Shown here: one piece after another, positions 1 to 64,000 of the stretch
How the letters are laid out: each line of letters begins with the position of its first letter
Position numbering within the stretch: position 1 is the stretch's first letter
NCBI GenBank assembly: GCA_023266875.1
Contig: JAHFOJ010000001.1
Location: 12,851 to 76,850 of the forward strand
Origin: Candidatus Giovannonibacteria bacterium
GTDB lineage: Bacteria > Patescibacteriota > Minisyncoccia > JACPKW01 > UBA11713
Reading direction: 5' to 3'
DNA: 64,000 bases
The notes under the pieces: generated by a model
What the model saw: the letters and a program-made list of their open reading frames with translations, nothing else
Databases searched by the model: none
Told to the model about the DNA's origin: nothing
Translations under genes and position numbers: made by a program

Positions 1-211
1 CAAGTGCGTCTTCGCTTCTGGGGCGCACAAGTTTTTTCACTCCGCCAGGTATGTTGATAGGATCAAACGGATCGTTCGGATCTTCGTCCTGATTAATACG
101 AAACTGTTTGACGAGACGCAAAAATCTCCAATCAATACAGCCCAGAAAAACACGTTTTACGATGTAATGATTTTCTGCAACAACAACTGAAAAAAGTTCT
201 TTCAATGCCAT
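1..211 (-). CDS. Hypothetical protein, C-terminally truncated by the window edge. N-terminus reads MALKELFSVVVAENHYIVKRVFLGCIDWRF...
   Basis: ATG at 211..209 is preceded by a strong SD-like GAGGAGAAGGGG. The reading frame stays open to position 1. Too short for the ORF track. No family recognised; a CxDxR motif is only weakly beta-carbonic-anhydrase-like. Confidence 0.4.
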   Translation of the reverse strand, partial: MALKELFSVVVAENHYIVKRVFLGCIDWRFLRLVKQFRINQDEDPNDPFDPINIPGGVKKLVRPRSEDAL

Positions 212-282
212 TTTTATTTAAGCCCCTTCTCCTCTTAAAATTTGAACAATTTCGACTAATAATACGCGCTTTAAAAATCTTG

Positions 283-522
283 TCAATCAACAAGCAACTT
301 TAAATTATTTTTGTCGTCCATCTCTAAAAAACCGGAATTGATTTGTTTTTCCTCGCGCGCGCCGCTATTCTTAATAATATTTAATTTTCCTTTCTCTAAA
401 ACAGATATCAGCGGCAAATGATTATCAAGCACAGTTATCTCCCCCGCCGCAGTTTTAACATTCACACCAGCGACATCACCCGCAAATTCCACTCCTTTTA
501 GAGAATAAATGTTTAGTTTCAT
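283..522 (-). CDS. atpC: F-type ATP synthase epsilon subunit; short form (79 aa) with the beta-sandwich domain only
   Basis: Last gene of the atp operon, immediately downstream of atpD. Size and beta-rich sequence fit the N-terminal domain of epsilon. TGA stop. Confidence 0.7.
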   Translation of the reverse strand: MKLNIYSLKGVEFAGDVAGVNVKTAAGEITVLDNHLPLISVLEKGKLNIIKNSGAREEKQINSGFLEMDDKNNLKLLVD

Positions 523-539
523 GTTTTAAGTTCTAAGTT

Positions 540-2827
<2,288 letters not shown>

Positions 2828-2834
2828 AAGAAGT

Positions 2835-4364
2835 TTATTTGAAATTTAATTTAAAGCGGCTAATCGCGTTTTCTAATGCAATTTCAGTCTTCTCATTTAA
2901 GTCCCGAGATATTCGAATCGGCTCCAAAACATCTGTTTCATGCATTCGACCCAAATATTCAACAAATTCATTTTCAAATTTTGAAATATTGGCAGGCGGA
3001 ATGCCATCCAAATGACTAAAAATAGCAGTATATAAAATTGCCACCTGAAGTTCAAAAGGTATAGGAGCGCCGTTTTGCTGTTTTAAGATTTCGGTTAAAA
3101 GTTCGCCGCGTGAAATCTGCTTTTTCGTATTTTCATCAAGATCCGACGCAAATTGGATAAATGCTCTAAGCTCGCGGAACTGAGCGAGTTCGAGCCTGAG
3201 ACGAGACGCGACTTTTTTCATTGCCTTTGTCTGCGCAGCCGATCCAACGCGCGATACGGAAAGCCCTACATTCACCGCGGGTCGGATACCCTGATAAAAA
3301 AGATTTGACTCAAGATAAATTTGGCCATCAGTAATCGAAATAACATTTGTAGGAATATACGCCGCAACATCTCCAAGTTTTGTTTCTATGATCGGGAGCG
3401 CCGTAAGAGAACCTCCGCCTAATTTTGAAGACAGCTTTGCCGCGCGTTCAAGCAATCGCGAATGCAGATAAAAAATATCACCGGGATATGCCTCTCTTCC
3501 CGGTGGGCGGCGAAGAAGGAGTGAGAGCTGGCGATAAGCATCAGCGTGTTTTGATAGGTCATCATAAATAACTAGGGCATCGTGGCCGCTTTCCATAAAA
3601 TATTCGCCGATTGCGGCTCCTGCAAACGGCGCTAAATACTGCATTGATGCAGGCGCGGAAGCTGGGGCGGAAACAATTATTGTGTAAGACATCGCCCCCA
3701 TTTCTTCAAGATTTTTTAAAATCTTTGCGATTTTTGAATTCTTCTGGCCGATTGCGACATAAATGCAATAAACTTTTTGACCAGATTCATTTTTTTGATT
3801 TAAAATAGAATCAAGCGCTAAAGCGGTTTTCCCAGTCTGACGATCACCAATTATCAGCTCGCGTTGCCCTCGACCTATGGGGATCATTGCATCAATAGCT
3901 TTTGTCCCTGTATGCAAAGGCGCACTCACACTTTCCCGATCGATAACTGATGGCGCCAGTTTTTCAATTGTCATTTGTTTCGCGCTTTTTAAATTCTCAA
4001 AAGGCGCCCCCTTGCCATCGAGCGGATTTCCAAGCGGATCGATAACCCTGCCCAAAAGTTCCTCGGATACCGGTATTGAAAGCACTTGCCCGCTTTTTTT
4101 GACCCTGTCTCCAACCTTAACTTTATATCCATCCCCAAGAATTATTAGTCCAATCGATGATTCTTCCAAATTAAACGCGAGCGCGGGGATATTATCTTTG
4201 CCTGTCTCAATATATAAATATTCTTGAGCAAGAGCGCCCGAAAGACCAGAGCACTTAGCTATGCCGTCTCCAACTTCAGTTACTATGCCGATTTCCTCAA
4301 AACTCGCGTCGTCGCTGAATCTTTCTATTTCCCGCTTTAATTTTTCGACAATATCATGAGCCAT
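2835..4364 (-). CDS. atpA: F1 ATP synthase alpha subunit
   Basis: 509 aa. Walker A GDRQTGKT. Conserved alpha-subunit sequence. Confidence 0.95.
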
Positions 4365-4736
4365 TTATGAAAATAAATTATTAAGTTTTCTTTTTAGTGA
4401 AAAATCTGCTTCCCTTTTGCCGTTTATTGTAATCCTAATTCCGGCCACCAATTCAGGAGTTGTTTTCACCACCAAAGTATCCGGCGCGGATAAATTCTTT
4501 AAAAACTTGGGGAGAGCCGATTTTCTTGCGAATTCCGCAATAATTTTCCTTCCGCCTTCACGTGCCCTAAATTCATCTTCAATCTCGGAAATTATTTTTT
4601 CGCGCCCATGCCAATCGCCATTTTTTCGGACAAGCGCGATAAAACGGCTAATTAAACTTGCTTTGTCTTTCGCTCCGACTCTCGCTTCATACACATCCAC
4701 AAACGCTACCGCATAATCTTTTGGCCTAATTTTCAT
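4365..4736 (-). CDS. atpH: ATP synthase delta (OSCP) subunit, short (123 aa)
   Basis: Position between atpF and atpA. Helical OSCP-like sequence. Function assigned mainly from synteny. Confidence 0.6.
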   Translation of the reverse strand: MKIRPKDYAVAFVDVYEARVGAKDKASLISRFIALVRKNGDWHGREKIISEIEDEFRAREGGRKIIAEFARKSALPKFLKNLSAPDTLVVKTTPELVAGIRITINGKREADFSLKRKLNNLFS

Positions 4737-5239
4737 CCGATCTCCTTTGCTACGATTCCAGCCGCCTCATTGATCAGCTTTGCATCAATTTCATCTGGAT
4801 ACGCATTTATCGCCTTAGCAAGCGCAATTTTAATAATATTCCCAGCTTCGCGCTCAAGATCTTTTAAAGCCGCTTCTTTTTCATGGGAAGCCACAATCTC
4901 TGCCTCCGCGATTATTATGTCTCCCCTTTTGTGCGCATCTAAAATTATATTTTCAGATTTTTTTTTACCTTTAATCTCTGCCAATTTTAAGAGATCCCCC
5001 GCTTCTCGTTCCGAACGCGCTATTGCTTCTTTCTTAATCACCTCAATTTCGCCCATTTTCTGCTCCGCCTCCTCGCCTAAACGCACGCCTAGCTCGATTT
5101 TTTCACGACGCTCTTCCAAAACAGCTTTTAGCGGCTTCCAAACTAAAAAAGAAATAATGCCAAGCAATATTAAAAAATTTGTTGCCTGGCTTAAAAACAA
5201 TCGCCAATCAACGCCGAGGGAAGAAAATAACGCCTCCAT
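4733..5239 (-). CDS. atpF: Fo ATP synthase b subunit
   Basis: 168 aa. Single N-terminal TM helix followed by a long charged coiled-coil. Position in the operon. Confidence 0.75.
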   Translation of the reverse strand: MEALFSSLGVDWRLFLSQATNFLILLGIISFLVWKPLKAVLEERREKIELGVRLGEEAEQKMGEIEVIKKEAIARSEREAGDLLKLAEIKGKKKSENIILDAHKRGDIIIAEAEIVASHEKEAALKDLEREAGNIIKIALAKAINAYPDEIDAKLINEAAGIVAKEIG

Positions 5240-5245
5240 GGCTTG

Positions 5246-6233
<988 letters not shown>

Positions 6234-6246
6234 AAAAAATTCTATG

Positions 6247-7731
6247 TCACTTATCGCCTATTTTAACAAGAAAAAGTTTGCGCAAAACTTCCGGATCTGC
6301 GCCGATTTTTTTCGATTTAGCTTCTCGCATCCCCTGCCCCACCAAAAACTGCATCGAAGCCTCTTTCCCTGATTTGAAATCTCTTACGGCCTTCTCATTC
6401 GTGGCAATCACGCCATCAACAATCATTTCGATATAATTATTATCAGTTGAAATCATATAACCTTCGCGTGCCGCTACCTCCAAAGGCTCTTCTCCGGTTC
6501 GAACCATAATCTCAAGCGTATCTTTAGCGCCGCGGGATGAAAGGCCGCCTTGCAAAATCAAGCGCATAAGATCCCCAAAATTTTCCGGGCTGACTTTCGC
6601 TCTTACATCATTGAATGGCATTGTCTTTGAAACCGCCGTCCCTCTCAAATCAGAAATAATATAATTTGCACAAAGTTCGATTATTTTTTCAGTATTAATT
6701 TTGTCATTATCAGCCTTCGCTTCCGAAACCGACTCCTCAAAATAGTTAGCCCACTGCCTATCTCTAATTAATATTTCAAGTTTTTCCCCGCTCAGCCCAA
6801 ATTCCTTGGAAAATCTGGTCCTTTTCGCGCTCGGCAATTCTGGCAATTTCGCTTTTAATATCTCAGGCTGGAAATCAGAAACTTCCGACAATCTCATTGG
6901 CGGCAAATCCGGTTCCGGAAAATAGCGGTAATCATGAGCTTCTTCCTTCGAGCGCTGTGAAACTGTCTTCTGATTTACATCATTCCATCCCCGCGTTTCC
7001 TGTTTAACTTTTTCACCACTCTCTAAAACTTCCGTTTGCCGTTTTATTTCGAAGTCAATCGCACGCTCGACCGCGCGAAATGAATTGATATTTTTCACCT
7101 CTACCTTAGTTCCCAACTTGGCGGTTTCACCGCCAAGTTGGGCAATTGAAATATTTGCCTCCACACGCATCAAGCCCAATTCCATGTCCGCATCGGAAAC
7201 ACCAAGATAACGCATTATTAGCTGCAATTCTTCGGCAAACTCGCGCGCCTCTCCAGCCGCGCGCATATCTGGCTCCGTTACAAGTTCCATCAACGGAATT
7301 CCCGCGCGGCCATAATCCACAAGCGTCACACCTTTTTCGTGTGCGTTTCTTGCCGCATCCTCTTCCAAATGCGCTCTAGTGATTCTCACTTTCAACTTCG
7401 AAAAAGGAAGTTCTAATACTCCTTCTTTGACCAACGGATATTGATATTGAGAAATTTGATATCCCTTTGGTAAATCAGGATAGAAATAATTTTTACGGTC
7501 AAATCGGGATTCATCCGCTAATTTCGCCCCAATCGCCGCGCCAAATCGCAGAACTTTATAGATTGCCTCTTTGTTCGCGACCGGCAATGTCCCGGGATGG
7601 CCGAGACAAATCGGGCAGATATTCGTATTCGGGCGTTTTTCTAAAGGATCGTTCTTGCATGAACAAAACATTTTGGTCTTTGTCTTGAGTTCAGCGTGTA
7701 TTTCTAATCCAATTGTAGGTCTATAATTCAT
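6247..7731 (-). CDS. gatB: Asp-tRNA(Asn)/Glu-tRNA(Gln) amidotransferase subunit B
   Basis: 494 aa. N-terminus MNYRPTIGLEIHAELKTKTKMFCSC...NTNICPICLGHPGTLP is a GatB hallmark. YqeY-like C-terminal domain. Ends 13 nt upstream of atpB. Confidence 0.9.
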   Translation of the reverse strand: MNYRPTIGLEIHAELKTKTKMFCSCKNDPLEKRPNTNICPICLGHPGTLPVANKEAIYKVLRFGAAIGAKLADESRFDRKNYFYPDLPKGYQISQYQYPLVKEGVLELPFSKLKVRITRAHLEEDAARNAHEKGVTLVDYGRAGIPLMELVTEPDMRAAGEAREFAEELQLIMRYLGVSDADMELGLMRVEANISIAQLGGETAKLGTKVEVKNINSFRAVERAIDFEIKRQTEVLESGEKVKQETRGWNDVNQKTVSQRSKEEAHDYRYFPEPDLPPMRLSEVSDFQPEILKAKLPELPSAKRTRFSKEFGLSGEKLEILIRDRQWANYFEESVSEAKADNDKINTEKIIELCANYIISDLRGTAVSKTMPFNDVRAKVSPENFGDLMRLILQGGLSSRGAKDTLEIMVRTGEEPLEVAAREGYMISTDNNYIEMIVDGVIATNEKAVRDFKSGKEASMQFLVGQGMREAKSKKIGADPEVLRKLFLVKIGDK

Positions 7732-7825
7732 AATTCAATTGCTCGCCCCGTACGAAACCGAAGGTTTTCGTTTGGGGTCGGTTTAAATTTCATAAATAAA
7801 TTCTAGCAATTATCTAATATTTTTT

Positions 7826-7860
7826 CCATAAAAAGGCCTTTGCGCCCGCGCGCAAAGGCC
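7826..7860 (-). terminator. Rho-independent terminator downstream of the 7893..8408 gene
   Basis: Perfect 11-bp GC-rich stem GGCCTTTGCGC/GCGCAAAGGCC with a 4-nt loop at 7835..7860. On the minus strand it is followed by a TTTTT tract (plus-strand A run 7830..7834). Confidence 0.55.
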
Positions 7861-7892
7861 ATGAAGTCTGCAACGCTTATGATCGCTATCGA

Positions 7893-8408
7893 TCAAGCTG
7901 CAGTTCTATTAGACTTAGTGAGAATTTCAGGGGCGGCGACTTCTTCCCCTAAGCTTACTTGGATGCCACGAGGACACCCAGAAATCATGAGCTCCCGCAT
8001 AATCCCAGGGCGACCGTTTAGTCCAACGAGGTTAAATGTCGAGCCGCGCACTTCGATCTTTGGGATTCCCTGCTGAAACGCCACAGTAAACTTGATTTTG
8101 TGGATGATGCGCTTGGAAAGCATATCCACATGTTTTGACGCCAAGATAGCTTGCCCTTTTCGGTCAACTTGGAGTCCGAAAGCTCCCCCCTTCTGAGCAT
8201 CGACCTCCATCACCAGCCTTGCAGGCCGGTCAATCTTAAAACATCCTCGTTCGTCAGGCGACAATTCATTGCCACCAATCGTTTTAACCATGACTCTCAG
8301 CCCCGGCTGAACATTAAACTTATTTTTCTCCATTCTCACCCCTCCTTTTGTTGTTTTTTGATTCCCGATGGAGCAATGGAACCACTGTAAAACATAATAC
8401 AATCTCAA
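7893..8408 (-). CDS. Hypothetical protein. The likely real start is the internal Met at about 8333 (MEKNKFN...)
   Basis: 171-aa ORF, divergent from efp. Non-repetitive protein-like sequence. No family recognised. Confidence 0.45.
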   Translation of the reverse strand: MRLYYVLQWFHCSIGNQKTTKGGVRMEKNKFNVQPGLRVMVKTIGGNELSPDERGCFKIDRPARLVMEVDAQKGGAFGLQVDRKGQAILASKHVDMLSKRIIHKIKFTVAFQQGIPKIEVRGSTFNLVGLNGRPGIMRELMISGCPRGIQVSLGEEVAAPEILTKSNRTAA

Positions 8409-8463
8409 TCTTCAGTCAACTTAGACTTGCGGAAAACTCAAAAATCAATATAATTCTAGCCAT

Positions 8464-9036
8464 ATGCTTTCATACACCGATTTAACTCCCGGAACGGAAT
8501 TTATACTTGCGGGCGAGCCATACGAAGTGCTCGATTATCAGTTTGTCCGGATGCAGCAAAGAAAGCCCTCCGTGCAAACCAAGATCCGTAATTTAATTAC
8601 TGGAAAAGTTGTAGCCCACACATTCCAGCCGTCTGATTCGCTAAAAGAAGCGGAAATTGAAAAAGAAACAATTAAATTCGTCTACGAACACCGCAGAGAA
8701 TATTTTTTTCAAAAACCATCCGACCCAAAAAGCCGCTTCCAGCTTTCCGAAGAATTGATTGGAGATAAAGCAAAATATCTCAAGCCAAACATAGAAGTTG
8801 TGGCTTATAAATTTAACGAAAAAGTAATCAACGTAAAATTGCCTGTAAAAATAGATTATCTGGTTAAAGAAGCTCCGCCAGGATTTAAAGGAGACACAGC
8901 CACCGGAGGCACAAAGTCTGTTACGCTCGAAAACGGGCTCCAGATCCAAGTTCCTTTGTTTATCGGCGAGGGCGATATTGTGCGGGTAAACACAGAATCT
9001 GGGATCTACACCGAACGCGCCGAAAAAGCATCATGA
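8464..9036 (+). CDS. efp: Translation elongation factor P
   Basis: 190 aa. GEPYEV, KIRNLITG and the C-terminal GDTATGGTK...VPLFI motifs of EF-P are present. The loop is non-canonical (see findings). Confidence 0.9.
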   Translation: MLSYTDLTPGTEFILAGEPYEVLDYQFVRMQQRKPSVQTKIRNLITGKVVAHTFQPSDSLKEAEIEKETIKFVYEHRREYFFQKPSDPKSRFQLSEELIGDKAKYLKPNIEVVAYKFNEKVINVKLPVKIDYLVKEAPPGFKGDTATGGTKSVTLENGLQIQVPLFIGEGDIVRVNTESGIYTERAEKAS

Positions 9037-9099
9037 TATCCACTGTTACTTTTGCTCCCCCATTTTTGTTTAAGATATAATGGGTAAAGTTTTTTCATT

Positions 9100-9795
9100 A
9101 TGAAATTAAACCACATTGCAATAATTCCTGATGGCAACCGAAGATGGGCTAAAGCGCATAGGCTCCCCACCTTTAAAGGACACGAAAAAGGCATGGCAAA
9201 TGTTGAATATATTCTGCGCGAAGCGCGAAGAATGAATATCCCATATGTGACCGCTTGGGGCTGCTCCAGAGACAACGTTACCAAAAGAAGTATCTCTGAA
9301 ATTCGATTTCTCTATAACATCTTTGAAAAAAATTTCAATAAAATGCTGACCGATGAAGAAATCCACAAGAATAAAGTGCGGGTTCGCGTAATTGGCGAGT
9401 GGCCTAAATTTTTTCCAAGCGGGCTTAGAAAATCCATACGAGCAATTGAAGAAGCCACAAAGACTTACAATAAATTTCATCTGACCTTTTTGATGGCTTA
9501 TGATGGGAAACGCGAAATGGCGGAAGCGATTCGAAGAGCGCAAAAATCTAGCTCGTCAGTTTCTGAATCAAATCTAAAAAACTATCTCTGGACTAAAGAC
9601 CTGCCGCCAGTTGATTTAGTTATCCGCTCTGGTGAATCTGGAAATTTCGCGCACTGGTCAGCAGGATTTTTAATGTGGCATACTGCAGACTCCGAATTCT
9701 ATTTCACAAAAACGACATGGCCAGCATTTTCTGCAAAAGAATTCAGAAAAGCCATCAAGCTCTACGAAAAACGCCCTCGAAACAAAGGAAAATAG
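9100..9795 (+). CDS. uppS: cis-Prenyltransferase (undecaprenyl-diphosphate synthase family)
   Basis: 231 aa. IIPDGNRRWA substrate-binding motif. C-terminal IRSGESGNF...W region resembles the UppS RTSGE...NFLLWQ region. Confidence 0.75.
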   Translation: MKLNHIAIIPDGNRRWAKAHRLPTFKGHEKGMANVEYILREARRMNIPYVTAWGCSRDNVTKRSISEIRFLYNIFEKNFNKMLTDEEIHKNKVRVRVIGEWPKFFPSGLRKSIRAIEEATKTYNKFHLTFLMAYDGKREMAEAIRRAQKSSSSVSESNLKNYLWTKDLPPVDLVIRSGESGNFAHWSAGFLMWHTADSEFYFTKTTWPAFSAKEFRKAIKLYEKRPRNKGK

Positions 9796-9800
9796 AAAAA

Positions 9801-10427
9801 CTATAAACTCTTATTCAAAAAATCAATAGTCTTTTGCCAAGCGTCTTTGGCAGCTTTTTCGTTATAACTTTCTCGATCTTCATTCGCGAATGCGTGGCCA
9901 GCGTCATCATATATATCAATCTCGTTCGTCTTTTTCAAATCTTCGAGCGCTTCGCCAAATCTTTTGACTGTCTCGCGCGGAATACTTTTATCGGCTCCGC
10001 CAAAAATTCCGAGCACTGGGGCGGAAATATTTCTTAACACCTCTTTGCTATCAGAAATCCTTGAGCCGTAATAAATTATATACGCTCCGGCTTTAATTCC
10101 GCCGATCGCCGCGAGATATGCGAAACTTCCTCCCATGCAAAATCCCCATATTGCTATATTCTCCGGCCGGATCCCCTCTCGGCCAAGTTCTACAATATCA
10201 TCCCTTATGACCAACAAGGCTTCCCCATCAACTACCGCATCTTTCATAGCCCGCGCCTCATCTACGCTCTTCGCGACTTTCCCGCCATACAAATCAGCCG
10301 CAAAAACAATATACCCTTCCCGAGCAATGCGATCTGCAGTTTTCTTAATTTGATCAATTACCCCCCAAAATTCATGGATCAAAATTATTCCTTTGCCATT
10401 TGGATTTTTGGGCTTTGAAATATACAT
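9801..10427 (-). CDS. Dienelactone hydrolase family protein
   Basis: 208 aa. Alpha/beta hydrolase with nucleophile motif GFCMGG and the DLH-like layout. Confidence 0.8.
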   Translation of the reverse strand: MYISKPKNPNGKGIILIHEFWGVIDQIKKTADRIAREGYIVFAADLYGGKVAKSVDEARAMKDAVVDGEALLVIRDDIVELGREGIRPENIAIWGFCMGGSFAYLAAIGGIKAGAYIIYYGSRISDSKEVLRNISAPVLGIFGGADKSIPRETVKRFGEALEDLKKTNEIDIYDDAGHAFANEDRESYNEKAAKDAWQKTIDFLNKSL

Positions 10428-10447
10428 CGTAAATTTATTCTAAGCTA

Positions 10448-11944
10448 TTAAAACGTTTCAAGTAAGCGAACAAGCAGGCGAACTGGAGCGCCTGCTGCTC
10501 CTTTCGCCAAAAATTCTCCGTCGATAGTCGTCATTCTTGGAGCGATATCCAAATGCACCCACGGAAAATCTTTTGCCCATTGCCACAAAAAAACCGCGGC
10601 AGTTGTCGCTCCCCCGTTACGATTCTTTCCTGTATTTGCCCAATCACCGAATGTGCCTTTGATTTCATCTTCATAATCTGTGGAAAGAGGCAAAGGCCAG
10701 ACCGGGTCATTTGTCTCCTCACCAATTTTTCTGAACCGCTCTTCCAGTTTTTTATCCGAAGTAAAAAGCCCTGTATAGCGCTGGCCTAGCGCAACCATAG
10801 CCGCCCCTGTGAGTGTCGCGACATCAACCACAAGCGAGGGATTATATTTTTTTGCGTAAGTGAGCGCATCTGCGAGAATAATTCTTCCTTCGGCGTCCGT
10901 ATTCAAAACTTCAATTGTTTTGCCTGACATCGTCCGCAGAAGATCTCCCGGGTGATAGCTCGAACCCGAAGGCATATTTTCAACGGCAGGGATTAGCCCG
11001 ACAATATTTTTCTTAAGACCTAATCGAGCGGCCGCGCGAATTGTGTGAATCACAGCCGAGCCTCCCGACATATCCATGTGCATTTCATAAATTGCCTGTT
11101 CCGGTTTCAAATTAAGCCCGCCAGTGTCAAAAGTAACGCCCTTCCCAATTAGCACAATCGGCTTTTTTGCTTTTAAGCCATTTAAATATTCTATTACGAT
11201 AAATCGCGGAGGCTCATCCGAACCGCGCGCTACTCCGAGTATTCCACCCATTCCGAGCGCCTTTATTTTTTCTTCGTCAAAAACTGAAACTTTAATTTTT
11301 GTTCCTTTGGCATCGCGTGAGGCATGTTCGGCCAAAACCTGCGGGGTCATATCTCCTCCGGGTGTATTCGCAAGTTCTCGGCACGCGTTTACTTCTTCCC
11401 CTATAATCGTCCCGCGCCTAAATCCTTCAGAAATATTTATGTCCAGCTTTAGGCATAAGCCCTCTATTTCGCGGATGCAAGCAAATCCTCCCTCCGGCGG
11501 AGTTTTATATTTGTTAAATTCAAAATTAGCCATAATCGCGTTTGCGGCCATGGCTTCATAGAAATCTCTTGTCTTTTTTGCGTTGCCCATCGGCGAGGAT
11601 AAAAACGCGAATTTATCAATTTTTTCTTTCTTTGCCGCCACGATTGCAATTCGAGTTCCAATCACTGCTTTTTTCAGTGAAAAATCTTGCTTCTTACCCA
11701 CGCCTACAAGAAAAACTTTCCGCCCTGTCTCAGGCATAACAAAAAGTTTGTATTCTTTTTCTTTCGGGACAATCCCTTTCTTTATCCTTCGGAAATATTC
11801 TTTCTCGATTTCGTCTAAATAGTTAAAGAGTGAATAAACTGTTATATCATCTCCTTCAAATATAAAGAAAACTAAAGAGATATTAGGTGTTTGAAGCTTT
11901 CTTATAAGGCTGAATTTAATGGTCATAATGTCGAAAGATAGCAA
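10448..11944 (-). CDS. pepA: Leucyl aminopeptidase (M17 family)
   Basis: 498 aa. NTDAEGRIILADALTYA M17 signature. Conserved Zn-binding region. Confidence 0.9.
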   Translation of the reverse strand: MLSFDIMTIKFSLIRKLQTPNISLVFFIFEGDDITVYSLFNYLDEIEKEYFRRIKKGIVPKEKEYKLFVMPETGRKVFLVGVGKKQDFSLKKAVIGTRIAIVAAKKEKIDKFAFLSSPMGNAKKTRDFYEAMAANAIMANFEFNKYKTPPEGGFACIREIEGLCLKLDINISEGFRRGTIIGEEVNACRELANTPGGDMTPQVLAEHASRDAKGTKIKVSVFDEEKIKALGMGGILGVARGSDEPPRFIVIEYLNGLKAKKPIVLIGKGVTFDTGGLNLKPEQAIYEMHMDMSGGSAVIHTIRAAARLGLKKNIVGLIPAVENMPSGSSYHPGDLLRTMSGKTIEVLNTDAEGRIILADALTYAKKYNPSLVVDVATLTGAAMVALGQRYTGLFTSDKKLEERFRKIGEETNDPVWPLPLSTDYEDEIKGTFGDWANTGKNRNGGATTAAVFLWQWAKDFPWVHLDIAPRMTTIDGEFLAKGAAGAPVRLLVRLLETF

Positions 11945-11989
11945 AATATTTAGATTATTGGAAGAGGATGTATAAAAACTATAAATTCA

Positions 11990-12013
11990 CTATTTCCGCG
12001 ATCGCGGAAATAG
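11990..12013 (-). terminator. 24-bp perfect palindrome CTATTTCCGCGATCGCGGAAATAG between the FKBP gene and pepA; candidate terminator or operator
   Basis: The sequence equals its own reverse complement. A 9-bp stem with a GATC loop is possible. The flank on the minus strand is T-rich (GTGAATTTATAGTTTTTATA). Confidence 0.35.
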
Positions 12014-12098
12014 AATTAAACATAAATAAACATATGATAGGCATGGGAATAATTAATTTACTCCCGCACTAACTTGTTTTATATCCACTATTTTCCCC

Positions 12099-12629
12099 TT
12101 ACAAGTTGGCGTGGGAGCTTATCTTCAGTAATTCAACTTCAAAAATCAATGTAGCGTTAGGAGGGATTGCTGATCCAGCGCCCCTCGCGCCATAACCAAG
12201 CTCCGGCGGAATTGTAAGCTTACGCATCTCGCCTACTTTCATGCCCATCATACCAACTTCCCATCCCTTAATCACCTGCCCCGCGCCTAGAGTAAATTCG
12301 AAAGGCTCACCGCCGTCGCGCGATGAATCGAATTTAGTCCCATTTTCAAGCGTGCCTACATAATGGACTGTAAGCTTGTCTCCATTCTTAGACGCCACGC
12401 CTGTTCCCTCCTTCAAGGTTTTGACAGTAACACCTATAGTTTCAACTTCCGTCTTCAAATTCGGATTTGAATTCGTAACCTGTTTATTTTCAGATGGTTT
12501 ATTAGCATTTTCCATATCTTTTTCTTCGTAATATTTTGATAAATAATAAAAACCCGCTCCTGCGATCACCAAAATTAAAAGCGACCAGATAATATTAAAA
12601 TTCGTTTCTTTATTCTTATTTTGGTCCAT
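12099..12629 (-). CDS. FKBP-type peptidyl-prolyl cis-trans isomerase with an N-terminal membrane anchor
   Basis: 176 aa. One TM helix near the N-terminus. C-terminal FKBP domain (GQVIKGWEVGMMGMKVGE...IPPNATLIFEVELL). Confidence 0.85.
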   Translation of the reverse strand: MDQNKNKETNFNIIWSLLILVIAGAGFYYLSKYYEEKDMENANKPSENKQVTNSNPNLKTEVETIGVTVKTLKEGTGVASKNGDKLTVHYVGTLENGTKFDSSRDGGEPFEFTLGAGQVIKGWEVGMMGMKVGEMRKLTIPPELGYGARGAGSAIPPNATLIFEVELLKISSHANL

Positions 12630-12761
12630 AACAAATAGTTTAAAACAAAATTAAGCTCGCTGCCACTCGATTTTTTCCCCGCTGCGCCTTTTTTCAGCCA
12701 TTACAAGCTCATCGAATATCCCATCAATCAATTGATAACCTTTTGCTTCCTCAAGCGTAAC

Positions 12762-13139
12762 TCAAGTAAATTCCACTGTCTCTTCCGGCTGAAGCTTTAT
12801 ATCGCCTGATACATAATCAGCAACACATGAAATCACAAGCGAAGGTGCACCGTCTTGATGTACAGTCGCAAGACTCGTTACATAATCTACGTTAGAAATT
12901 TCAATCCCGACTTCTTCTTTAACTTCGCGCTCAAGAGCGCGCTCAAGAACATTATACCAATAGTGCTCCGTATCCTTAGGAAGTGCTAAATAGTCATCGG
13001 TCTCAAGTCGCCCTCCTGGAACCGTCCACATTCCCGGGAAGCGTTTTTTTGTTGGAGAACGCTTGGTAATTAAATATCTTCCGTCTTTCACGACGATCGC
13101 AGTCATAACTACTTCATGTAAATATTGATTTTCTGACAT
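12762..13139 (-). CDS. Nudix hydrolase (125 aa as called). The same frame continues 36 codons beyond the TGA, down to 12652
   Basis: Nudix box GGRLETDDYL...REVKEEVGIEI. See the finding on the in-frame TGA. Confidence 0.75.
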   Translation of the reverse strand: MSENQYLHEVVMTAIVVKDGRYLITKRSPTKKRFPGMWTVPGGRLETDDYLALPKDTEHYWYNVLERALEREVKEEVGIEISNVDYVTSLATVHQDGAPSLVISCVADYVSGDIKLQPEETVEFT

Positions 13140-13152
13140 ATTGATTTATATT

Positions 13153-13368
13153 CTACATTAACCACTGCACGCGTCCAACCGTGCCGTCGGTCAGTCTAAC
13201 TTTAATACCTCGCGGGTGCGAAACACCGGGACTTAATACTTCCTTCACGATCCCCTGCTTATAATTAGTCGTGCCATAATTTTCTTTCTCGATAATCCAA
13301 ACCGCGCTCCCAGGTTTAATTTGTGAGCGAGCCGGCGGATTCGGATTATCGTGTTTATCTTGCATCAT
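13153..13368 (-). CDS. YwbE-like small protein (DUF2196 family)
   Basis: 71 aa. ...GIVKEVLSPGVSHPRGIKVRLTDGTVGRVQ resembles Bacillus YwbE. Assignment is from memory of the family. Confidence 0.5.
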   Translation of the reverse strand: MMQDKHDNPNPPARSQIKPGSAVWIIEKENYGTTNYKQGIVKEVLSPGVSHPRGIKVRLTDGTVGRVQWLM

Positions 13369-13410
13369 TTTTTATCCAAAACCTTGACTTTTCTTATCCT
13401 AATCATCTTT

Positions 13411-16017
13411 TTACTTCCCATGGCACTTTTTATATTTCTTTCCTGACCCGCAAAAACATGGATCGTTTCTGCCGAGTTTATGTCCGTCCTTTGTCTGCTT
13501 TGCGCCTGCGGCTGACAATTTAAACTCTTGGACCGGTAAGGGCGGCGCGACCGTTCTAGATTCGTTTGCGTGAAACACAAGGCTGATGAACTGCGCGCGG
13601 AGCGAGGATTCAAATTCTCGAAATAGACCTATCGCTTCATTTTTGTATTCAACAAGCGGATCACGTTGGCCATATGCACGAAGGCGGACCGATGAACGCA
13701 TGTATTCCATTGCTTCCAGATGCTCGATCCAAAGCGTGTCGTTCGCGCGGAGCAAAAGCTGGCGAATTGTCGGCAAAAAATTCTGCCCCAACTCTGTTTC
13801 TTTCTTGCTGAAAATAGAACTCGCCGCCTCTTCCAGCTTTTCAGTTATTAAATCAGCTGAAATGTTATCCGAAAGCCACGAGAGATCTACGCTTTCTCCA
13901 AAGCGTGCTTTGATATCATCCGAAAGTAATTTTATATCTTTTTCCGGGCTGGCTTCGTATATTTCAGCGATAGTTTTTATCTCTTTCGATATATAATCCT
14001 TCGAAAACTTATTAATTTCTTCATCGGCCCCAAGAAGTAGCTTGCGCCTGCGCTCATAAACCGCCGTCCTTTGCTTATTCATAACATCGTCATATTCAAG
14101 AATATGTTTTCTCGAATCAAAATTGAAACCTTCAATTTTCGCCTGCGCGGATTCAATTGCAGAAGAGACAATGCGCGCCTCCACAGGCTCGTCTTCGGGA
14201 ATGCCAAAACGCCCCATCATGTTTTTGATCCGCTCCGAGCCAAAAATTTTCATCAAATCATCTTCAAGCGACACAAAGAATTGTGTAGCGCCCGAATCCC
14301 CTTGGCGCCCGGAGCGCCCCCGAAGCTGGTCATCAATGCGGCGCGCTTCATGGCGTTCAGTACCAAGTACAAAAAGCCCACCCGCCGCTTTTACCTCCTG
14401 GGCTTCTTTTCCGTCAGGTGGATTCCCGCCCAAAAGAATATCAACTCCGCGGCCCGCCAAGTTTGTGGCAACTGTAACCGCGCCTTTTCGTCCAGCCTGC
14501 GCGATAATTTCCGCTTCGCGTTCGTGGTTTTTCGCGTTTAAAACTTCATGCTTAATTCCTTCTCGATTCAATATTTCCGAAAGGCGCTCATTTTTTTCAA
14601 TCGATACTGTTCCTACAAGCACTGACTGCCCTTTCATAGTTCGCTCTTTAATCTCCCGTGCTACGGCGGTGAATTTACCCTTCTCGGTCTGATAAACTCG
14701 GTCAGGATAGTCTTGCCTTACCATTTCGCGGTTGGTTGGAATTGTAACCACTTCAAGCCCATAAACTTTATGAAATTCCTCTGCCGAGGAAGCGGCAGTT
14801 CCTGTCATCCCAGCTAACTTTTTGTACATTCGAAAATAATTTTGAAAAGTTATTGTCGCGAGCGTCCGCGATTCTTTCTGAACTTCCACTCCTTCTTTCG
14901 CCTCAATCGCCTGATGAAGCCCGTCAGACCACCGGCGCCCGGGCATGAGACGCCCCGTAAATTCGTCAACTATTATAACCTCGCCCTTGCGCACAACATA
15001 GTCGCGGTCAAGTATAAATAAAGCTTTCGCGCGAAGCGCCTGCTCCATATGATGGACATATTTGATGCCCCGCTCGGTGTAAATATTTTGGATGCCGAGA
15101 AGTTTCTCAACCTTTTCAATCCCGGCCTCGGTAACGCTAACCGCTTTGAATTTATTATCAACAGTATAATCTTCACTCTCTTTAAGATTAATCACAACCC
15201 GTGAAAAAATCCTATAGAGTTCCCCAGACTCCACATCGGGAGCAGAAATAATTAATGGAGTTCTTGCCTCGTCAATCAAAATCGAGTCCACTTCGTCCAC
15301 AATCACAAAATTATGTCCCCGCTGTGCAATATCATTTTCAGAATAAGCCATATTGTCGCGTAAATAATCAAATCCAAATTCATTATTAGTTCCATAAGTA
15401 ATATCTGCCTCATATGCCTCACGCCGCGTTACAGGACGTAAAAATTCACGAACGACGCGAAAAGATCCCAAGATATCCCGCTCTCGGTCTTCTTTTTCAT
15501 TCGCTTCATGCTTAGGGTCGTAAAGAAAACTTTCTTCATGGTTTAAAACACCGACAGATATGCCGAGAGCGTGGTAAATTTGCCCCATCCAAACCGCATC
15601 ACGGCGGGAAAGATAATCATTGACCGTAACAATATGGACCCCTCCGGGAATTTTGCCGGACAACGTGTTTAAATAAGCGGGCAAAGTCGCAACCAGTGTT
15701 TTTCCTTCCCCTGTTTTCATCTCTGCGATCTTCCCCTCGTGAAGTACAGACCCGCCAATAAGCTGCACGTTAAAATGGCGCTGGCCAAGCGTCCGCTTTG
15801 CGGCTTCGCGTACTGCGGCAAACGCCTCAGGCAAAATATCATCTAGGGCTTCTCCTTCGCTAACGCGTCTCCTAAACTCGATGGTTTTAGCTTTCAAGTC
15901 TTCCGGCGAAAGTTTTTCAAATTCGGCTTCAAAGTTAGAAACCTTTTGGACCATCGCTCTATAGGCAGTCTTGATCCGCGCGCTTGCATCCCCAAAAATT
16001 CTCGTGATAACACTCAT
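13411..16017 (-). CDS. secA: Preprotein translocase ATPase SecA
   Basis: 868 aa. DEAD-like motor motifs. C-terminal zinc-binding tail CFCGSGKKYKKCHG. Confidence 0.95.
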   Translation of the reverse strand: MSVITRIFGDASARIKTAYRAMVQKVSNFEAEFEKLSPEDLKAKTIEFRRRVSEGEALDDILPEAFAAVREAAKRTLGQRHFNVQLIGGSVLHEGKIAEMKTGEGKTLVATLPAYLNTLSGKIPGGVHIVTVNDYLSRRDAVWMGQIYHALGISVGVLNHEESFLYDPKHEANEKEDRERDILGSFRVVREFLRPVTRREAYEADITYGTNNEFGFDYLRDNMAYSENDIAQRGHNFVIVDEVDSILIDEARTPLIISAPDVESGELYRIFSRVVINLKESEDYTVDNKFKAVSVTEAGIEKVEKLLGIQNIYTERGIKYVHHMEQALRAKALFILDRDYVVRKGEVIIVDEFTGRLMPGRRWSDGLHQAIEAKEGVEVQKESRTLATITFQNYFRMYKKLAGMTGTAASSAEEFHKVYGLEVVTIPTNREMVRQDYPDRVYQTEKGKFTAVAREIKERTMKGQSVLVGTVSIEKNERLSEILNREGIKHEVLNAKNHEREAEIIAQAGRKGAVTVATNLAGRGVDILLGGNPPDGKEAQEVKAAGGLFVLGTERHEARRIDDQLRGRSGRQGDSGATQFFVSLEDDLMKIFGSERIKNMMGRFGIPEDEPVEARIVSSAIESAQAKIEGFNFDSRKHILEYDDVMNKQRTAVYERRRKLLLGADEEINKFSKDYISKEIKTIAEIYEASPEKDIKLLSDDIKARFGESVDLSWLSDNISADLITEKLEEAASSIFSKKETELGQNFLPTIRQLLLRANDTLWIEHLEAMEYMRSSVRLRAYGQRDPLVEYKNEAIGLFREFESSLRAQFISLVFHANESRTVAPPLPVQEFKLSAAGAKQTKDGHKLGRNDPCFCGSGKKYKKCHGK

Positions 16018-16083
16018 AGAATTTCCATATAATAGCTGAAAAAAGCACAGCTTTCAATTTTCTTATCCGCGTAAAGATTGAGC

Positions 16084-16494
16084 TTATTTCTTTCGAAACC
16101 AGTTTTTTGCGCCGAGCGCCAGAGTCGCAATGCGCATGCGATCTTTCGCGGCTCTCGCGCTCCTCAAAAATTTAGCAAAGCGCTTTTCCTTATATTCGCC
16201 GATTTGCCGCTCAAGCTCATTTTTTGCAACATCGATCGCCGCTTCAATATTTTCTTCAATAACTTCAAGATAGATTGTGCGCTTGTCGTGAGGCAATGGA
16301 ACATTAACCTCACATTTCCATATCTTACCTTCTTCGTGATGTTGAGTTATCTTCGCAAGCTCAACATCAATAAACGATTCCGGTTGGAGATGTTTGCCCA
16401 TACGCCTCACAAGCGGCTTTAAAAGTTTCTCTTGGGCGAGCGTTTCAAGGCCCGGAGTTAAAGAAAAACCAGAAGTTTTTATTCGCAGTCTCAT
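16084..16494 (-). CDS. hpf: Ribosome hibernation promoting factor / RaiA family
   Basis: 136 aa. YfiA/HPF-like beta-alpha-beta-beta-beta-alpha sequence (LKPLVRRMGKHL...VNVPLPHDKRTIYLEV). Location next to secA is typical. Confidence 0.8.
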   Translation of the reverse strand: MRLRIKTSGFSLTPGLETLAQEKLLKPLVRRMGKHLQPESFIDVELAKITQHHEEGKIWKCEVNVPLPHDKRTIYLEVIEENIEAAIDVAKNELERQIGEYKEKRFAKFLRSARAAKDRMRIATLALGAKNWFRKK

Positions 16495-16537
16495 GATTAA
16501 ATTATATTAATTATAACATCCCTCGTGAAAATATGTT

Positions 16538-17560
16538 TCAATAAGCTGGCAAATTATTTTTAAAACCGATATATTGGATTTCTTCTTCAAGTTGAATTCC
16601 GAATTTAGTGTGAATTCTTTCTTTGATCAAACTTATCAAGGTCACGATTTCTTCGGCACTCGCGCTACCATTATTAATTATGAAATTAGCATGTTTATTA
16701 GAAACCATCGCCCCTCCTATTTTAGTTCCTTTAAGCCCTGCTTCATCAATCAAGTAGCCTGCGGGAATCCCCATATTATTTTCGAATGCTCGCCATTTGG
16801 GAAATCTGGAAAATAAACGCTCCATATCGACATCTTTTCTTGCCCAAAGCACATTTTTAAATACCGATCCCGCAGTTTTTGCTCCTACTTCCTGCGAACT
16901 AGGGTTCCCGCCTTCGCTGAAAAACTCCCGCCAAACTTTAGCACCACCCTGTCCCCTTACTTTTAAAAATTCAGCCAGATGCCTTCGCGCCTCCAAGATA
17001 TTCCCTGACTTCAATTTTAAATAAGCGGAACAGATAATAAGGTCTGGGCGCTTTTTAAACATGCTGTCGCGATAGCCAAAATTGCAAGATTCATTAGATA
17101 CCAATTCAAAATCGAGCTTATTCGCGTTGAAAGCTAATACACTTTGGACGTGATTTTTCATCTCGCTTCCGAAACATCCGGCGTTCCCCCTGATTGATCC
17201 GCCAACTGTCCCTGGCACTCCCACTGCCCATTCAAATCCCACAAGCCCATTTTTCAGCGCAAAGCTGACCACCTCTGCCATTTTTGCCCCCGCTTCCGTA
17301 ATTATCGAATTACCGTCTATAGATATTTTTGAAAACTCCGGCCTCAAAACTAACCCATCAAAGCCGGAATCTGAAACGAGTAAATTCGAGCCTAGCCCCA
17401 AAATATAAAAAGGCAAGCGCTTAGATACTGCCCATTCTATTCCCTCCTTCAGCTCATCTCTAGTTTTGATTCTTAGAAAAAAACGCGCGGGGCCTCCGAT
17501 TTGAAAAACTGTAAATGGTTTAAGCGATATATTTTCTTTAATTTTCATATTGTCCTGCAA
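16538..17560 (-). CDS. murB: UDP-N-acetylenolpyruvoylglucosamine reductase
   Basis: 340 aa. FAD-binding N-terminal domain (LGLGSNLLVSD) and MurB C-terminal domain. Confidence 0.9.
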   Translation of the reverse strand: MQDNMKIKENISLKPFTVFQIGGPARFFLRIKTRDELKEGIEWAVSKRLPFYILGLGSNLLVSDSGFDGLVLRPEFSKISIDGNSIITEAGAKMAEVVSFALKNGLVGFEWAVGVPGTVGGSIRGNAGCFGSEMKNHVQSVLAFNANKLDFELVSNESCNFGYRDSMFKKRPDLIICSAYLKLKSGNILEARRHLAEFLKVRGQGGAKVWREFFSEGGNPSSQEVGAKTAGSVFKNVLWARKDVDMERLFSRFPKWRAFENNMGIPAGYLIDEAGLKGTKIGGAMVSNKHANFIINNGSASAEEIVTLISLIKERIHTKFGIQLEEEIQYIGFKNNLPAY

Positions 17561-17757
17561 CCGCTTATTTTTCTAAAAAGGGCCGTGAGGGGAAATCTAT
17601 GACTTCGTTACTCACACACTAGAGAGGGTGATTAGGGCAAACTCCGTGACAACGTCATTTTGTGAGTGCCAGCTAATCACCCACCCCAATAAATGAGCAA
17701 TGGGGAGGCAAATGCCTCAACTATCATAACATTAAAATTTCTCCAATGTAAGGGAGT
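17561..17757 (-). ncRNA. Candidate structured RNA or 5' leader upstream of murB; class unknown
   Basis: About 200 nt of non-coding sequence with several nested inverted repeats: GGGTGATTAG/CTAATCACCC, CACTCACA/TGTGAGT, CCCCA...TGGGG and TGAC-AAC-GTCA. No tRNA, tmRNA, RNase P or SRP consensus was recognised. Confidence 0.3.
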
Positions 17758-17785
17758 AAAATGCAAAATCCCGGTTGCCCGGGAT
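17758..17785 (-). terminator. Rho-independent terminator for the upstream sugar-transferase gene
   Basis: 7-bp stem ATCCCGG/CCGGGAT with loop TTGC at 17768..17785. On the minus strand it is followed by TTTTGCATTTT. A second minus-strand hairpin with a G-U wobble (GCCUGCC/GGUAGGC, about 17808..17821) lies just upstream. Confidence 0.5.
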
Positions 17786-17880
17786 CTTACATAGACGTTG
17801 GCTAAGTCGCCAGCCTACCGGCAGGCAGGCTTTCGCGACACTCACAAAGTAATCATATCAAACTCACAAAAAATGTCAAA

Positions 17881-19221
17881 TTAACGCCCAGAGCGTGAAA
17901 GTACTGCCGCTATGGTTTTAAGCAAAATCCTTATGTCCAAAAAAAACGAATAATTTTTTATGTAGTAAAGATCGTACTGGATTTTTTCTTCAGCATCATC
18001 TGCCGCGGCATCATTTTCCATATTTATCTGCGCCCAACCGGTTAGCCCCGGCACCACTAAGAGACGCGCCTGATAAAACGGGATGCGACTAGTCAGCTTT
18101 TGGACAAACTCCGGTCGCTCCGGGCGCGGACCGACAAAAGATATATCACCTCTTAAAACATTAATCACTTGCGGGATCTCATCTAAATAGGCGCGGCGCA
18201 TAAACTGTCCAAATTTCGTGTAAACACTTTGAGGTTCTTTATTCCAGCCGATGGTCTCATCGATACTGGTTCGAAATGAAGATCTATATTTTAAAAGTTC
18301 AAAAACTTTTTCTCCCCTGCCGACGCGCTTTTGGCGAAAAAATATCGGGCCGGGCGACTCAATTTTTATCGCAAGAGCGATAAACGGAAAAAGTATAAGC
18401 GCGGGCAAAGAAAAGATTATAGCGAAAATTATGTCGAATATGCGCTTCCAAAGTTCGTACGACCCGTGTCTCCTCATGGTAACATTTTCCAAAAACCAAT
18501 CTTTACGCAGAATAGAAGATGGAATTTTTGCGAATATATCCTCGTAAAAATCGCGAAAGTCGGTAAAGCTGACCTCACTGAAAAGCGCTTCATAAAAAAT
18601 AGATGAATCCGTTTCGGCCTTAAGCAACGAGAAGTCGGCAACGACTAAGGATATGCCGAGCTTTTGCAAATAATCCTGAAATTGCTCTTGGCCTAGAACA
18701 AATTTCTCCTTAAATTCTTGGGCAGAAATAATAGCCATTACTGAAAAACCGTAGAACGGGTGGCGTAAAAGCTCGCCCGCCAGCTTATCCGCTTCCTTGC
18801 CATCGGCTAAAAGTAAAATATTCTCTCCTTTTATATTAAAAAATAAGTATACGATTCTTCTCCAAAACCATAAAAGAATGGGCGAAATTAATAATATCAA
18901 GAATAAATTTGTTTTTGGCGTTATCCTAAAAAACGGGCTCAAATAAAAAATTGAGGCTGCAATCATGCTAGAGATAAACTGTGTTTTAAAAAGTCTGGGA
19001 AGAAAATCTATTTTTTTTACAATAATTTGCCTCGAGTAAAAGCCGGCAATATATAGAGCTAAAAGCCAAATGGTGAAAATTAAAATAAAAGGATAGAAAT
19101 GAGTATAAAATACATCACGGCTTGGAAGCGACAAATAGCGTAAGAAAAGCGCCAGCCATAAAGCGAACACTAAAATCAATATATCGCCAAGAATTAATAT
19201 AATAGTTTTTTTCTTAAACAT
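17881..19221 (-). CDS. Initiating polyprenyl-phosphate sugar-phosphotransferase (WbaP/EpsB-type bacterial sugar transferase)
   Basis: 446 aa. Four or five N-terminal TM helices. C-terminal bacterial sugar transferase domain ending ...DLYYIKNYSFFLDIRILLKT. Confidence 0.8.
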   Translation of the reverse strand: MFKKKTIILILGDILILVFALWLALFLRYLSLPSRDVFYTHFYPFILIFTIWLLALYIAGFYSRQIIVKKIDFLPRLFKTQFISSMIAASIFYLSPFFRITPKTNLFLILLISPILLWFWRRIVYLFFNIKGENILLLADGKEADKLAGELLRHPFYGFSVMAIISAQEFKEKFVLGQEQFQDYLQKLGISLVVADFSLLKAETDSSIFYEALFSEVSFTDFRDFYEDIFAKIPSSILRKDWFLENVTMRRHGSYELWKRIFDIIFAIIFSLPALILFPFIALAIKIESPGPIFFRQKRVGRGEKVFELLKYRSSFRTSIDETIGWNKEPQSVYTKFGQFMRRAYLDEIPQVINVLRGDISFVGPRPERPEFVQKLTSRIPFYQARLLVVPGLTGWAQINMENDAAADDAEEKIQYDLYYIKNYSFFLDIRILLKTIAAVLSRSGR

Positions 19222-19227
19222 GCGTTG

Positions 19228-19899
19228 TTACTTAAATTTATGCAGGATTAAGGATAAAAATGTCTTTATTCCGGTTTTTAAACTCTGCCCTTTGGATAAT
19301 GAATAATTCGTGTAAATCGATTCTATCGGGATTGTTTTAACTCTCGCCTTCAATCTATACAACTCCCCTATAATTTCAGATGATATCTCCATCCTGTCAC
19401 CAAGCGTTTGGAACTTTTTTAAAATGTCGCTCCTAAATCCCCTCAAGCCGGATTGAGTATCTTTGACATAAACTCCAAAAAAAAAGTAACCTAAAATATC
19501 CGCGAATGAATTGTAAATCTTTCTCAAGATCGGTGCATTTTTTGAAAAATCTCTGGCGCCGATTACCGCGTCCACATACCCCGATTTTAACATGGCCAGC
19601 ATAGGCAAAATATCTTTTGCATTATGTTGTCGATCGGCATCAAATGTTATGACAAAATCCGCGCGAAGTTCGAGCGCCTTTTTAAATCCTGTCTGCAAAC
19701 TGGCACCAAGCCCGCGGTTAATAATATGCCGCAAAACGATAGCTCCCGCGTTCTCTGCGACTTCTGCAGTTTTATCCCCCGAACCATCGTCTACTACGAT
19801 AATTGATTTTGTAACAGACATTAAATCCTCGATAACTCGGCGTATCGTGGCTGATTCATTAAATGCCGGGACAACGACTGTTACTAGGGAAGGCTTCAT
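19228..19899 (-). CDS. GT2 glycosyltransferase, DPM1-like (polyprenyl-phosphate sugar synthase type)
   Basis: 223 aa. VVVPAFNE...VVDDGSGD...DADRQH motifs (DXD and GT-A fold). No TM domain. Confidence 0.8.
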   Translation of the reverse strand: MKPSLVTVVVPAFNESATIRRVIEDLMSVTKSIIVVDDGSGDKTAEVAENAGAIVLRHIINRGLGASLQTGFKKALELRADFVITFDADRQHNAKDILPMLAMLKSGYVDAVIGARDFSKNAPILRKIYNSFADILGYFFFGVYVKDTQSGLRGFRSDILKKFQTLGDRMEISSEIIGELYRLKARVKTIPIESIYTNYSLSKGQSLKTGIKTFLSLILHKFK

Positions 19900-19969
19900 A
19901 AATTGAATATCTATAATAAGCTTATTTGGTCATATATTCAACGAGCAGAGTAAGAAAGATGTTTCGTCT

Positions 19970-22282
19970 CTATTTTGGCAAAGCGCGCCCTATAGTTTGA
20001 AGAAAATTTTCGGCCTCAATACGGCGCGATGGGTCAAGCTCAAAAACTCGCAGCGCGGCGCGGTAAGCTCCATCTTTATCCCCAGACATAGCTTGGAGAG
20101 CGGCGAATTTTGTATAAACATTTGTAATAGCACTCACATCAAAACCTTTATTTTGACTGTATTCCGCCTCCGCTCTATCAATAAGTATTTTATAAAAATT
20201 GCTTGCTTTATTGTATTTTTTTACTTTAGTGTACGCTTCGACTATATCTTCTATATCATTATCCGAAGTATGCCAACCAGCTTCAGCGGGAATATTCTCG
20301 CGGGGCCAGGAATTCTTACTAAGCCAATCAATTTCTCTAGAAGCTATATCATCGCGTCCGGATAATATCGCGAATGTTGCAAGGTGGCGATGCGCAAGCG
20401 GGAATCTGGGATCGAGAGAAATCGCAGATTCAAGAACTTTAAACGCTTCGTCCATTTTATTTTGATCAATTAGGGCTTGGGACAAGTCAAAATAGATTTG
20501 TTGGCGCTTTGGAGACAGAAAAAGCGCACGCCTCGCGGCAATTTCAGCCGTGGCGGCATACTCAGGATTTAATTTATCCCCTAAAATATAAAGATTTTCC
20601 AAATAGACAAGCCAGCGGGCATTCTCCTGCTCATATGATACATTCCGGCTGATTAGCCGGAGCGCCGTATTAAAATATCTTTTTTCCATTGCAGGCGCGA
20701 GCTTTGAACCGCCGCGCTTTAAATTAAAAACAAGCTCCGCAAAAAATCTCGTGAGCTCCGCATCCATGTAAGCAGGCTCGAGCATAGTTTTTTCATATGC
20801 GTCAATCGCAGAAGCATCATCCGAATTAGCGTATATATTGCTTAGCGCTTCATATGATTTAGCGTTTTTGCCAAGCTGCGCCGCATTTCCCTTCAAAATC
20901 AAAACCAGCGTGGCTAGAGTACCGAGAATAACAATCATAACTTTCAAAAACTCTGGCTTAAAGCCAGCATTTGATAAGGAATTGTTTATGATATGCTGTG
21001 CCACTTCATTATTAGTTCTTGAAACATACGCTAAAACCATCACGATAAATATCAAGACGGTAGCGTTATCAAAAACGAAAGTGTCATTTATTAGATAAGC
21101 AAATCCAAAAGATGTCATAATCGCCTTATCGGTGTAACTCCAAGAATTATTTCTCGCCCAGACATTTCGAAAAATTATCCATAACAAAACAGAAAATAAA
21201 AGGAGGCCCGCGATTCCGAGACTCGAAGTTAAATCCAAAAAGATATTATGAGCGCGGTCGAACCACGGCTCCTGGGCAAAAAGCGCTGGATCATAATATT
21301 TATTAAAAAGAATAATAAAGTTTTCAGGTCCCCAACCGAAAATAGGCCGCTCTTTGATGCCGTTTAAAGCGACGCGCCAGCTTAAAAGTCGCCCCTCAGT
21401 CGTCCGGTCGGAAAGCGAGATACTTGCAATACGCTGAACCGGTGAGAAATTGGCTTTTGCGAGACTGTCTCTAAAAAACCAAACAGATAAAAGCGAGACC
21501 GCGACCAAAACGATAAACGCTGCGCCAATTATTTTCATTTTACGCCGACTAAAAACCCAATATGAAAAATCATGCCGAGAAAAAACAAAAAATAGGGCGA
21601 GAGTGGTTAGCCCGATAGCAATGCCAAGAATCGCGCCGCGTGTTGCCGTCAAAAAAATAACTAAACCGTCGAAAAATGCCGCCGATGCGTAAAAAGCGCT
21701 CTTGAGGCCAAACTTTTTTTCTCTTCCCAAGAGATAAAGCGCAATAAAAAATTGAATCAAGAGAAATGAAGCAAGAAAGGCGGCATTGCCCATGGTTGAC
21801 TCAACCCTGCCGATATTCGTCAAAGTCATTTTTTGCCATACTCCATAGAGAGAAGCCCCAAGGCTTACTAAGATTGAAATATTGAAGTAACGAGCCCAAT
21901 CTTTTTCGTCCCTCATGATTGAAATTAAAATCAAAAAATATAGCCAAAGATGCGCGTATGTAAGAAGCCCCATCATGCGCTCATAATCAGACCAGAAACT
22001 AGCGTGAAATGACTTGCCAAAGTACGCTGAGACAATGCCGCATCCGAGCAATAAAGTCGCAACCCAAAAAACAGAATTAAGTCTGGGACGATATTTTTTG
22101 TAAAATAAGATTAAAGGCAGATAAAAGATAAAAGCAATTTCCAGCAATATTCTGAAATAAAAAGTTTTCGCGCTTGTATAAGGGAAAAACAATCTGCCAG
22201 AAAAAATAAGCGGTGTAGTTAAAATAGCCGCGAGTATTATCACGACCGACCAATATAATATTTTCTCTTTTGGGAACATCAA
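19970..22282 (-). CDS. O-antigen ligase/polymerase-like (Wzy_C) membrane protein with a C-terminal TPR domain
   Basis: 770 aa. About 10-12 TM helices. Large periplasmic loop motif ...GWGPENF...WFDRAHNIFLD. C-terminal roughly 300 aa are TPR-like repeats. Confidence 0.7.
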   Translation of the reverse strand: MMFPKEKILYWSVVIILAAILTTPLIFSGRLFFPYTSAKTFYFRILLEIAFIFYLPLILFYKKYRPRLNSVFWVATLLLGCGIVSAYFGKSFHASFWSDYERMMGLLTYAHLWLYFLILISIMRDEKDWARYFNISILVSLGASLYGVWQKMTLTNIGRVESTMGNAAFLASFLLIQFFIALYLLGREKKFGLKSAFYASAAFFDGLVIFLTATRGAILGIAIGLTTLALFFVFSRHDFSYWVFSRRKMKIIGAAFIVLVAVSLLSVWFFRDSLAKANFSPVQRIASISLSDRTTEGRLLSWRVALNGIKERPIFGWGPENFIILFNKYYDPALFAQEPWFDRAHNIFLDLTSSLGIAGLLLFSVLLWIIFRNVWARNNSWSYTDKAIMTSFGFAYLINDTFVFDNATVLIFIVMVLAYVSRTNNEVAQHIINNSLSNAGFKPEFLKVMIVILGTLATLVLILKGNAAQLGKNAKSYEALSNIYANSDDASAIDAYEKTMLEPAYMDAELTRFFAELVFNLKRGGSKLAPAMEKRYFNTALRLISRNVSYEQENARWLVYLENLYILGDKLNPEYAATAEIAARRALFLSPKRQQIYFDLSQALIDQNKMDEAFKVLESAISLDPRFPLAHRHLATFAILSGRDDIASREIDWLSKNSWPRENIPAEAGWHTSDNDIEDIVEAYTKVKKYNKASNFYKILIDRAEAEYSQNKGFDVSAITNVYTKFAALQAMSGDKDGAYRAALRVFELDPSRRIEAENFLQTIGRALPK

Positions 22283-24514
22283 CTATTTTTTGCCCCTCGC
22301 ATCTTCTATACTCGCTTCAAATTTTGAAACTTCATCCTTTAAACTGTGGTCAAGCGCCAGCGCCTCATGGGCAAAATCCAAAGCTTTATCATAACTTCCC
22401 GAATCGGCGTAAATTTCAGCGAGGGAAAGAGTCGAACTTACACTCTTAGAAGCCCGATATGATGTCTCGTAAAGAAAGGTGGCGATTGCTGGCAATTTTC
22501 TACTAAGCGCGAGTTTGCCTATGGTTTCAATTTCATCATTTTGAATAGCTACGCCCAATTCGTTGATATTAATCAGAGATTTTCTAACCCCCTGTTCGTC
22601 TCCCATAAAAACATACGCCATCATAATAGTTTTCCAAAATGCCCATGACTTGGCCTTATAGCGCTCCAAATCCGCTAAAATCGACGAAGCATTTTCTTTA
22701 TCGCCTCTTGCCAAATAGAGCTCGATTAAACCGATTTTCACCGGAACATAATCAGGTGCCAAAGATACAGCATTTTTATATTCATCTAAAGCTTCTTTGT
22801 AACCATTGCCGGTAAGTGAATAATACTGCTCAAGCAGGCGCGCGAGAAAAATATGATGCTTAGGGCTAAAATGCGCCGCTACTTCCTTCTTCATTTCGCT
22901 AATTGTTAAATTCATGAGCTCTAAAATTTCCTCGGGTTTTAGAGAAGTTTTTGTGGTCACAACTGTATTTGTAAGATTGGTCAATTGCTCCCGCCCTTCA
23001 CGCTGGCCGAACGTGCCCTCACTAAGAACTGACTTGAATTTGCCTAAGACATCGGAAAAATTCACGCCCTCGGAAGTCGTGCTCATGGTATTAATCAAAT
23101 TATAAGCCACGCTTATCGGCTTCGCGTTAATCCAGACCGCTAAAACCAGACCAAAAATAATAGCCGTCGCCGGCGCAATAATTTCCTTTGTGCTGTTGCC
23201 TATTTTCACTCTTAAAGAACTTAGTGTTCCAGTATTCTCTCTCGAAGCCACATAGCCTAAAAACGAAATAAAAATGAGATGCGAGGTGATATTGTCAAAA
23301 ACAAATAGATTTTGAATAAGATACGACACCACAAGCCCTATAGCCAAGATCCCTTCGTTTTTAGTCAACTTTCCCGCTCTCCAAAGTTTTACGAGAGTCC
23401 AAAAAATAATCGCGAATAATGCGAGATACGCTAGCCCTCCGAGAATTCCAGCGGAGACAAACCAATCCAGAACCACATTATGAGTCCGGTCAAACCACGG
23501 CTCGTTTCCAAAAAGGCTCGGAATGTAATGCTCGGCGTAAGGAATCTGAAAATTTTCAAGACCCCATCCAAGAAGCGGCCTATCTTTGACCGCAGAAAGG
23601 CCAATCTTCCAAATCATTACCCGTGAAACCGCGGTCGGCTCCGAAAAAGAAATCGAAGCCAGAGTTGAAATTCCCGGAATATTTTTAGCGATAAGAACGT
23701 CATGGTATTTATAAATCATAAATGCAGAAAAAAGAGATACGGCTATAAGAATTCCAGCCGCAATTTTTATCTTCTTGGATTTATTAAACAGGATGAAGAG
23801 TAAAAGCATTATCAAAAAGCCAGCCCCAAATCCGACTAAAGCGCCGCGCGTTTGGGAAAATAACAGAACAATGGTATCAAGGATAAAAGCTACACCAAGA
23901 ATAATTTTAAGCCAGAGCTTCTTTGACTTAAGAAGTGCCCAGCAAATGAAAAATAGATGAAACAATAGATAAATCGCAAGATATATCGAATTGCCTAAAG
24001 TGGAAAAAATTCTCCCGCCGCCTGTTAAACTTGAAATCGCGCCAGTCTTTTCAAGCAAGCCGTAAAAACTAACAATTACACTTGTCGCGAGAGAGACAAA
24101 AAATAAGACAGTCCAATCCCGATCCTTTTTCATGACAGACGAAAGAACCAAAAACAGAAGGAATAAATGCAAATAAGTTATAAGCCCTTCCATCCGCTCA
24201 AAATTGGACCAGAAACTTCGGTATGGATCAGCGCTAAATACAGTTGAAAGCGATGCAATTGCTATTAAAGCAAATAGCGCCCAAAAAATCATGGTGCGCC
24301 GCGGACGATATTCCTGATTCAAAATAGCGACACTTATCCAAAGGGCGCCAATTATTTCAACTACAATTCTGAAAATAAAATTCTTCCCGCTTATAAATGG
24401 AAAATAAAGCGAAGATGAAATAACAAGAGCAATTAAAGGCAAAATAAAAATTCCTCCTTTAATTATCAGGAGAAAAACCCTCTCAAGCGTCCAAGCATCC
24501 GGTCTTGATGACAT
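22283..24514 (-). CDS. O-antigen ligase-like (Wzy_C) membrane protein with C-terminal TPR domain; tandem paralog of 19970..22282
   Basis: 743 aa with the same architecture. Motif GWGLENF...WFDRTHNVVLD. Start abuts the stop of the downstream paralog. Confidence 0.7.
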   Translation of the reverse strand: MSSRPDAWTLERVFLLIIKGGIFILPLIALVISSSLYFPFISGKNFIFRIVVEIIGALWISVAILNQEYRPRRTMIFWALFALIAIASLSTVFSADPYRSFWSNFERMEGLITYLHLFLLFLVLSSVMKKDRDWTVLFFVSLATSVIVSFYGLLEKTGAISSLTGGGRIFSTLGNSIYLAIYLLFHLFFICWALLKSKKLWLKIILGVAFILDTIVLLFSQTRGALVGFGAGFLIMLLLFILFNKSKKIKIAAGILIAVSLFSAFMIYKYHDVLIAKNIPGISTLASISFSEPTAVSRVMIWKIGLSAVKDRPLLGWGLENFQIPYAEHYIPSLFGNEPWFDRTHNVVLDWFVSAGILGGLAYLALFAIIFWTLVKLWRAGKLTKNEGILAIGLVVSYLIQNLFVFDNITSHLIFISFLGYVASRENTGTLSSLRVKIGNSTKEIIAPATAIIFGLVLAVWINAKPISVAYNLINTMSTTSEGVNFSDVLGKFKSVLSEGTFGQREGREQLTNLTNTVVTTKTSLKPEEILELMNLTISEMKKEVAAHFSPKHHIFLARLLEQYYSLTGNGYKEALDEYKNAVSLAPDYVPVKIGLIELYLARGDKENASSILADLERYKAKSWAFWKTIMMAYVFMGDEQGVRKSLININELGVAIQNDEIETIGKLALSRKLPAIATFLYETSYRASKSVSSTLSLAEIYADSGSYDKALDFAHEALALDHSLKDEVSKFEASIEDARGKK

Positions 24515-24529
24515 AATCAGCTAATCTTA

Positions 24530-25369
24530 CTACTTGGCACCTGTCGAATCAAATTTACGCAGTATTGGCAATGCTTCAGAGATTGTTGTGAATTTTGAAT
24601 ATCTTAAGAGATTCTCAAAACGTTTCCGCGCTCTAGCATTCCCCCAATAATTTATAACGCGCGACATAAGCCGCGCCTCCGGCGAACTTTTCTCTAAATC
24701 CAAATCACGCATATGAAAGTAGTAGACAATCGGACAACCAGAAACATTCCAAAAATATTCCAATATTTTTCGCTCCCAATCCGCAAGATACCTAAAATAA
24801 GCGCCTCCGGAAAATGGAATATTTTTTATGAATCTTGCTGTCGGAACAGGTATTTCAAGAATTTTTCCATGTTTGGTTCCGCGAAAATGAGGGAAACGAG
24901 GTGCATGGTTATCGCCATAAAGTGGTGTCTTAAGGGGAAACAAGCTTGATGAATATTCGAATCCAACGCGCTTCAAAATTTCCCAGAACCGCGGAGTTTG
25001 CTTCGCTGACACAGACCACGACGGAGCGCGATAACCAATTACCTTTTCTCCCGATATGGATTCGAGCATTTTTTTGCCAATCGAAATGTCCGCGTCAAAT
25101 TCCGATTCGCTCATATTATAAACAAGTTTGTGCGACATTCCATGAAACGCCAGCTCGTGGCCGGCATTCGCTACCCGCCGAATCAAATCTTTATTCGGCT
25201 CTATAAGATCCCCAACAATGAAAAACGTGGCTTTGGCTTTGCTATCCGTCAGCATTTTGAGAATCGAGTCGAGGCCGCGCGCTAATCCCGCCGGGTCAGA
25301 AGCAATATTTTGCCCCCCAAAATTCATGTGCCGCGCCTCTTCAATATCAAAAGTCAGAATATTGGGCAT
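24530..25369 (-). CDS. Polysaccharide deacetylase (NodB homology domain)
   Basis: 279 aa. ...FDIEE...TFFIVG...GHELAFHGMSH... fits the NodB metal-binding motif pattern. Confidence 0.65.
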   Translation of the reverse strand: MPNILTFDIEEARHMNFGGQNIASDPAGLARGLDSILKMLTDSKAKATFFIVGDLIEPNKDLIRRVANAGHELAFHGMSHKLVYNMSESEFDADISIGKKMLESISGEKVIGYRAPSWSVSAKQTPRFWEILKRVGFEYSSSLFPLKTPLYGDNHAPRFPHFRGTKHGKILEIPVPTARFIKNIPFSGGAYFRYLADWERKILEYFWNVSGCPIVYYFHMRDLDLEKSSPEARLMSRVINYWGNARARKRFENLLRYSKFTTISEALPILRKFDSTGAK

Positions 25370-25400
25370 TATTTCTATTCTACCTTGCTGATGATAAAAT

Positions 25401-26723
25401 ATGACAATGCATAAGTTCGTGGTAAATTATCGCAAAGAGTTAATAATTTTTTTTATTGCGCTTGCGGCACGGTTATTTTTTTTCGCTTTCTTCTACCCAG
25501 CATTTGGCCACGATAATTTTATCAAAGGTGATGCCATCGAATATTTGAATATTGCCCAGAATATTTGGCAAACCGGCACTTTCTCAAATCTGACGCCGCC
25601 TTCAAGCGTGCCCACAATTTCAGACGGACCGCTCTACCCACTTTTTTTGCTATTAACCGGCTCTCGATTTCATTTTATGTTTCCGCTAATATTCCAGCTT
25701 TTCATAGGTGCACTGACAGCTGTGCTAGTCTATAAGTTAAGCATGCGCGCAGGCCTCAAAAAGAGCGCTTGGCTGGCCTCATCTTTTTTTGTCCTCGAAC
25801 CGGGAATCCTTTTTTTTACATCTCAAATTTTTACGGAAACCTTGTTTCTATTCTTTTTTCTTTTAGGCCTTTATTATATTTCGGATTCGGAACTGCGGAC
25901 AAAACACGTAGCCCTTGCCGCGTTTTTTTTGGCCCTTGCCACACTCGCCCGATCGATTGCGCTTTATTCCTCGTTCGTTTTGTTGATATACATCATCGTA
26001 GTGTCTCTCTTTAAAAAAGAGGCATTACGCCCCATTGTCTTTAAAACTTTCGCATTCGCCGGAATTTTCCTTATAATCATTTCCCCATGGGTCGTAAGAA
26101 ACAAAAAATCATTCAATATCTATACCATAAGTTCAGGAGAGGAAATCTCCCTTGCCGCATATGCAATCCCAGCATATTTTTCATGGCATGACCGCATAGG
26201 ATTTCACGATGCCCAAATTAAAGTACAAACAGATTACGCCGCGCGCGGCATCTATGAAGATTTCGACCGCGGAACAAATTTCAACATTAGAAAAGAATTT
26301 CTGAAAATAGTCTCCTCTGATCCAGCCGGATACATCTGGAGCCAAATCCGTTTTTCCCCTGAGTTCTTTATTTCAAGCGGATGGCAAAGCATCGTGGACG
26401 CATTCCAAAAAAAGAGATTAGAAGTTCCACGTTTCGGCGAAATGCCAGCGCCATCGGCCGCACGGATCTTAGGTTCTGGCTTTTGGCTTGTTCTTACGCT
26501 TCTTGCGCTTGCGGGGATCCTGCGCACTCTAAATGCAGAAAAGAATAATCGCATTCTCTACATTTTATTCGCGCTAATTATTTTTGAATTCGCCTTCCTG
26601 ACAGGCTCATTAGCCCACTCACGCTATCGCTTCCCGGTAAATCCAATTATATTTCTATTCGCCGCTAACGCTATCTATGAAATAAAAACACTATTTCCAG
26701 GCAAGGAGCAAAATGCCGCTTAA
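25401..26723 (+). CDS. GT-C fold membrane glycosyltransferase (ArnT/PMT-like, GT39/83-type)
   Basis: 440 aa. Multi-TM. N-terminal periplasmic-loop motif (F..GHDNFIKGDAIEYLNIAQNI) typical of ArnT/PMT2-family enzymes. Confidence 0.6.
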   Translation: MTMHKFVVNYRKELIIFFIALAARLFFFAFFYPAFGHDNFIKGDAIEYLNIAQNIWQTGTFSNLTPPSSVPTISDGPLYPLFLLLTGSRFHFMFPLIFQLFIGALTAVLVYKLSMRAGLKKSAWLASSFFVLEPGILFFTSQIFTETLFLFFFLLGLYYISDSELRTKHVALAAFFLALATLARSIALYSSFVLLIYIIVVSLFKKEALRPIVFKTFAFAGIFLIIISPWVVRNKKSFNIYTISSGEEISLAAYAIPAYFSWHDRIGFHDAQIKVQTDYAARGIYEDFDRGTNFNIRKEFLKIVSSDPAGYIWSQIRFSPEFFISSGWQSIVDAFQKKRLEVPRFGEMPAPSAARILGSGFWLVLTLLALAGILRTLNAEKNNRILYILFALIIFEFAFLTGSLAHSRYRFPVNPIIFLFAANAIYEIKTLFPGKEQNAA

Positions 26724-27050
26724 GATAAGAAAAGTCGCGGCAGCCTTTATGATGGTTATCTCTTCTCCAAAAATAAAGTGCGATAATAATATCACCAAAA
26801 TAAGCACGCTTGCAGTTACGAATGGGAATGCAAAACTAACATCAGTTCGGGAGTTAATAAAAAACCAGAGCGCAAACGCCAGGCCATACACAATAAGTGT
26901 TATCCAAACATAGCCGTTCTTTAGCAATAAAAAAATAAAATCTATGACGTTTGCAAATTGGTACCCCGTGAATTTTGAAGCCCCCTTTTTAAGCAATATC
27001 TGCCCAAGCGTTAAGAGCCCAGCCATCAAAAAAAGAAGCGAATAAATCAT
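26691..27050 (-). CDS. Small 4-TM EamA/SMR-like protein (ArnE/ArnF-like undecaprenyl-P-sugar flippase subunit)
   Basis: 119 aa. Four predicted TM helices. Sits beside GT-C and GT2 genes, as arnE/arnF do. Confidence 0.5.
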   Translation of the reverse strand: MIYSLLFLMAGLLTLGQILLKKGASKFTGYQFANVIDFIFLLLKNGYVWITLIVYGLAFALWFFINSRTDVSFAFPFVTASVLILVILLSHFIFGEEITIIKAAATFLILSGILLLAWK

Positions 27051-27058
27051 AGAAGATA

Positions 27059-28078
27059 TTATAGACCTATTTGCGAATTAATTTTAGGACCGAGGGCTTT
27101 AATTACGAACGAAGGCAATAATCTCCAAACCGAGGAGGCTATTTTAAATAAGCGACTTTCGGGATCCGGCGGATTAATTTTCTTTCCATAAAAATAGAAT
27201 GCGTCAGTCAAGGGCATTTCTTCGGCGCCCCAACCACTTTTCGCAAAATATATGTTCGTTCTTGGCCGAGTTCTCCCAAAATCTATCATCAAATAGCCGT
27301 TTCTCTTCCCCCATTTTATCAGTTCCCACATTAAAAATGTCTGCGGATCCAGCTTGCGAAAATCATTCGTGACGACACTAGACCAATGATAAAGTTTTTT
27401 CTTATAACACATTACCGTGTAAGCTGCGACTTCTCGATTTTCAAATATAGCAAAAAACAACTTAAAAATTCCAACTGAATGCAATTCATCCCAAAGACAA
27501 TAAAAAAACTCTAAAGACTGCTGAGGTGACCCATGCCGCCTCATAGTCTCCAAGTAAATTGGATAAAAGAGTTTAAGATCTTCTCTCGCGCTAACTTCTT
27601 TAAAAATAAGTTTATTTTCGCGCTCTATTTTATGAATCTCGTTGCGGATATTTTTCCGCATTTGAGCTAATAGCGCGTCTTCGTCTCTGGCGATATCAAG
27701 CTCAAAAGTTACATATATTGACCGGCAAATAAAATGTAATTTTTCAAAAATATGTTTATGCGATTCCTGAACATCCCTTATCTCGATTGATCTGACATTC
27801 CTATCCTTTCCTTCTCGGATTGCCGTCCGAAGTAAATCCAATCGGTTCTCATTAGAAGACGCCAACGGCCCTCCATGATCCGCAAAAGGCATCGAGATTA
27901 GCCGATCCCCAAAAATAAAACTTTTTATAAAAACCAATGGCAATACTCCGCCATCTTCGATATAGATGGGTTCAATTCCAGCTGTACGGCAAATCTCGCC
28001 CCATTCCCATAAATGATATGGAGCTGACCCTAGATTTGAATTGACTAGTTCATTCCACTTTATCCGATCGATCGCCAT
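27059..28078 (-). CDS. FemAB-family (GNAT-fold) aminoacyl/acyl transferase-like protein
   Basis: 339 aa. ...LPLVFIKSFIFGDRLISMPFADHGGPL... and a C-terminal GNAT-like half resemble FemAB / exosortase-associated acyltransferases. Confidence 0.45.
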   Translation of the reverse strand: MAIDRIKWNELVNSNLGSAPYHLWEWGEICRTAGIEPIYIEDGGVLPLVFIKSFIFGDRLISMPFADHGGPLASSNENRLDLLRTAIREGKDRNVRSIEIRDVQESHKHIFEKLHFICRSIYVTFELDIARDEDALLAQMRKNIRNEIHKIERENKLIFKEVSAREDLKLFYPIYLETMRRHGSPQQSLEFFYCLWDELHSVGIFKLFFAIFENREVAAYTVMCYKKKLYHWSSVVTNDFRKLDPQTFLMWELIKWGKRNGYLMIDFGRTRPRTNIYFAKSGWGAEEMPLTDAFYFYGKKINPPDPESRLFKIASSVWRLLPSFVIKALGPKINSQIGL

Positions 28079-28397
28079 TGTGAAGCGCTATTTCGCGCAC
28101 TATCTTCGTAAGATTCTGCTCTAAACTTTCAATTTGCATCAAAAGTTTAAAAATAACATAAAAAATAAGCAAAATCGCAATAAAAAACGCGGCATCAGTC
28201 CCACGCGAAACACCTAAAAAAACTGCGACGACATCAGAAAATGCCGGATGAAATACGACCACAATCACAATAAGCCAAAGAACAAACCACGCAGCAAGAC
28301 GCCTTAATGAAAGCGCCCCTCTGCGGTAAGAAGCAAATAAACTCGCAAGAGCGAGAAATGAAATAAGTGTTGCTAAAATTTGGATGTAACTAAGCAT
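28050..28397 (-). CDS. Small 2-3 TM membrane protein (DUF2304-like, GT2-associated)
   Basis: 115 aa. Hydrophobic N-terminal two thirds. Typical partner of GT2 genes. Family name is from memory. Confidence 0.4.
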   Translation of the reverse strand: MLSYIQILATLISFLALASLFASYRRGALSLRRLAAWFVLWLIVIVVVFHPAFSDVVAVFLGVSRGTDAAFFIAILLIFYVIFKLLMQIESLEQNLTKIVREIALHNGDRSDKVE

Positions 28398-28506
28398 ATT
28401 TTTCTATCTTAATTTATTATCGCGAACAAACCGATCGCAAATGTGATTAAATTAATATAATCTAGCCCAATCATCTAAATATAGAATAGCATGAAATTAT
28501 TATTTT

Positions 28507-30939
28507 ATGAATAGATTATTGCTAGACATTGTGCTAGACTTTCGGGATATAATGAATCGAAAAACTTGCTATAAAATCGCCGCAGTCATTATTGTCGGAG
28601 CAAGCCTGACCGCGTTCGCATATTATAGCTTGAACGCCAAAGATCAGTTAATCCGCTCCCCCTTTTACCAGTATTTTCTGCACACATTCCGTTCATTTAG
28701 AAAACTGGCGGACATACCATATCTTATCTATAAACCGATCCCAGATAATCTTCCGGTCTATGAACTTGCGCTTTCGACAAAAGATATAGCAGAACTTGAC
28801 CGCGCGCTTCCGCAAGATCCGATAAAAGGGCGCCTGACCGATGAATACAAAACTGAAGTTAAGGCGTATTTCCGGTCTGGAGATTATTTGGAGCAAGTTA
28901 AGGTAAGATATCGCGGCTGGGAACCAAACCACTGGAACGCGATGAAAAAATCATATTTTATTAAATTTTCCAGCGAAGCGCCTTTCAACGGCTACAAAGA
29001 AATTTCATTTATAATCCCTGAAGATAGATCTTACGGCGCTGAAGCTCTTAATATATATCGCGCTCAAAAACTTGGACTCTTCGCACCTAAAATATGGTTT
29101 GCGCATATAAAGCTAAATGGGCAAGACATGGGAGTTTACCTTGCCATCCCGCATTGGTATAGAAATCTTCTTGAAACAAATAAAATACAGGACGCTTCCA
29201 ATATTTTCGTAACTAAAGACCTTTCTCTCCAAGATCAGAAACAGGTAGATTTTTTTGATCCAAAAAATATAGATTTATGGAAAGACGCGGTAAGCAACAC
29301 TGACACAAATCCACAGGGAGCGGCGGAGCTTAAAAATTTCCTTGAGCTTTTATATAACGCCCCTGAAGCGATTCTTGAGAAAACAGCCCCAATAGCGATT
29401 AATATGGATGACTTTTATTCTTGGATGATTTTAAACTCTCTCACTTCCTCCAGCCACCAAAACAAAAATAATAATAGCATTTTCTTAAGAAACTCTATAG
29501 ATAATAAATTCTCGCCAATCCCTTGGGATGTTGGCATATTTAAGCCCGGCCCTGTCAGGCTTGATTTAAATATTCTCGCCGGGCGGATATTATCTATACC
29601 AGTTTTTCGAGATGAATATCTAAAACGGCTCAGCGGATATGTTTCAAACCCAGGCAACTTGAGAGATGATTTGGCTTATTATGACAAAATAACAGCTGAA
29701 ATAAAAATTCCGCTTTATAAGGATCTAGCTAAATTGCCCCTAAATTATCAAGTCGGGAAAGATATTTCTAAATATCGAAAAATGATTGAACAAAACTTTA
29801 ATTATGTAAAAGACACTCTGGTCTCCGGTAATACAAATGAATTATTTCAAGGATCAGCCCAAGTTAACATAAATCCAGACTATAAATTACCTCCATTTTA
29901 TGAAGCGGCATCCGCGGCTTTAGCAACATTTCTCGCTCTGCATCCGCAATTTTATCCCCAAGACGAAGACACGGTTGCAATCGGGCCAGGCAGTTACACA
30001 ATTTCAGAAGATGTAGTGGTGCCAGCAAAATATTCGCTTGACATCAAACCCGGAACGACACTTTTTATTAACGGGGGGGCTTCCATCATTTCTTGGAACA
30101 AGCTTACGGCTCAAGGCAAGCCTGATGCGCTCATTACTATTAAAAAAGCCAATGAAAAACCTTGGGGGAATATTTTGATAATAGGGGCACCGAACGAGAC
30201 GAGCATTTTAAAATTCGTGAATATATCCGGCGGATCAGGATTCCACAAATACGGCATAACTCAAACCGGCATGCTGGCGTTCGCCGCCAAAGGTCAAAAC
30301 GTGGTTGTTAAAAATAGTTCTTTTAATAATTCTTATGACGATGATGAGTTAAATATTAAATATGGGAATGTCTTGATCGAAAATAATACTTTCAATGATT
30401 CATATTCTGATGCGATCGATCTTGACGTATCCACCGGCATCGTTCGAGGAAATACATTCACTGAGCTTGGCTTCCGGCAAACCGATAAGCCGCCGATCTT
30501 GGACGGCGATGGAATAGATATTAGTTTTTCAAAAATTGAAATCTCCTATAATGTAGTTTTGAACTGTGCCGATAAGGGACTATCTCTCGGCGAGGTCTCT
30601 GAACCAACGGCGCACGATAATTTTATCTACGATTGTAATTTTGGCGCTGCGGTCAAAGACCGCTCGCAAGCGCACATGGATCGTAATTACTTCATTGCAA
30701 ATCGCACGAGCGGAGTCGATATCAAGGAGAAAAAATCGCTCTATGGACCAGGCCAAGCGTGGGTAACCAACTCGCTGTTTTGGAAAAACAAACAAGATAT
30801 CTCGATTGAAAATAATTCCAATCTCGCCGAAAGCACAAATAATATTCTGGGCATCATTCCTTCTTCAACTCTAGATTTTAAAATAATTCTTCCTCCAGAA
30901 TTTTATAGAATATTTGAAACGCTGAATATTTCAAAATGA
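28507..30939 (+). CDS. Membrane-anchored CotH-family atypical kinase fused to a C-terminal right-handed parallel beta-helix domain
   Basis: 810 aa. N-terminal signal-anchor helix. CotH-like core (...LNIYRAQKLGLFAPKIWFAHIKLNGQDMGVYLAIPHW...DDFYSWMILNS...PIPWDVGIF). C-terminus has repeated NxxxxN/beta-helix rungs (VVKNSSFNNS, VLIENNTFNDS, IVRGNTFTE...). Confidence 0.65.
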   Translation: MNRLLLDIVLDFRDIMNRKTCYKIAAVIIVGASLTAFAYYSLNAKDQLIRSPFYQYFLHTFRSFRKLADIPYLIYKPIPDNLPVYELALSTKDIAELDRALPQDPIKGRLTDEYKTEVKAYFRSGDYLEQVKVRYRGWEPNHWNAMKKSYFIKFSSEAPFNGYKEISFIIPEDRSYGAEALNIYRAQKLGLFAPKIWFAHIKLNGQDMGVYLAIPHWYRNLLETNKIQDASNIFVTKDLSLQDQKQVDFFDPKNIDLWKDAVSNTDTNPQGAAELKNFLELLYNAPEAILEKTAPIAINMDDFYSWMILNSLTSSSHQNKNNNSIFLRNSIDNKFSPIPWDVGIFKPGPVRLDLNILAGRILSIPVFRDEYLKRLSGYVSNPGNLRDDLAYYDKITAEIKIPLYKDLAKLPLNYQVGKDISKYRKMIEQNFNYVKDTLVSGNTNELFQGSAQVNINPDYKLPPFYEAASAALATFLALHPQFYPQDEDTVAIGPGSYTISEDVVVPAKYSLDIKPGTTLFINGGASIISWNKLTAQGKPDALITIKKANEKPWGNILIIGAPNETSILKFVNISGGSGFHKYGITQTGMLAFAAKGQNVVVKNSSFNNSYDDDELNIKYGNVLIENNTFNDSYSDAIDLDVSTGIVRGNTFTELGFRQTDKPPILDGDGIDISFSKIEISYNVVLNCADKGLSLGEVSEPTAHDNFIYDCNFGAAVKDRSQAHMDRNYFIANRTSGVDIKEKKSLYGPGQAWVTNSLFWKNKQDISIENNSNLAESTNNILGIIPSSTLDFKIILPPEFYRIFETLNISK

Positions 30940-31676
30940 TAAATACATTCTATCGTTTCGAATTTAAATATCATATCTCGCGTCAACTTGCCCTCATTTT
31001 AGAAAGCGAGCTTAAACATTTTGGGATGAAGCCTGACGCATATGCCCAAAAAACCGAAACGAAATCATACATAGTAAACAGTCTTTATTTTGATTCGCTT
31101 TTGATGGACGATTATTTTGACAAAACCGGAGGATTTTTGGAGAGAAAGAAAATTAGAGCAAGAATTTATGAACCGTTTATCAAAGACTCAACCGTTGTCT
31201 GGCTTGAGATGAAAATGAAACACGATATCGCTGTTCGGAAAGAACGCGTTTCGCTGACACTCCCAGAGTGGTCGCTTCTACAAAAAAGCGAAAATTATTC
31301 AAAAGTCGCTGGACTCAAAGATCCGGAAGAAAGGAGAGTATTTGAAAATATCGCTTTCAGAATTATTGGAGACAATATGCGCCCGCAGGCTGTTATACGG
31401 TACGAACGAAAACCTTTGGTTTACAGGCACGTCGAAGAAGTGAGAGTAACGTTCGACTGGAATTTGGAAACTTGCCGAGCTGATAATTTAGGCTATAATC
31501 CAGTTTATTCGCTCTTTCTGCCGCGCGACCAAGTTATTATGGAATTAAAATTTCAAACCCTGTTGCCCATATGGCTCCGAGATATAATTGGAAAATTCGG
31601 CCTGCGGCGTGATGCTTTTTCTAAGTATGGATATGGCCTTGAAGAGCTTAACCGCTATATTTCAATCCCGCGCTAA
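30936..31676 (+). CDS. VTC-domain protein (CYTH-like triphosphate-tunnel / polyphosphate-polymerase-like), soluble
   Basis: 246 aa. N-terminal YRFEFKY (the R.E.KY tunnel motif), with further K/R/E-rich strands. 4-nt overlap with the CotH gene. Confidence 0.6.
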   Translation: MINTFYRFEFKYHISRQLALILESELKHFGMKPDAYAQKTETKSYIVNSLYFDSLLMDDYFDKTGGFLERKKIRARIYEPFIKDSTVVWLEMKMKHDIAVRKERVSLTLPEWSLLQKSENYSKVAGLKDPEERRVFENIAFRIIGDNMRPQAVIRYERKPLVYRHVEEVRVTFDWNLETCRADNLGYNPVYSLFLPRDQVIMELKFQTLLPIWLRDIIGKFGLRRDAFSKYGYGLEELNRYISIPR

Positions 31677-31823
31677 AGCGTCGATTGATGAAAAATAATG
31701 ATAAAAAATGATAATCCAAATATATATTTCAGCTGTTGTAAAAAGTGGTGCGGGATATTCAATTGTTTAGATAAAATATTTATTGTAAACTTAATTTATT
31801 AACGTAATTTTATAAAAATTGGC

Positions 31824-32495
31824 ATGTCAAACTTTTTCAATCTCACAAGCACAGAATTATCGGCAACGGTAATAATTTTTAATTTATTCCTAGCGCTTAC
31901 TTTGGAACTAGTGATCGCCTGGGTATATAGGAAAACCCACCACGGTATTGCCTACTCGCAATCATTTCTCATGACGATTGTCATCATGGGGATCATGGTT
32001 TCCGTTGTAATGATGGTCGTAACCAATAATATCGTCGGTGCGTTTGCGCTCCTTGGAGCGTTCTCGCTAATCCGCTTCCGAACCATCATGAAAGAAACGC
32101 GTGACATCGCGTTTCTGTTTTCAGCGCTTGCCATTGGTGTCGCAGTAGGAACATCAAACTATTCCATCGCCATAATTGTTACGGTTTTTGTTGGCGCGCT
32201 TATCCTGATTTTAGAACGGCTAAATTTTGGATCTCTCGTACGGCGCGGCTATATTCTCACATTCCTTGCAGGTCGTGGGCACAACGAAACCAACCTCGAC
32301 AAAGTCTTCATAGAGTTCCTATCAGAATCACGTATTCTGCACGTTAAAGGTTTTAAAGAAGGAGAACGAGAATTTGCATACTTAATTAAACCAAAAGACG
32401 AAATGCAAATCTCAGAATTTATAAATCGCCTTGAGGCCCTGCCCGATCTTTCAGCCCCGTCCATCATCACCGGGCACGAAACCTCGGAGTATTAA
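31824..32495 (+). CDS. DUF4956 membrane protein
   Basis: 223 aa. Three or four N-terminal TM helices containing the conserved LLGAFSLIRFRT segment. Soluble C-terminal about 90 aa. Confidence 0.6.
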   Translation: MSNFFNLTSTELSATVIIFNLFLALTLELVIAWVYRKTHHGIAYSQSFLMTIVIMGIMVSVVMMVVTNNIVGAFALLGAFSLIRFRTIMKETRDIAFLFSALAIGVAVGTSNYSIAIIVTVFVGALILILERLNFGSLVRRGYILTFLAGRGHNETNLDKVFIEFLSESRILHVKGFKEGEREFAYLIKPKDEMQISEFINRLEALPDLSAPSIITGHETSEY

Positions 32496-32497
32496 TT

Positions 32498-34171
32498 TTA
32501 ATTTGCAAGATCTTTCCTCAAAAGGATCTTGCTTGATCCTATTTGATTAACTTCCCTGTAATTATTGCTTACAAATTCTCGTATCGGCGGCTGAAATTTA
32601 AAGACAAAATCGGTCATGCGCTTATCAATCACAACATAACGCGGCGGGCGCGAAATTAGCTCTTTGAGAACCTCGGCTGGAGAAGGATAGGAAAAAAATT
32701 GCTCTTCAAAAGATGGGGCAAATTTGAAACCGAAAGGTGAAACGTCTTCAAACACTCCGCGACCCGCAAGCACAACTGGCAATCGATTTGCCGTAAATAT
32801 ATCTTCACCAGGAGCACTATTTTTTTCGATAAAGGATTCGAGAGTCCTCATTTCTGATTGTGTCCAATACCACCCCTCCCCTTTTGGATTTAAAAACCAT
32901 GCGCCCCCTGATATCCAGAAACTAAGTACCCCGAAAATAAATAAGACTTTCATAAAAAGGGAGAGGTCCCGAAAAGGAAACTGGGAAAAAGCAATTCCAG
33001 ACATGATCGCAACTATTGGAATGAATTCCCGAATATAGCCTGGATCCCAAATAGTGTAAGCTATAATTAAAATCAAAAACCAAACGAGGAGAAAAAGTGG
33101 TAAATGAGTAAGGTGCTCTAAAAACTTAAAGTTGTCACTAAAAATAAACTGTAAAAAAGAAATAATGATCAGAAGAGCAGAAATCATCATTAACAAAAAT
33201 ACCTCAGGTCGAAAGTTGGGCGCCACAAACCAGATATGCAAAGAATGAAATACAAGCGCGCCGTAAACAATTATTAATAGTGCGCTGATAATCCATCTCT
33301 CAAAATATTTAAAATAGCGCTTAATAAGAAGGATAAAAAAGAGAATCATTCCTGAAAATAGAAGCCAGCCCTCAAGCGCCAGCCCCTCAATAAAAGCAAG
33401 CCCCCATGTTCGGATCTGAAGGTAAAAGGAGGTACGCGCATGCGTAACATTTTGGCGCCACGCATTTCCATTGAAAATCTGCCAAATTAAGCCTAACCAA
33501 TATTCCCCAGCTGCTACTGCATTATGAGAGAAAATCCAAAGAAATATGGGCAAAAACCCGACCCCCATACCTGCCCAAAAAATTAGAACTTCCATGAGTA
33601 TATATCTCCCCCAAATTAGATATATTGTGAAGGCAAGCATCGCTGCAAGTGCCGACTGGCGTTCCAGATATGCTAAACCTAAACTTATCCCTGCAAAAAA
33701 AATCAAGAACCTACGATGACGGGTTATTCCATAATGAAGGGATAAAAGAGCTAAAAGTGTAAACATAATAGAAAAGGATTCAATTTTAATAATACTCTCG
33801 CGCCATAAGACAAAGGGTGAAAGCACATAAAATGCCGCCGCATACCACCCCGCGCGCTCAGAGCAAAAAGCTCGTGCTAAAAGAAAAATAAGAACTGCAA
33901 TCAAAGCAGAAGCAAGTAATACAGGAAGTCGTGCAGCAAAAAGATTACGTCCAAAAAACATAAGCGACAAATCGGTCAATATAATCAAAATAGGTGCGCG
34001 GGCAGAATAATCAGCGACAGGCACTAATCCTTGCCCAAACAAAATTGCCTGATGAATTCGGATGCCCTCATCCCCCGCTATCCTTACTAGCGGGAATACT
34101 AAAACGTGCAGCAGAATACTAAATGTAAAAATAAATATAATTTTCGATGAATTTTTCTTAAAATAGTCCAT
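32498..34171 (-). CDS. GT-C fold membrane glycosyltransferase (ArnT/PMT-like)
   Basis: 557 aa. More than 10 TM helices. N-terminal periplasmic loop with D-E motif (RIAGDEGIRIHQAILFGQG). Confidence 0.6.
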   Translation of the reverse strand: MDYFKKNSSKIIFIFTFSILLHVLVFPLVRIAGDEGIRIHQAILFGQGLVPVADYSARAPILIILTDLSLMFFGRNLFAARLPVLLASALIAVLIFLLARAFCSERAGWYAAAFYVLSPFVLWRESIIKIESFSIMFTLLALLSLHYGITRHRRFLIFFAGISLGLAYLERQSALAAMLAFTIYLIWGRYILMEVLIFWAGMGVGFLPIFLWIFSHNAVAAGEYWLGLIWQIFNGNAWRQNVTHARTSFYLQIRTWGLAFIEGLALEGWLLFSGMILFFILLIKRYFKYFERWIISALLIIVYGALVFHSLHIWFVAPNFRPEVFLLMMISALLIIISFLQFIFSDNFKFLEHLTHLPLFLLVWFLILIIAYTIWDPGYIREFIPIVAIMSGIAFSQFPFRDLSLFMKVLFIFGVLSFWISGGAWFLNPKGEGWYWTQSEMRTLESFIEKNSAPGEDIFTANRLPVVLAGRGVFEDVSPFGFKFAPSFEEQFFSYPSPAEVLKELISRPPRYVVIDKRMTDFVFKFQPPIREFVSNNYREVNQIGSSKILLRKDLAN

Positions 34172-34272
34172 AGAGAAAGTCTGTCTTGGGCTTTTTCATT
34201 TTTAACGAGACATAGGTTTCTAAAAAAATAATAAGCGCAACAAATCGCGCAATAACAAAAAATTGATCATTG

Positions 34273-35925
34273 TTATTTTATGTGAAATTGGCGTTTAATA
34301 ACCGTCATTCCCTCTACTTTACTATACGATTCAGTTACGTCAAGCAAATTAGAATTTAGCTCTCTTCCTAAAAAGTAATGAGAACTTGGTATAAATATAT
34401 ACGAAGCTTTAACTCCACAATATATTTTTTCTCGCGAAAGGTTTGACCCTATACGATCTTCCACATCGATTCCATCTGCGCATAAAGTTATCTTTCTTCT
34501 AAAAGGGACTGATGAGACATCGTGCCCAACAATAAGTTTTTTTCGTGCATATTGCTTTAAAAGCCTTTGTAATAATGGAATGCGCCCAAAAGTGAAGCCA
34601 AAAAGGCGAGAGAGAATAAATGAAGCACTAGAAAAAACATATTCTCTAATGGAGTGCAGTAATCCTTCAGATGAAACATATTCTGGCATAGAAGTGATAT
34701 GATTTTTTTGATCGAGAACGCCGGAAATAAGTTTCTGGCCGTTATACACAACACCTATTCCTGAATCGAAATAAACCTTTCCTTTTGCGTATAGCCGGAA
34801 AGAGCCCCCCTTATACAGGTTAATAATAAAATAATAAGTACTATTTTGAACAATTCGAATACCGCTTGATGAGAAGAAAATATCTATACGACGGAATTGA
34901 AAATATGAGAAAATATCTGGCATATTTTTTATTTCTGAAAAAGAAATGCCTGCGTAAAGCCAATTGTAAAGAATATAGCAAAGATAACGGTCATCGAGCT
35001 TTTCTGGAGATATCCCTAACTTGCAGACAAGCGCCTCCTGCATAAAACTACTAATAACTAAGGCGTTTTGATCAAATCGAGCGAACATTACAAAACCGGA
35101 AGGGATGAGATATTCTGTATTGCGCGATGCATATTCTCCTCCCACCGTCAGATCGGGATGCAAAAAATTAATGATAAACGCTGAAGCTTTTTTGATACTT
35201 TCTCTAATTTCTGGACGATTCGTTTTAAGATAGCATTTTACAAGGTAATCAATTGTGAGGGATAAATAGCCTATGTCTGGGCCGCCATATTCATTCCACC
35301 AGCCTTCAGAGCGCTGAAGCGACAGAAAACGAGTTAGCATAGACTCAAATAACATTTCATATTTTTTGTCGCCTGTCAGTACGCCTAGATTGTACATTGC
35401 TAAAAGCGCTCCTGCAAATTGGTTTTGTACTAATAATTCCTCTCGGCCTGAAAGTAAATCAGCGCTTCTGGCAAGCATTGCCACGTGACTCCTGAAATTA
35501 TTTATCTTTGTAGCTCCTAAAATAAGAAGTGATTCGGAAAGCGCTGCGGTAACAAAAGCCGTTGAGACAAACGACCCCTCATGAGGATACCACTCATCAA
35601 ATGACCCATCCGCACGCTGAATAGTATGCGTAAAAGCGAAGGCTGCATTTATCCAATCCAAGAGAAGCTGATCGGCGAAGTAACGATTTCCTTCAAAATC
35701 AGTACTCCAAAGGAGACTCAAAGTTAGAATAGCTTCTTGGAAACGGGAGGAATTCATATCAGAAGAATGATAATGCCAAAAGGCACGATCAAACGAGCCA
35801 TAGGTTCGGGATAAAACATTCCGATCCAGCTGACCTAGTAAGCGCGGAATATTTTCGAGCACAGATTCAAAAAAAATATTTGATTTTATCTGTGACATGT
35901 AATTACGGCGACTGAACCAAGCCAA
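34273..35925 (-). CDS. Large soluble protein, possibly heparinase II/III-like (alpha/alpha toroid plus beta-sandwich)
   Basis: 550 aa, Trp/aromatic-rich (FWHYHSSD, DEWYPHEGSFVSTAFVTAAL). Assignment is tentative. Confidence 0.35.
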   Translation of the reverse strand: MAWFSRRNYMSQIKSNIFFESVLENIPRLLGQLDRNVLSRTYGSFDRAFWHYHSSDMNSSRFQEAILTLSLLWSTDFEGNRYFADQLLLDWINAAFAFTHTIQRADGSFDEWYPHEGSFVSTAFVTAALSESLLILGATKINNFRSHVAMLARSADLLSGREELLVQNQFAGALLAMYNLGVLTGDKKYEMLFESMLTRFLSLQRSEGWWNEYGGPDIGYLSLTIDYLVKCYLKTNRPEIRESIKKASAFIINFLHPDLTVGGEYASRNTEYLIPSGFVMFARFDQNALVISSFMQEALVCKLGISPEKLDDRYLCYILYNWLYAGISFSEIKNMPDIFSYFQFRRIDIFFSSSGIRIVQNSTYYFIINLYKGGSFRLYAKGKVYFDSGIGVVYNGQKLISGVLDQKNHITSMPEYVSSEGLLHSIREYVFSSASFILSRLFGFTFGRIPLLQRLLKQYARKKLIVGHDVSSVPFRRKITLCADGIDVEDRIGSNLSREKIYCGVKASYIFIPSSHYFLGRELNSNLLDVTESYSKVEGMTVIKRQFHIK

Positions 35926-37244
35926 CCAACCCTGCGCAATCCTTGCGCGCGCATCAATCCCGCAAGCATACGACTTATCACATCATCCCTGCGGTCGCGG
36001 TGTAAATAGCTAGAGCCTTCCGAACGAATATACTGTACTAACATTTGATATGCCTGCTCATAGAATGGTGGGAGAAAAAAATATCCCGACCATTGGATGT
36101 TTTTGAAACCGAGTTTTTTTAGTTCGCGTGTAATAAACGAGAGCCGCAGAGGCTTATAGGGGCCAAAAAAACTATAAATGCCAGTTTTGCGTAAATCTTT
36201 ACCAAAGAGCCCCTTAATTATAAAGAAAAAGAAGAAGAGAAATAGATTTGATTTGCGTGAAATAATGACCAACTTACCTCCATCGTCAAGCGCGGCATGA
36301 GCTCTTGCAAGAAATTCACACTTGAGAACGTCCGAAATACGTTCGAGTTTAAATATAAATGTGGCGGTTTTTGGCCTCGGTTCAGCCAACAGAGGCCTTA
36401 CTTCATTGTAAACCTGATGAGTGAATTGGGAAGTATTAAGATGATTTAATTCTAATGCTGCTGCCGTATAACGTGATGTTTCTGTCGTCAAATCGATTGA
36501 AATAATTTTCACCTCCCGAGGAAATTCCCGTAAATAACTGCCGTCATAACTTAAAAAATCAAAAATAGGGCCGGATACTTCCTTTAATTTTTCGCGAATT
36601 ATTTTTCGTTCAGAGTCACTTATAATATCCATCTCCTTGCCTAAAAATGTCTTGCGACAATAATATTTCTGGTGGTTCTTGAGATCATCAAGAGTCCAAT
36701 CGTTGGGATTATAAGTAAAAGGAGGCCTTCTTCTGAGCTTAAATCGTCCCCAATGAATTGTCTCGTTTACTGGGCGACGAGATACAACTGGCTGACTCTC
36801 GGCTCGCTCGTCCGGATAGCCTATTGTTACAAAGCAACAAATAACTTCTGAATCTGGAATCTCTAAAATTTTTTTAATCTTCCTATCCGCTCCATAACTA
36901 TTCATCGCCATAGCAGAGAGACCATAATAATGCGCAGCAAGCAAAATATGCCCTACAGCAAGACTAGCTCCTTGCATCGCCTCTTTATAGTTCCACCCAT
37001 CAAACGTCACAATAAGAATTGTAGGCACACGGCGAAGCATTGTATTGGAAGCTGCCTCATTGATTAATTGCTCTTTCGTTTCAGCATCCTCAATGACAAT
37101 AAAATTCCAAAGCTGCAAGTTGCAATTGGTGGGGGCGTACGTAGCAAGTGTTAAAATTTTCTCGAGGGTCTCATGATCAATCGGTTTAGGGAGAAAACTG
37201 CGAGCACTTTTTCGCGTCTCGAGAACTTCGAGAAAAGATTTCAT
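35886..37244 (-). CDS. Fusion protein: N-terminal nitroreductase-family domain plus C-terminal class I methyltransferase-like domain
   Basis: 452 aa. Residues 1-150 are nitroreductase fold (RKSARSFLPKPI...ATYAPTNCNLQLWNFIVIED). C-terminal half is methyltransferase-like (...LARAHAALDDGGKLVIISRK). Overlaps the upstream gene by 40 nt. Confidence 0.5.
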   Translation of the reverse strand: MKSFLEVLETRKSARSFLPKPIDHETLEKILTLATYAPTNCNLQLWNFIVIEDAETKEQLINEAASNTMLRRVPTILIVTFDGWNYKEAMQGASLAVGHILLAAHYYGLSAMAMNSYGADRKIKKILEIPDSEVICCFVTIGYPDERAESQPVVSRRPVNETIHWGRFKLRRRPPFTYNPNDWTLDDLKNHQKYYCRKTFLGKEMDIISDSERKIIREKLKEVSGPIFDFLSYDGSYLREFPREVKIISIDLTTETSRYTAAALELNHLNTSQFTHQVYNEVRPLLAEPRPKTATFIFKLERISDVLKCEFLARAHAALDDGGKLVIISRKSNLFLFFFFFIIKGLFGKDLRKTGIYSFFGPYKPLRLSFITRELKKLGFKNIQWSGYFFLPPFYEQAYQMLVQYIRSEGSSYLHRDRRDDVISRMLAGLMRAQGLRRVGWLGSVAVITCHR

Positions 37245-38173
37245 TTTACTTCAAAAGATTCTCGAATAACAAAATTTCTTTCCGAACGGTTATTTTGCCG
37301 AACTATTAATTCGCCCAATAATCCTAACGAAAAAGATTGGAAACCTACGAGCACCAAAAGCACGCCAAAAAGCAAAAATGGACGCGAACCGATAAGAACG
37401 CCCCAAAAAAGTTTCAGATATGTAAGATAGGCCAAAATAATAAAACCAATTCCTGAAAGCGAAAGTCCAATAATGCCGAAGAAATGCATCGGCCGGCTAA
37501 TAAAGCGACCTAAAAAAAGAATAGTTAAAAAATCGAAGAATCCTCTGAAAATCCTGCCAAAGCCATATTTTGATTTTCCAAATTGGCGGGCGCGGTGATT
37601 GATTTTTACTTCTCGGATCGTAAAACCAAATGAAGCTGCGATAGATGGTATGTAACGATGCATATCACCGTGCAAAAGAATTGTCTTGGCAACATCACGA
37701 CGGTACCCTTTAAAACAGCAATCCATATCGTGAACCTTGACTCCTGAAAAAAAACGATTCATTGCGTTCGCAATCCTTGAAAGGAAAACTTTTGAAAAAG
37801 GATCCTGGCGATTTTGTTTCCACCCGCAAATAAGATCTGCCCCGCTTTCAAATTGGGCTAAAAACTTTGGTATCTCGTGGGGATCATCCTGAAGATCACT
37901 ATCAAGCGTGATAATATAAGTACCTTTCGCCGCGTCAAATCCAGCCTGCAGCGCCTGTGACTTTCCAAAATTACGCGAAAAACTAATAACCCGGATTGGT
38001 TTGAGTTTCTTAAGCTTCAAGAGAGTATGATCAGTCGAGCCATCGTCAATAAAAATAATTTCAAATGATTTGCCTATTTTTGTGAGTACCTCTAATAATT
38101 CACTATGAAGGACCGCGATCGACTCAGCTTCATTGAAAACAGGCGCTACAATTGAAATTTCTGGACGATCCAT
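37241..38173 (-). CDS. Polyprenyl-phosphate glycosyltransferase (GT2, ArnC/GtrB-like with C-terminal TM helices)
   Basis: 310 aa. SIVAPVFNEAESI...IFIDDGSTDHT...LDSDLQDDP motifs. Two C-terminal TM helices. Confidence 0.8.
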   Translation of the reverse strand: MDRPEISIVAPVFNEAESIAVLHSELLEVLTKIGKSFEIIFIDDGSTDHTLLKLKKLKPIRVISFSRNFGKSQALQAGFDAAKGTYIITLDSDLQDDPHEIPKFLAQFESGADLICGWKQNRQDPFSKVFLSRIANAMNRFFSGVKVHDMDCCFKGYRRDVAKTILLHGDMHRYIPSIAASFGFTIREVKINHRARQFGKSKYGFGRIFRGFFDFLTILFLGRFISRPMHFFGIIGLSLSGIGFIILAYLTYLKLFWGVLIGSRPFLLFGVLLVLVGFQSFSLGLLGELIVRQNNRSERNFVIRESFEVK

Positions 38174-38228
38174 AGTTGTAATAATAACACAGAAAACATA
38201 AAAATCAAGCCAGATTTTTTTACTTCAT

Positions 38229-38387
38229 TTAAAAAAGAACGTAGATAAAAGGGGCTAAAGCAGAACTTTCCGCAACTACAATCAGAGCCCCAAGTAAAAC
38301 CAAAAAGAAGATGATTGGCGCAAGCCACCATTTTTTACGCGTTTTTAGAAATTGCCAAATTTCAGAAAGAATTAATAGTTTTGACAT
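38229..38387 (-). CDS. 52-aa single-TM small protein (MSKLLILSEIWQFLKTRKKWWLAPIIFFLVLLGALIVVAESSALAPFIYVLF); resembles the small DUF5989/SxtK-like proteins that accompany carbamoyltransferases
   Basis: Not in the ORF track (under 60 aa). ATG at 38387, TAA at 38229..38231. Overlaps the SGNH-hydrolase stop by 26 nt. Family resemblance is from memory only. Confidence 0.35.
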   Translation of the reverse strand: MSKLLILSEIWQFLKTRKKWWLAPIIFFLVLLGALIVVAESSALAPFIYVLF

Positions 38388-39759
38388 GTAAAGATGCGCT
38401 CTTTGTAATATAATTTATGAGAAAATTAGCAAACAACTTTGCCTGCAATTTAGCCCCAGCCACATTAACATGGATGCCATCCCGCGTCCACATACTCGCA
38501 TCTGTGGGCATTTTTGCAGAAAAATCAAAAAAAGGAATCTGATTTTTGTTCGAAAGTACACGCACCATCTGATTATATTGTACGATCCCCTCTTTATAAA
38601 GAGGGGAGGATGTCTTTGCAGTTAAAGGACTGTACGCAAAGGAAAAAAGAATAGGCGTAGCACCTGCTCCTTTTGAAACTGAAATAATATTTTGAATATT
38701 GCGCTCGCTGTAGATACCTAAATTCTCTCCTAAAATTTCGAAAGCATCTTTATCTTTAAATACTCCTAAAGGGTACGACTTATTTTTTAATTGTGAATAA
38801 TATACACCTCCAACATACGTTTGAGCGTCATAAAGCTGTGAAAGCGCGCCGTAATGGGGAATAATACCAAATCGGCCGAATATCATCCTATAGATAACAA
38901 GTCTATTAAAAAATCCGATGTTCGGAATCGGCATTGGGCGCACACGCCCGGTATTATCCGGCTGATAAGCGCTTGACGGATAAACAAGCCTTGTTTCAAG
39001 CTCATTAGTTCCTTCATAAAAAATAACCATATCAGGCTGAAGATTCAACACGCGAAACTCAAGATTAATCAGAGTAGGCCAACTATCGTAATCACCCACT
39101 CCAGCATTAATAACTTCAACATTTTTGAAACCAAGTGCGCGTAACTCCTCTTCAAGCTGGTAAGGATAAGCATCTTTATATGTAGGAAGTTTGTCTCCGT
39201 ATGTTGTAGAGCCCCCGATAGCCACGATACGATAAATCTCTTTAGGTTTTGGAACTTGAATTTCTTCGCCGCGAAATCCCAACGAATTATGCATATCTCC
39301 GTCCGAATTTTTGTAGTTAGGCGTAGGGTAATAGCCAAGATATGGATGACGTGAATAGCGAAGATTTTTATTTCCGATCATATTATACGTAGCATATGTT
39401 GCAAAAATATCTTCCGATGCGTAGTGTTTAAGCCAAAAACGAAGGCTGAACTCGAGGACAAGAGAACCTAAAGCAACAGAAAAGAGAAATAGAAAAACAT
39501 TTTTCCATTCCATATATGATGTCATTACTATAAGGCTCGAGCGCCAAAATATTACCGCCGCACCAATTGTAGCCATGCCTAAATCAAATGCCCACACAAT
39601 ACGCACACTCGCACTGGCGAGTAAACCGTCCGTGCTCCAATAGCGCGAGATGGTCCAAACATTAAACACTGCAACAAATGCAAAAAATAAAATCCCAACT
39701 GCAAAAAATATTCTTTCTCTAGAATTGTCTTTCATATGATTCTCGGTGTTCGCTCCCAA
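38362..39759 (-). CDS. Membrane-anchored SGNH/GDSL-family hydrolase
   Basis: 465 aa. N-terminal TM helices. Block I IVAIGGSTTYGD. Later GVGDYDS and YEGTNEL blocks. Confidence 0.6.
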   Translation of the reverse strand: MGANTENHMKDNSRERIFFAVGILFFAFVAVFNVWTISRYWSTDGLLASASVRIVWAFDLGMATIGAAVIFWRSSLIVMTSYMEWKNVFLFLFSVALGSLVLEFSLRFWLKHYASEDIFATYATYNMIGNKNLRYSRHPYLGYYPTPNYKNSDGDMHNSLGFRGEEIQVPKPKEIYRIVAIGGSTTYGDKLPTYKDAYPYQLEEELRALGFKNVEVINAGVGDYDSWPTLINLEFRVLNLQPDMVIFYEGTNELETRLVYPSSAYQPDNTGRVRPMPIPNIGFFNRLVIYRMIFGRFGIIPHYGALSQLYDAQTYVGGVYYSQLKNKSYPLGVFKDKDAFEILGENLGIYSERNIQNIISVSKGAGATPILFSFAYSPLTAKTSSPLYKEGIVQYNQMVRVLSNKNQIPFFDFSAKMPTDASMWTRDGIHVNVAGAKLQAKLFANFLINYITKSASLHVKTINSF

Positions 39760-40006
39760 GTGGGCGATAACGCCAATAACTTTCCATATATATCTCCATC
39801 TTTTCTCGATGCCGATCGGTTCCGAAAAGACGCTTGATCAATCCGAGTGGTGTAAGTATAATAAAAAATAATATACTTAAAATAACCCGGGTCATAACCC
39901 AGCCTAAAATAAGCACAAAAGTCATCCATATTCGCCAGAGAATTACTCCTAGGGGGAACTTCGTGACCAATTTTGGAATTTTTATTTTTCTAATTTCTTC
40001 AAACAT
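39719..40006 (-). CDS. Small 2-TM membrane protein (SxtJ-like accessory of carbamoyltransferase?)
   Basis: 95 aa. Two hydrophobic helices. Immediately downstream of the carbamoyltransferase with a 2-nt gap. Confidence 0.35.
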   Translation of the reverse strand: MFEEIRKIKIPKLVTKFPLGVILWRIWMTFVLILGWVMTRVILSILFFIILTPLGLIKRLFGTDRHREKMEIYMESYWRYRPLGSEHRESYERQF

Positions 40007-40007
40007 T

Positions 40008-41768
40008 TTATTTTGAAATAAGAAATGAACCCATCACTAGGTAATCCATTTTTGTTTTTATAAAACAATTGTAAGCATCCTCAGGAGAAAGCACGATTGG
40101 CTCGTCAGATACATTAAATGATGTATTTATGATAACAGGTGTCCCATAAACCTTTCCAAATTCTGAAATGAGCTCATAAAAAAGAGGATTTGTCTGCTTA
40201 CTTACCGTCTGAATCCGAGCAGAATAATCTACATGTGTAACCGATGGAATATCTGAACGCACAACCTTAAGTTTTTCTAACCCAAATAATTTTTCTTCGG
40301 ATTCTTGAGGTGTTCTTCTGTGTACTTTTGAAACTTTTGCGACCAGAAGCATGTAGGGGCTTGGGCGGTCAATTTCAAAATATTCCGCGGCTTGCTCTTC
40401 AAGCACCGCCGGCGCAAATGGACGAAAACTTTCTCTAAATTTCGTCTTTAAATTTAAAATAGATTGCATCTCCGAGTTTCTGGCATCTGCGATAATGGAG
40501 CGTGCGCCAAGCGCGCGAGGACCAAATTCCATTCTACCCTCAAACCATCCGACAATCTTCCCTTCAGAAATTAATTTAGAAACCCGTCTAGCAATATCAT
40601 TTTTTAGAATTTCCTCAAATGAAATACAATTTTTAACTAAAAATATTTTAATCTGATCATCTGAATATTCTGGTCCAAGATAAGAACCATTCATTAAATC
40701 CATTTCTCCATTGACTGCTCGTGGTTTTCCCAAATAATGATGCCATGCAAAAAAAGCTGCCCCAAGTGCTCCACCAGCATCCCCTGCTGCAGGCTGGATC
40801 CACACATTATCGAAAGGACATTCGCGTAAAATTCTTCCATTGGCGACACAATTTAGCGCCACCCCGCCGGCTAAACATAAATATTTCTTTTTTGTCACCT
40901 TATGAACGTGTTGTACAACTTTGAGTATAATGTCTTCAGTGACCTCCTGAATTGAGCGCGCAATATCCATCTCACGTTGAGTAGGATTGGCTGAAGATTT
41001 TAATGGTTCACTCCCAAATAATTTATGGAATTTTCTTGAGGTCATAGTTAGTCCAGCTACATAATTGAAATATTTCATATCCATAATAAAAGAGCCGTCC
41101 TCCTTTACTTTGATTAATTTTTCTAAAATAAGATCCTTATATTTTGGTTCGCCGTAAGGCGCCAACCCCATCAACTTATATTCGCCATCATTTATTTTAA
41201 AGCCGAGATAATAGGTAAATGCAGAATAGAGTAGCCCGAGCGAATGCGGGAATTGTATATCTGCCAAAATTTGAATCTTATTATCTTTGCCTACTCCAAA
41301 ACTAACAGTAGCCCATTCTCCTACACCATCCATTGTTAAAAATGCTGCCTCAGAAAAAGGTGAGGGGAAAAAGGCAGAGGCAGCGTGAGATTCATGATGC
41401 TCTGGAAAAATTATTTTTCCATGATAATTCAGTTCTTTGCTAATCATTTCTTTCATCCATAATTTCTGTTTGATCCAAAGAGGCATAGCTTTCAGAAATG
41501 ACCTTATGCCAAAAGGAGCGGAGGAAAGATACGATTCTAAAATTCTTTCAAATTTTAAGAATGGTTTATCGTAGAATGCAATAATAGATATATCTTTTGC
41601 AGAAATTTCAGCAACAGAAAAACAATATGCGATAGCTGCTTTTGGGAAAGACTGATCATGTTTTTTTCTTGAAAACCGTTCTTCCTGGGCAGCAGCGATA
41701 ATTCTCCCATCTCTGATAATGCACGCGGCGCTGTCGTGATAGAATGCTGAAATTCCTAAAACATACAT
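40008..41768 (-). CDS. Carbamoyltransferase (NodU/CmcH family)
   Basis: Start moved to the internal Met at 41768 (MYVLGISAFYHDSAACII...AAQEERFSRKKHD), the canonical N-terminus of the family. The 37-codon upstream extension in the ORF track is rejected. Confidence 0.85.
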   Translation of the reverse strand: MYVLGISAFYHDSAACIIRDGRIIAAAQEERFSRKKHDQSFPKAAIAYCFSVAEISAKDISIIAFYDKPFLKFERILESYLSSAPFGIRSFLKAMPLWIKQKLWMKEMISKELNYHGKIIFPEHHESHAASAFFPSPFSEAAFLTMDGVGEWATVSFGVGKDNKIQILADIQFPHSLGLLYSAFTYYLGFKINDGEYKLMGLAPYGEPKYKDLILEKLIKVKEDGSFIMDMKYFNYVAGLTMTSRKFHKLFGSEPLKSSANPTQREMDIARSIQEVTEDIILKVVQHVHKVTKKKYLCLAGGVALNCVANGRILRECPFDNVWIQPAAGDAGGALGAAFFAWHHYLGKPRAVNGEMDLMNGSYLGPEYSDDQIKIFLVKNCISFEEILKNDIARRVSKLISEGKIVGWFEGRMEFGPRALGARSIIADARNSEMQSILNLKTKFRESFRPFAPAVLEEQAAEYFEIDRPSPYMLLVAKVSKVHRRTPQESEEKLFGLEKLKVVRSDIPSVTHVDYSARIQTVSKQTNPLFYELISEFGKVYGTPVIINTSFNVSDEPIVLSPEDAYNCFIKTKMDYLVMGSFLISK

Positions 41769-41823
41769 AATATCGAGTTTAGCATATTTGAAACTGTTGG
41801 CGCGAGGCGCTATTATACTTTTA

Positions 41824-43104
41824 ATGAAAAGATCAGAGATCCTCGAAAAACCGCTTAAGATTGCTGAAAAATTTTTCAAGACTGACGCAAAATATCTCGC
41901 TTCAGGCGGCTTCTGGGTAACTCTTGCGCAAATCGTAGGCCTGCCAATTACTTTTCTTATTTCACTTGCCTACGCTAATCTTCTGCCAAAAGAAATATAT
42001 GGAAATTATCGCTATATAATTTCGTTTGTAAACGCTGTTTCAATTTTTACACTGCCTGGTATGGACACAGCGATTACTCGCGCTGTTGCCCGTGGCTACG
42101 ACGGTACGTTTCGGAAAGGAGGAATGTATATATTTTTTTCATCTTTTTGCATCACACTTCTCTGCTTGGGAGCATCCGCTTTCTACCTTTTCAATCACAA
42201 TAAGACTCTGGGTTTCGCCTTCATCGTTGTTGCTTTCTTGATTCCGCTTGTTGAAGGGTTAGGAAATTGGAAAGCGTATTTGAACGGGAAAGCAAAGTTC
42301 CGTGAAAAATCAATCTATAACATTACAACAAAATCAATCTACGGGATTGCGATGTTAGGAACAATCGGGATTATCAACTACAAAAATTTATCGCTAGCTC
42401 CTGGAACCGCACTTTTAATTGCCGCGTTTTTCGCCTCACAGGGAATCCCTAATATATACTATTATTTCAAGTTGTTCCGCCGCGTGGCACCCGATGCGGC
42501 GGTTGAACCGGGCTCCGTTCAATACGGGTTTAAATTAGTCAGCTCAAACGGACTTACCAGTATTTCTACATACCTTGACGGCATACTCCTTTTTCATTTT
42601 TTAGGCGCTGCCCCACTTGCTGTTTACTCATTCGCCATTGCTATTCCAGAACAAGTTAAAACATTTTTTACGACTTTAGGAACTGTAGTATTTCCGAAAC
42701 TTGCTGTCCATTATAACGAAAAAAACGGTCATTTAAAAATTAAATCAACACTCCCACAAAAAATTCTTCGCGCTTCATTTTTCAGCATCATTGCCGTACT
42801 TCTTTATTTACTGCTGGCTCCGTTCATTTACCATATTTTCTTTCCCAGTTATTTGGATTCTGTCCGCTTCTCTCAAATATTTGCGCTCTCACTTCTTTTT
42901 ATCCCCGCTAGTATTTTCAGCGATGCTTTGAATGCAGAGGGTAACATTAAAAAGATCTATACATATAAAACTATCGCTCCAATCAGTCAAATTGCTCTTT
43001 TGGTTATCTTAATTCCGCCCTACGGTATCTGGGGCGCAGTTTGGGGGCGTGTTTTAGGCAGATTCATCAACTATCTTCTTTTACTACTGCTCTTCAAATA
43101 TTAA
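41824..43104 (+). CDS. Polysaccharide (Wzx-like, MOP superfamily) flippase
   Basis: About 12 TM helices. Start taken at MKRSEIL (41824) rather than 41788. Confidence 0.65.
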   Translation: MKRSEILEKPLKIAEKFFKTDAKYLASGGFWVTLAQIVGLPITFLISLAYANLLPKEIYGNYRYIISFVNAVSIFTLPGMDTAITRAVARGYDGTFRKGGMYIFFSSFCITLLCLGASAFYLFNHNKTLGFAFIVVAFLIPLVEGLGNWKAYLNGKAKFREKSIYNITTKSIYGIAMLGTIGIINYKNLSLAPGTALLIAAFFASQGIPNIYYYFKLFRRVAPDAAVEPGSVQYGFKLVSSNGLTSISTYLDGILLFHFLGAAPLAVYSFAIAIPEQVKTFFTTLGTVVFPKLAVHYNEKNGHLKIKSTLPQKILRASFFSIIAVLLYLLLAPFIYHIFFPSYLDSVRFSQIFALSLLFIPASIFSDALNAEGNIKKIYTYKTIAPISQIALLVILIPPYGIWGAVWGRVLGRFINYLLLLLLFKY

Positions 43105-43106
43105 GA

Positions 43107-43904
43107 TCACTTTCTAGGACGTATTGCATCCCATAGAATTGGTGGGACAATTTTTTTTATCACCTTTCTAATCTCTCCCGATTTTTTATCGTTTGGGCGT
43201 AACTGATAGAGCGTTGAGTGAGCAGAGCTAATCTCCTCTGGCGGTCGGCCATTCGAATAGTAATAGAGCGCTAAAGATTTTCTCGTCATTGTTCCCGGAC
43301 AATTCAAAGGATCAGGGTGGCCATGAAATGAAAAATCAGTTGTAGAAAAAATAACCAATCGGCCTGCCATCGGAAAAATTTTTTCTTCACATCTTTTCAT
43401 ATCCTTACTCCATAGCTCGAGCGCTCCGCCATACTCCTCTTTCCATTCTTTATTTAAATATAAAATTACGTTTAATCTGCGATCCAGATCAAGTTTCTCA
43501 TGTTTATTAAAATCGGCATGAATATCAAGCGAGCCGCCGCGCATAATTTGATGCATACCGCCGCCTTCAAAGCGCGGATCGGGAATCAAGCCGGTAATTC
43601 CCGTAAGTAGCTCTAGAAAAGAAAGAAAATTCCAGGAATTAAACTCAGCTAAAATATGACGGATAGAAAGACCCATTTGATTTTCGTCAGCCGACGTAAG
43701 CTTTTTAATACTGTGGTCGTGAGTTTTATTCTTCCATAAAATCTCTTCTGGCCCCGGAAATTCGTCTATTAATTGGGAAATGATCTCTCCAAGCAAGAAA
43801 TCATTAAATGCGATATGTGCAAACGGCTTCGCATTTTGATATTCTTCGCGATGTTCCAACGCCAAATCCTTTAATTGTCTGGGATTGAAAAAGAAAGGGG
43901 TCAC
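43107..43904 (-). CDS. 2OG-Fe(II) oxygenase superfamily protein
   Basis: 265 aa. HxD (HAD) ... H (HGH) ... R arrangement in a jelly-roll-like C-terminal half. Confidence 0.55.
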   Translation of the reverse strand: MTPFFFNPRQLKDLALEHREEYQNAKPFAHIAFNDFLLGEIISQLIDEFPGPEEILWKNKTHDHSIKKLTSADENQMGLSIRHILAEFNSWNFLSFLELLTGITGLIPDPRFEGGGMHQIMRGGSLDIHADFNKHEKLDLDRRLNVILYLNKEWKEEYGGALELWSKDMKRCEEKIFPMAGRLVIFSTTDFSFHGHPDPLNCPGTMTRKSLALYYYSNGRPPEEISSAHSTLYQLRPNDKKSGEIRKVIKKIVPPILWDAIRPRK

Positions 43905-43993
43905 GGAATTAATTGAATTATTAGCTTCTATTTAATATAATGCGATGTATATATGCTTTTAGATTATATCAGCCTAAGTTTAAATATTAAAGA

Positions 43994-44797
43994 GTGAAGT
44001 ATCTTTATATATTCTACAAAAAAATCATCACTGTTTTGGCAACGCCGGTTATGGTACGCTATTTTTTTGATAAAAAAATAGGCCGATATTACGGCTTTGG
44101 CATTCGCAAAAAATTAAAGCTACTCCGGAGCGTCCGCAGAAATGTTCGAAATATAGAAAGTGCTTCAGATTGGCAGGAACATCTCAAAATGATATCTGTT
44201 ATATTAAGCATCCCTCCTAGCATAAAAGGAGATCTGATCGAGTGTGGCACATTCAGAGGCGCAAGTGCAGCAAGCTTATCTCTTGCGGCAGCCATTACTG
44301 GCAGAAGACTTATCGTGGCAGATTCATTCGAAGGTCTGCCAAAGCCAAGAGAAAATGACCAAAAACATTTCTCTCAATTAAAAATAAAGCATAAAACATA
44401 CGAGAAAGGGCAATACACAGGAACACTTGAGGAGGTACAAAATAACATCCGCCGTTTCGGCGCGATTAAAAGCTGCGAATTTCTGAAAGGTTTTTTTGAT
44501 CAGACACTCCCATCAATTCAAAAACGCCGCTTTGTTTTTATTTTTCTTGATGTAGATTTAAGCTCCTCGCTTGAAGACTGTCTTAAAAATCTGTGGCCAC
44601 TCTTCGAGAAAAACTGCCTGCTTTTTTCTCATGAAGCACAAGACTTACCTTATATTTCGCTTTTCTTTAATGCCACATGGTGGCAAGATAATTTAGGGAC
44701 TTACGCGCCTGGTTTCGTAGGAGCTGGTACGGGTCTGCCCTTAGGTATTGCCGAAGGGTTCTCTTTAGGCTACACCGTAAAAAGTGATGCAAATTAA
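43994..44797 (+). CDS. TylF/MycF-family (macrocin-O-methyltransferase-like) SAM-dependent O-methyltransferase
   Basis: 267 aa. ...GDLIECGTFRGASA...VADSFEGLP...FLDVDL... is characteristic of TylF-type sugar O-methyltransferases. Confidence 0.65.
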   Translation: MKYLYIFYKKIITVLATPVMVRYFFDKKIGRYYGFGIRKKLKLLRSVRRNVRNIESASDWQEHLKMISVILSIPPSIKGDLIECGTFRGASAASLSLAAAITGRRLIVADSFEGLPKPRENDQKHFSQLKIKHKTYEKGQYTGTLEEVQNNIRRFGAIKSCEFLKGFFDQTLPSIQKRRFVFIFLDVDLSSSLEDCLKNLWPLFEKNCLLFSHEAQDLPYISLFFNATWWQDNLGTYAPGFVGAGTGLPLGIAEGFSLGYTVKSDAN

Positions 44798-45731
44798 CTT
44801 GCCTAAAATTAGTGTCATTGTCCCTACGTTTAATCGTGGCTATATCATCACAAAATGCCTAGAAAGTATTTGCGCGCAAAGTTTCAAAGATTTGGAGATT
44901 ATCGTCGTTGATGACGGTTCCACAGATGATACAGAGGCAATCGTAAAAAATTTCAATGATCCTCGCATTCATTATATAAAGCACCCGCAAAACAAAGGCC
45001 TTGCTGCAGCCCTTAACACTGGCTGCCAGGCCGCTAAGACAGAATTCATCGCAGAATTATCAACAGACGACCTATGGATTTACGCAGATAAACTCAAAAA
45101 AGAGTATATGTTGCTAAATAATTCGGGGCCTGAAATTGGAGCAGTTTATTCTGACACTATGAAAGAAGTTATCAGCGGAGAAAAATCGGTTGTACCCCCT
45201 CCGGAATTAGAAAATAAGGAAGGATACCTTTACGAAGAATTCTTAAAGACAAATATTACCTGCTTCCAAGCCGCATTGATCAAAAAAAGCGCGTGGCTCG
45301 CAGTCGGGGGCGTTGATAAAGAGTTATTGCGCGTTCAAGACTGGGACTTTTTAATTAATCTTTCAAAACAATTTAAATTCCTTCATTTGCCAAAGCTTAC
45401 AACAGAAGTGAAAATTTCGCCTGACAGCAACACCAAAAACCAGAAACTGCGTCTATTGTGCCGAACAAAAATTTTTGAAAAACACCGTGAAGCTTTTTTA
45501 AAACGCCGCCAAATCGCGGCCACGCATGCCTATTCAATCGGTCACGCCTGGGCGCTTTTGGGTGAAATGCAAATCGCCCGCTCTTATTTATGGCTCGCCG
45601 TAATTAAGAAACTTAATTCCAAAAATACCGCTGCTTTTATCCTTTCTCTTCTTAATTCTCCCGCAATATACAAAAAAGCGGCAGAGGTTTACACGAGAAA
45701 CCCCCACCGCTCTTTTTTTAGATTTCTTTGA
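44784..45731 (+). CDS. GT2 glycosyltransferase
   Basis: 315 aa. SVIVPTFNRG...IIVVDDGSTDDT... 14-nt overlap with the methyltransferase gene. Confidence 0.8.
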   Translation: MMQINLPKISVIVPTFNRGYIITKCLESICAQSFKDLEIIVVDDGSTDDTEAIVKNFNDPRIHYIKHPQNKGLAAALNTGCQAAKTEFIAELSTDDLWIYADKLKKEYMLLNNSGPEIGAVYSDTMKEVISGEKSVVPPPELENKEGYLYEEFLKTNITCFQAALIKKSAWLAVGGVDKELLRVQDWDFLINLSKQFKFLHLPKLTTEVKISPDSNTKNQKLRLLCRTKIFEKHREAFLKRRQIAATHAYSIGHAWALLGEMQIARSYLWLAVIKKLNSKNTAAFILSLLNSPAIYKKAAEVYTRNPHRSFFRFL

Positions 45732-46383
45732 AGTCCGGCACTCCTTTTAATCTCTCCTCGAGCATTTTCAAATAACTCGCTACACGAGAGAACTTTTTTG
45801 GAGCAATGCCTAATGCTATAGAACCAGCTGGCACACTTCGGACCACCACACACCCAGCAGCAACAAAACTGCCTTCTCCGATCGTAACCCCAGGCAAAAT
45901 TATTGCCCCCATGGCAATGTAAGCGCCCATACAAATTCGAGGTCCCTTTCTTACTTTCTTCTTCTCTGGCAACAAAGGATGCCTGTCAGAACTTATCATG
46001 ACGCCCGGGGCAATCTTTACATTATCCTCAATTTCCGTTCCTTCACCCACAAAACAATGTGAGTGAATGCGCACCGCATTACCAATGATTGTGTTCTGCT
46101 CAATCTCAGTACCAGATCCGATAGAAACATGATTGCCAATTTGGACAAATTCACGAATCAAGGCATGATGCCCAGTCGAAAAATATTCACCGATTCTGCT
46201 ACCAGTATAGAGTACGCTATGCGAGCGAATCGTGTGAAAATCGCCGATCAACAAAGTCGAGACCTTCCCTTCTTTCTCACCTCGGCACTGGTGTCCTAAA
46301 AGCACACCTTCTTCTACTGTCCCATGCTCCCCCAGAGAAACGCCTCGATACTTTCTTACTGTGGCCATAGATAAACCCTCCAA
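45718..46383 (-). CDS. Left-handed beta-helix (hexapeptide-repeat) sugar N-acetyltransferase, WbpD/PglD-like
   Basis: 221 aa. Repeated [LIV]GxxxxI hexapeptides (IGNAVRIHSHCFVGEGTEIEDNVKIAPG...). Confidence 0.7.
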   Translation of the reverse strand: MEGLSMATVRKYRGVSLGEHGTVEEGVLLGHQCRGEKEGKVSTLLIGDFHTIRSHSVLYTGSRIGEYFSTGHHALIREFVQIGNHVSIGSGTEIEQNTIIGNAVRIHSHCFVGEGTEIEDNVKIAPGVMISSDRHPLLPEKKKVRKGPRICMGAYIAMGAIILPGVTIGEGSFVAAGCVVVRSVPAGSIALGIAPKKFSRVASYLKMLEERLKGVPDFKEI

Positions 46384-46440
46384 AGAACTAGAATCAAATT
46401 TATATTAAGTTAGCATCTTTATTTACGTAAAACAAGGCTG

Positions 46441-46479
46441 AAAAGCAAAAGCCGTCTCGAATTCAAAACCCGAAACGGC
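46441..46479 (-). terminator. Rho-independent terminator after the aminotransferase gene
   Basis: On the minus strand a 9-bp stem GCCGUUUCG/CGAGACGGC (one G-U pair) is followed by TTTTGCTTTT. Confidence 0.5.
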
Positions 46480-46498
46480 TTATTTGCAAAACTACTTA

Positions 46499-47584
46499 TC
46501 AGCTTTTCCACTGATTTACAGTACAAATAACATGAGATCGCTCTTCCGCTGTCATTAATGGGAAAAGTGGCAAAGAAACAATTTTTCTAACCACTCTCTC
46601 GACCACTGGGAGCGCAACATCCACCTTGTACGCCGATTGTCGGTGAAGTGCAATCGGGTAATGTACGAGCGTTTCAATGCCTTCTTGGCGCAAGTACTTT
46701 TGTAAGCCATCCCGATTTTCTTTCACCTGGATTACAAAAAGGTGGTTGGCATTTCCAGGAATACTCGCTGGAAGATCGAGATATTCTGTCAAAATATTCT
46801 GCTTATAAACAGCGGTTCCATAAGCACGCATTTCATTATGCGCTGCGAGATGCCTCAATTTCACACGAAGTACCGCTGATTGAATCCCATCCAGACGCGA
46901 ATTGAAACCGAGAACAGAATGCGTATCTCGACCCGTGCGTCCGTGATCTCGCAATGCCCTGGCTTTTTTTGCAATTTCTTCTTCAGTTGCGATGATCATC
47001 CCGCCATCGCCGATGCCACCAAGATTTTTTGAGGGATAAAAACTGAAACATCCTACATTGCCAAGAGTTCCCACAAAAGCATTGCTGACGCGCGCACCGT
47101 GCGCCTGGCAACAATCCTCAATGACAAATAGCTTATGCGTCCGTGCAATTTCCATGATCTTCGTCATATTAGCCGGAGCTCCGTAAAGATGGACTGGCAG
47201 AACCGCTTTGGTTCTTGTAGTAATTTTTTCTTCAACTTTACTGGGGTCAATGTTACAGGTGCGCTCGTCGATGTCAATAAATACCGGCTTCGCACCTGTC
47301 CAGAGAATTGCCTCTGCTGTTGGGTAGGCCGAGAGTGCGGTTGTAATAACCTCATCGCCCTCACTAATTCCCAAGGCCATAAGCGCGATTTTTATTGCAT
47401 CTGTACCACTTCCGACACCAACGGCATATTTTGCTCCGAGATATGTTGCGAATTCAGTTTCGAATGCCTCAGTTTCAGACCCAAGAATAAACGCCGATTT
47501 CCCAAAGACACCCTCAATCGCAGCTTCTAATTCATCTTTTATACTTTGATGAAGGCGTTGTAAGTCCGCCATCGGGACCTTCAT
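46499..47584 (-). CDS. DegT/DnrJ/EryC1/StrS-family PLP-dependent sugar aminotransferase
   Basis: 361 aa. ...FYPSKNLGGIGDGGMI... lysine motif region. Conserved family N-terminus. Confidence 0.9.
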   Translation of the reverse strand: MKVPMADLQRLHQSIKDELEAAIEGVFGKSAFILGSETEAFETEFATYLGAKYAVGVGSGTDAIKIALMALGISEGDEVITTALSAYPTAEAILWTGAKPVFIDIDERTCNIDPSKVEEKITTRTKAVLPVHLYGAPANMTKIMEIARTHKLFVIEDCCQAHGARVSNAFVGTLGNVGCFSFYPSKNLGGIGDGGMIIATEEEIAKKARALRDHGRTGRDTHSVLGFNSRLDGIQSAVLRVKLRHLAAHNEMRAYGTAVYKQNILTEYLDLPASIPGNANHLFVIQVKENRDGLQKYLRQEGIETLVHYPIALHRQSAYKVDVALPVVERVVRKIVSLPLFPLMTAEERSHVICTVNQWKS

Positions 47585-47613
47585 AAAACCTCCTTATAGA
47601 TTAGTGCTGTAAC

Positions 47614-48528
47614 CTAGTCCGATCCGAGCGCAGCTTCACAAGTAAGCACTGTGTTTATGTCTTCTTCCGATTTATTCTCTGCACCATAGAAACTGCCAGA
47701 TTGATGCCGCCCAACCAAACTCACGAAATATCTGAGCTCATCAAAAAGTGGATCAACTGCCTCAAAATACTGCACTTGTGATTTGCACCCTTTTAGTGTG
47801 TTCTCCTTCAAATCAGCAAGAATTGTATCATTCTCGGCAATTACTTCTATCTCGCGCTTTTTTACGCGATTAATGCACGATAATTCCACAACCGCGTGGA
47901 ATGTCTCAAACGAAAGGAGAATGTTCGCCGAATCTTCTCGCTTCGCATCGAGTAGATTTTGCTTTCTGGCAAGAACCCCTCGTGTATTGGATCCGAAGAG
48001 AAAATTAAGCATATCAATCACATGAATGCCGAAATTGAGAATTGCTCCAGAATCAGCCCATAGACGATTCTGACCTCCCGTGTAGCGAGCATTTACGTAG
48101 TGAACTTTCCCTATCTTCGGCAGTAAGTCCTTTAACTCGATTAAAACCGGATGGAAACGATACAAATATCCAACCGATAATATCAAATTTGTTCTCTGGG
48201 CAAGCCAGAGCAACTCTTTCGTTTTCTTAGAATGAAGCGTCATTGGCTTTTCAACCAAGACATGTTTTTTTGCTTCAAATGCTGTACGCACAACTTCGGC
48301 ATGCAAGATTGTTGGCACAACAACAATTACTGCATCGACTTTTTCGAGTAAGTAGCCAATATCAGAGAAAAAATCCACTTGAAACTGCTCTGCAACCTTA
48401 GCAACTTCCCCATTGACGTCAGCAATGCCAACAAAATCGCACTCGCCCATCTTGGAAAGCAGGGAAAGTTTTTTGGCATGATTTCTGCCCCATTGGCCGC
48501 ATCCGATCAAGCCTATCTTAATCGTCAT
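47614..48528 (-). CDS. Gfo/Idh/MocA-family NAD-dependent sugar oxidoreductase (WbpB-like)
   Basis: 304 aa. Rossmann motif IGLIGCGQWG. Confidence 0.85.
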   Translation of the reverse strand: MTIKIGLIGCGQWGRNHAKKLSLLSKMGECDFVGIADVNGEVAKVAEQFQVDFFSDIGYLLEKVDAVIVVVPTILHAEVVRTAFEAKKHVLVEKPMTLHSKKTKELLWLAQRTNLILSVGYLYRFHPVLIELKDLLPKIGKVHYVNARYTGGQNRLWADSGAILNFGIHVIDMLNFLFGSNTRGVLARKQNLLDAKREDSANILLSFETFHAVVELSCINRVKKREIEVIAENDTILADLKENTLKGCKSQVQYFEAVDPLFDELRYFVSLVGRHQSGSFYGAENKSEEDINTVLTCEAALGSD

Positions 48529-48604
48529 ATTAATCCCCTTTCAAAAAACAAAATTAAATTTCCCGCCTACTCTAGCATATACAAAACAAAACAACAAGTT
48601 GCTT

Positions 48605-49333
48605 TTATCTAGCGATGCCCTCTATTTTGGAAAGAAAGTAAAATATTTTTGAGCGGTAAAGATATGTATACTCGTTTCTTATTTCTCCGCCGAAACTCAT
48701 TTTAAACTTGGTTATTCCTGCTTTCATCGAGTCTGTTAAATTTACCGCTCCTAAATCGAAACCAGCATAACCATTCTCATGTCCGTATTTACAGATCTCA
48801 TATACAATCCTCCGATTCGCAAAGCTAATGATTTGACTTGTTTCTTTTTCGCGAGCGCCTAAGCGTCTTGAAAAAATTGCTCTTGCGCGAAGATACGGCT
48901 TTGCGTCATAGCATGCCACCACAGCTATGAGGTCTTTTTTGTAATAAGCCGTAAAAAAAATACATCCTTGAAATGAATTTTTTCCTTTGGGCCGTCTCCC
49001 CTGCAATTTTTCAAACTCTTTATGAAATTCGTAGATCGCATCAAGATTCCTGTCACCTAATTTGAATTTGAGCTCCGGTATTTTCTTGGATCTCCTTATT
49101 TCATTTCGAGCAGTATCATTGAATTTCGAGAAAATAACTTCACTATCAGGTGTTAAGTCTATAACCGTGGTCTTTTTTTCTTTACGAAAATATTTTTCGG
49201 GCTCCTTAGGGCGGTCATAAAGGATCGCGCTAATAAAATGATATTTTCTAGATTGAAGAAGCGCAAGAAATTCTTGTGTTTGCAAAATCACGCGAGCTAT
49301 GCGAATGAAGCCAACCTTCCTTTCAATAATCAT
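48605..49333 (-). CDS. FemAB-like (GNAT-fold) transferase, second copy in the locus
   Basis: 242 aa. C-terminal ...GYAGFDLGAVNL...FKMSFGG... resembles the FemAB-family catalytic half. Confidence 0.4.
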   Translation of the reverse strand: MIIERKVGFIRIARVILQTQEFLALLQSRKYHFISAILYDRPKEPEKYFRKEKKTTVIDLTPDSEVIFSKFNDTARNEIRRSKKIPELKFKLGDRNLDAIYEFHKEFEKLQGRRPKGKNSFQGCIFFTAYYKKDLIAVVACYDAKPYLRARAIFSRRLGAREKETSQIISFANRRIVYEICKYGHENGYAGFDLGAVNLTDSMKAGITKFKMSFGGEIRNEYTYLYRSKIFYFLSKIEGIAR

Positions 49334-50439
49334 ATGTTCAAGACGAATCGGCTTATAATTTCTGCGCGTTCTTGCCAGCCGAACATGGCGGCTTTTTGGA
49401 TTGCGCCTTTGGACAATCGATTGCGAAGCTCTTCATCGCTTATTATCCGATTGAACGCATTTTTCCATGCTTGTGGTGTTGGATCTGAAATAAGCAACGC
49501 GTCTTTACCGTCCTCAAGAACCTCCAAAATTGCTTCATTTTTATATGAAATAATGGGGCGCCCAGCCGCTAGATATTCATAAATTTTTGTTGGGGCAAAA
49601 CCAGGCGTATTCTTCCCTTCTGGAACAACTAGCGCATCAGAAGCTAATAAATAATCCGGCGTTTCTCTATAGGGTACGCGAGTTCGGACTATAATACGGC
49701 CACTTAAATTCATTTGCGCAAATTTTGATTTGAGTTCTTCAACTTCGGAATCTTTGGCGCCAAGCAAGACCAATGAAATCCGCTTGTCTGAAAGAGCGAG
49801 CCCTTGATAAAGCGACTCCATATGGTAGAGCGTAAAAGTCCCCATTGAGCAAACCAAGAACTTATCTTGCGGGAGATTCAGCTTGCCGCGGAGGACTCCT
49901 TTTGAGAGAGCGTAGTCAAAAAGTTCTGGTTCAGCAGCAGCACAATGCGCAACCTCAACTGGAAATTGTTTCGCCTCAAGCGCGTTTTTCATGGCATTTG
50001 TAATAGCTATTATTCCTTTTATATTTTTTAAAATAATTTGCCATTCTATCCGCTCAAAAACTTTTATCGGGATCCTATGCAGTTCAAAGAAAATCTTTTT
50101 GCCGAGTTTTTTTGCTTTTCGAATAGGCAGCCAGAGTCCAAGTTCACGCGTATAGAGCACATCGAAATCATCTCGGCGTTTATCAAGAAATCGCGCAATG
50201 GCTAGCGGAGATCCCCCAATAAACTCGAGCCTGAATTTTGGATCCGTTATATTATTTTCTTCACATATCGTTTTAATATCCTTAATGAGTTTGCCTGCGA
50301 TTACCAGCGTAATATCCAGGTCTCGCTTTTTTGATAAAGCTTCCACAGTTTTCAAGATATTATGCGAATGTGCACGCTTAAGCGAAAGATTCGCGCGAGT
50401 TATATAAAATATTCTCGTCCTATCCATAATTTTTTCCAA
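49330..50439 (-). CDS. GT4 (GT-B fold) glycosyltransferase
   Basis: 369 aa. E-x7-E region ...PEGKNTPGFAPTKIYEYLAAGRPII. Confidence 0.8.
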   Translation of the reverse strand: MEKIMDRTRIFYITRANLSLKRAHSHNILKTVEALSKKRDLDITLVIAGKLIKDIKTICEENNITDPKFRLEFIGGSPLAIARFLDKRRDDFDVLYTRELGLWLPIRKAKKLGKKIFFELHRIPIKVFERIEWQIILKNIKGIIAITNAMKNALEAKQFPVEVAHCAAAEPELFDYALSKGVLRGKLNLPQDKFLVCSMGTFTLYHMESLYQGLALSDKRISLVLLGAKDSEVEELKSKFAQMNLSGRIIVRTRVPYRETPDYLLASDALVVPEGKNTPGFAPTKIYEYLAAGRPIISYKNEAILEVLEDGKDALLISDPTPQAWKNAFNRIISDEELRNRLSKGAIQKAAMFGWQERAEIISRFVLNI

Positions 50440-51286
50440 GAAGCCTCAACGCGATAGTCCGCAATGGATAATATGCGCCAAGTTTTACTTCAAGACTTTT
50501 CACATCGTCTTCTGGCCCAATTATAATTTTTCGAAGCGGTCGCCCAAGCTCGCGAATATCGTTTGCGCCGTATTTCGTAGAGATGGAGAATAGGAATCCA
50601 GCTTTACGAATTTCTCTTTCGGTTACGTCATTAAAGCGCCCATGAGGATAAGAAAAAGCCGTTGTTCTAATATTCAAATTCCGCTCGATTTCATTTTTAG
50701 AAACTTGAATTTCTCGATCGAGATCCTGTCCGCCAAGCTCGTTCAATTTTTGATGCGTTACCCCGTGTGCCCCATATTCAATTATGTCTTTCATTAAAGC
50801 GCATTCCCGCCATGACAAATAAATCGGCGTCGCGGAAAAATCCAACTTTCTATTCCGAGTTTTAGCATTTTCAACAATACTTTTTGATGCGCTGTTCTGA
50901 TTAACAAAATCAATAGTTAAAAAAATAGTCGCTCGCGCATCATATTTTTTCAAAATTGGGTATGCATTAAAATAAATATCTCTAAATCCGTCATCAAAAT
51001 AAATAATTGCCGATTTCTTGGATGTCAACATTTTCCCTTCTTTTACAAGTTCGAGATCAGAAAAATTCAAAAAAACATATCCTTTTTCTTTTAGATACGA
51101 AATCTGATTCTCAAAATGGTTTTTAGAAACAGCAAGTCCTGGATATAATTCAAGGGCATAATCATTTTGTTTTGATAAATCAACAATACTATGGTACCCA
51201 AGCAAAACAAGCTTTTTCTCATTCAGCAACCGAAAAAAATAATTAATCCCTGAAAAATATAGAAAATTAAAAACAATTTTACTCAT
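50420..51286 (-). CDS. Polysaccharide deacetylase (NodB domain)
   Basis: 288 aa. ...IYFDDGFRD...YGAHGVTHQ... metal-binding motifs. Confidence 0.7.
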   Translation of the reverse strand: MSKIVFNFLYFSGINYFFRLLNEKKLVLLGYHSIVDLSKQNDYALELYPGLAVSKNHFENQISYLKEKGYVFLNFSDLELVKEGKMLTSKKSAIIYFDDGFRDIYFNAYPILKKYDARATIFLTIDFVNQNSASKSIVENAKTRNRKLDFSATPIYLSWRECALMKDIIEYGAHGVTHQKLNELGGQDLDREIQVSKNEIERNLNIRTTAFSYPHGRFNDVTEREIRKAGFLFSISTKYGANDIRELGRPLRKIIIGPEDDVKSLEVKLGAYYPLRTIALRLLGKNYG

Positions 51287-52350
51287 TTTAAATTAACATC
51301 TAAAGTTTTTATTACTTCTGCTATTCGGGGAATTACTGCTTGATATGAATAATGTCTTCTGATAGTTTCTAAGGAATTCCCGCTGATTTTCCCCCTAAGC
51401 TCAAGATTTTCAAGTAGAGCTTTTGTCTTCTTGACAGCTTCAGCGACTGAAGAAAATAGATATCCGTTTTCCCCATCTTTTGTGAGAAAAGCATTCTCTC
51501 CCACATTTGATTGTAGAGTCGGGATGCCGCAGGCCATATATTCCACAGACTTAAGTGCACACTTCGCTTTATTCCAAAGCGTGTCATCAAGCGGGTTGAA
51601 AGCAATATCTGGCTCGTATTTTTTTAGGGTTCTAGCAGTGGCTTGTGGATCATTTGCCCAATCGGCTGTATCGTCAAAAAAAACTTTATATGGGGTGCTT
51701 TGCAACAAATCCTTCATACCGCTTACTTCTGAAGAAATGAGCACTAAGCGAAATGGAATTTCTGTTTTCCTATATAGCTCATCTGTAATTTCTTTTAAAA
51801 ACTTAATATGGCCGTCTTTGAGATGAGCCGGGGCACCTTCCCACACCAGCGTATAAATATTTCGAGACGCAGGATGAATTATGAACGGCGAATAGAGTTC
51901 ATAATCTACTACGCTTGGGATTAATTCGAGCCGAGAATTAAGCCCGCGCGCCCAGTCCAAAATCGCGTGCGAACCGCAGAAAACAACATCGGCGCTCCGT
52001 GCAAGCATGCGGGTTTTAAATCCAGAATGAAGCCACTCGGCGTCATCAAGATCATAAATCATTTTTTTCCCATATTTTCTTTTAAGTAAAATCAAAAGAA
52101 TTACAAAATCAAACGGAAAAAGGCTTTTGTGAACGTATAGAATTTTCACTTCAGGATTTCTTATTTTCCAGATGATATCTCTTAAAATTCTGAAACGTTC
52201 TGTTGAAATCCTCCAGAGAGGATAGCGTGCTCCGGAGAAAACATCATAATCATATCCGAAAATATTTTTCAATCGTTCCGCAACATACCAAACGCGCAAA
52301 CGAGAACTCGCAACAGATCTGTCACCTTTCGTAAAAAACAGAATTTTCAT
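51283..52350 (-). CDS. GT-B fold glycosyltransferase (GT4-like)
   Basis: 355 aa. C-terminal ...EYMACGIPTLQSNVGENAFLTKDGENGYLF nucleotide-sugar binding region. Confidence 0.6.
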   Translation of the reverse strand: MKILFFTKGDRSVASSRLRVWYVAERLKNIFGYDYDVFSGARYPLWRISTERFRILRDIIWKIRNPEVKILYVHKSLFPFDFVILLILLKRKYGKKMIYDLDDAEWLHSGFKTRMLARSADVVFCGSHAILDWARGLNSRLELIPSVVDYELYSPFIIHPASRNIYTLVWEGAPAHLKDGHIKFLKEITDELYRKTEIPFRLVLISSEVSGMKDLLQSTPYKVFFDDTADWANDPQATARTLKKYEPDIAFNPLDDTLWNKAKCALKSVEYMACGIPTLQSNVGENAFLTKDGENGYLFSSVAEAVKKTKALLENLELRGKISGNSLETIRRHYSYQAVIPRIAEVIKTLDVNLK

Positions 52351-53690
52351 ATCAAATTTTTAAAGCGCGATATCACTTCTCCAAAATTCCCTGCTAAATC
52401 CCAAATTATTATAAGGAATAGAAAAAGGAAACTCATCGCCGCTATATACTTCAGCTTCTGTTTATTTTCCTTGTCATAATAAAACTTTGTAAGAACGTAG
52501 GCCACAGAGATCGCGAGGAATATAAAAAATGGCGCGCGATAGCGAGTCTCGACTATAACCGGGATGACCGCGAGCGGCTGAAGAATCGCGAACAAAATAA
52601 ATATCCGTTTTCTAAAAATATTTTTAGTCTCATCTCCCAAAAGAAAAACCCCCGCAATGCCAAAACCGAAAAGAATCGACGTCCACAGGAAGGAAGCTCC
52701 TAATGTAAATACTTTCTCAAATTTCCCAAGATGATCCCAAAAACCAGTCGGGCGGAGCATGCTGAAATAAATTCCAGCCTTTTCTAATTGTAAATCTATA
52801 AATTTAATGGGATGCGCTCTAATAAAACTAAAATATTCCGACCACCCTTTCTCATCAGAGGCAATAATTCCATTTGAGCGCCTAAAACTTGCGATTTCAT
52901 TGGTTTTATCAAATCCACCTGTCGCGCTAGCATTATTCCCTACCCACAAATCATACCCGCCAGTTGAAGAAGTTAAAATGACCCGGTGGTAAATATTCCA
53001 ATTGCGGACCGCCCAGGGGGCAACAATAATAATAGGAAATAAAAAAAGCAAAAAAGCATAAGATATCTTATTTCTGTAGAAAAATATTATTGCGCCAGCA
53101 ATTAGATAAAAAACTATCGTTGGACGCGCCATAAATGAAACGCCTAGCAGAAAACTTGAATATAAAACAGATTTAATATTTGGAGAATCAAGAGTTTTTA
53201 ATAAGATATAACTTGTCCAAGCAAGCAGAAAGAGAAAAAATGTTTCGGTGAGCAACATAGAATTCAAAATTATTAAATCAGGAGAAAACCCGAAAAGAAA
53301 CGCCGCCAGCAAACCGACTTGTTCTCGATAGCCATAGTCCTCAAACAGGAAAAGGCATAATTTATAAATTATGAAAGCTGTCAAGAAGCGCAAAAGCCCA
53401 TGGATAATCCATACAAGCCATATTTTGTGGCCAAAGATTTTATAGATTCCGGCGAGAAAAAATTCATACCCTGGGCCGATGCGGCCGATCCCGTCGTCTA
53501 AAGCAGGTGTATTAAAATAATAATCAGGGTGCTCAAGATACCCAATCCCCTGGGCTAGATTCCAGCCGATATTATCGTAGGCACGCGCATCAACTGCCGT
53601 CGGGATTCTATAATAGAAGGAGTAAGCCAAACTCGCGCAAAAAATCACGATAAGCACGATCCATAATTTATTTCTCGTTTGTAAGTTCAT
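52347..53690 (-). CDS. GT-C fold membrane glycosyltransferase (ArnT/PMT-like); third in the locus
   Basis: 447 aa. More than 10 TM helices. N-terminal loop VDARAYDNIGWNLAQGIGY typical of GT39/83. Confidence 0.6.
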   Translation of the reverse strand: MNLQTRNKLWIVLIVIFCASLAYSFYYRIPTAVDARAYDNIGWNLAQGIGYLEHPDYYFNTPALDDGIGRIGPGYEFFLAGIYKIFGHKIWLVWIIHGLLRFLTAFIIYKLCLFLFEDYGYREQVGLLAAFLFGFSPDLIILNSMLLTETFFLFLLAWTSYILLKTLDSPNIKSVLYSSFLLGVSFMARPTIVFYLIAGAIIFFYRNKISYAFLLFLFPIIIVAPWAVRNWNIYHRVILTSSTGGYDLWVGNNASATGGFDKTNEIASFRRSNGIIASDEKGWSEYFSFIRAHPIKFIDLQLEKAGIYFSMLRPTGFWDHLGKFEKVFTLGASFLWTSILFGFGIAGVFLLGDETKNIFRKRIFILFAILQPLAVIPVIVETRYRAPFFIFLAISVAYVLTKFYYDKENKQKLKYIAAMSFLFLFLIIIWDLAGNFGEVISRFKNLI

Positions 53691-54283
53691 ACTGTTATTT
53701 TCGCGAACAAATTCATTCCCAGCTCGAAATAGCCCATTTTGGCTTTAGATAAATCGAAGCCGGCACTCGCCAGATGATCCCGTAAAAGGCGCTTGGAATA
53801 ATAGCGCTTATGGTCGCGATACTGAGCTTCGTCAATTAAATGCAGACGATATGCTAAAAATTCTCCAATATATTTATTGGGCGGAGTTGGGACTGTAATC
53901 AGTAAAATACCCCCGGGTTTCAAAATCCGCTTCGCTTCTTTTAGAATTTCTACCGGGCGCAAAAGATGTTCGAGCACAGCAAGAAGCGTTACCGTATCTA
54001 CGCTTTTGTCCGTCATTGGAAGCTCATGTTCAACAAAAATATTTTTGAGCGTAATATTGCCCTCGCGGCTTTCAGAAATTTTCTTATCAAGTCCTATGCC
54101 TTCTTTTATATAACTCTTGAGATCGCGCAAAAGTTGCGCGTGCGGCCCGCAACCTATGTCGCATAAAATAGCTCCCGGCGGGAGATGTGGCCGAATCTTT
54201 CGTATACGTATCCAGCGGAGAAAAACGTCTAGAAAAGAATTCACAAGTAATTCATATAATAGCTTATTTCTAAAAAAGATCAA
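53687..54283 (-). CDS. Class I SAM-dependent methyltransferase
   Basis: 198 aa. Motif I ILCDIGCGPHAQL. Motif post-I/II present. Confidence 0.75.
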   Translation of the reverse strand: MIFFRNKLLYELLVNSFLDVFLRWIRIRKIRPHLPPGAILCDIGCGPHAQLLRDLKSYIKEGIGLDKKISESREGNITLKNIFVEHELPMTDKSVDTVTLLAVLEHLLRPVEILKEAKRILKPGGILLITVPTPPNKYIGEFLAYRLHLIDEAQYRDHKRYYSKRLLRDHLASAGFDLSKAKMGYFELGMNLFAKITV

Positions 54284-54313
54284 AGGCGTTCCCCTTTCGG
54301 TAAAACGCCTTTG

Positions 54314-54928
54314 TCATTTGATGTGCCGAATTATAGATTGCTTCCCAAGGAAAGTTTCATTCAGCCGCAGAAACCACATAAGCGCCAAAGGGAACCATCC
54401 ATAAATAAGCCTGTCCCAAAAAATCCTTGGCGAACGTTTCCATTTCCGTAAAATTTTCCCCATTGTTTTTTTTCTCCGCTTATATTGCTGAGTCGCACAC
54501 ACATTTTCGACCCACAGAATTTGCATTGACGATAGCGGGATTTTGGCATCAATGTTTCTTAGGATCATCTCTATGCGTCCGCGCTTGCAAAGCGGAGCTA
54601 AGATAATGGGATTTACGATTTCCAAATCGACTCCGATAAAATCTTTAAAGCTCTTAATTTCTCCGTCGGTTGTATCGGCCGAAGGATTAATAATAAGAGA
54701 ATCTCTTGGGATGCCCATACGTCTAAGCAGTTTTTGAAGCATTCTTAATTCTGGCTCGCGCATTCCTCTCCATTGCACATTAGACGAGATGTAAAAATGC
54801 GTCGCTTTTCTTAAATCATATAGCACTTTTGCGGCGTAAGCGGCTAAGCGCATTTCAAAAGACGGACGATTCGGGCTTTTCCAATAAGGAGCCCAGCTTA
54901 AAATTAGGCAAATTTTCAAGCAACTCAC
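54314..54928 (-). CDS. Hypothetical, possibly DUF218 (YdcF/ElyC-like)
   Basis: 204 aa. ...INPSADTTDGEIK... weakly matches the DUF218 S.nT.ENA motif. Confidence 0.3.
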   Translation of the reverse strand: MSCLKICLILSWAPYWKSPNRPSFEMRLAAYAAKVLYDLRKATHFYISSNVQWRGMREPELRMLQKLLRRMGIPRDSLIINPSADTTDGEIKSFKDFIGVDLEIVNPIILAPLCKRGRIEMILRNIDAKIPLSSMQILWVENVCATQQYKRRKKTMGKILRKWKRSPRIFWDRLIYGWFPLALMWFLRLNETFLGKQSIIRHIK

Positions 54929-54964
54929 CTCCTTTCTACATTGTAAAAATTAGCTTATTTTGAC

Positions 54965-55657
54965 CTACCTGTCAATTAAGTTAAACCAAAGAACCGCGAA
55001 AAGCGCGCGGACACCGTCCCAAGGGCGGATTTTTTTACCTTCTTCGTAGGTTCGGCCGGCATAGCTTATCGGCACTTCAAAAATTCTAAAATGAGCATGC
55101 GCCGCGCGAGCCGTCAGTTCCGCCTCTATCGCAAACCCCTTTGATTTTATACGGGGCAATATTTCTTTAAGCGAATCTGCTCGAAAAACTTTATAGCAAG
55201 TGTAGACATCAGATAAATTAAGATTCGTAAATATATTTGAAAAAAGCGTAACAATACCATTTCCGAGCGAATGCCAAAAATAGAGAACTCTTCGCTCTTC
55301 ACCGCGAAATCTTGAACCAAATACAACATCCGCCCTGCCTTCAAGTATAGGTTCAATAAGCCTCCCATATTCAGATGGATTATATTCCAAATCGGCATCC
55401 TGAATTAATATGATGTCCCCGGCCGCATTTTCAAAGCCCAGACGCAATGCTGCGCCTTTGCCTAAATTCTTCTCATTCCTAACGCATTTTATGCCAGGCA
55501 TCTTTGAAACAAATTCAAAAGTTCCGTCAGTTGAATAATCATCAACAACAATAATCTCTTTTTCGAGAGGCAATTCGACAGACCTGACTTTTTCAATAAC
55601 CGCGTTAATAGTCTTTCTTTCGTTGAAAGCTGGAATTATAATCGATAGTTTTTTCAT
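54965..55657 (-). CDS. GT2 glycosyltransferase, DPM1-like
   Basis: 230 aa. IIIPAFNE...IVVDDYSTDGT...QDADLEY... Confidence 0.8.
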   Translation of the reverse strand: MKKLSIIIPAFNERKTINAVIEKVRSVELPLEKEIIVVDDYSTDGTFEFVSKMPGIKCVRNEKNLGKGAALRLGFENAAGDIILIQDADLEYNPSEYGRLIEPILEGRADVVFGSRFRGEERRVLYFWHSLGNGIVTLFSNIFTNLNLSDVYTCYKVFRADSLKEILPRIKSKGFAIEAELTARAAHAHFRIFEVPISYAGRTYEEGKKIRPWDGVRALFAVLWFNLIDR

Positions 55658-56769
55658 GATTGTTTCGACTTTTCGAGCATAAAATCGTATATCACTTTTG
55701 CGCGACCCTCCCAGCTAAAATCTTTAGCTTTTGTTGCAGCTCGCCTTGCCTTTTCTAGCATAATTTGAGGATTTGCGAAAGCCCCATTTATTACATCTAA
55801 CAGGCTATGCGCATTATCTGCCTCAAAGAAAAATACTTCATTATCAGACACAAATTCGCGTATCGACGGCAAATTAGAGATAACAATTGGCTTAGCCATC
55901 AACAAATATTCCGGAATTTTTAAAGGCGAAGTGTAAAGACTGGTCCAATTCGATTTGCCTGAAAATGGGGCGAGAAGCATGTCCGCGGCCGACATATATT
56001 CTCCAGCCTTCTGGTGCGAAACTTGCTCGACCCAAATTATTTTCCTGAAGTTCTCATTGCTTTTAAAATTTGCGATTTCATTTCCACGCCCGCCGACTGA
56101 AATTATTTTAATTTCTGGGGGCAAGAGTTGAGCCAGCTTAAGCAATGTGAGAATTCCTTTTTCTTCTGACGGAGTCCCTATATAAATTATTAGTTTTTCA
56201 TCCATGGGAAGCGAGAGACGCTTGCGCGCTTCTTCTCGCGAGAGATTACTTTTGAAATTCAAGTCCACGCCGTTCAACGCGACTATAATTTTATCTTTTG
56301 GTACGCCAAATATTTTTGTCAAATCATCCGCTTTTTTTTTATTTGTGGTAATTATCCCGCGAGCAACTCCAAAAACACGCCTATATACAAAACTGGGCAG
56401 GCGCTCAAATGCATGGACTTCAAAAAAGAACATGTTTGAACGGATATTTAAAAAATATGAAAGCCAAAAAGCAAGCAATCCATCCCTCAGAAACCAAACT
56501 GTATCCGGGTTATGTTTTATAATGATGGACACTCGGCGCGCAAAAAATAAGCTTTTCGGCCAAAAATGAGGCTTGCCGAGCGCCAAAACATTAAATTCAT
56601 TCCTCACGTCATAATCACCAAAAATTTCCTTAATCGGCGCTCTCAATTCGCGGACATATAGTGTAAATTTCTCCGCCAATCGAGAAAAGGATTCGGACAT
56701 TTTCATGACCTGAAGCCGGTTTACGAATCTAGAAGGATATGCAAGTGGCGTTAGATATCTTAAATCCAT
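55654..56769 (-). CDS. GT4 glycosyltransferase. Start chosen at the internal Met (MDLRYL); the ORF-track N-terminal extension is rejected
   Basis: GT-B C-terminal domain ...IIYIGTPSEEKGI...PFSGKSNWTSLYTSPLKIPEYLLMAKPIV. Confidence 0.7.
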   Translation of the reverse strand: MDLRYLTPLAYPSRFVNRLQVMKMSESFSRLAEKFTLYVRELRAPIKEIFGDYDVRNEFNVLALGKPHFWPKSLFFARRVSIIIKHNPDTVWFLRDGLLAFWLSYFLNIRSNMFFFEVHAFERLPSFVYRRVFGVARGIITTNKKKADDLTKIFGVPKDKIIVALNGVDLNFKSNLSREEARKRLSLPMDEKLIIYIGTPSEEKGILTLLKLAQLLPPEIKIISVGGRGNEIANFKSNENFRKIIWVEQVSHQKAGEYMSAADMLLAPFSGKSNWTSLYTSPLKIPEYLLMAKPIVISNLPSIREFVSDNEVFFFEADNAHSLLDVINGAFANPQIMLEKARRAATKAKDFSWEGRAKVIYDFMLEKSKQS

Positions 56770-57092
56770 CAGAAAATAGTTGAAAAAAAATGATAATTTG
56801 ATAATATTGATACAATGAATCCCGTTAGAGATGATAAGTTTTATTATACCTATATATTGCGCAGCAAAAAAGATCAAAGATGGTTTACTGGTTTTACATA
56901 TGATTTACGGAAGCGCTTTATAAAACGTAATTTGAAAAGTTACGTCAACAATAAATAAAGGGCAGTTTAACTTAATATATTACGAAGCTTGTAAAATGAG
57001 GGCGACGCAAGGTCGAGGGAAAAATATTTAAAAACTGGCATGGATAAGTGTTATATTAAAAATAGATTAAAGCGCTTCCTATCTCTAACGGA

Positions 57093-58565
57093 ATGAATAA
57101 TAGCAAGATTCAGGATAAAATTCACCCATCCACCAAAGATTTTGGCGGGCGGGTTCATGCAATTGGCTGTGACGTGACCGAAAGACAGCTTCAAAACTCC
57201 CTTGAAAAAATTGCCGCGATCCCAAGCCTTTCATCAAAGATAGTTTGCCTGCCAGATCTCTATTTAAAAGCGCGCACAGAGGCTCCCGCGTCAATTGTCA
57301 CAGCAATAAATAACGCGATAGTGCCGACCCTTTCCGCGCCTTCACTCGGCTGTAGTATGGGCGTAATCGCGACGAATCTTACAGCAAAGGATTTAACCGA
57401 AAATACCGAGCGCGTTTTTTTTAATCACATGCAAGATGAGCTGGGTAAATATTATAACTTCTGGGACAACATCGCGGTTTGGCTTGGGCTCAAAACACGC
57501 CGGTTAAATAAGTACGACCTTTCTTTGGAAGAATTCGACGGCATCGTCAAGAGAGGGGCGAAAGCCGCAATCCAGCGTTATGGTTTTTCTGAAAAAATCC
57601 TCGAAAATATAGAATGGGGCGGATCAGTCTATTCGAATGAGGAAATTCGAAACTTGGATCTCAAAAAAATATTACCACGCTCTTCATTCACCAATGGACG
57701 TCACGATCTAGGCTACGGATTTAAAGGAAATCATTTCCTTGAGATTCATGTGATTGAAGATATTTTCGACTCAAAAACCGCTTCAGCTTGGGGGCTTTCA
57801 AAAGATCAAATTGTTATCTTCTACCACGGCGGCGGAGGCATGGTGCCATATCACATGGGGCGTTACTACGCCAATCGCATGAAAAATAATCTTAAGCAAA
57901 AATTCTTCTTAAGAATCGGAAAGTTGTTTTTTCATCTTTTTTCCATGGATGGAATAAAAAATTTCAGAGAGCGCGCGCGCTATTACTTTTTTCCCGAACT
58001 TTTTCAGGAAATTAAGGCTGATTCTATGGAAGGTATACGTTACGGGCTCGCGATTAAAGCTGCGCTCAACTACAGCTACGCTTTTAATATCGCATTAATG
58101 GCGCGGGTGCGAGATGCTCTGAAAAATACTTTCAAAGATAAGAATATTGAAATCAAACCGATATATGCTCTCGTCCATAATTCGATTATCAAAGAAAAAG
58201 TTGGGCCGCACGAGCTATTTGTACATCGCCACACATTAAATCGTGTCGAGGAAGGAAAGCCGACAATTCTTTCGGGCTTCAATAACACAATTTCTTATAT
58301 CGGTATTGGGCTAAAGCCGCCTCCAGAGACGCTCTGGTCGGCTGAACATGGCGCGGGAGAAAATATAAAACGTTTCGAGCGTGAAGGAAAATCTAGAGAA
58401 GACAGCGGCCGCGAAACTATTATTTTCAAGACAAAACCGCCCCCTGCGACGCACGTTAAACATAGAACGGCCGAGGGAGTTGATTTCGTTATGACGAAAC
58501 TTGAAGAAGCCGGATTAATGCGAAAAGTATTATCATTAAGACCGCTGGCTAGTTTTAAAGGATAA
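57093..58565 (+). CDS. Divergent RtcB-family (RNA 3'-phosphate ligase-like) protein
   Basis: 490 aa. Colinear with RtcB. PDLYLK...GCSMGVIATNLTAKDLTEN matches E. coli RtcB PDVHLGKG...GCGMNALRTALTAEDLPEN. GNHFLEIHVIEDIFD matches GNHYAEIQVVEQIFD. HGAGE matches HGAGR. Two conserved positions are substituted (Tyr for His in PDVH, Glu for Arg in HGAGR). Confidence 0.7.
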   Translation: MNNSKIQDKIHPSTKDFGGRVHAIGCDVTERQLQNSLEKIAAIPSLSSKIVCLPDLYLKARTEAPASIVTAINNAIVPTLSAPSLGCSMGVIATNLTAKDLTENTERVFFNHMQDELGKYYNFWDNIAVWLGLKTRRLNKYDLSLEEFDGIVKRGAKAAIQRYGFSEKILENIEWGGSVYSNEEIRNLDLKKILPRSSFTNGRHDLGYGFKGNHFLEIHVIEDIFDSKTASAWGLSKDQIVIFYHGGGGMVPYHMGRYYANRMKNNLKQKFFLRIGKLFFHLFSMDGIKNFRERARYYFFPELFQEIKADSMEGIRYGLAIKAALNYSYAFNIALMARVRDALKNTFKDKNIEIKPIYALVHNSIIKEKVGPHELFVHRHTLNRVEEGKPTILSGFNNTISYIGIGLKPPPETLWSAEHGAGENIKRFEREGKSREDSGRETIIFKTKPPPATHVKHRTAEGVDFVMTKLEEAGLMRKVLSLRPLASFKG

Positions 58566-58568
58566 AAT

Positions 58569-59408
58569 ATGGATTCAACCAAAGAACTTCGCCAAAAACT
58601 ACAAGCATTTAAATACGAAGGACGCGAACGCCCGTGGGGTTATCGCGCGCTTCAGCGAGGACCATCGATTTATATTACACGTTTCGCAATCAAGCACGAT
58701 CTCACCCCGAATCAGATTACACTTGCGGGAATTATCTGCGGAATAATCGGCAGTTTTCTTGTATTTTTCGCCTTGCCATTTAAAATAGCGGGCGCGATTT
58801 TGCTATATGCCAATATTCTCTCCGATAAAGTTGATGGTGAAACTGCCCGCTTCCGCATCCAAGAAAAAAGAGGAAAAGTTTATCTGCGAGGAGTATACTT
58901 AGACGAACTTAATCATCTCATAATTCCTCCCCTCTTTTTGCTCGGAGTAACGCTTGGAATTATTTCAAATTTCCCCTATAACACGTCCATCCTTGCCTTC
59001 ACAGGCCTATTTGCTACGCTCTCCCTCCCTTTCCTTCGAGTTTATCATTCGCTCGCTCCGCAGATTTTCATGAAAAAATATATAAAACATCCTGAATTAT
59101 TCTCTCCATTGCCTCATGCGAACGAGCCTGATCCAATATTCCAGATCAAAAAGAAATATTCTCCTCTAAAGAAATTTATTCAAGCAATTCATCAATTGCA
59201 AGATTTTTTTATAATAGTTTTCTTATTATTTCTCTCATTTTTGGGTGAGATAACAATGCCGATGTTCCGTCCGCATTTGCTTTCAGGCCTGCTTGTAGTA
59301 ATCCTTGGGATTATCCTGCCGCTTATCGTCATCGAAAATTCAATTAAAGGATTCTTTCAAATCGAACACCGCGTGCGGGACATTAAAGATAAATACTGGC
59401 AGAAATAG
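58569..59408 (+). CDS. CDP-alcohol phosphatidyltransferase-family-like integral membrane protein
   Basis: 279 aa, about 6 TM helices. Motif SDKVDGETARF...G...YLDELNH approximates the D-G-x2-A-R...G-x3-D-x3-D signature, with the last Asp replaced. The gene starts 4 nt after the RtcB-like stop. Confidence 0.5.
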   Translation: MDSTKELRQKLQAFKYEGRERPWGYRALQRGPSIYITRFAIKHDLTPNQITLAGIICGIIGSFLVFFALPFKIAGAILLYANILSDKVDGETARFRIQEKRGKVYLRGVYLDELNHLIIPPLFLLGVTLGIISNFPYNTSILAFTGLFATLSLPFLRVYHSLAPQIFMKKYIKHPELFSPLPHANEPDPIFQIKKKYSPLKKFIQAIHQLQDFFIIVFLLFLSFLGEITMPMFRPHLLSGLLVVILGIILPLIVIENSIKGFFQIEHRVRDIKDKYWQK

Positions 59409-59412
59409 AAAG

Positions 59413-60492
59413 TTAATTTTCTGTGTTGAAAAGTGAAATAAACTCGCGAACCTCTCTCTCTTTCCCGAATTTCTCGGCGAATTCAAGGCCAGCTTTGCGA
59501 AATTTATCGTAAAGTTCTTCGTCCGCCAAAAGTTTTCTTATTTTCTTGCCGAATTCGGCGACATCTCCGGGCTTTATTAAAAACTCTTCGAAGCCGGCTG
59601 GTGCAATATCTCTAACTCCGCCAACATCGGACGCGACAAACGGCGTTCCAGCGGCCATCGCCTCCAGAAGAGAATGCGGCACGCCTTCCTCGCGAGATGG
59701 CATTAAAAAGGCATCTGCCGCTTGATAATAAGCGACCATATCGCGATTCGGAACAGGCCCGATAACTTTGACAGGTATATGCGAACCAAGCGCTTCTGCC
59801 TCAAGTGATTCGCGGTACGGACCATCGCCGACAACAAACAAAACAGCATCAGAATCTCGAATGTAAGATATGATCGGCACCAAAAGATCCGCGCCTTTTC
59901 TCTCTGATAGGTGGTGAACAAAAAGAATCAGTTTTGTAGATCCTTTAATTCCAAACCAGCTTTTTGTGGCCTCTTTGCTTTCCTTTGGCAAAAAACGTCC
60001 GGCATCCACCCAATTTGAAACAATCTTCCATTTACGAACACGAAAATGCTTTACATATTCTTCAGCAAGACTCTTAGACCCTGTAACTAAAGTTGTGTGG
60101 CGCAAAATAAATCTAAAACACCGCTCCTCAAAAAAACCGCGGCGAAAAAGCCAAGGCATGCCGCAATTCCAATAAGAAACTCTCAAGCGGGCAAGCCAGC
60201 CTGCGAGCGCTCCATAATATGAGTAGTGAACATAAATATTATTGTATCCTTCTTTTTTCAGCCGCCTCAAAATAAAATAAAGTTCAAAAAAACGCGCAAT
60301 TCCTTTTTTGTGTTTCTGGACCAGAAATGGAACGTTAAGATTAATCGGACTTACAGCGTTTTCTATCACCGCATAAATATCAATCGCGGAACTTGCGGCG
60401 CGGATCAGCTCATAATTATAAAACAAATGAGTATCAGTTTTGTCGTCATACTTAGGCAAAATATAAATTACCTTTTCAGACATGCCTTCCAT
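59413..60492 (-). CDS. GT4 glycosyltransferase
   Basis: 359 aa. ...PSREEGVPHSLLEAMAAGTPFVASDVGGVRDI (E-x7-E). Confidence 0.85.
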   Translation of the reverse strand: MEGMSEKVIYILPKYDDKTDTHLFYNYELIRAASSAIDIYAVIENAVSPINLNVPFLVQKHKKGIARFFELYFILRRLKKEGYNNIYVHYSYYGALAGWLARLRVSYWNCGMPWLFRRGFFEERCFRFILRHTTLVTGSKSLAEEYVKHFRVRKWKIVSNWVDAGRFLPKESKEATKSWFGIKGSTKLILFVHHLSERKGADLLVPIISYIRDSDAVLFVVGDGPYRESLEAEALGSHIPVKVIGPVPNRDMVAYYQAADAFLMPSREEGVPHSLLEAMAAGTPFVASDVGGVRDIAPAGFEEFLIKPGDVAEFGKKIRKLLADEELYDKFRKAGLEFAEKFGKEREVREFISLFNTEN

Positions 60493-61631
60493 GATTCAAC
60501 TAATTTATTCCTATAATCATCAAATGAAACATAAGGCCGGGGAGTATTTTTTGCTCCTTCGGAAAGTTTTTTCAAGAAAGTTTTGTCATTTTTAATTTTA
60601 GTTAATGATCCAACAAGCGCTGATCGATCCCCAACCGGAAAAATAATCCCGTTTTGCCCGTCTTTAACAACTTCATGGGCGAGCCCAACGTCCGTCATTA
60701 AGACAGGAAGCCTCGATCCAAGCGCTTCAAGCGCAGCAAGGCTATATCCTTCGTAATTCGATGTTATTAATAGGCAATCCGCGCTCTGATAGTAATCAGC
60801 AAGATCTTCGGCTGATTTCCATCCTTCAAAATAAACATTCCCCTCAAGCCCATATTTTGCTTCATCTTCAAGGCGCGTCCGAAGCAACCCATCGCCTACA
60901 ATTACCAGCAAAATTTCCGGTCCCTTATTTACAATTTCACGAAACGCGTCAAGCGCGAGCGATATATTTTTTTCATGAGTTAGGCGAGAAGCCATTAAAA
61001 CATATAACTCATATCCCGGGTATTTCTTTTTAATATCCAACCATCCTTTCGGCTTACTTGCATCCGAATAAATCGGCAAGACACGGATAGTTGGCAGTTT
61101 ATAGTTTATAGTTTTTAGAATGGAGTTTTTGATCCGTTCGGATACAACCCGAATTCCATCAGCTCGCGGAATCAGGAAACTAGCTAACCAAATCCTGATT
61201 TTGTTAAAAAAAGATCCTCTAAAATAGTAAGGGCTAAAAATATCCGCATGAATTTGCATCTGCCACGGAACGCTAAATTTCTTTGAAAGTTTCCAAGCTA
61301 AAAACGAATGCTCGATTTCCTGCGCGGTAATCAAATCAAATTTCTCGCGCAATAAAACTGCCCTAGCTTTTTTATATCCCTTCCAAAATCGAAATAATTT
61401 CCCATCTTTCGCATCAATTTTTATAATTTCAAGTTTGTCCAAAACCTTTGCATATTCCCGCATCCGCAAAAAAACCGCGCTCCCCGCCTCATCCACCCAT
61501 GGATCCGATGAAAACATTAGAACTTTCATCCCGTTAGAAATCCGACCCGCTGTAGGCGCGTTGGTAGAAATCTCCGGTTTCTTATTTCTAACGGGATTCA
61601 TACAATTTCTTTTAAATAACATTGTTCGCAA
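60468..61631 (-). CDS. GT4 glycosyltransferase
   Basis: 387 aa. ...SNYEGYSLAALEALGSRLPVLMTDVG... Confidence 0.8.
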   Translation of the reverse strand: MRTMLFKRNCMNPVRNKKPEISTNAPTAGRISNGMKVLMFSSDPWVDEAGSAVFLRMREYAKVLDKLEIIKIDAKDGKLFRFWKGYKKARAVLLREKFDLITAQEIEHSFLAWKLSKKFSVPWQMQIHADIFSPYYFRGSFFNKIRIWLASFLIPRADGIRVVSERIKNSILKTINYKLPTIRVLPIYSDASKPKGWLDIKKKYPGYELYVLMASRLTHEKNISLALDAFREIVNKGPEILLVIVGDGLLRTRLEDEAKYGLEGNVYFEGWKSAEDLADYYQSADCLLITSNYEGYSLAALEALGSRLPVLMTDVGLAHEVVKDGQNGIIFPVGDRSALVGSLTKIKNDKTFLKKLSEGAKNTPRPYVSFDDYRNKLVESWKACLKR

Positions 61632-63334
61632 TAAACAATCCGTGGATCATCCGGCCGATAAACAGCTTCAAATTTAACTCCGCATTTAGGGCAAACTCTC
61701 TCAAAAAATTCCAAAACTATTGAGCCAAATTTATCCCTTTTTTCTTTGAGGCGTGCGCTAAAATGTTCAAGCGGCAAAGGCGTATTAAATTTACGATGCA
61801 AATCCAGCTCTGCTTGGGTATATCGAAATTTTTTATTATTTATTTTATCAAAAATTATTCTATCTAAAATATCGTTTTTTACGTTTTTAATATCAGCTGG
61901 CACATTCTCCGCATTAATTATATCTCCCTTCACTTCATCAAGCTCTTCTTTAATTTCTTCAAATCTATATCCAAACCGCCGCGCATTCTCAAAATCATCA
62001 TAACCTTTATACGATGAGGCAATCGAAAGATTATACGGAAAAGGTGAGGAATCTGGAGGAAAAAACTCTCCATATTCTCCATCCTTAAACATCTTAGTTT
62101 TTATTTCATCAACCTTCCGCCAATAATCGCCCTCTGTATACTGCTTGTTAAAAATACAAAATGATTTATTACTAAGCGCAATACAGCCAAAAACATCATG
62201 GCAATTTTTGCAAAAATCAGAGTATTCCGCATCACGACAGCCTGCCATCATAGTAGAAAACAATGTTTTGTAGCAATTATAAGCGCCCGCACATTCATAG
62301 GAGAATTCAGTTTCTACTGCACTTACATCGTACGAATCACGAATCTTCGTCGAACCAATGGAATATGCCGTTCGTTCTGAATCCATAACAAAATAACAAT
62401 TGAAACAATCTCTCGAGTTTATGATATAGTCTCCGGAACTATTCACCAATTTCTCATTATGGTGAGGCTTGTGAATCGCGTTCCGGGATATTTCGTAAAA
62501 TTTCTTTTTGTATTCAGCTAGAACATTACGATCCCCTAAATTAATTTCCGACAACTTGCTCTGATATTCGTCTTTCGTTAACTGCTCTCCAAAGAAAACA
62601 TACTTCTTATGGCGCAAATTTATGCCCCCGAAACAATTCGTGCAATTCCGGCAATCATATAGAAAATAACTGTCCAGACAGTTTTTTGAAAATTCCACAA
62701 AATAACAATTATAAAGTTCACTGGACTCAAAACATTCATAACAAATAGTGGAGTCAAATGCATCGAAACAATCAACACAATCTTTAGAATTTAAACAAAT
62801 CGTATAGTGGCAATTTTCGCTCTTGATCGAGTTAAAAACTAGATAGCAATCTTTCAAATGTGTTGAATCGTTAGTAAATTCACTATTTATGCTTGTATTG
62901 TCAACATAAAGATTGGGACGCGGCACAACTAGTTGAAGATTCTTAAACTGGTCAAAAAAGCTTCTAGATAAGTCACAATCGCGTTCATATTCTATGGCAT
63001 CCCATTCACCTCCAAACCAATGTTGGTGATCATAAATTTTATAAGGCGTATTTGGCGGATACTGCATTAAAATTTTTTTGCCCGAAAAAGACGAGATGCC
63101 GTAAAAAAGATTAAAAGAATTCCAAACAGCAAGAAATGAACGCATTCGTTCTTTCGGACTCAAAGTCGGAAGAGGCACGCGTATTTTTTTATAAAACGCG
63201 ACATCTTCAGGTCTAACATAAAATTTCTCGCTAGAAAACCGGCACGTTCTCCACTGTCCTCCCTTCTCGTCGAACTCAAGTTTCGAGAAATATTCATCCA
63301 ACGCCTTATCAAATTGTGGTGTTTTTGATGTCAT
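61598..63334 (-). CDS. Large cysteine-rich protein of unknown function (578 aa). Has an approximately 11-residue Cys repeat core and a C-terminal Zn-ribbon-like CPKCG...YCEQCYLKEIV
   Basis: Long ORF with 35 Cys. Repeats such as NCHYTICLNSKDCVDCFDAFDSTICYECFESSELYNCYFVEFSKNCLDSYFLYDCRNCTNCFGG. No signal peptide. No family recognised. Confidence 0.6.
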   Translation of the reverse strand: MTSKTPQFDKALDEYFSKLEFDEKGGQWRTCRFSSEKFYVRPEDVAFYKKIRVPLPTLSPKERMRSFLAVWNSFNLFYGISSFSGKKILMQYPPNTPYKIYDHQHWFGGEWDAIEYERDCDLSRSFFDQFKNLQLVVPRPNLYVDNTSINSEFTNDSTHLKDCYLVFNSIKSENCHYTICLNSKDCVDCFDAFDSTICYECFESSELYNCYFVEFSKNCLDSYFLYDCRNCTNCFGGINLRHKKYVFFGEQLTKDEYQSKLSEINLGDRNVLAEYKKKFYEISRNAIHKPHHNEKLVNSSGDYIINSRDCFNCYFVMDSERTAYSIGSTKIRDSYDVSAVETEFSYECAGAYNCYKTLFSTMMAGCRDAEYSDFCKNCHDVFGCIALSNKSFCIFNKQYTEGDYWRKVDEIKTKMFKDGEYGEFFPPDSSPFPYNLSIASSYKGYDDFENARRFGYRFEEIKEELDEVKGDIINAENVPADIKNVKNDILDRIIFDKINNKKFRYTQAELDLHRKFNTPLPLEHFSARLKEKRDKFGSIVLEFFERVCPKCGVKFEAVYRPDDPRIVYCEQCYLKEIV

Positions 63335-63351
63335 AAATCTAAATTCAAACT

Positions 63352-63433
63352 GCTATGATATATCATAGCGATAAGGTTTTCCTTCTAAACTACTTTCGTG
63401 GTTCATAATCTATTACTGCGATTAATCGCAGTA
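63352..63433. repeat. Two perfect palindromes in the 100-nt spacer between the Cys-rich paralogs: GCTATGATATATCATAGC (63352..63369) and TACTGCGATTAATCGCAGTA (63414..63433)
   Basis: Each equals its own reverse complement (18 bp and 20 bp). The second starts 1 nt after the stop codon of the upstream paralog. Confidence 0.6.
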
Positions 63434-63434
63434 T

Positions 63435-64000
63435 TTAAACTATTTCCTTTAAATAACAACTCTCACAATAGACCTTTAATTTTTTGGCGGGATCGTAAGA
63501 AGAATACATTTCTTGCCCGCAATTTGAGCATGGGTATTTCCATAAATAATACGGGTTCTTTTTTTTAAATCGTTCAAAAAGACGCACCTGGTAGTGATTT
63601 GTTGGCAACGGAATTTTATATTTTCTATAAAAAGTTAATTCCCATTCCGTAATCTGAAACAATCTTCCGGTCTCGGTACAGATAATCGCTTTTTTCAAGA
63701 TATCATTTTGGACATCGGCGATATTGTCGGGCAGTTCTTCGCCTTTTATTTTTTCGAGGTCAGAATGCATTATAGGCTCAATCGCGCGCCATCTAGCTTT
63801 AAATGTTTTTGCAGATGTTTCATTAAGGGGAACAATCATTTGCGCATAAGTATCATTGTAATAAAAGAATGAGTGCTCGAGGGGCAGAAACTCTCCATAC
63901 ATACCATCCGCAAGCATTTTAGTTTTCATTTCATCGATTTTTTTCCAATATTCGTTTTCAGTATAAGCTTTATTGAAAATGTAATACTCTTTATTTTTTA
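63435..64000 (-). CDS. Paralog of the Cys-rich protein; runs off the window end, so N-terminus is missing
   Basis: The ORF-track 164-aa call starts at an internal Met. The same frame stays open to 64000 and reads ...NKAYTENEYWKKIDEMKTKMLADGMYGEF, parallel to the paralog's NKQYTEGDYWRKVDEIKTKMFKDGEYGEF. Both end in CYLKEIV. Confidence 0.6.
   Translation of the reverse strand, partial: KNKEYYIFNKAYTENEYWKKIDEMKTKMLADGMYGEFLPLEHSFFYYNDTYAQMIVPLNETSAKTFKARWRAIEPIMHSDLEKIKGEELPDNIADVQNDILKKAIICTETGRLFQITEWELTFYRKYKIPLPTNHYQVRLFERFKKKNPYYLWKYPCSNCGQEMYSSYDPAKKLKVYCESCYLKEIV

What the first reader, a model, noticed from the sequence alone, without database searches (positions are those of the whole stretch)
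28507..32495. CotH kinase / VTC domain / DUF4956 triad inside a glycan locus: possible split bacterial VTC-like polyphosphate polymerase-channel feeding an extracytoplasmic kinase
Three consecutive same-strand genes encode three things. The first is a membrane-anchored CotH-family atypical protein kinase predicted to face outward. The second is a soluble VTC/CYTH triphosphate-tunnel protein (YRFEFKY motif). This is the catalytic fold of the eukaryotic Vtc4 polyphosphate polymerase. The third is DUF4956, a membrane protein with 3-4 TM helices plus a soluble tail. In yeast, VTC couples polyP synthesis to translocation through its own TM domain. Here the catalytic domain and a membrane protein are separate genes. 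An exported CotH kinase has no ATP outside the cell. The hypothesis is that VTC plus DUF4956 make and export polyP (or a nucleotide) as phosphoryl donor for CotH. The target could be surface protein or glycan phosphorylation. The conserved co-occurrence of these three families is something I recall from Firmicutes genomes, and no function is assigned to it.
Basis: partly seen in the sequence, partly recalled or inferred. Interest (0 to 1): 0.8.

Follow-up and report, generated by a model that had tools for sequence, protein, structure and literature searches.

The report
CotH–VTC–DUF4956 envelope phosphate module
Inside a surface-sugar gene cluster of an ultra-small (CPR) bacterium sit three genes found together across many phyla: an outward-facing kinase-like protein, a polyphosphate-polymerase-like enzyme and its membrane partner. 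They may deliver phosphate chemistry to the cell surface, but no function has been shown.

Summary
Three same-strand ORFs at the stated coordinates encode a CotH protein carrying a right-handed beta-helix, a full-length VTC domain protein, and a DUF4956 protein.

VTC and DUF4956 form a near-obligate gene pair: adjacent in 78 of 80 genome loci, with the two exceptions cut by contig ends, and in 54 of 56 in the reciprocal scan. CotH lies within 10 kb in 59 of 80 loci.

The VTC protein keeps all nine catalytic residues of yeast Vtc4, including the Lys that separates active Vtc4 from inactive Vtc2/3.

The interpretation needs three corrections:
- DUF4956 is not a Vtc1-type channel subunit. It is MgtC-like: a multi-pass membrane region plus a cytoplasmic ACT-like domain.
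- This CotH lacks the canonical catalytic Asp. An invariant His replaces it, which defines a large subclass.
- The triad is already published as accessory genes of Gram-positive Pel loci and C. perfringens NELoc-2, with no function shown.

The topology fits an extracytoplasmic CotH. Its beta-helix resembles polysaccharide epimerases and lyases, which points to a glycan target. Polyphosphate export, and polyphosphate as the phosphoryl donor, remain untested inference.

The parts
28507..30939 (+). Gene 1: membrane-anchored CotH-like protein with a C-terminal right-handed beta-helix (810 aa)
   Evidence: ORF; Pfam CotH + Beta_helix; AlphaFold2 model with pLDDT 86.4, pTM 0.84; Foldseek match to B. 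cereus CotH 5jda/5jd9, E=2e-16, TM 0.81-0.82
28564..28620 (+). Signal-anchor or signal-peptide helix of CotH (residues 20-38), preceded by R18 and K19
   Evidence: Hydropathy; the same layout in all 12 homologs; helix 18-40 in the model
28756..29826 (+). CotH kinase-like domain (about residues 84-440)
   Evidence: Pfam, PDB phmmer hit to 5jd9 at E=1.4e-8, Foldseek
29455..29475 (+). Catalytic-loop equivalent H317-Q-N-K-N-N-N323: His in place of the canonical catalytic Asp, with the Asn retained
   Evidence: Alignments to B. cereus CotH; H317 and N323 invariant in A3; no Asp or Glu between residues 305 and 331
29521..29529 (+). P339-W340-D341, equivalent to the metal-binding 'PWD' Asp (B. subtilis D251)
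29944..30831 (+). Right-handed parallel beta-helix (about residues 480-775) carrying a ladder of near-invariant Asp/Lys residues
   Evidence: Pfam Beta_helix/NosD; secondary structure of the model; Foldseek to AlgG, PL6 lyases, AlgE, polygalacturonase, tailspikes; conserved residues
30936..31676 (+). Gene 2: soluble VTC-domain (Vtc4-type triphosphate-tunnel) protein, 246 aa, start overlapping the stop of gene 1
   Evidence: Pfam VTC E=2.2e-32; profile versus Vtc4, E=1e-22, aligned end to end; K11, R74, R76, K93, Y156, R158, E203, S229, K230 correspond to Vtc4 K200, R264, R266, K281, Y359, R361, E426, S457, K458, each conserved in 166-169 of 169 sequences
31824..32495 (+). Gene 3: DUF4956 membrane protein (223 aa), MgtC-like architecture
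   Evidence: Pfam DUF4956; weak MgtC hits in 29 of 31 homologs; AlphaFold2 model with pLDDT 79
31863..32222 (+). Multi-pass membrane region of DUF4956 (about residues 14-133; five predicted helices)
   Evidence: Hydropathy and model helices. Lys/Arg are concentrated in loops 36-47 and 84-94 and after the last helix, with none in the other loops, so N-terminus out and C-terminus in (my reading of the sequence printed)
32070..32105 (+). Invariant basic hairpin I83-R84-F85-R86-T87..K90..T92..D94 at the predicted cytoplasmic face
   Evidence: Invariant columns of A2; residues verified
32250..32483 (+). C-terminal ACT/ferredoxin-like domain of DUF4956 (about residues 143-220), predicted cytoplasmic

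Best explanation
A conserved three-gene envelope module. Shown or strongly supported: gene 2 encodes a cytoplasmic enzyme with the complete catalytic residue set of the Vtc4 polyphosphate polymerase. It is genetically locked to gene 3, an MgtC-like multi-pass membrane protein with a cytoplasmic ACT-like domain. Gene 1 encodes a protein with a Sec-type signal anchor whose bulk (a CotH-like phosphotransferase fold plus a polysaccharide-enzyme-like beta-helix) lies outside the membrane, within a locus that builds surface glycan. Inferred: the VTC protein docks on DUF4956 at the inner face of the membrane and polymerises the gamma-phosphate of ATP into polyphosphate. An oligomer of DUF4956, possibly together with the CotH anchor helix, passes the chain outward. 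The external CotH/beta-helix protein then uses it to phosphorylate, or attach phosphate chains to, the glycan made by the locus. In this His-class CotH the His would act either as the general base or as a phospho-enzyme intermediate. My rough step probabilities: VTC and DUF4956 act as one unit, 0.95; VTC makes polyphosphate, 0.65; the product crosses the membrane through this module, 0.4; CotH uses it as donor, 0.25-0.3.
For: VTC-DUF4956 adjacency in 78 of 80 loci and 54 of 56 in the reciprocal test. CotH directly adjacent in 53 of 80 loci across CPR, Chloroflexota, Myxococcota, Planctomycetota, Nitrospirota, Actinomycetota, the Deinococcus-Thermus group and Verrucomicrobiota. ATGA translational coupling between CotH and VTC. 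All nine Vtc4 catalytic residues conserved, including the K458 equivalent that Vtc2/3 lack. No membrane segment in any VTC homolog, and a signal-anchor layout in 12 of 12 CotH homologs. Positive-inside distribution places the DUF4956 ACT-like domain and its invariant RFRT..K..D hairpin in the cytoplasm, where VTC is. CotH is fused to extracellular or glycan-binding modules everywhere: a beta-helix here, and LTD, Fn3_assoc, CHB_HEX_C and dockerin domains in L052 and L074. The cassette keeps its order while flanking glycan genes change. The same triad lies in other exopolysaccharide loci (PMC7112168, PMC11677781).
Against: No homology or fold similarity between DUF4956 and the VTC channel subunits. 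Its relative MgtC is known, as far as I recall, as a regulator rather than a transporter. The canonical catalytic Asp of CotH is absent, so phosphotransfer is not assured. Twelve Bacillales genomes carry the pair with no CotH within 10 kb, so the pair does not depend on CotH. No VTC-DUF4956 or VTC-CotH fusion appears among the 150 best VTC relatives. The authors of the S. intermedius preprint suggest the polyphosphate stays in the cytoplasm. No biochemical data on any bacterial VTC-domain protein turned up in my literature searches.
Confidence: 0.4

Rival explanations
1. Exported polyphosphate is itself the product: an anionic surface or matrix polymer. The CotH/beta-helix protein is then not a kinase fed by it but a catalytically altered (His-class) or pseudokinase module that binds, caps or covalently anchors the chain to a glycan, perhaps a de-N-acetylated, cationic one.
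For: Loss of the catalytic Asp in 50 CotH domains in this set. A ladder of near-invariant Asp/Lys residues along the beta-helix groove. Recurrent proximity of polysaccharide deacetylases: two in this window, in Pel loci, and in NELoc-2. Some bacteria are reported to accumulate extracellular polyphosphate (abstracts listed).
Against: The Lys, Asn and PWD-Asp of the nucleotide/metal site are retained under selection, which argues for catalysis. An Asp-class CotH sits in the same triad in other phyla. Deacetylases are not seen in the other CPR contexts examined.
Confidence: 0.2
2. VTC-DUF4956 makes polyphosphate that stays inside the cell, as a membrane-associated phosphate or energy store or a homeostasis device gated by the ACT-like domain. 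CotH obtains its donor elsewhere. The linkage reflects co-regulation within envelope loci, not substrate channelling.
For: DUF4956 resembles MgtC rather than any known channel. The pair occurs without CotH in Bacillales. The S. intermedius preprint proposes cytoplasmic retention.
Against: Direct adjacency with start/stop overlap to an exported protein in most phyla is hard to explain by co-regulation alone. The obligate membrane partner mirrors the eukaryotic logic of coupling synthesis to a membrane. In Bacillales the neighbour is again a membrane permease, of the AI-2E family.
Confidence: 0.2
3. The VTC-domain protein is not a polymerase. Like many triphosphate-tunnel enzymes it acts as a phosphohydrolase or cyclase (on tripolyphosphate, a nucleotide or polyphosphate), and its product or substrate is sensed by the ACT-like domain of DUF4956 to regulate envelope glycan modification.
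For: The bacterial family keeps an E9-x-K11 pair in the first strand (163 and 164 of 169 sequences, the rest being gaps or one Asp). This recalls the ExExK signature of CYTH hydrolases (my recollection), whereas Vtc4 has T-T-K there. ACT domains are typical small-ligand sensors.
Against: Pfam assigns VTC at E=2e-32 with no CYTH hit at E<=0.01. The K458-equivalent Lys, which specifically marks the polymerising subunit, is invariant.
Confidence: 0.1
4. The arrangement is a chance juxtaposition or an annotation artefact.
For: None found.
Against: All domains score above Pfam gathering thresholds. Same order and strand in dozens of unrelated genomes.
Confidence: 0.01

Closest known systems
Eukaryotic VTC complex (Vtc4 catalytic subunit with the Vtc1/2/3 membrane channel; PDB 7ytj, 8i6v)
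   Same: The catalytic tunnel domain is homologous (profile E=1e-22) with all nine catalytic residues retained. The enzyme is tied to a membrane protein.
   Different: No SPX domain. No DUF202-type three-helix membrane domain: 0 of 31 DUF4956 members hit it, and no VTC-complex chain appears among the fold matches. The catalytic and membrane parts are separate genes. The partner is MgtC-like. The target compartment would be the cell exterior, not a vacuole.
Bacillus CotH spore-coat Ser/Thr kinase (PDB 5jd9/5jda)
   Same: Same fold (TM 0.81-0.82). The Lys-Lys-Ser strand, the catalytic-loop Asn and the PWD Asp are retained.
   Different: The catalytic Asp (D228) is replaced by an invariant His. 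The protein has an N-terminal signal anchor and a fused polysaccharide-enzyme-like beta-helix. The host is not known to sporulate, and the gene sits in a glycan locus.
cotH / polyphosphate polymerase / DUF4956 (with or without DUF4832) accessory genes of Gram-positive Pel loci, and C. perfringens NELoc-2
   Same: The same three families are contiguous within exopolysaccharide loci that also carry glycosyltransferases and deacetylases. Function is unknown there too.
   Different: The streptococcal CotH carries an FN3 domain and is reported to keep its catalytic residues. Here the protein has a beta-helix and a His-class loop. No Pel-specific gene was recognised among the 30 window ORFs scanned. 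The host is a CPR bacterium.
MgtC/SapB/YhiD family
   Different: The window protein scores 14.2 bits against a 31.4-bit gathering cut-off. It belongs to a separate Pfam family and is obligately paired with VTC, which MgtC is not known to be (my recollection).
Secretory-pathway kinases such as Fam20B/Fam20C (analogy from general knowledge only)
   Same: Atypical kinase folds acting outside the cytosol, some on glycans, which need a donor supplied across a membrane.
   Different: No homology was tested here. Those enzymes use ATP imported into the Golgi lumen.

Membership tests
Vtc4-type polyphosphate polymerase catalytic domain (Pfam VTC) | Full-length match to the VTC profile above the gathering score | tested here: met
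   112.9 bits against a 23-bit cut-off, profile positions 2-233 of 235
Vtc4-type polyphosphate polymerase catalytic domain (Pfam VTC) | Catalytic residues K200, R264, R266, K281, Y359, R361, E426, S457 and K458 (K458 is absent in inactive Vtc2/3) | tested here: met
   K11, R74, R76, K93, Y156, R158, E203, S229, K230, by alignment to Vtc4. Each is conserved in 166-169 of 169 sequences; K11 in all 164 non-gap rows. Residue list from bioRxiv 10.1101/2023.01.27.525886
Vtc4-type polyphosphate polymerase catalytic domain (Pfam VTC) | Closed beta-barrel tunnel fold | not tested
Vtc4-type polyphosphate polymerase catalytic domain (Pfam VTC) | Synthesis of polyphosphate from ATP | not testable with these tools
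   Needs an enzyme assay
Eukaryotic VTC complex | SPX regulatory domain and DUF202-type membrane domain forming the channel | tested here: not met
   The VTC protein is a single domain of 246 aa. DUF4956 gives no DUF202 hit, and no VTC-complex chain appears among the fold matches
CotH kinase family (Pfam CotH) | Profile match above gathering score, and the CotH fold | tested here: met
   67 bits against a 23.8-bit cut-off; Foldseek to 5jda, E=2.2e-16, TM 0.81
CotH kinase family (Pfam CotH) | Catalytic Asp (B. subtilis D228; D228Q is inactive) | tested here: not met
   H317 occupies this position, with no acidic residue between 305 and 331. The D228Q result is taken from PMC7821199
CotH kinase family (Pfam CotH) | Metal-binding Asp (D251, 'PWD') and catalytic-loop Asn | tested here: met
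   D341 and N323
CotH kinase family (Pfam CotH) | Protein Ser/Thr kinase activity with ATP | not testable with these tools
   Needs an enzyme assay
DUF4956 (Pfam PF16316) | Profile match above the gathering score | tested here: met
   56.3 bits against a 30.6-bit cut-off; 31 of 31 homologs match
MgtC/SapB/YhiD family | Pfam MgtC match above the gathering score | tested here: not met
   14.2 bits against a 31.4-bit cut-off for the window protein; 29 of 31 homologs match weakly, best E=4.5e-6
MgtC/SapB/YhiD family | C-terminal ACT-like cytoplasmic domain after the membrane region | tested here: met
Pel-locus accessory module (cotH, polyphosphate polymerase, DUF4956) | The three families contiguous on one strand | tested here: met
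   literature description
Pel-locus accessory module (cotH, polyphosphate polymerase, DUF4956) | Contiguity with a pelDEADAFG operon | tested here: not met
   No Pel-specific family among 30 ORFs scanned between 13.4 and 51.3 kb. Generic GT1, deacetylase and flippase families are present, so a very divergent Pel-like system is not strictly excluded
Right-handed parallel beta-helix (CASH-type) carbohydrate-acting domains | Beta_helix profile match and fold similarity to polysaccharide lyases or epimerases | tested here: met
   PF13229 at 58.2 bits; AlgG 4ozy at E=1.7e-4, plus PL6 lyases, AlgE and polygalacturonase

The most novel reading that the evidence does not exclude
Bacteria possess a split analogue of the eukaryotic VTC machine. 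A Vtc4-type polymerase docked on an MgtC-like membrane protein threads polyphosphate out of the cell. There a His-class CotH phosphotransferase, aimed by a glycan-binding beta-helix, uses it as the extracytoplasmic phosphoryl currency to phosphorylate or polyphosphorylate surface polysaccharide. That would be both the first dedicated bacterial polyphosphate exporter and the first polyphosphate-driven extracellular kinase.
Probability: 0.2. Interest if true: 0.9.

Novelty: new variant of a known kind. Interest (0 to 1): 0.6.

Why it matters
Kinase-like enzymes placed outside the bacterial membrane have no obvious phosphoryl donor. Extracellular polyphosphate is reported for several bacteria (abstracts listed), yet none of my searches found a described export route.

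This module is large: 9,667 clusters of VTC relatives at 50% identity. It spans many phyla and sits in exopolysaccharide and biofilm loci of streptococci, bifidobacteria and C. perfringens. It gives both questions a concrete, genetically compact, testable candidate.

The findings here that sharpen the experiments are:
- The obligate VTC-DUF4956 pairing.
- The MgtC-like nature of the membrane partner.
- The intact Vtc4 active site.
- The His-for-Asp subclass of CotH.
- The beta-helix fusion that points to a glycan substrate.

If the export model is wrong, the module still probably marks an uncharacterised membrane-coupled polyphosphate system in bacteria, including genome-reduced CPR lineages.

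Tried and rejected
- **Single-sequence PDB searches.** The VTC protein found nothing. A C-terminal sub-profile (A4) also failed to reach Vtc4. Only the 80-sequence profile A5 aligned Vtc4 end to end.
- **NCBIfam and PADLOC.** Neither returned a hit for any of the three proteins, so there is no curated name and no defence-system link.
- **First CotH HMM.** Built from CPR sequences only, it was too narrow. It missed CotH in L052 and L074 and was replaced by an iterated HMM.
- **Fusion ('Rosetta stone') evidence.** I looked for VTC-DUF4956 or VTC-CotH fusions. None appears among the 150 best VTC relatives. Long 'VTC' ORFs in high-GC loci are start-codon artefacts of my ORF caller.
- **DUF4956 as a Vtc1-type channel subunit.** Rejected on the evidence.
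- **Promoter and terminator scan of the cassette.** Uninformative; promoter-like counts equal the shuffled expectation.
- **AlphaFold database fold search (afdb50).** The library was unavailable.
- **The original CotH kinase paper (PNAS 2016).** Not held in the library, so I could not check whether it already discussed this neighbourhood.
- **Papers mentioning DUF4956 in S. mutans, B. thetaiotaomicron and B. adolescentis.** They contain only transcriptome table entries or unrelated matches.

Full report
**1. What is there**

The window carries three consecutive plus-strand ORFs exactly at the reported coordinates:
- 28507-30939, 810 aa
- 30936-31676, 246 aa
- 31824-32495, 223 aa

The stop of the first overlaps the start of the second (ATGA). 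A 147-nt AT-rich gap precedes the third.

Pfam assigns all three above gathering thresholds:
- ORF 1: CotH (E=2.7e-18, residues 133-376) plus a right-handed Beta_helix (E=9.6e-16, residues 595-743).
- ORF 2: VTC (E=2.2e-32, full length).
- ORF 3: DUF4956 (E=4.2e-15).

The YRFEFKY motif is present at VTC residues 6-12. NCBIfam and PADLOC have no models for any of the three, and public sources give them no names.

The closest relatives of all three proteins come from Patescibacteria/CPR: Giovannonibacteria, Paceibacterota, Yanofskybacteria and Ryanbacteria. The host is therefore a CPR bacterium, not a Firmicute.

The flanks form a large glycan-assembly locus. It contains a Bac_transf priming transferase, GT2 and GT1 enzymes, two Wzy_C+TPR proteins, a flippase, two polysaccharide deacetylases, two PMT-like GT-C enzymes, a carbamoyltransferase and sugar-modifying enzymes.

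**2. Is the association real?**

A genome-collection scan with a VTC alignment returned 80 loci from many phyla.

Using HMMs built here, DUF4956 directly follows VTC in 78 of the 80 loci. The two exceptions end within a few hundred bases of VTC.

A broadened, iterated CotH HMM finds CotH in 59 of 80 loci and directly adjacent in 53 of 80. Only three copies lie more than 3 kb from VTC. Pfam confirmed the divergent CotH genes in a Chloroflexota locus and a Nitrospiraceae locus. There CotH is fused to LTD, Fn3_assoc, CHB_HEX_C and dockerin modules.

The reciprocal scan started from DUF4956 in metagenomes:
- VTC is adjacent in 54 of 56 loci with enough upstream sequence. One of the two misses (L102) is an ORF-overlap artefact.
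- CotH is present in 34 of 39 loci with at least 3.5 kb upstream.

In CPR relatives the cassette keeps its order while the flanking glycan genes change (NeuB, CMP-sugar synthetases, SDRs, methyltransferases).

Conclusion: VTC-DUF4956 is a near-obligate pair, and CotH is its usual, though not universal, third partner.

Twelve Bacillales loci lack CotH within 10 kb. In eight of them an AI-2E-family permease follows the pair instead.

**3. The VTC protein**

A profile of 80 diverse bacterial homologs aligns yeast Vtc4 end to end at E=1e-22.

The nine residues reported as essential for polyphosphate synthesis in Vtc4 are K200, R264, R266, K281, Y359, R361, E426, S457 and K458. They correspond to K11, R74, R76, K93, Y156, R158, E203, S229 and K230 here. 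Each is conserved in 166-169 of 169 sequences. K458 is the residue that inactive Vtc2/3 lack, and its equivalent is invariant.

No homolog has a membrane segment, so the enzyme is cytoplasmic.

The family is large: 9,667 clusters at 50% identity with E<=1e-3. All of the best 150 are stand-alone proteins of about 130-280 aa, most of them 230-280.

One difference from Vtc4 is a conserved E9-x-K11 pair in the first strand. This recalls CYTH hydrolases and keeps a hydrolase reading alive as a minor rival.

**4. DUF4956**

The AlphaFold2 model (pLDDT 79) and hydropathy indicate five helices in residues 14-133, followed by a beta-alpha-beta-beta-alpha-beta domain.

Lys and Arg are concentrated in loops 36-47 and 84-94 and after the last helix, with none in the other loops (sequence printed). 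This predicts N-terminus out and C-terminus in. The C-terminal domain and an invariant I-R-F-R-T..K..T.D hairpin therefore face the cytoplasm.

Of 31 homologs, 29 give weak Pfam MgtC hits and none hits DUF202, the VTC membrane domain.

DUF4956 is therefore an MgtC-like protein, not a detached Vtc1-type channel subunit. A conduit role is possible, for example in an oligomer, but no evidence here speaks for it.

**5. The CotH protein**

All 12 homologs begin with a short basic stretch and one hydrophobic helix. This is the classic Sec signal or signal-anchor layout, so the bulk of the protein is predicted to lie outside the membrane.

The model (pLDDT 86, pTM 0.84) matches B. cereus CotH at TM 0.81-0.82. 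Its C-terminal beta-helix best matches periplasmic or extracellular polysaccharide enzymes: the AlgG and AlgE epimerases, PL6 lyases, polygalacturonases, tailspikes and RbmB. The beta-helix carries a ladder of near-invariant Asp/Lys residues.

The catalytic loop lacks the canonical Asp, which I had not expected. H317 aligns with B. subtilis D228, and D228Q inactivates that enzyme. No acidic residue occurs between positions 305 and 331. The Lys-Lys-Ser strand, N323 and the PWD Asp (D341) are retained.

Across the triad-linked CotH domains in this set:
- 50 are His-class. These are CPR, Peregrinibacteria and Gracilibacteria, mostly with CotH upstream of VTC.
- 13 are Asp-class. These are Glycomyces, Chloroflexota, Nitrospiraceae, the Deinococcus-Thermus group and Verrucomicrobiota, mostly with CotH downstream of VTC.
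- 6 have Gln, Glu or Ser at that column; in four of them a His follows one residue later (Myxococcota, Planctomycetota).

The window protein is thus a member of the CotH fold family, but it fails one defining catalytic feature.

**6. What is already known**

The contiguous set of cotH, a polyphosphate polymerase gene and DUF4956 (with DUF4832 or a DGC/PDE gene) was described as accessory genes of Gram-positive Pel loci (PMC7112168).

A preprint on S. intermedius describes the three proteins. It calls the membrane protein 4-TM plus ACT and proposes that the polyphosphate may remain cytoplasmic.

C. perfringens NELoc-2 carries CotH with two VTC-domain proteins, a glycosyltransferase and a deacetylase.

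No functional data were found in any of my searches. The original CotH kinase paper is not in the library.

**7. Explanation and rivals**

The best-supported model is a trans-membrane module:
1. A cytoplasmic Vtc4-like polymerase is bound to an MgtC-like membrane partner.
2. It supplies phosphoanhydride chemistry to an external CotH/beta-helix enzyme.
3. That enzyme acts on the locus glycan.

Shown or strongly supported:
- The genetic coupling of the genes.
- The intact Vtc4 active site.
- The sidedness of the three proteins.
- The glycan-enzyme-like targeting domain.

Inferred: polyphosphate synthesis, its export, and donor use by CotH. I put the whole chain at about 0.4.

Rivals:
- Polyphosphate is the exported product, and CotH is an anchor or pseudokinase (0.2).
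- Polyphosphate is retained in the cell, and the linkage reflects co-regulation (0.2).
- The VTC protein is a hydrolase in a signalling role (0.1).
- Chance juxtaposition (0.01 or less).

**8. Verdict**

Its central analogy (DUF4956 as the VTC membrane domain) is not supported. Its 'kinase' lacks the canonical catalytic base. The gene set itself is already published.

- Quantification of the obligate VTC-DUF4956 pair.
- The MgtC-like identity of DUF4956.
- Residue-level proof that the VTC protein has a polymerase-competent active site.
- The His-class CotH subclass.
- The beta-helix fusion, which points to a glycan target.
- The Bacillales variant, where an AI-2E permease takes the place of CotH.

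Noticed in passing
L047, L054, L057, L058, L061-L064 (about 11500-13200 in each locus): In 8 of 12 Bacillales loci that lack an adjacent CotH, the gene directly downstream of VTC-DUF4956 on the same strand is an AI-2E-family permease (PF01594). The third partner of the pair therefore differs by lineage.
   Followed up: partly
L011, L013, L016, L036, L042, L043, L046, L048, L049, L071 (upstream of VTC): Many CPR and Peregrinibacteria loci carry two or three tandem CotH paralogs, typically one with and one without the beta-helix, all His-class. Whether they work as a pair is unknown.
   Followed up: no
L056:11681-13996; L074:11427-12596; L086:11483-12532: Other lineage-specific neighbours of the pair: a Cthe_2159 carbohydrate-binding protein in an Anaerolineaceae locus that lacks CotH, and HlyD-like membrane-fusion proteins in Nitrospiraceae and Puniceicoccaceae loci.
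   Followed up: no
window 30343-30660 (CotH residues 613-718): The beta-helix has a ladder of near-invariant D613, N616, K618, D635, D638, D640, G667-D668, D671, S673, D689-K690-G691, E696 and K717-D718 on successive turns. This suggests an active or metal/ligand-binding groove rather than a passive stalk.
   Followed up: no
window 32487-32492 (DUF4956 residues 222-223): The last two residues, Glu-Tyr, are invariant in all 31 aligned homologs although the model is disordered there. This may be a docking motif.
   Followed up: no
window 31677-31823: A 147-nt AT-rich gap separates VTC from DUF4956 here, whereas most other loci have roughly 0-40 nt. The promoter scan gave only chance-level matches.
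   Followed up: partly
window 34273-35925 (-): A 550-aa ORF inside the glycan locus has no Pfam match at E<=0.01. It is called as a gene in the public assembly, also with no domain on record.
   Followed up: no
window 35886-37244 (-); L002:1450-2619: A nitroreductase-domain protein with a long uncharacterised C-terminal extension lies near the triad here. Another nitroreductase-family gene lies near the triad in an unrelated CPR locus.
   Followed up: no
window 19970-22282 and 22283-24514 (-): Two tandem paralogous Wzy_C (O-antigen ligase/polymerase-like) proteins, each with C-terminal TPR repeats.
   Followed up: no
window 26691-27050 (-) with 25401-26723 (+) and 32498-34171 (-): A small EamA-like four-helix protein sits next to PMT/ArnT-like GT-C enzymes. 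This suggests lipid-linked sugar flipping and glycosyl transfer on the outer face, the same compartment predicted for the CotH domain.
   Followed up: no

Follow-up and report, generated by a model that had tools for sequence, protein, structure and literature searches.

CotH kinases have been described in spore coats and, in fungi, as invasins, and other kinase-fold enzymes, such as the xylose kinase Fam20B and POMK, phosphorylate sugars. To our knowledge, no role has been assigned to prokaryotic VTC and DUF4956 proteins. According to the literature, CotH was first identified via its similarity to Fam20C, and in the B. subtilis protein the D228Q variant is catalytically dead and D251A is inactive (PMC7821199). 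There is a precedent for histidine as the catalytic base toward a sugar-like hydroxyl within a kinase fold, a part that has been proposed for the DRH-loop His of PI3K-type lipid kinases (PMC8930771). The Gram-positive Pel cassette comprises cotH, a polyphosphate polymerase gene and a DUF4956 gene (plus DUF4832), with its CotH predicted to be secreted, and in S. intermedius mutants deleted for the CotH-like and DUF4956-like genes make less Pel polysaccharide and aggregate less (10.1101/768473; PMC12345266). In the VTC complex, synthesis and translocation are coupled, and Vtc4 R264A/R266A/E426N serves as an inactive enzyme (PMC9911596).

Here we describe a cassette of the same three families in a window, that is, the whole 64,000-nucleotide stretch of DNA that was analyzed, where it sits among genes for cell-surface glycan or glycoprotein biosynthesis in a CPR (Parcubacteria/Giovannonibacteria-like) bacterium. 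The CotH-VTC-DUF4956 cassette is known but uncharacterized, and the window carries a variant of it. Its first gene is the ORF at 28507-30939 on the plus strand, which encodes an 810-aa protein annotated at its source as "CotH kinase family protein" and whose extent and length are exactly those given in an earlier note on this DNA. The true start is probably M16 (ATG at 28552), since homologues begin at the position of this residue. Residues 22-42 (28570..28632, +) form a hydrophobic membrane anchor by hydropathy, with a helix at residues 18-40 in the model, and such an N-terminal hydrophobic segment is also present in 50 of 51 diverse relatives. Because R18, K19 and K23 precede the anchor, the positive-inside rule predicts an N-in/C-out orientation, which would place both domains of the protein outside the cell. 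Searches within the window returned neither a second CotH gene nor a tRNA.

The CotH domain, with its atypical protein-kinase-like fold, occupies residues ~80-440 (28744..29826, +), as seen by Pfam, profile and structural searches. Pfam CotH (PF08757) matches residues 133-376 with an E-value of 2.7e-18 and 67 bits, compared to a gathering cut-off of 23.8, the match spanning only positions 1-261 of the 322 in the profile, while B. cereus CotH (5jd9) is matched by profile search at E 2.8e-35 and by Foldseek at E 8.1e-17 with a target-normalised TM-score of 0.82. The protein is a CotH-family member, both by sequence threshold and by the 5JD9 fold. Several active-site elements are recognizable, including K147-K148-S149 (28945..28953, +), which is conserved in the clade and has "EKKSY" as its B. 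cereus CotH counterpart, the catalytic-loop Asn (N323), and the metal-binding Asp of the P-W-D motif, D341 of PIPWD (residues 337-341; D341 at 29527..29529, +), which equals B. cereus D247 and, by spacing, B. subtilis D251. The catalytic-loop Asp (B. subtilis D228, B. cereus D224) is missing, and H317-Q318 stand there instead; the D224-x4-N229 of B. cereus is replaced by a variant loop one residue longer, H317-Q-N-K-N-N-N323 (H-x5-N; 29455..29475, +). Three alignments place H317 at the site of the Asp and one places Q318. The residue roles are those of PMC7821199 together with spacing, and the B. subtilis numbering was carried over to B. cereus from an identical spacing of 23 residues. Judged by its sequence, with the catalytic Asp absent and His in its place, the domain is not a canonical CotH kinase; the earlier description of the protein as a kinase stands for its fold and for the conserved D341, and falls short at the catalytic loop.

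H317 is found in 129 of 150 relatives, followed by a variable residue, and only 4 of the 150 carry an acidic residue at 317/318. N323 is present in 152 of 156 aligned sequences, the D341 position holds Asp in 125 of 150 relatives and Asn in 24, and K147/K148 and R136 are near-invariant across very divergent phyla. Purifying selection of this kind on H317, N323 and D341 speaks for a domain that has kept its chemistry and against a dead one. The H-Q loop is not tied to fusion with a beta-helix, as stand-alone CPR CotH paralogues share it, nor is the His-type loop universal among VTC-linked CotH proteins, given that two of these from Firmicutes retain the catalytic Asp ("NTD" and "NID").

Residues 482-775 (29950..30831, +) form a right-handed parallel beta-helix, a fold class shared with polysaccharide lyases, epimerases and hydrolases. 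This region is all-beta in the AlphaFold2 model of the full-length protein (pLDDT 85.5, pTM 0.83) and includes a Pfam Beta_helix match (PF13229) over residues 595-743 with an E-value of 9.6e-16 and 58 bits (cut-off 25.9); the C-terminal domain modeled alone reached a pLDDT of 92 and a pTM of 0.90. Foldseek matches it at probability 1.0 to AlgG, PL6, PL31, GH87, tailspikes and NosD, of which AlgG, PL31 and PL6 are the closest structural neighbors, at 9-14% identity and TM-scores of 0.3-0.48. The fusion of CotH to a beta-helix that the earlier note had read from the sequence is thereby confirmed by Pfam, AlphaFold2 and Foldseek, far beyond chance, and besides PIPWD all the motifs that it quoted are present: VVKNSSFNNS at 600-609, VLIENNTFNDS at 622-632, IVRGNTFTE at 645-653, ISYNVVLNC at 679-687 and FIYDCNFG at 706-713. 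Its term "pectate-lyase-like" applies to the fold class and does not extend to family membership, as profile matches of the beta-helix to such enzymes in the PDB are not significant (pectate lyase 4u49, E 0.14; GH28 1k5c, 0.26; mannuronan epimerase, 0.64; E 0.14-0.66 overall), and by sequence and profile the domain matches no specific CAZy family.

What the beta-helix does possess is a conserved charged ladder on successive rungs (30340..30735, +), each position being at least 90% conserved among 51 sequences of ~30% identity: D612 and D613; D635, D638 and D640; D668 and D671; D689, K690, S693, G695 and E696; K717, D718 and S720; and K742 and K743. Placed on a single face by virtue of the rung periodicity, the ladder is a candidate ligand-binding or catalytic face. 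The AlgG/AlgE mannuronan C5-epimerases have a catalytic DPHD-type motif whose conserved His lies on the face of the helix; here, no position that reaches 90% conservation in the 51 sequences is a His, so the AlgG-type DPHD motif is absent. Binding of polyanions through Asp and Ca2+ is an established mode among the beta-helix lyases of PL1, PL6 and PL9.

Immediately downstream lies a gene for a 246-aa VTC-domain protein without TM segments (30936..31676, +; Pfam PF09359, E 2.2e-32), the start codon of which overlaps the CotH stop codon (ATGA); on the evidence of the nucleotide sequence, the two genes are translationally coupled. The single VTC sequence has no match in the PDB, and it is only with a 14-sequence profile that Vtc4 (3g3q) is found, at E 5.4e-16. 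The invariant residues K11, R74, R76, K93 and E203 align to Vtc4 K200, R264, R266, K281 and E426, and the protein is thus predicted to be a Vtc4-like polyphosphate polymerase that keeps the catalytic residues of the yeast enzyme. The third gene encodes a 223-aa DUF4956 membrane protein (31824..32495, +; Pfam PF16316, E 4.2e-15) with approximately four TM segments by hydropathy, a C-terminal soluble domain of ~85 aa, and an invariant RFR...K...D motif in the alignment (R84, F85, R86, K90, D94). All three genes are adjacent and co-directional. Between 28000 and 32800, promoter-like sites number 13 compared to 13.9 in shuffled sequences, and terminator-like sites are modestly above the shuffle level, with none usefully placed at an operon boundary. 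Neither the CotH-beta-helix, VTC and DUF4956 proteins nor a neighboring 550-aa protein has a curated model in NCBIfam. The earlier note is silent on the coupled VTC gene and on DUF4956, which change the likely mechanism.

The fusion had also been thought unusual; it is instead common. Relatives form 542 representatives at 50% identity (E<=1e-30), 137 of 160 relatives contain both domains, and a relative is encoded in 488 of 599 candidate stretches from a one-genome-per-species collection. They occur in CPR bacteria, DPANN archaea and many other phyla. A search of a phage collection with the stand-alone CotH P0010 gave no match and is uninformative. The first six homologue loci hinted that linkage to VTC and DUF4956 was peculiar to the window genome, an idea that a survey of 79 loci rejected: among the 47 reference-genome loci with enough flank to be counted, 42 have VTC and DUF4956 within 3 kb, on the same strand in 41. 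The linked loci come from CPR bacteria, DPANN archaea, Planctomycetota, Chloroflexota, Acidobacteriota, Proteobacteria and others, and of the partners found it is VTC and DUF4956, rather than glycan genes, whose conservation is strongest. Adjacent VTC and DUF4956 genes are missing from the closest Parcubacteria relatives (L001, L003, L004, L007, L011 and L017), and so the protein evidently can function with no such copy beside it; L008 has a VTC/DUF4956 pair that is accompanied by its own stand-alone CotH. The glycan setting noted earlier for this locus holds both here and in the relatives. The window locus contains Bac_transf, GT2, GT1, Wzy_C, PMT_2, a flippase, two deacetylases, a carbamoyltransferase and more, this gene set also surrounds the closest homologues, and on two Firmicutes plasmids the cassette lies inside glycan loci.

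The reading that we favor, at a probability of roughly 0.4, is that the protein is an ecto-enzyme whose beta-helix would bind a surface glycan and whose CotH domain would transfer phosphate to that glycan, with polyphosphate, synthesized by VTC and let out through DUF4956, as the probable donor. As part of this best explanation, the CotH-beta-helix protein would be the extracytoplasmic member of the three-gene cassette. VTC would synthesize polyphosphate from ATP in the cytoplasm, and DUF4956, by analogy with the eukaryotic VTC complex, would carry the polymer, or phosphoryl groups from it, to the other side of the membrane. ATP is scarce there, and the beta-helix would hold the glycan while the His-type CotH domain moves phosphate, or a polyphosphate chain, onto it; H317 would serve either as a general base, like the DRH-loop His of lipid kinases, or by forming a phospho-histidine intermediate. 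The outcome would be a cell-surface polymer that bears phosphate or polyphosphate. Both the export of polyphosphate by DUF4956 and its use by a CotH fold are hypothetical. In favor of this reading we count the architecture and topology, the conserved active-site pattern, the cassette linkage, the Vtc4 residues kept by the VTC protein, the glycan setting, the precedent for His as a base, and the Pel genetics of S. intermedius, which concern a related cassette. Counted against it are the death of the B. subtilis D228Q variant, since activity could have been lost along with the Asp, the nearest Parcubacteria relatives that lack adjacent partners together with the L008 pair that has its own CotH, and the prospect that the Asp-rich ladder binds cations instead. 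In its broadest form, the idea would be that His-type CotH-beta-helix, VTC and DUF4956 proteins constitute a very widespread machine in which polyphosphate replaces ATP as the extracellular phosphoryl donor for His-dependent glycan (poly)phosphorylation, which we regard as unlikely.

Could the CotH domain instead be a pseudokinase, one that binds or regulates a nucleotide, polyphosphate or a partner protein, leaving the beta-helix as the sole enzyme, a lyase, hydrolase or epimerase that remodels the glycan of the locus? The missing Asp invites this reading, all the more so as one alignment gives Gln at the site, the very residue whose introduction there abolishes the activity of B. subtilis CotH, and a strongly conserved Asp/Lys/Glu ladder is typical of active clefts in a fold whose top structural neighbors here are all glycan-active enzymes. 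We take the DUF4832 protein of Gram-positive Pel loci to be glycoside-hydrolase-like. The presence of its separate gene beside the cassette in those loci (10.1101/768473) also speaks for a pseudokinase. However, near-invariance of H317, N323, D341, K147/K148 and R136 over divergent phyla would be unexpected for a dead site, no CAZy family is matched significantly by the beta-helix sequence, the ladder is without a conserved His or the AlgG-type motif, and it would stay unexplained why the gene is so closely coupled to that of a polyphosphate polymerase; we consider this reading somewhat improbable. At the opposite extreme, the protein could be a canonical ATP-dependent Ser/Thr kinase, like that of the spore coat, that acts on proteins of the cell surface, for example S-layer or pilin glycoproteins, and whose beta-helix is only a stalk or adhesin. 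Its CotH fold by Pfam and structure, its annotation, and the retained K-K-S, Asn and Asp motifs are what such a kinase would show, but the catalytic Asp is absent, the domain is predicted to be extracytoplasmic, where ATP is normally unavailable, the ladder is too highly conserved for a mere stalk, and no Ser-rich substrate gene like cotB or cotG is seen adjacent, making this the least probable of the readings considered.

A further alternative, decidedly unlikely in our estimation although better placed than a canonical kinase, makes polyphosphate the substrate rather than the donor: the exported chain would be held on the Asp ladder via Ca2+ or Mg2+ and there anchored, capped, cut or ligated, yielding a polyphosphate coat, with the glycan no longer the acceptor. 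The partners conserved across phyla are indeed VTC and DUF4956 and no single glycan gene, the Asp-Ca2+-polyanion mode of the beta-helix lyases would be at hand, and a kinase-fold phosphate site equipped with a His could form a phospho-enzyme. Yet the closest relatives, without adjacent VTC and DUF4956, are always in glycan loci, the structural neighbors of the beta-helix are all carbohydrate-active, and no precedent was found in the literature searched.

These findings outline a large, cross-domain CotH clade that links three traits, namely an outward-facing disposition, a near-invariant His in place of Asp, and, in nearly all cases, operon linkage to VTC and DUF4956. An outward kinase fold raises the question of its phosphoryl donor, to which exported polyphosphate is the suggested answer. 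If the idea of a widespread polyphosphate-driven machine is true in its broadest form, it would represent the first polyphosphate-driven ecto-kinase and provide the first function for prokaryotic VTC and DUF4956. A phosphate-modified surface glycan would matter for CPR bacteria and DPANN archaea, which live as episymbionts by way of their surfaces. If the domain is a pseudokinase, it would be a natural case of a laboratory-inactivating change fixed across phyla. Whether active or not, the label "CotH kinase family protein" claims more than is known.

How, then, does the window cassette compare with its described relatives? To the sugar and cyclitol kinases (Fam20B, POMK and PI3K), which use ATP in ATP-containing compartments, the likeness of the window CotH domain is mechanistic only, and no specific sequence relationship beyond the common fold is detectable. 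With the beta-helix polysaccharide enzymes (AlgG/AlgE, PL6/PL31, GH28, GH87 and tailspikes), the window domain shares the fold class and charged or polar rung ladders, but at the low identity and TM-scores given above and without a DPHD-type His. The window VTC protein and the Vtc4 tunnel domain of the eukaryotic VTC complex (Vtc4/Vtc3/Vtc1) are homologous, with catalytic residues kept, whereas the window protein lacks SPX and TM domains, and DUF4956 has no sequence relationship to the Vtc TM domains. Bacillus CotH (5JD9/5JDA; B. subtilis) has in common with the window protein the atypical kinase-like fold and the Y-R-G, K-K-S, N-G...Y, loop Asn and P-W-D elements. It is, however, a single domain of ~360 aa with a catalytic Asp that acts on CotB and CotG in the ATP-containing mother cell, whereas the window protein combines a membrane anchor and an outward orientation with a His in an H-x5-N rather than a D-x4-N loop and an extra beta-helix of ~300 aa. 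The closest counterpart is the Gram-positive Pel cassette (Whitfield et al. 2020; S. intermedius SIR_1592-1594, mBio 2025), which places the same three families beside exopolysaccharide genes. There, the partner domain of the S. intermedius CotH is FN3 rather than a beta-helix, and the window locus is of the Wzy_C/PMT_2/flippase type rather than Pel. Finally, the mBio study reports that it did not find this synteny outside Pel loci (PMC12345266), in contrast to the 42 of 47 loci, from many phyla, in which it is seen here.

One operon in the glycan locus of the window joins a CotH domain with a histidine, H317, in its catalytic loop (His-type) and predicted to face outward, a right-handed beta-helix with a candidate cleft, a predicted VTC polymerase and a membrane protein. 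The 810-aa reading frame at 28507–30939 (+) and every motif quoted from it in the earlier note lie where that note placed them; translation more likely begins at the ATG at 28552, because homologues line up only from residue 16 onwards. In Pfam, residues 133–376 match the CotH family (E 2.7e-18) and residues 595–743 the Beta_helix family (E 9.6e-16), and a confident full-length AlphaFold2 model (11 homologues as input; pLDDT 85.5, pTM 0.83) lays out an N-terminal helix, an alpha/beta domain that ends near residue 440 and an all-beta part at 482–775; the C-terminal part modelled by itself reaches pLDDT 92 and pTM 0.90. Foldseek searches of the PDB recovered both folds of the proposed fusion, with B. 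cereus CotH as the match for the N-terminal half (5jd9; E 8e-17, TM 0.82 on the target) and, for the C-terminal half, enzymes of the right-handed beta-helix type (AlgG, PL31, PL6, tailspikes, GH87, AlgE, GH28, RbmB, NosD). The two-domain architecture is confirmed, and both its fold and its Pfam score place the protein in the CotH family. Its lone hydrophobic helix (residues 22–42), with R18, K19 and K23 ahead of it, predicts by the positive-inside rule an N-in/C-out anchor and hence two extracellular domains; 50 of 51 diverse family members carry a comparable N-terminal segment.

The fusion had been called unusual, yet it is common. When 1.84 billion cluster representatives were searched exhaustively with HMMER, 5169 matched at E<=1e-3, of which 542 reached E<=1e-30, and 137 of 160 collected relatives contain both domains, the others having CotH alone (13) or the beta-helix alone (10), some of them probably as fragments. 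Candidatus Giovannonibacteria and further Parcubacteria/Patescibacteria supply the closest relatives, at 59% identity and below. In a collection that represents each species by a single genome, at least 488 of the 599 candidate stretches listed encode a relative, with hosts in many CPR lineages, in DPANN archaea (Nanoarchaeota, Iainarchaeum, Woesearchaeota) and in Planctomycetota, Chloroflexota, Acidobacteriota, Gemmatimonadota, Myxococcota, Proteobacteria, Omnitrophica and others. Such proteins already carry the NCBI label “CotH kinase family protein”; there is no curated NCBIfam model for the fused family, and no paper on it was found in the literature searched.

The catalytic residues expected of a CotH kinase are present in part. 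N323 and the PIPWD aspartate, D341, are kept, as are the Y-R-G, K-K-S and N-G...Y motifs common to B. cereus CotH, but the catalytic-loop Asp is missing. In B. subtilis CotH, neither auto- nor trans-phosphorylation survives the D228Q change, and the D251A variant, too, is reported to be catalytically inactive (PMC7821199); B. cereus CotH has D224 (“NFDG”) and D247 (“PWD”) at the corresponding positions, likewise 23 residues apart, together with N229. Three alignments (family-HMM hmmalign, MAFFT local and a 51-sequence profile) match D224 to H317, making the loop one residue longer (H-x5-N versus D-x4-N), and one profile alignment matches it to Q318 (posterior about 0.9); neither position of the window protein is acidic. 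Among 150 relatives, H317 is kept in 129, the following residue varies (Q, T, A, V, S, G and others), and only four have an acid at either position. The His-type loop occurs alike in fused proteins and stand-alone CPR paralogues, and it is missing from two CotH proteins that are linked to VTC in cultured Firmicutes and keep “NTD” and “NID”, which marks it as a clade trait. In another Parcubacteria genome (locus L008), a stand-alone CotH of 415 aa (10060–11307, −) lies between VTC and DUF4956 genes and has Ala-Glu in place of His or Asp at the catalytic-loop site (V-A-E-P-Q-N) and PSDE instead of PWD; by its sequence it is a third loop type in the clade.

The label “pectate-lyase-like” holds for the fold class of the C-terminal half and fails for its sequence. 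Structural matches have only 9–14% identity (TM 0.3–0.48), and none of the solved beta-helix enzymes is matched significantly by the family profile, the best scores being pectate lyase (E 0.14), GH28 (E 0.26) and mannuronan epimerase (E 0.64); the domain is a right-handed beta-helix outside any defined CAZy family. The proposed search for conserved acidic residues brought out a charged ladder across successive rungs (D612 D613; D635 D638 D640; D668 D671; D689 K690 S693 G695 E696; K717 D718 S720; K742 K743), conserved at >=90% over 51 sequences with about 30% shared identity. It looks like a candidate binding or catalytic cleft rather than a passive stalk. None of the ladder positions is a conserved His in these sequences, which leaves no AlgG-type DPHD motif.

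The CotH–beta-helix gene ends in a stop codon that overlaps the start of the VTC gene (ATGA, 30936–30939), which encodes 246 aa and is followed by the DUF4956 membrane-protein gene (31824–32495). A profile of syntenic VTC proteins matched the catalytic domain of yeast Vtc4 (3g3q, E 5.4e-16), and the invariant K11, R74, R76, K93 and E203 correspond to Vtc4 K200, R264, R266, K281 and E426; R264A/R266A/E426N served as the inactive enzyme in a cryo-EM study of the VTC complex, where polyphosphate synthesis is coupled to membrane translocation (PMC9911596). The window VTC protein, which has no hydrophobic segment, is predicted to be a cytoplasmic polyphosphate polymerase that looks catalytically competent. 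The DUF4956 protein has about four hydrophobic segments and an invariant RFR...K...D motif, a candidate phosphate- or polyphosphate-contacting site; the full motif, G..S.(I/V)-R-F-R-x3-K-x3-D, directly follows the third segment and is common to CPR, archaeal, Firmicutes and other proteins. The first six homologue loci, all from close Parcubacteria relatives, lack an adjacent VTC/DUF4956 pair (in L008 a pair lies 3.5 kb off, with the separate stand-alone CotH), an impression of missing linkage overturned by a wider survey (E-values 1e-40 to 1e-80) of 47 reference loci flanked by 2.5 kb or more on either side: both genes lie within 3 kb of the CotH–beta-helix gene in 42 and all three share a strand in 41, in the orders CVD (19), VDC (9), DVC (7), DCV (6) and CDV (1), C being CotH–beta-helix, V VTC and D DUF4956. 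The window holds no other CotH gene.

Around the operon, genes for glycan assembly and tailoring begin near 17.9 kb and continue to 54.3 kb or beyond; they include a Bac_transf initiating transferase, GT2 and GT1 transferases, a flippase, carbamoyl-, acetyl- and methyl-transferases, a DegT aminotransferase, a 2OG oxygenase and others. Two tandem paralogues of about 750 aa (19970–22282 and 22283–24514, −), found again in the relatives' loci L003 and L004, each combine a Wzy_C (O-antigen ligase/polymerase-like) domain with C-terminal TPR repeats; they may serve as polymerases or as O-oligosaccharyltransferases, and the locus would then be for protein glycosylation instead of a capsule. Three PMT_2/GT-C membrane glycosyltransferase paralogues lie within 30 kb (25401–26723, +; 32498–34171, −; 52347–53690, −), one convergent with the DUF4956 gene and 3 nt from its end; in the close relatives L001, L003 and L007 a PMT_2 gene immediately follows the CotH–beta-helix gene. 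Two polysaccharide deacetylase genes (24530–25369 and 50420–51286, −), one with DUF3473, imply a product with de-N-acetylated, cationic amino sugars, which would attract polyphosphate electrostatically. A carbamoyltransferase–SxtJ-like (39719–40006)–GDSL module (38362–41879, −), often with DUF5989 and kept in L001, L003 and L004, recalls saxitoxin-cluster tailoring genes put to use in glycan modification. The first six homologue loci keep the glycan set (PMT_2, carbamoyltransferase, SxtJ/DUF5989, GDSL, nitroreductase, GT2, Wzy_C, Bac_transf). The nitroreductase domain, an unusual partner in a glycan locus, is matched in two stretches of a 452-aa protein (35886–37244, −), and its gene is kept beside GT2 in L003. 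A 550-aa protein with one hydrophobic segment (34273–35925, −) has no Pfam or NCBIfam match; a 528-aa unannotated gene occupies the same place in L003, adjoining the nitroreductase-domain gene. Across 1–64000 there are no tRNA genes, G+C is about 0.36–0.47, and GC skew is negative in all 2-kb bins but one (cumulative −3.5).

The most economical reading, to which we give a probability of about 0.4, is that VTC would synthesise polyphosphate, DUF4956 would carry it across the membrane, the beta-helix would position a surface glycan, and the His-type CotH domain would pass phosphate or polyphosphate to it. Exported polyphosphate would solve the donor problem of an ecto-kinase; a main weakness is that close relatives work without adjacent VTC/DUF4956, and the most novel version, polyphosphate-driven ecto-phosphorylation as such, is doubtful. 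That the CotH domain is a pseudokinase and the beta-helix the sole enzyme agrees with the missing loop acid and the charged ladder and is less probable than the main reading; against it, His, Asn, Asp and Lys are strongly conserved, which argues for retained chemistry through a different catalytic residue; in PI3K-type lipid kinases the base that acts on the inositol 3′-OH is proposed to be a catalytic-loop His (PMC8930771). A polyphosphate-handling protein for which glycan is not the acceptor would fit the VTC linkage, sits less readily with the glycan genes around it and seems quite unlikely. Least probable is a canonical ATP-dependent protein kinase: the retained Asn and PIPWD Asp speak for it, but, unlike active Bacillus CotH, the window protein lacks the catalytic Asp, and its predicted active site is not the canonical one.

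As a three-gene unit the cassette is already known descriptively: CotH–polyP polymerase–DUF4956 is documented beside Gram-positive Pel loci (10.1101/768473), plasmids of cultured Firmicutes bear it within glycan loci, and in S. intermedius deletion of the CotH-like and DUF4956-like genes lowers Pel and aggregation (PMC12345266). The literature searched holds no description of the His-type, beta-helix-fused CotH form, of its breadth over CPR, DPANN and many phyla, or of its occurrence outside Pel loci.

What the first reader, a model, noticed from the sequence alone, without database searches (positions are those of the whole stretch)
57093..59408. Divergent RtcB-like ligase translationally coupled to a CDP-alcohol-phosphotransferase-like membrane protein, inside a glycosylation locus
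The 490-aa protein is colinear with RtcB RNA ligases and has long near-identical blocks. It substitutes two normally invariant positions: Tyr for His in the PDVH Mn-binding motif, and Glu for Arg directly after the GMP-accepting His (HGAGE instead of HGAGR). It also has a 50-aa N-terminal extension. Its stop is 4 nt from the start of a 6-TM protein. That protein carries a degenerate CDP-alcohol phosphatidyltransferase motif (DGETAR...G...D). The surrounding genes are all glycosyltransferases. RtcB chemistry is nucleotidyl activation of a phosphate followed by attack by a hydroxyl. Paired with a membrane phospho-alcohol transferase, it might ligate a phosphorylated substituent onto a lipid or glycan. 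That would be an undescribed use of the fold.
Basis: partly seen in the sequence, partly recalled or inferred. Interest (0 to 1): 0.65.

Follow-up and report, generated by a model that had tools for sequence, protein, structure and literature searches.

The report
RtcB-like enzyme paired with membrane phosphotransferase
A protein built like the RNA-joining enzyme RtcB, but lacking the residues that hold RNA, is coupled across many bacterial phyla to a membrane phospho-alcohol transferase inside sugar-polymer gene clusters. This suggests the RtcB fold has been recruited to build cell-surface glycans, a use not yet described.

Summary
Both genes are real. The 490-aa protein (57093-58565, +) has the RtcB family signature and fold. 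It keeps the GMP-accepting His419, the guanine contacts and five of the six metal ligands. It lacks the Mn2 ligand Asp (Ser84) and the arginines tied to the RNA strands (Gly249, Glu423). The 279-aa partner starts 3 nt after its stop. It is a six-helix CDP-alcohol phosphotransferase relative with seven of the eight signature residues. The fourth Asp, the proposed catalytic base, is His in 218 of 239 relatives.

The pairing is conserved:
- 32 of 39 informative loci of the linked RtcB-like clades carry this membrane gene just downstream. These come from Patescibacteria, Eisenbacteria, Rokubacteria, Nitrospirae, Pirellulales and others.
- 0 of 21 loci with other RtcB types carry it (p = 1.5e-10).
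- Four of four partners traced back have an RtcB gene immediately upstream.
- Every annotated neighbourhood is a polysaccharide locus, and none has a cytidylyltransferase.

Best reading (inferred, untested): the RtcB-like enzyme self-guanylylates, activates a phosphomonoester to a GDP-linked donor, and the membrane enzyme transfers the phospho-group to a glycan or lipid hydroxyl.

Several details do not: the "Mn-binding" PDVH His, the 50-aa extension and the long identical blocks. I found no paper describing this pairing.

The parts
57093..58565 (+). RtcB-like protein, 490 aa, soluble, 'clade A' of a glycan-locus branch of the RtcB family
   Evidence: Pfam RtcB scores 156 bits but falls below all NCBIfam RtcB cutoffs. 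The AF2 model has pLDDT 93.5 and Foldseek hits only RtcB structures, TM about 0.68 and about 20% identity. No TM segment. About 85 homolog clusters at 40-70% identity, those that carry a name being from Patescibacteria.
57252..57263 (+). P54-D55-L56-Y57: PDxH motif with Tyr in place of His
   Evidence: Most clade-A proteins keep the His. All six two-gene (no paralog B) loci examined have a non-His here: Y, Y, V, A, A, N.
57342..57353 (+). S84-L-G-C87: Mn2 ligand Asp (Pho D95 / Eco D75) replaced by Ser; bridging Cys retained
   Evidence: Alignment to E. coli RtcB. Metal-ligand roles from PMC8051266 and PMC9745838.
57729..57743 (+). N213-H214-F-L-E217: GNHFLE motif (Asn contacting the GTP phosphates and 5'-OH, Mn2 His, guanine-binding Glu), intact
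   Evidence: Invariant in all clades. Roles.
57825..57839 (+). H245-G-G-G-G249: Mn1 His retained; the Arg that clamps the 5'-OH strand phosphates (Pho R238 / Eco R189) replaced by Gly
   Evidence: Role of R238/R189 from PMC8051266.
58176..58181 (+). H362-N363: Mn1 His and gamma-phosphate Asn, retained
58347..58361 (+). H419-G-A-G-E423: GMP-accepting His retained; following Arg (Pho R408 / Eco R341) replaced by Glu
   Evidence: This position is E/V/I/G/T/A in nearly all of clade A.
58557..58571 (+). Gene junction: K489 codon (guanine O6 contact) within an AAAGGA SD-like sequence, stop TAA 58563-65, 3-nt spacer, ATG 58569
   Evidence: The geometry is consistent with translational coupling. Homologous pairs have gaps of 1-60 nt.
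58569..59408 (+). CDP-alcohol phosphotransferase-like integral membrane protein, 279 aa, juxtamembrane helix plus about 6 TM
   Evidence: Pfam PF01066 scores 24.4 bits against a cutoff of 22. The family profile hits AF2299 (4o6m) at E 2.4e-18, and also IPCT-DIPPS and PIP synthases. The AF2 model has pLDDT 95 and Foldseek's best hit is AF2299, TM 0.53.
58707..58721 (+). P47-N48-Q-I-T51: P(D/N)xx(T/S) nucleotide-base motif of CDP-alcohol phosphotransferases, retained
   Evidence: Role from PMC4634129.
58824..58916 (+). D86xxD89G90E91xA93R94-x13-G108xxxD112xxxH116: family signature with the fourth Asp (proposed catalytic base) replaced by His, and a 5-residue insert in the spacer
   Evidence: D86, D89, G90, E91, A93, R94, G108, D112 and H116 are invariant across phyla. 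218 of 239 family sequences carry the His; the spacer is x8 in 207 and x13 in 13. D4 role from PMC4634129.
57028..57057 (+). Promoter-like site (TTAAAA-18-TATATT with TG) 36 nt upstream of the RtcB-like start
   Evidence: This is a consensus match only and is weak evidence.
52347..56877 (-). Divergent glycan operon: GT4 (55654-56877), GT2 (54965-55657), unassigned ORF (54314-54928), methyltransferase (53687-54283), PMT_2/GT-C (52347-53690)
   Evidence: The same GT2-methyltransferase-PMT_2 block sits divergently upstream of the pair in relatives at 67% and 49% identity.
59413..61631 (-). Convergent GT4 glycosyltransferase genes (59413-60492, 60468-61631)
   Evidence: Equivalent GT4 genes flank the pair in other Patescibacteria.

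Best explanation
The two genes form a conserved two-enzyme module of cell-surface glycan (or glycolipid) biosynthesis. They are not an RNA repair system.

Proposed mechanism, all steps inferred:
1. The soluble RtcB-like protein binds GTP and a divalent metal and forms a covalent His419-GMP adduct, as RtcB does.
2. It transfers GMP to the phosphate of a small non-nucleic-acid phosphomonoester, such as a polyol or sugar phosphate. This gives a GDP-linked alcohol, chemically the same step as RNA(3')pp(5')G formation.
3. The coupled membrane enzyme is a CDP-alcohol-phosphotransferase relative with His as its general base. It uses this NDP-alcohol as donor and transfers the phospho-alcohol to a hydroxyl of a lipid-linked glycan or lipid at the cytoplasmic face, releasing the nucleotide monophosphate.

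In this reading the RtcB-like protein takes the place that the cytidylyltransferase domain holds in IPCT/DIPPS. The logic mirrors CobU (His-GMP intermediate, AdoCbi-GDP product) followed by the membrane enzyme CobS.

Shown here: family and fold membership, the pattern of kept and lost residues, the conserved gene pairing, and the glycan-locus context. Not shown: any of the chemical steps.
For: RESIDUE PATTERN IN THE RtcB-LIKE PROTEIN
- Kept for GTP binding and self-guanylylation: Cys87, His245 and His362 (Mn1); His214 (Mn2); Asn213; Asn363; guanine contacts Glu217 and Lys489; nucleophile His419.
- Lost for holding nucleic acid. Arg238/R189 is Gly249 in the CDP-linked clades (A, B and b; Glu in clade c). 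Pho R190 and Q194 are replaced by Asn201 and Asp205. The Arg after HGAG is replaced by Glu423.

CONSERVED PAIRING
- The CDP-like gene lies downstream on the same strand in 32 of 39 informative loci of the linked clades and in 0 of 21 other RtcB loci (Fisher p = 1.5e-10).
- In the non-Patescibacterial clade the gap is 6-59 nt in 20 of 26 loci.
- Reverse check: four of four CDP-like homologs have an RtcB gene immediately upstream.
- In a neighbour-joining tree the linked RtcB-likes form one clade.

GLYCAN CONTEXT IN EVERY ANNOTATED NEIGHBOURHOOD
- GT4, GT2, PMT_2, Wzx, Wzy_C, Bac_transf, DegT, epimerase and methyltransferase genes surround the pair.
- No cytidylyltransferase was seen that could supply a CDP-alcohol.

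MEMBRANE PARTNER
- Its closest solved relatives are AF2299 and IPCT-DIPPS. IPCT-DIPPS is fused to a cytoplasmic nucleotidyltransferase that makes its donor, and these enzymes prefer soluble donors (PMC4634129).

PRECEDENT
- CobU guanylylates AdoCbi-P through a His46-GMP intermediate, and the polytopic membrane enzyme CobS uses AdoCbi-GDP (PMC8092220).

OTHER
- PADLOC finds no defence-system match.
Against: - No biochemical data exist for any member. The substrate and the nucleotide used by the membrane enzyme are unknown.
- The membrane partner keeps the P(D/N)xx(T/S) motif, which in characterised enzymes hydrogen-bonds the cytosine amine. It may therefore still use a CDP-linked donor.
- The Mn2 ligand Asp is missing (Ser84), and Mn2 contacts the GTP beta and gamma phosphates. 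Self-guanylylation could be impaired or metal-dependent in a different way.
- Asn213 is retained. It positions the attacking hydroxyl in RtcB, so the protein could carry out the final joining step itself.
- Pairing is not universal. One clade-A gene has no partner within 3 kb. One genome splits paralog A from B plus partner. Six clade-b loci lack an adjacent partner.
- Most Patescibacteria carry a second, nucleophile-less paralog that this model does not explain.
- My annotation covered only part of each neighbourhood, so the absence of a cytidylyltransferase is not exhaustive.
Confidence: 0.45

Rival explanations
1. Reversed order of action. The membrane enzyme uses an ordinary CDP-linked donor (for example CDP-diacylglycerol or CDP-glycerol made elsewhere) and a phosphorylated acceptor. 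Its product ends in a phosphomonoester, as PIP, AIP and DIPP synthases produce. The RtcB-like enzyme then carries out full RtcB chemistry on that product: guanylylate the terminal phosphate, then let a glycan or lipid hydroxyl attack. This ligates the two through a phosphodiester.
For: - The best NCBIfam matches of the partner are inositol-phosphate-using synthases: archaetidylinositol-phosphate synthase, PIP synthase and IPCT/DIPPS.
- The cytosine-binding P(D/N)xx(T/S) motif is kept.
- Asn213, which positions the attacking hydroxyl in RtcB, is invariant.
- A sister clade of RtcB-likes in glycan loci is coupled to an HprK-related P-loop kinase-like protein instead. That fits a 'make a phosphomonoester, then join it' scheme.
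Against: - No Arg is invariant in TM4-6, where PIP synthases bind the acceptor phosphate.
- No CDP-alcohol-forming enzyme appears in any annotated neighbourhood.
- All those NCBIfam scores are far below the family cutoffs.
Confidence: 0.2
2. The RtcB-like protein is mainly a non-catalytic or regulatory subunit. It would act as a GTP- or metal-binding scaffold or sensor that docks on the membrane transferase and controls it, or it would cap a phosphorylated glycan or protein with GMP as an end product rather than as an intermediate.
For: - Most Patescibacterial loci carry a second paralog with the nucleophile His replaced by Pro, placed directly before the membrane gene. A catalytically dead RtcB fold is therefore used in this system.
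- The Mn2 Asp ligand is lost throughout the family.
Against: - Paralog A, including the window protein, and the Cys-to-Asp clade keep the nucleophile His, the guanine contacts and five of the six metal positions under strong conservation across phyla. This is not expected for a pure scaffold.
- The window and five other loci have only the His-bearing paralog.
Confidence: 0.12
3. It is an ordinary, if divergent, RNA ligase used for tRNA or rRNA repair, and it merely happens to lie next to a lipid-synthesis gene.
For: - Pfam and the sources that hold these proteins name them RtcB or tRNA-splicing ligase.
- The core guanylylation residues are present.
Against: - Adjacency is conserved across at least seven phyla and is absent from canonical RtcB loci.
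- The context is always polysaccharide genes, never RtcA, Archease, PrfH or other RNA-repair genes.
- The residues that bind the 5'-OH strand are replaced.
- Scores are far below every NCBIfam RtcB cutoff.
Confidence: 0.03

Closest known systems
RtcB 3'-phosphate/5'-OH RNA ligase (P. horikoshii PH1602, E. coli RtcB, human RTCB)
   Same: - Same fold: Foldseek matches only RtcB structures, TM about 0.68, and Pfam PF01139 scores 156 bits.
- The nucleophile His sits in an HGAG motif.
- The Mn1 ligands Cys/His/His, the Mn2 His, the GNHFLE motif, and the guanine contacts Glu and C-terminal Lys are all conserved.
   Different: - Only about 20-24% identity.
- The Mn2 Asp is Ser. The Arg that holds the 5'-OH strand is Gly. 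The Arg after HGAG is Glu.
- The clade has derived residues of its own (K59, E63, P65, S67, F210, R262, K264, K277, H281, H380) and an insert of about 40 aa.
- Never found next to RNA-repair genes; always in glycan loci and coupled to a membrane transferase.
IPCT/DIPPS and AF2299 (CDP-alcohol phosphotransferases preceded by a cytoplasmic nucleotidyltransferase-type domain; IPCT-DIPPS is bifunctional)
   Same: - The membrane partner's best solved relatives: E 2.4e-18 to AF2299 and 2.2e-9 to IPCT-DIPPS.
- Same 6-TM architecture and the same DxxDGxxAR...GxxxD core.
- In both cases a cytoplasmic nucleotide-handling module sits directly N-terminal to, or upstream of, the transferase.
   Different: - Here the upstream module is an RtcB fold with guanine contacts and a covalent-His mechanism, not a cytidylyltransferase.
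- It is a separate polypeptide.
- The fourth signature Asp is His family-wide.
- The context is glycan biosynthesis, not osmolyte or phospholipid synthesis.
CobU / CobS step of cobamide nucleotide-loop assembly
   Same: - Same proposed logic. A soluble enzyme forms a His-GMP adduct and guanylylates a phosphomonoester to a GDP-linked intermediate. A polytopic membrane enzyme then condenses that intermediate with a second substrate (PMC8092220).
   Different: - The folds are unrelated.
- The resemblance is mechanistic analogy only, and for the present system it is inferred, not shown.
Phosphatidylinositol-phosphate synthases (PgsA1, RsPIPS)
   Same: - Same family signature, the same P(D/N)xx(T/S) motif and the same fold.
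   Different: - Those enzymes have Asp at D4, and D93N abolishes activity.
- No invariant acceptor-phosphate arginines are seen here.
- NCBIfam scores are far below their cutoffs.

Membership tests
RtcB family (Pfam PF01139) | Significant match to the family HMM over its full length | tested here: met
   156.4 bits against a cutoff of 27; model positions 2-426 of 426.
RtcB family (Pfam PF01139) | RtcB fold | tested here: met
   AF2 model with pLDDT 93.5. The 16 significant Foldseek PDB hits are all RtcB/RTCB, TM 0.66-0.69.
RtcB RNA ligase (functional enzyme) | Nucleophilic His that accepts GMP (Pho H404 / Eco H337) | tested here: met
   His419 sits in an HGAG motif. It is lost in the paralog-B proteins of related loci.
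RtcB RNA ligase (functional enzyme) | Mn1 ligands Cys98, His234, His329 | tested here: met
   Cys87, His245 and His362 are invariant. Roles.
RtcB RNA ligase (functional enzyme) | Mn2 ligands Asp95, Cys98, His203 | tested here: not met
   The Asp is replaced by Ser84 (98% Ser in clade A, Ala in clades B and b). Cys87 and His214 are present.
RtcB RNA ligase (functional enzyme) | Guanine-specific contacts Glu206 and Lys480 | tested here: met
   Glu217 and Lys489 are invariant. Roles.
RtcB RNA ligase (functional enzyme) | Residues that bind the 5'-OH nucleic acid strand (Arg238/Eco R189, Arg190, Gln194) | tested here: not met
   They are replaced by Gly249, Asn201 and Asp205. Roles from PMC8051266.
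RtcB RNA ligase (functional enzyme) | Conserved Arg after HGAG (Pho R408 / Eco R341) | tested here: not met
   Glu423 in the window protein; E/V/I/G/T/A in nearly all of clade A. Its role in RNA 3'-phosphate handling is my recollection of Maughan and Shuman 2016; that paper was not held.
RtcB RNA ligase (functional enzyme) | Score above an NCBIfam RtcB equivalog cutoff | tested here: not met
   76.7 against 407; 49.1 against 271.8; 70 against 1150.
RtcB RNA ligase (functional enzyme) | GTP- and Mn-dependent joining of RNA 3'-phosphate and 5'-OH ends | not testable with these tools
   This needs an enzyme assay.
CDP-alcohol phosphotransferase (Pfam PF01066) | Match to the family HMM or to solved members | tested here: met
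   Pfam scores 24.4 bits against a cutoff of 22, covering only the N-terminal third of the model. The family profile against the PDB gives AF2299 at E 2.4e-18, and IPCT-DIPPS and PIPS at about 1e-9.
CDP-alcohol phosphotransferase (Pfam PF01066) | Eight-residue signature D1xxD2G1xxAR...G2xxxD3xxxD4 | tested here: not met
   Seven of the eight residues are present. D4 is His116, and it is His in 218 of 239 family sequences. The papers call these eight residues absolutely conserved and D4 the likely catalytic base.
CDP-alcohol phosphotransferase (Pfam PF01066) | P(D/N)xx(T/S) motif at the start of TM1 | tested here: met
   P47-N48-Q-I-T51. Role.
CDP-alcohol phosphotransferase (Pfam PF01066) | Six-TM fold with a juxtamembrane helix | tested here: met
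   AF2 model with pLDDT 95 and long helices at 25-42, 47-64, 69-98, 106-134, 139-171, 198-229 and 237-278. Foldseek's top 19 hits are all CDP-alcohol phosphotransferases, TM about 0.5. Hydropathy is consistent.
CDP-alcohol phosphotransferase (Pfam PF01066) | Transfer of a phospho-alcohol from a CDP-alcohol with release of CMP | not testable with these tools
   This needs a reconstituted enzyme assay. The nucleotide used is an open question.
Known anti-phage defence systems (PADLOC) | Match to any defence-system protein model | tested here: not met
   No hits for either window protein, for a paralog B or for a clade-b RtcB-like.

The most novel reading that the evidence does not exclude
A widespread branch of the RtcB superfamily does not act on nucleic acids at all. 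It is a GTP-dependent activator of phosphomonoesters, working through an enzyme-His-GMP adduct to give a GDP-linked alcohol. It feeds a dedicated subfamily of CDP-alcohol-phosphotransferase-like membrane enzymes, marked by His in place of the catalytic Asp. Together they install phosphodiester-linked groups on bacterial surface glycans or lipids. This would be the first non-RNA/DNA function for the RtcB fold and a new route to nucleotide-activated alcohols.
Probability: 0.4. Interest if true: 0.85.

Novelty: new variant of a known kind. Interest (0 to 1): 0.72.

Why it matters
- RtcB is known only as a nucleic-acid end-joining enzyme, in tRNA splicing, the unfolded-protein response and rRNA/tRNA repair. 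A large, phylogenetically broad branch that has shed its RNA-binding residues, sits in polysaccharide loci and is coupled to a membrane phosphotransferase would extend the fold's chemistry to glycan or lipid assembly.
- It would reveal a new way to make activated phospho-alcohol donors.
- It would assign a role to genes now auto-annotated as 'tRNA-splicing ligase' and 'phosphatidylglycerophosphate synthase' in Patescibacteria and many uncultivated phyla.
- It gives a concrete handle on the poorly known cell-envelope chemistry of Patescibacteria.
- The hypothesis can be tested directly with two recombinant proteins.

Tried and rejected
- Single-linkage clustering of all neighbouring ORFs was swamped by spurious long and antisense ORFs in high-GC loci. 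I replaced it with GC3-filtered gene maps and Pfam scans of selected genes.
- I looked for RtcB-like/CDP-like fusion proteins among the long family members. None exists; the one long protein, P0302, is a CDP-like domain fused to a beta-helix domain.
- The PADLOC defence models gave nothing.
- Rfam and tRNA scans of the window gave nothing, so there is no riboswitch or RNA gene near the pair.
- No second RtcB or CDP-like gene lies in the 64-kb window.
- Literature searches for RtcB with CDP-alcohol, with polysaccharide biosynthesis, and for 'RtcB-like' found no description of this pairing.
- The papers that would document the roles of Eco R341/R345 and the PDxH His were not held (Maughan and Shuman 2016; Desai 2013; Englert 2012). 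Those roles remain recollection only.
- I considered and rejected the housekeeping-RNA-ligase reading and a defence-system reading.
- I did not use the metagenome scan or the third homolog search, because the genome loci and contig look-ups already answered the pairing question.


Full report
**1. What is in the window**

Two same-strand ORFs occupy 57093-58565 (490 aa) and 58569-59408 (279 aa). The stop TAA at 58563-65 is followed by three bases and then the ATG. An AAAGGA Shine-Dalgarno-like sequence lies inside the last codons of the first gene. This geometry is consistent with translational coupling.

The pair is transcribed divergently from a GT4, GT2, methyltransferase and PMT_2 operon. 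It converges on two GT4 genes. The window from about 27 kb to 61.6 kb is one long glycan region. It holds Wzx, carbamoyltransferase, DegT aminotransferase, hexapeptide acetyltransferase, oxidoreductase, polysaccharide deacetylase, GT2 and GT4 genes, two PMT_2 genes and a CotH/beta-helix protein.

The window holds no second RtcB or CDP-like gene. It has no tRNA or Rfam match. Relatives that carry names are all Patescibacteria (Parcubacteria, Ryanbacteria, Campbellbacteria).

**2. The RtcB-like protein**

It is a family member by HMM: Pfam RtcB scores 156 bits over the full model. It is also one by fold. The AF2 model has pLDDT 93.5, and the only significant PDB matches are RtcB/RTCB at TM about 0.68. 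It falls far below every NCBIfam RtcB cutoff and shares only about 20-24% identity with canonical enzymes.

I aligned it to E. coli RtcB, taken from MG1655, and read residue roles from the structural papers (PMC8051266, PMC9745838).

| Role in canonical RtcB | Pho / Eco residue | Window residue | State |
|---|---|---|---|
| Mn1 ligands | C98, H234, H329 | Cys87, His245, His362 | kept |
| Mn2 ligand | H203 | His214 | kept |
| GTP phosphate / 5'-OH contact | N202 / N167 | Asn213 | kept |
| gamma-phosphate contact | N330 | Asn363 | kept |
| guanine contacts | E206, K480 | Glu217, Lys489 | kept |
| GMP-accepting nucleophile | H404 / H337 | His419 | kept |
| Mn2 ligand | D95 / D75 | Ser84 | lost |
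| clamps the first two phosphates of the 5'-OH strand | R238 / R189 | Gly249 | lost |
| 5'-OH strand contacts | R190, Q194 | Asn201, Asp205 | lost |
| Arg after HGAG | R408 / R341 | Glu423 | lost |

Tyr57 replaces the His of the PDxH motif. That His is not one of the listed metal ligands, and most relatives keep it. There is no N-terminal extension. The PD motif is at residues 54-55, against 47-48 in E. coli, and query residue 76 aligns with P. horikoshii residue 87.

**3. The membrane partner**

The Pfam match is borderline: 24.4 bits against a cutoff of 22, covering the N-terminal third of the model. A profile of 18 family members removes the doubt. It hits AF2299 at E 2.4e-18, and IPCT-DIPPS and PIP synthases at about 1e-9. 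The AF2 model (pLDDT 95) matches the same structures.

The signature reads D86xxD89G90E91xA93R94-x13-G108xxxD112xxxH116. That is seven of the eight 'absolutely conserved' residues. The fourth Asp, the proposed catalytic base whose D-to-N change abolishes PIP synthase activity (PMC4634129), is His.

This is a family trait and not decay:
- D86, D89, G90, E91, A93, R94, G108, D112 and H116 are invariant across phyla.
- 218 of 239 family sequences carry the His.
- The spacer is x8 in 207 sequences. It is x13 in 13 sequences, which include the window protein.

The P(D/N)xx(T/S) nucleotide motif is retained (P47-N48-x-x-T51). An exhaustive profile search finds 148 cluster representatives at E <= 1e-30 and 2767 at E <= 1e-10.

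**4. The pairing is conserved, and the system is larger than the window shows**

Seventy-nine loci from GTDB species representatives sort by active-site signature.

| Clade | Taxa | Signature | CDP-like gene downstream, same strand |
|---|---|---|---|
| A (the window type) | Patescibacteria | D-[H/Y/..]-S-C...G...H-[E/V/I..] | 9 of 12 informative loci, within 6 kb, usually via paralog B |
| B | Patescibacteria | PD changed to PN; nucleophile His changed to Pro | 11 of 12; 8 within 200 bp |
| b | Eisenbacteria, Rokubacteria, Methylomirabilota, Nitrospirae, Pirellulales, Limnocylindrales, Acidimicrobiia | bridging Cys is Asp; Mn2 Asp is Ala; nucleophile His kept | 20 of 26, all 6-59 nt downstream; 4 more have one elsewhere in the flank |
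| c | Acidobacteriota, Polarisedimenticolia | R189 is Glu; R341 and R345 kept | 0 of 9 |
| canonical | various | DHDCNHEHRHNHRRK | 0 of 4 |

- Counted by locus, adjacency is 32 of 39 against 0 of 21 (Fisher p = 1.5e-10).
- In the reverse direction, four CDP-like homologs chosen without reference to RtcB, including the most divergent one, all have an RtcB gene 1-85 nt upstream.
- Many contig lengths recur in the two homolog lists, so the two proteins often sit on the same contigs.
- In a crude neighbour-joining tree, A and B are sisters, consistent with a duplication in Patescibacteria. Together with clade b and three odd CDP-linked sequences they form one clade that excludes clade c and canonical RtcB.
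- The whole glycan-locus superclade shares derived residues absent from canonical RtcB: K59, E63, P65, S67, F210, R262, K264, K277, H281 and H380.

The window's two-gene form (paralog A plus partner, no B) recurs in relatives at 67%, 49%, 51% and 49% identity. They show the same divergent GT2, methyltransferase and PMT_2 block. All six two-gene loci examined have a non-His residue in PDxH.

**5. Context**

Every neighbourhood I annotated is a polysaccharide locus:
- GT4 and PMT_2/TPR genes in Patescibacteria.
- Bac_transf, Wzy_C, GT4, methyltransferase and Wzx directly upstream in a Nitrospirae locus.
- UDP-GlcNAc 2-epimerase, GT4 and Wzy_C in Pirellulales.

None contained a cytidylyltransferase or any RNA-repair gene. 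PADLOC found no defence-system match.

**6. Mechanism**

The kept and lost residues suggest a protein that still binds GTP and forms His-GMP but no longer holds polynucleotide. RtcB's second step transfers GMP to a terminal phosphomonoester to make X-pp-G. The product is chemically an NDP-alcohol, the donor class used by CDP-alcohol phosphotransferases.

Three observations fit this:
- The partner's nearest solved relatives (AF2299, IPCT-DIPPS) carry a cytoplasmic domain N-terminal to the transferase. In IPCT-DIPPS this is the cytidylyltransferase that makes the donor. Both take soluble donors. The RtcB-like gene occupies the equivalent upstream position.
- No other activating enzyme is encoded nearby.
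- There is a precedent for this logic. CobU guanylylates AdoCbi-P through a His46-GMP intermediate, and the polytopic membrane enzyme CobS condenses AdoCbi-GDP with its second substrate (PMC8092220).

I therefore favour 'RtcB-like enzyme makes a GDP-linked phospho-alcohol donor; His-type transferase installs it on a glycan or lipid hydroxyl' (confidence about 0.45).

The main rival reverses the order. The transferase would make a phosphate-terminated product from a conventional CDP donor, and the RtcB-like enzyme would then ligate that phosphate to a hydroxyl (about 0.2). In its favour are the retained cytosine-type motif, the retained Asn213, and the kinase-coupled sister clade. A scaffold or regulatory role (about 0.12) is suggested by the nucleophile-less paralog B. 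It does not fit the strict conservation of the catalytic set in paralog A. The housekeeping RNA ligase reading is very unlikely (about 0.03).

The broader claim is that this is a glycan- or lipid-pathway module and not RNA repair. I hold that at about 0.85.

**7. Novelty**

Both families are well known. I found no report of their pairing, of a glycan-locus RtcB branch, or of the His-type transferase subfamily in the searchable literature. Database names are generic: 'RtcB family protein', 'tRNA-splicing ligase', 'CDP-alcohol phosphatidyltransferase family protein' and 'phosphatidylglycerophosphate synthase'.

I class it as a new variant of a known kind, because known folds and a known activation-then-transfer logic appear in a new combination. 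All functional statements are inference from sequence, structure prediction and gene context.

Noticed in passing
window 56845-57090 (+): A decayed GIY-YIG-nuclease-like reading frame (YTYILRSKKDQRWFTGFTYDLRKRF...REKYLKTG...) with three in-frame stops lies in the divergent intergenic region upstream of the RtcB-like gene. It overlaps the over-extended TTG start of the minus-strand GT4 ORF 55654-56877, whose real start is probably further in.
   Followed up: partly
L004:13695-15095, L007:11416-12813, L009:11965-13374 and 9 more loci: Most Patescibacterial loci carry a second RtcB-like paralog directly upstream of the membrane gene. Its GMP-accepting His is replaced by Pro (HGAG becomes PS..) and PD becomes PN, yet the metal ligands and guanine contacts are kept. 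This is a likely pseudoenzyme or partner subunit. The window has none.
   Followed up: partly
L020, L025, L031, L036, L040, L047, L051, L052 and about 20 more loci: In Eisenbacteria, Rokubacteria, Nitrospirae, Pirellulales and others, the CDP-linked RtcB-like clade has the metal-bridging Cys replaced by Asp and the Mn2 Asp replaced by Ala. The Cys is reported essential for all steps of RtcB. This suggests a different metal site.
   Followed up: partly
L035:6997-8118, L018:2521-3636, L024:8854-9909, L067:9039-9962: A sister clade of RtcB-likes (R189 to Glu; Acidobacteriota and Chloroflexota) also sits in glycan loci with an ABC transporter, GT4, GT2 and Wzx. Instead of the membrane transferase it is overlapped upstream by a soluble 350-370-aa protein with a P-loop. 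That protein has weak matches to HprK-related kinases A and B.
   Followed up: partly
P0302; L038:11353-18597, L049:11369-16813, L053, L046, L060; L040:12257-16528: In the non-Patescibacterial clade the CDP-like membrane domain is often fused to, or followed with a 4-nt overlap by, a very large extracytoplasmic protein. That protein has right-handed beta-helix, PKD and purple-acid-phosphatase-like domains.
   Followed up: partly
L008:10224-10658; L004:11415-13640; L087:3432-4558; L084:2755-4528: The gap between RtcB-like paralog A and paralog B or the membrane gene often holds small unrelated genes: a PD-(D/E)XK nuclease, DUF5674, a PaaX-like gene and several small minus-strand ORFs. It looks like an insertion hot spot for small selfish genes.
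   Followed up: no
window 58848-58892: The window's transferase has a 5-residue insert (x13 instead of x8) between the AR and G of the signature. Only 13 of 223 motif-bearing family members share this.
   Followed up: partly
window 61598-63334 (-) and 63435-63929 (-): Two neighbouring genes encode Cys-rich proteins (578 and 164 aa) with similar C-terminal treble-clef zinc-finger ends (...CExCYLKEIV). They have only a weak Pfam zf_Tbcl_2 match and no known function.
   Followed up: no
window 28507-30939 (+): An 810-aa protein combines a CotH kinase domain with a right-handed beta-helix, at the edge of the glycan region.
   Followed up: no
L055:8989-9954: In an Omnitrophota locus a further divergent RtcB (DHGCNHEHGHMHRDK) is overlapped upstream by an LPG_synthase_TM-family membrane protein and a GT4. 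This may be another RtcB-plus-membrane-protein pairing in a glycan context.
   Followed up: no
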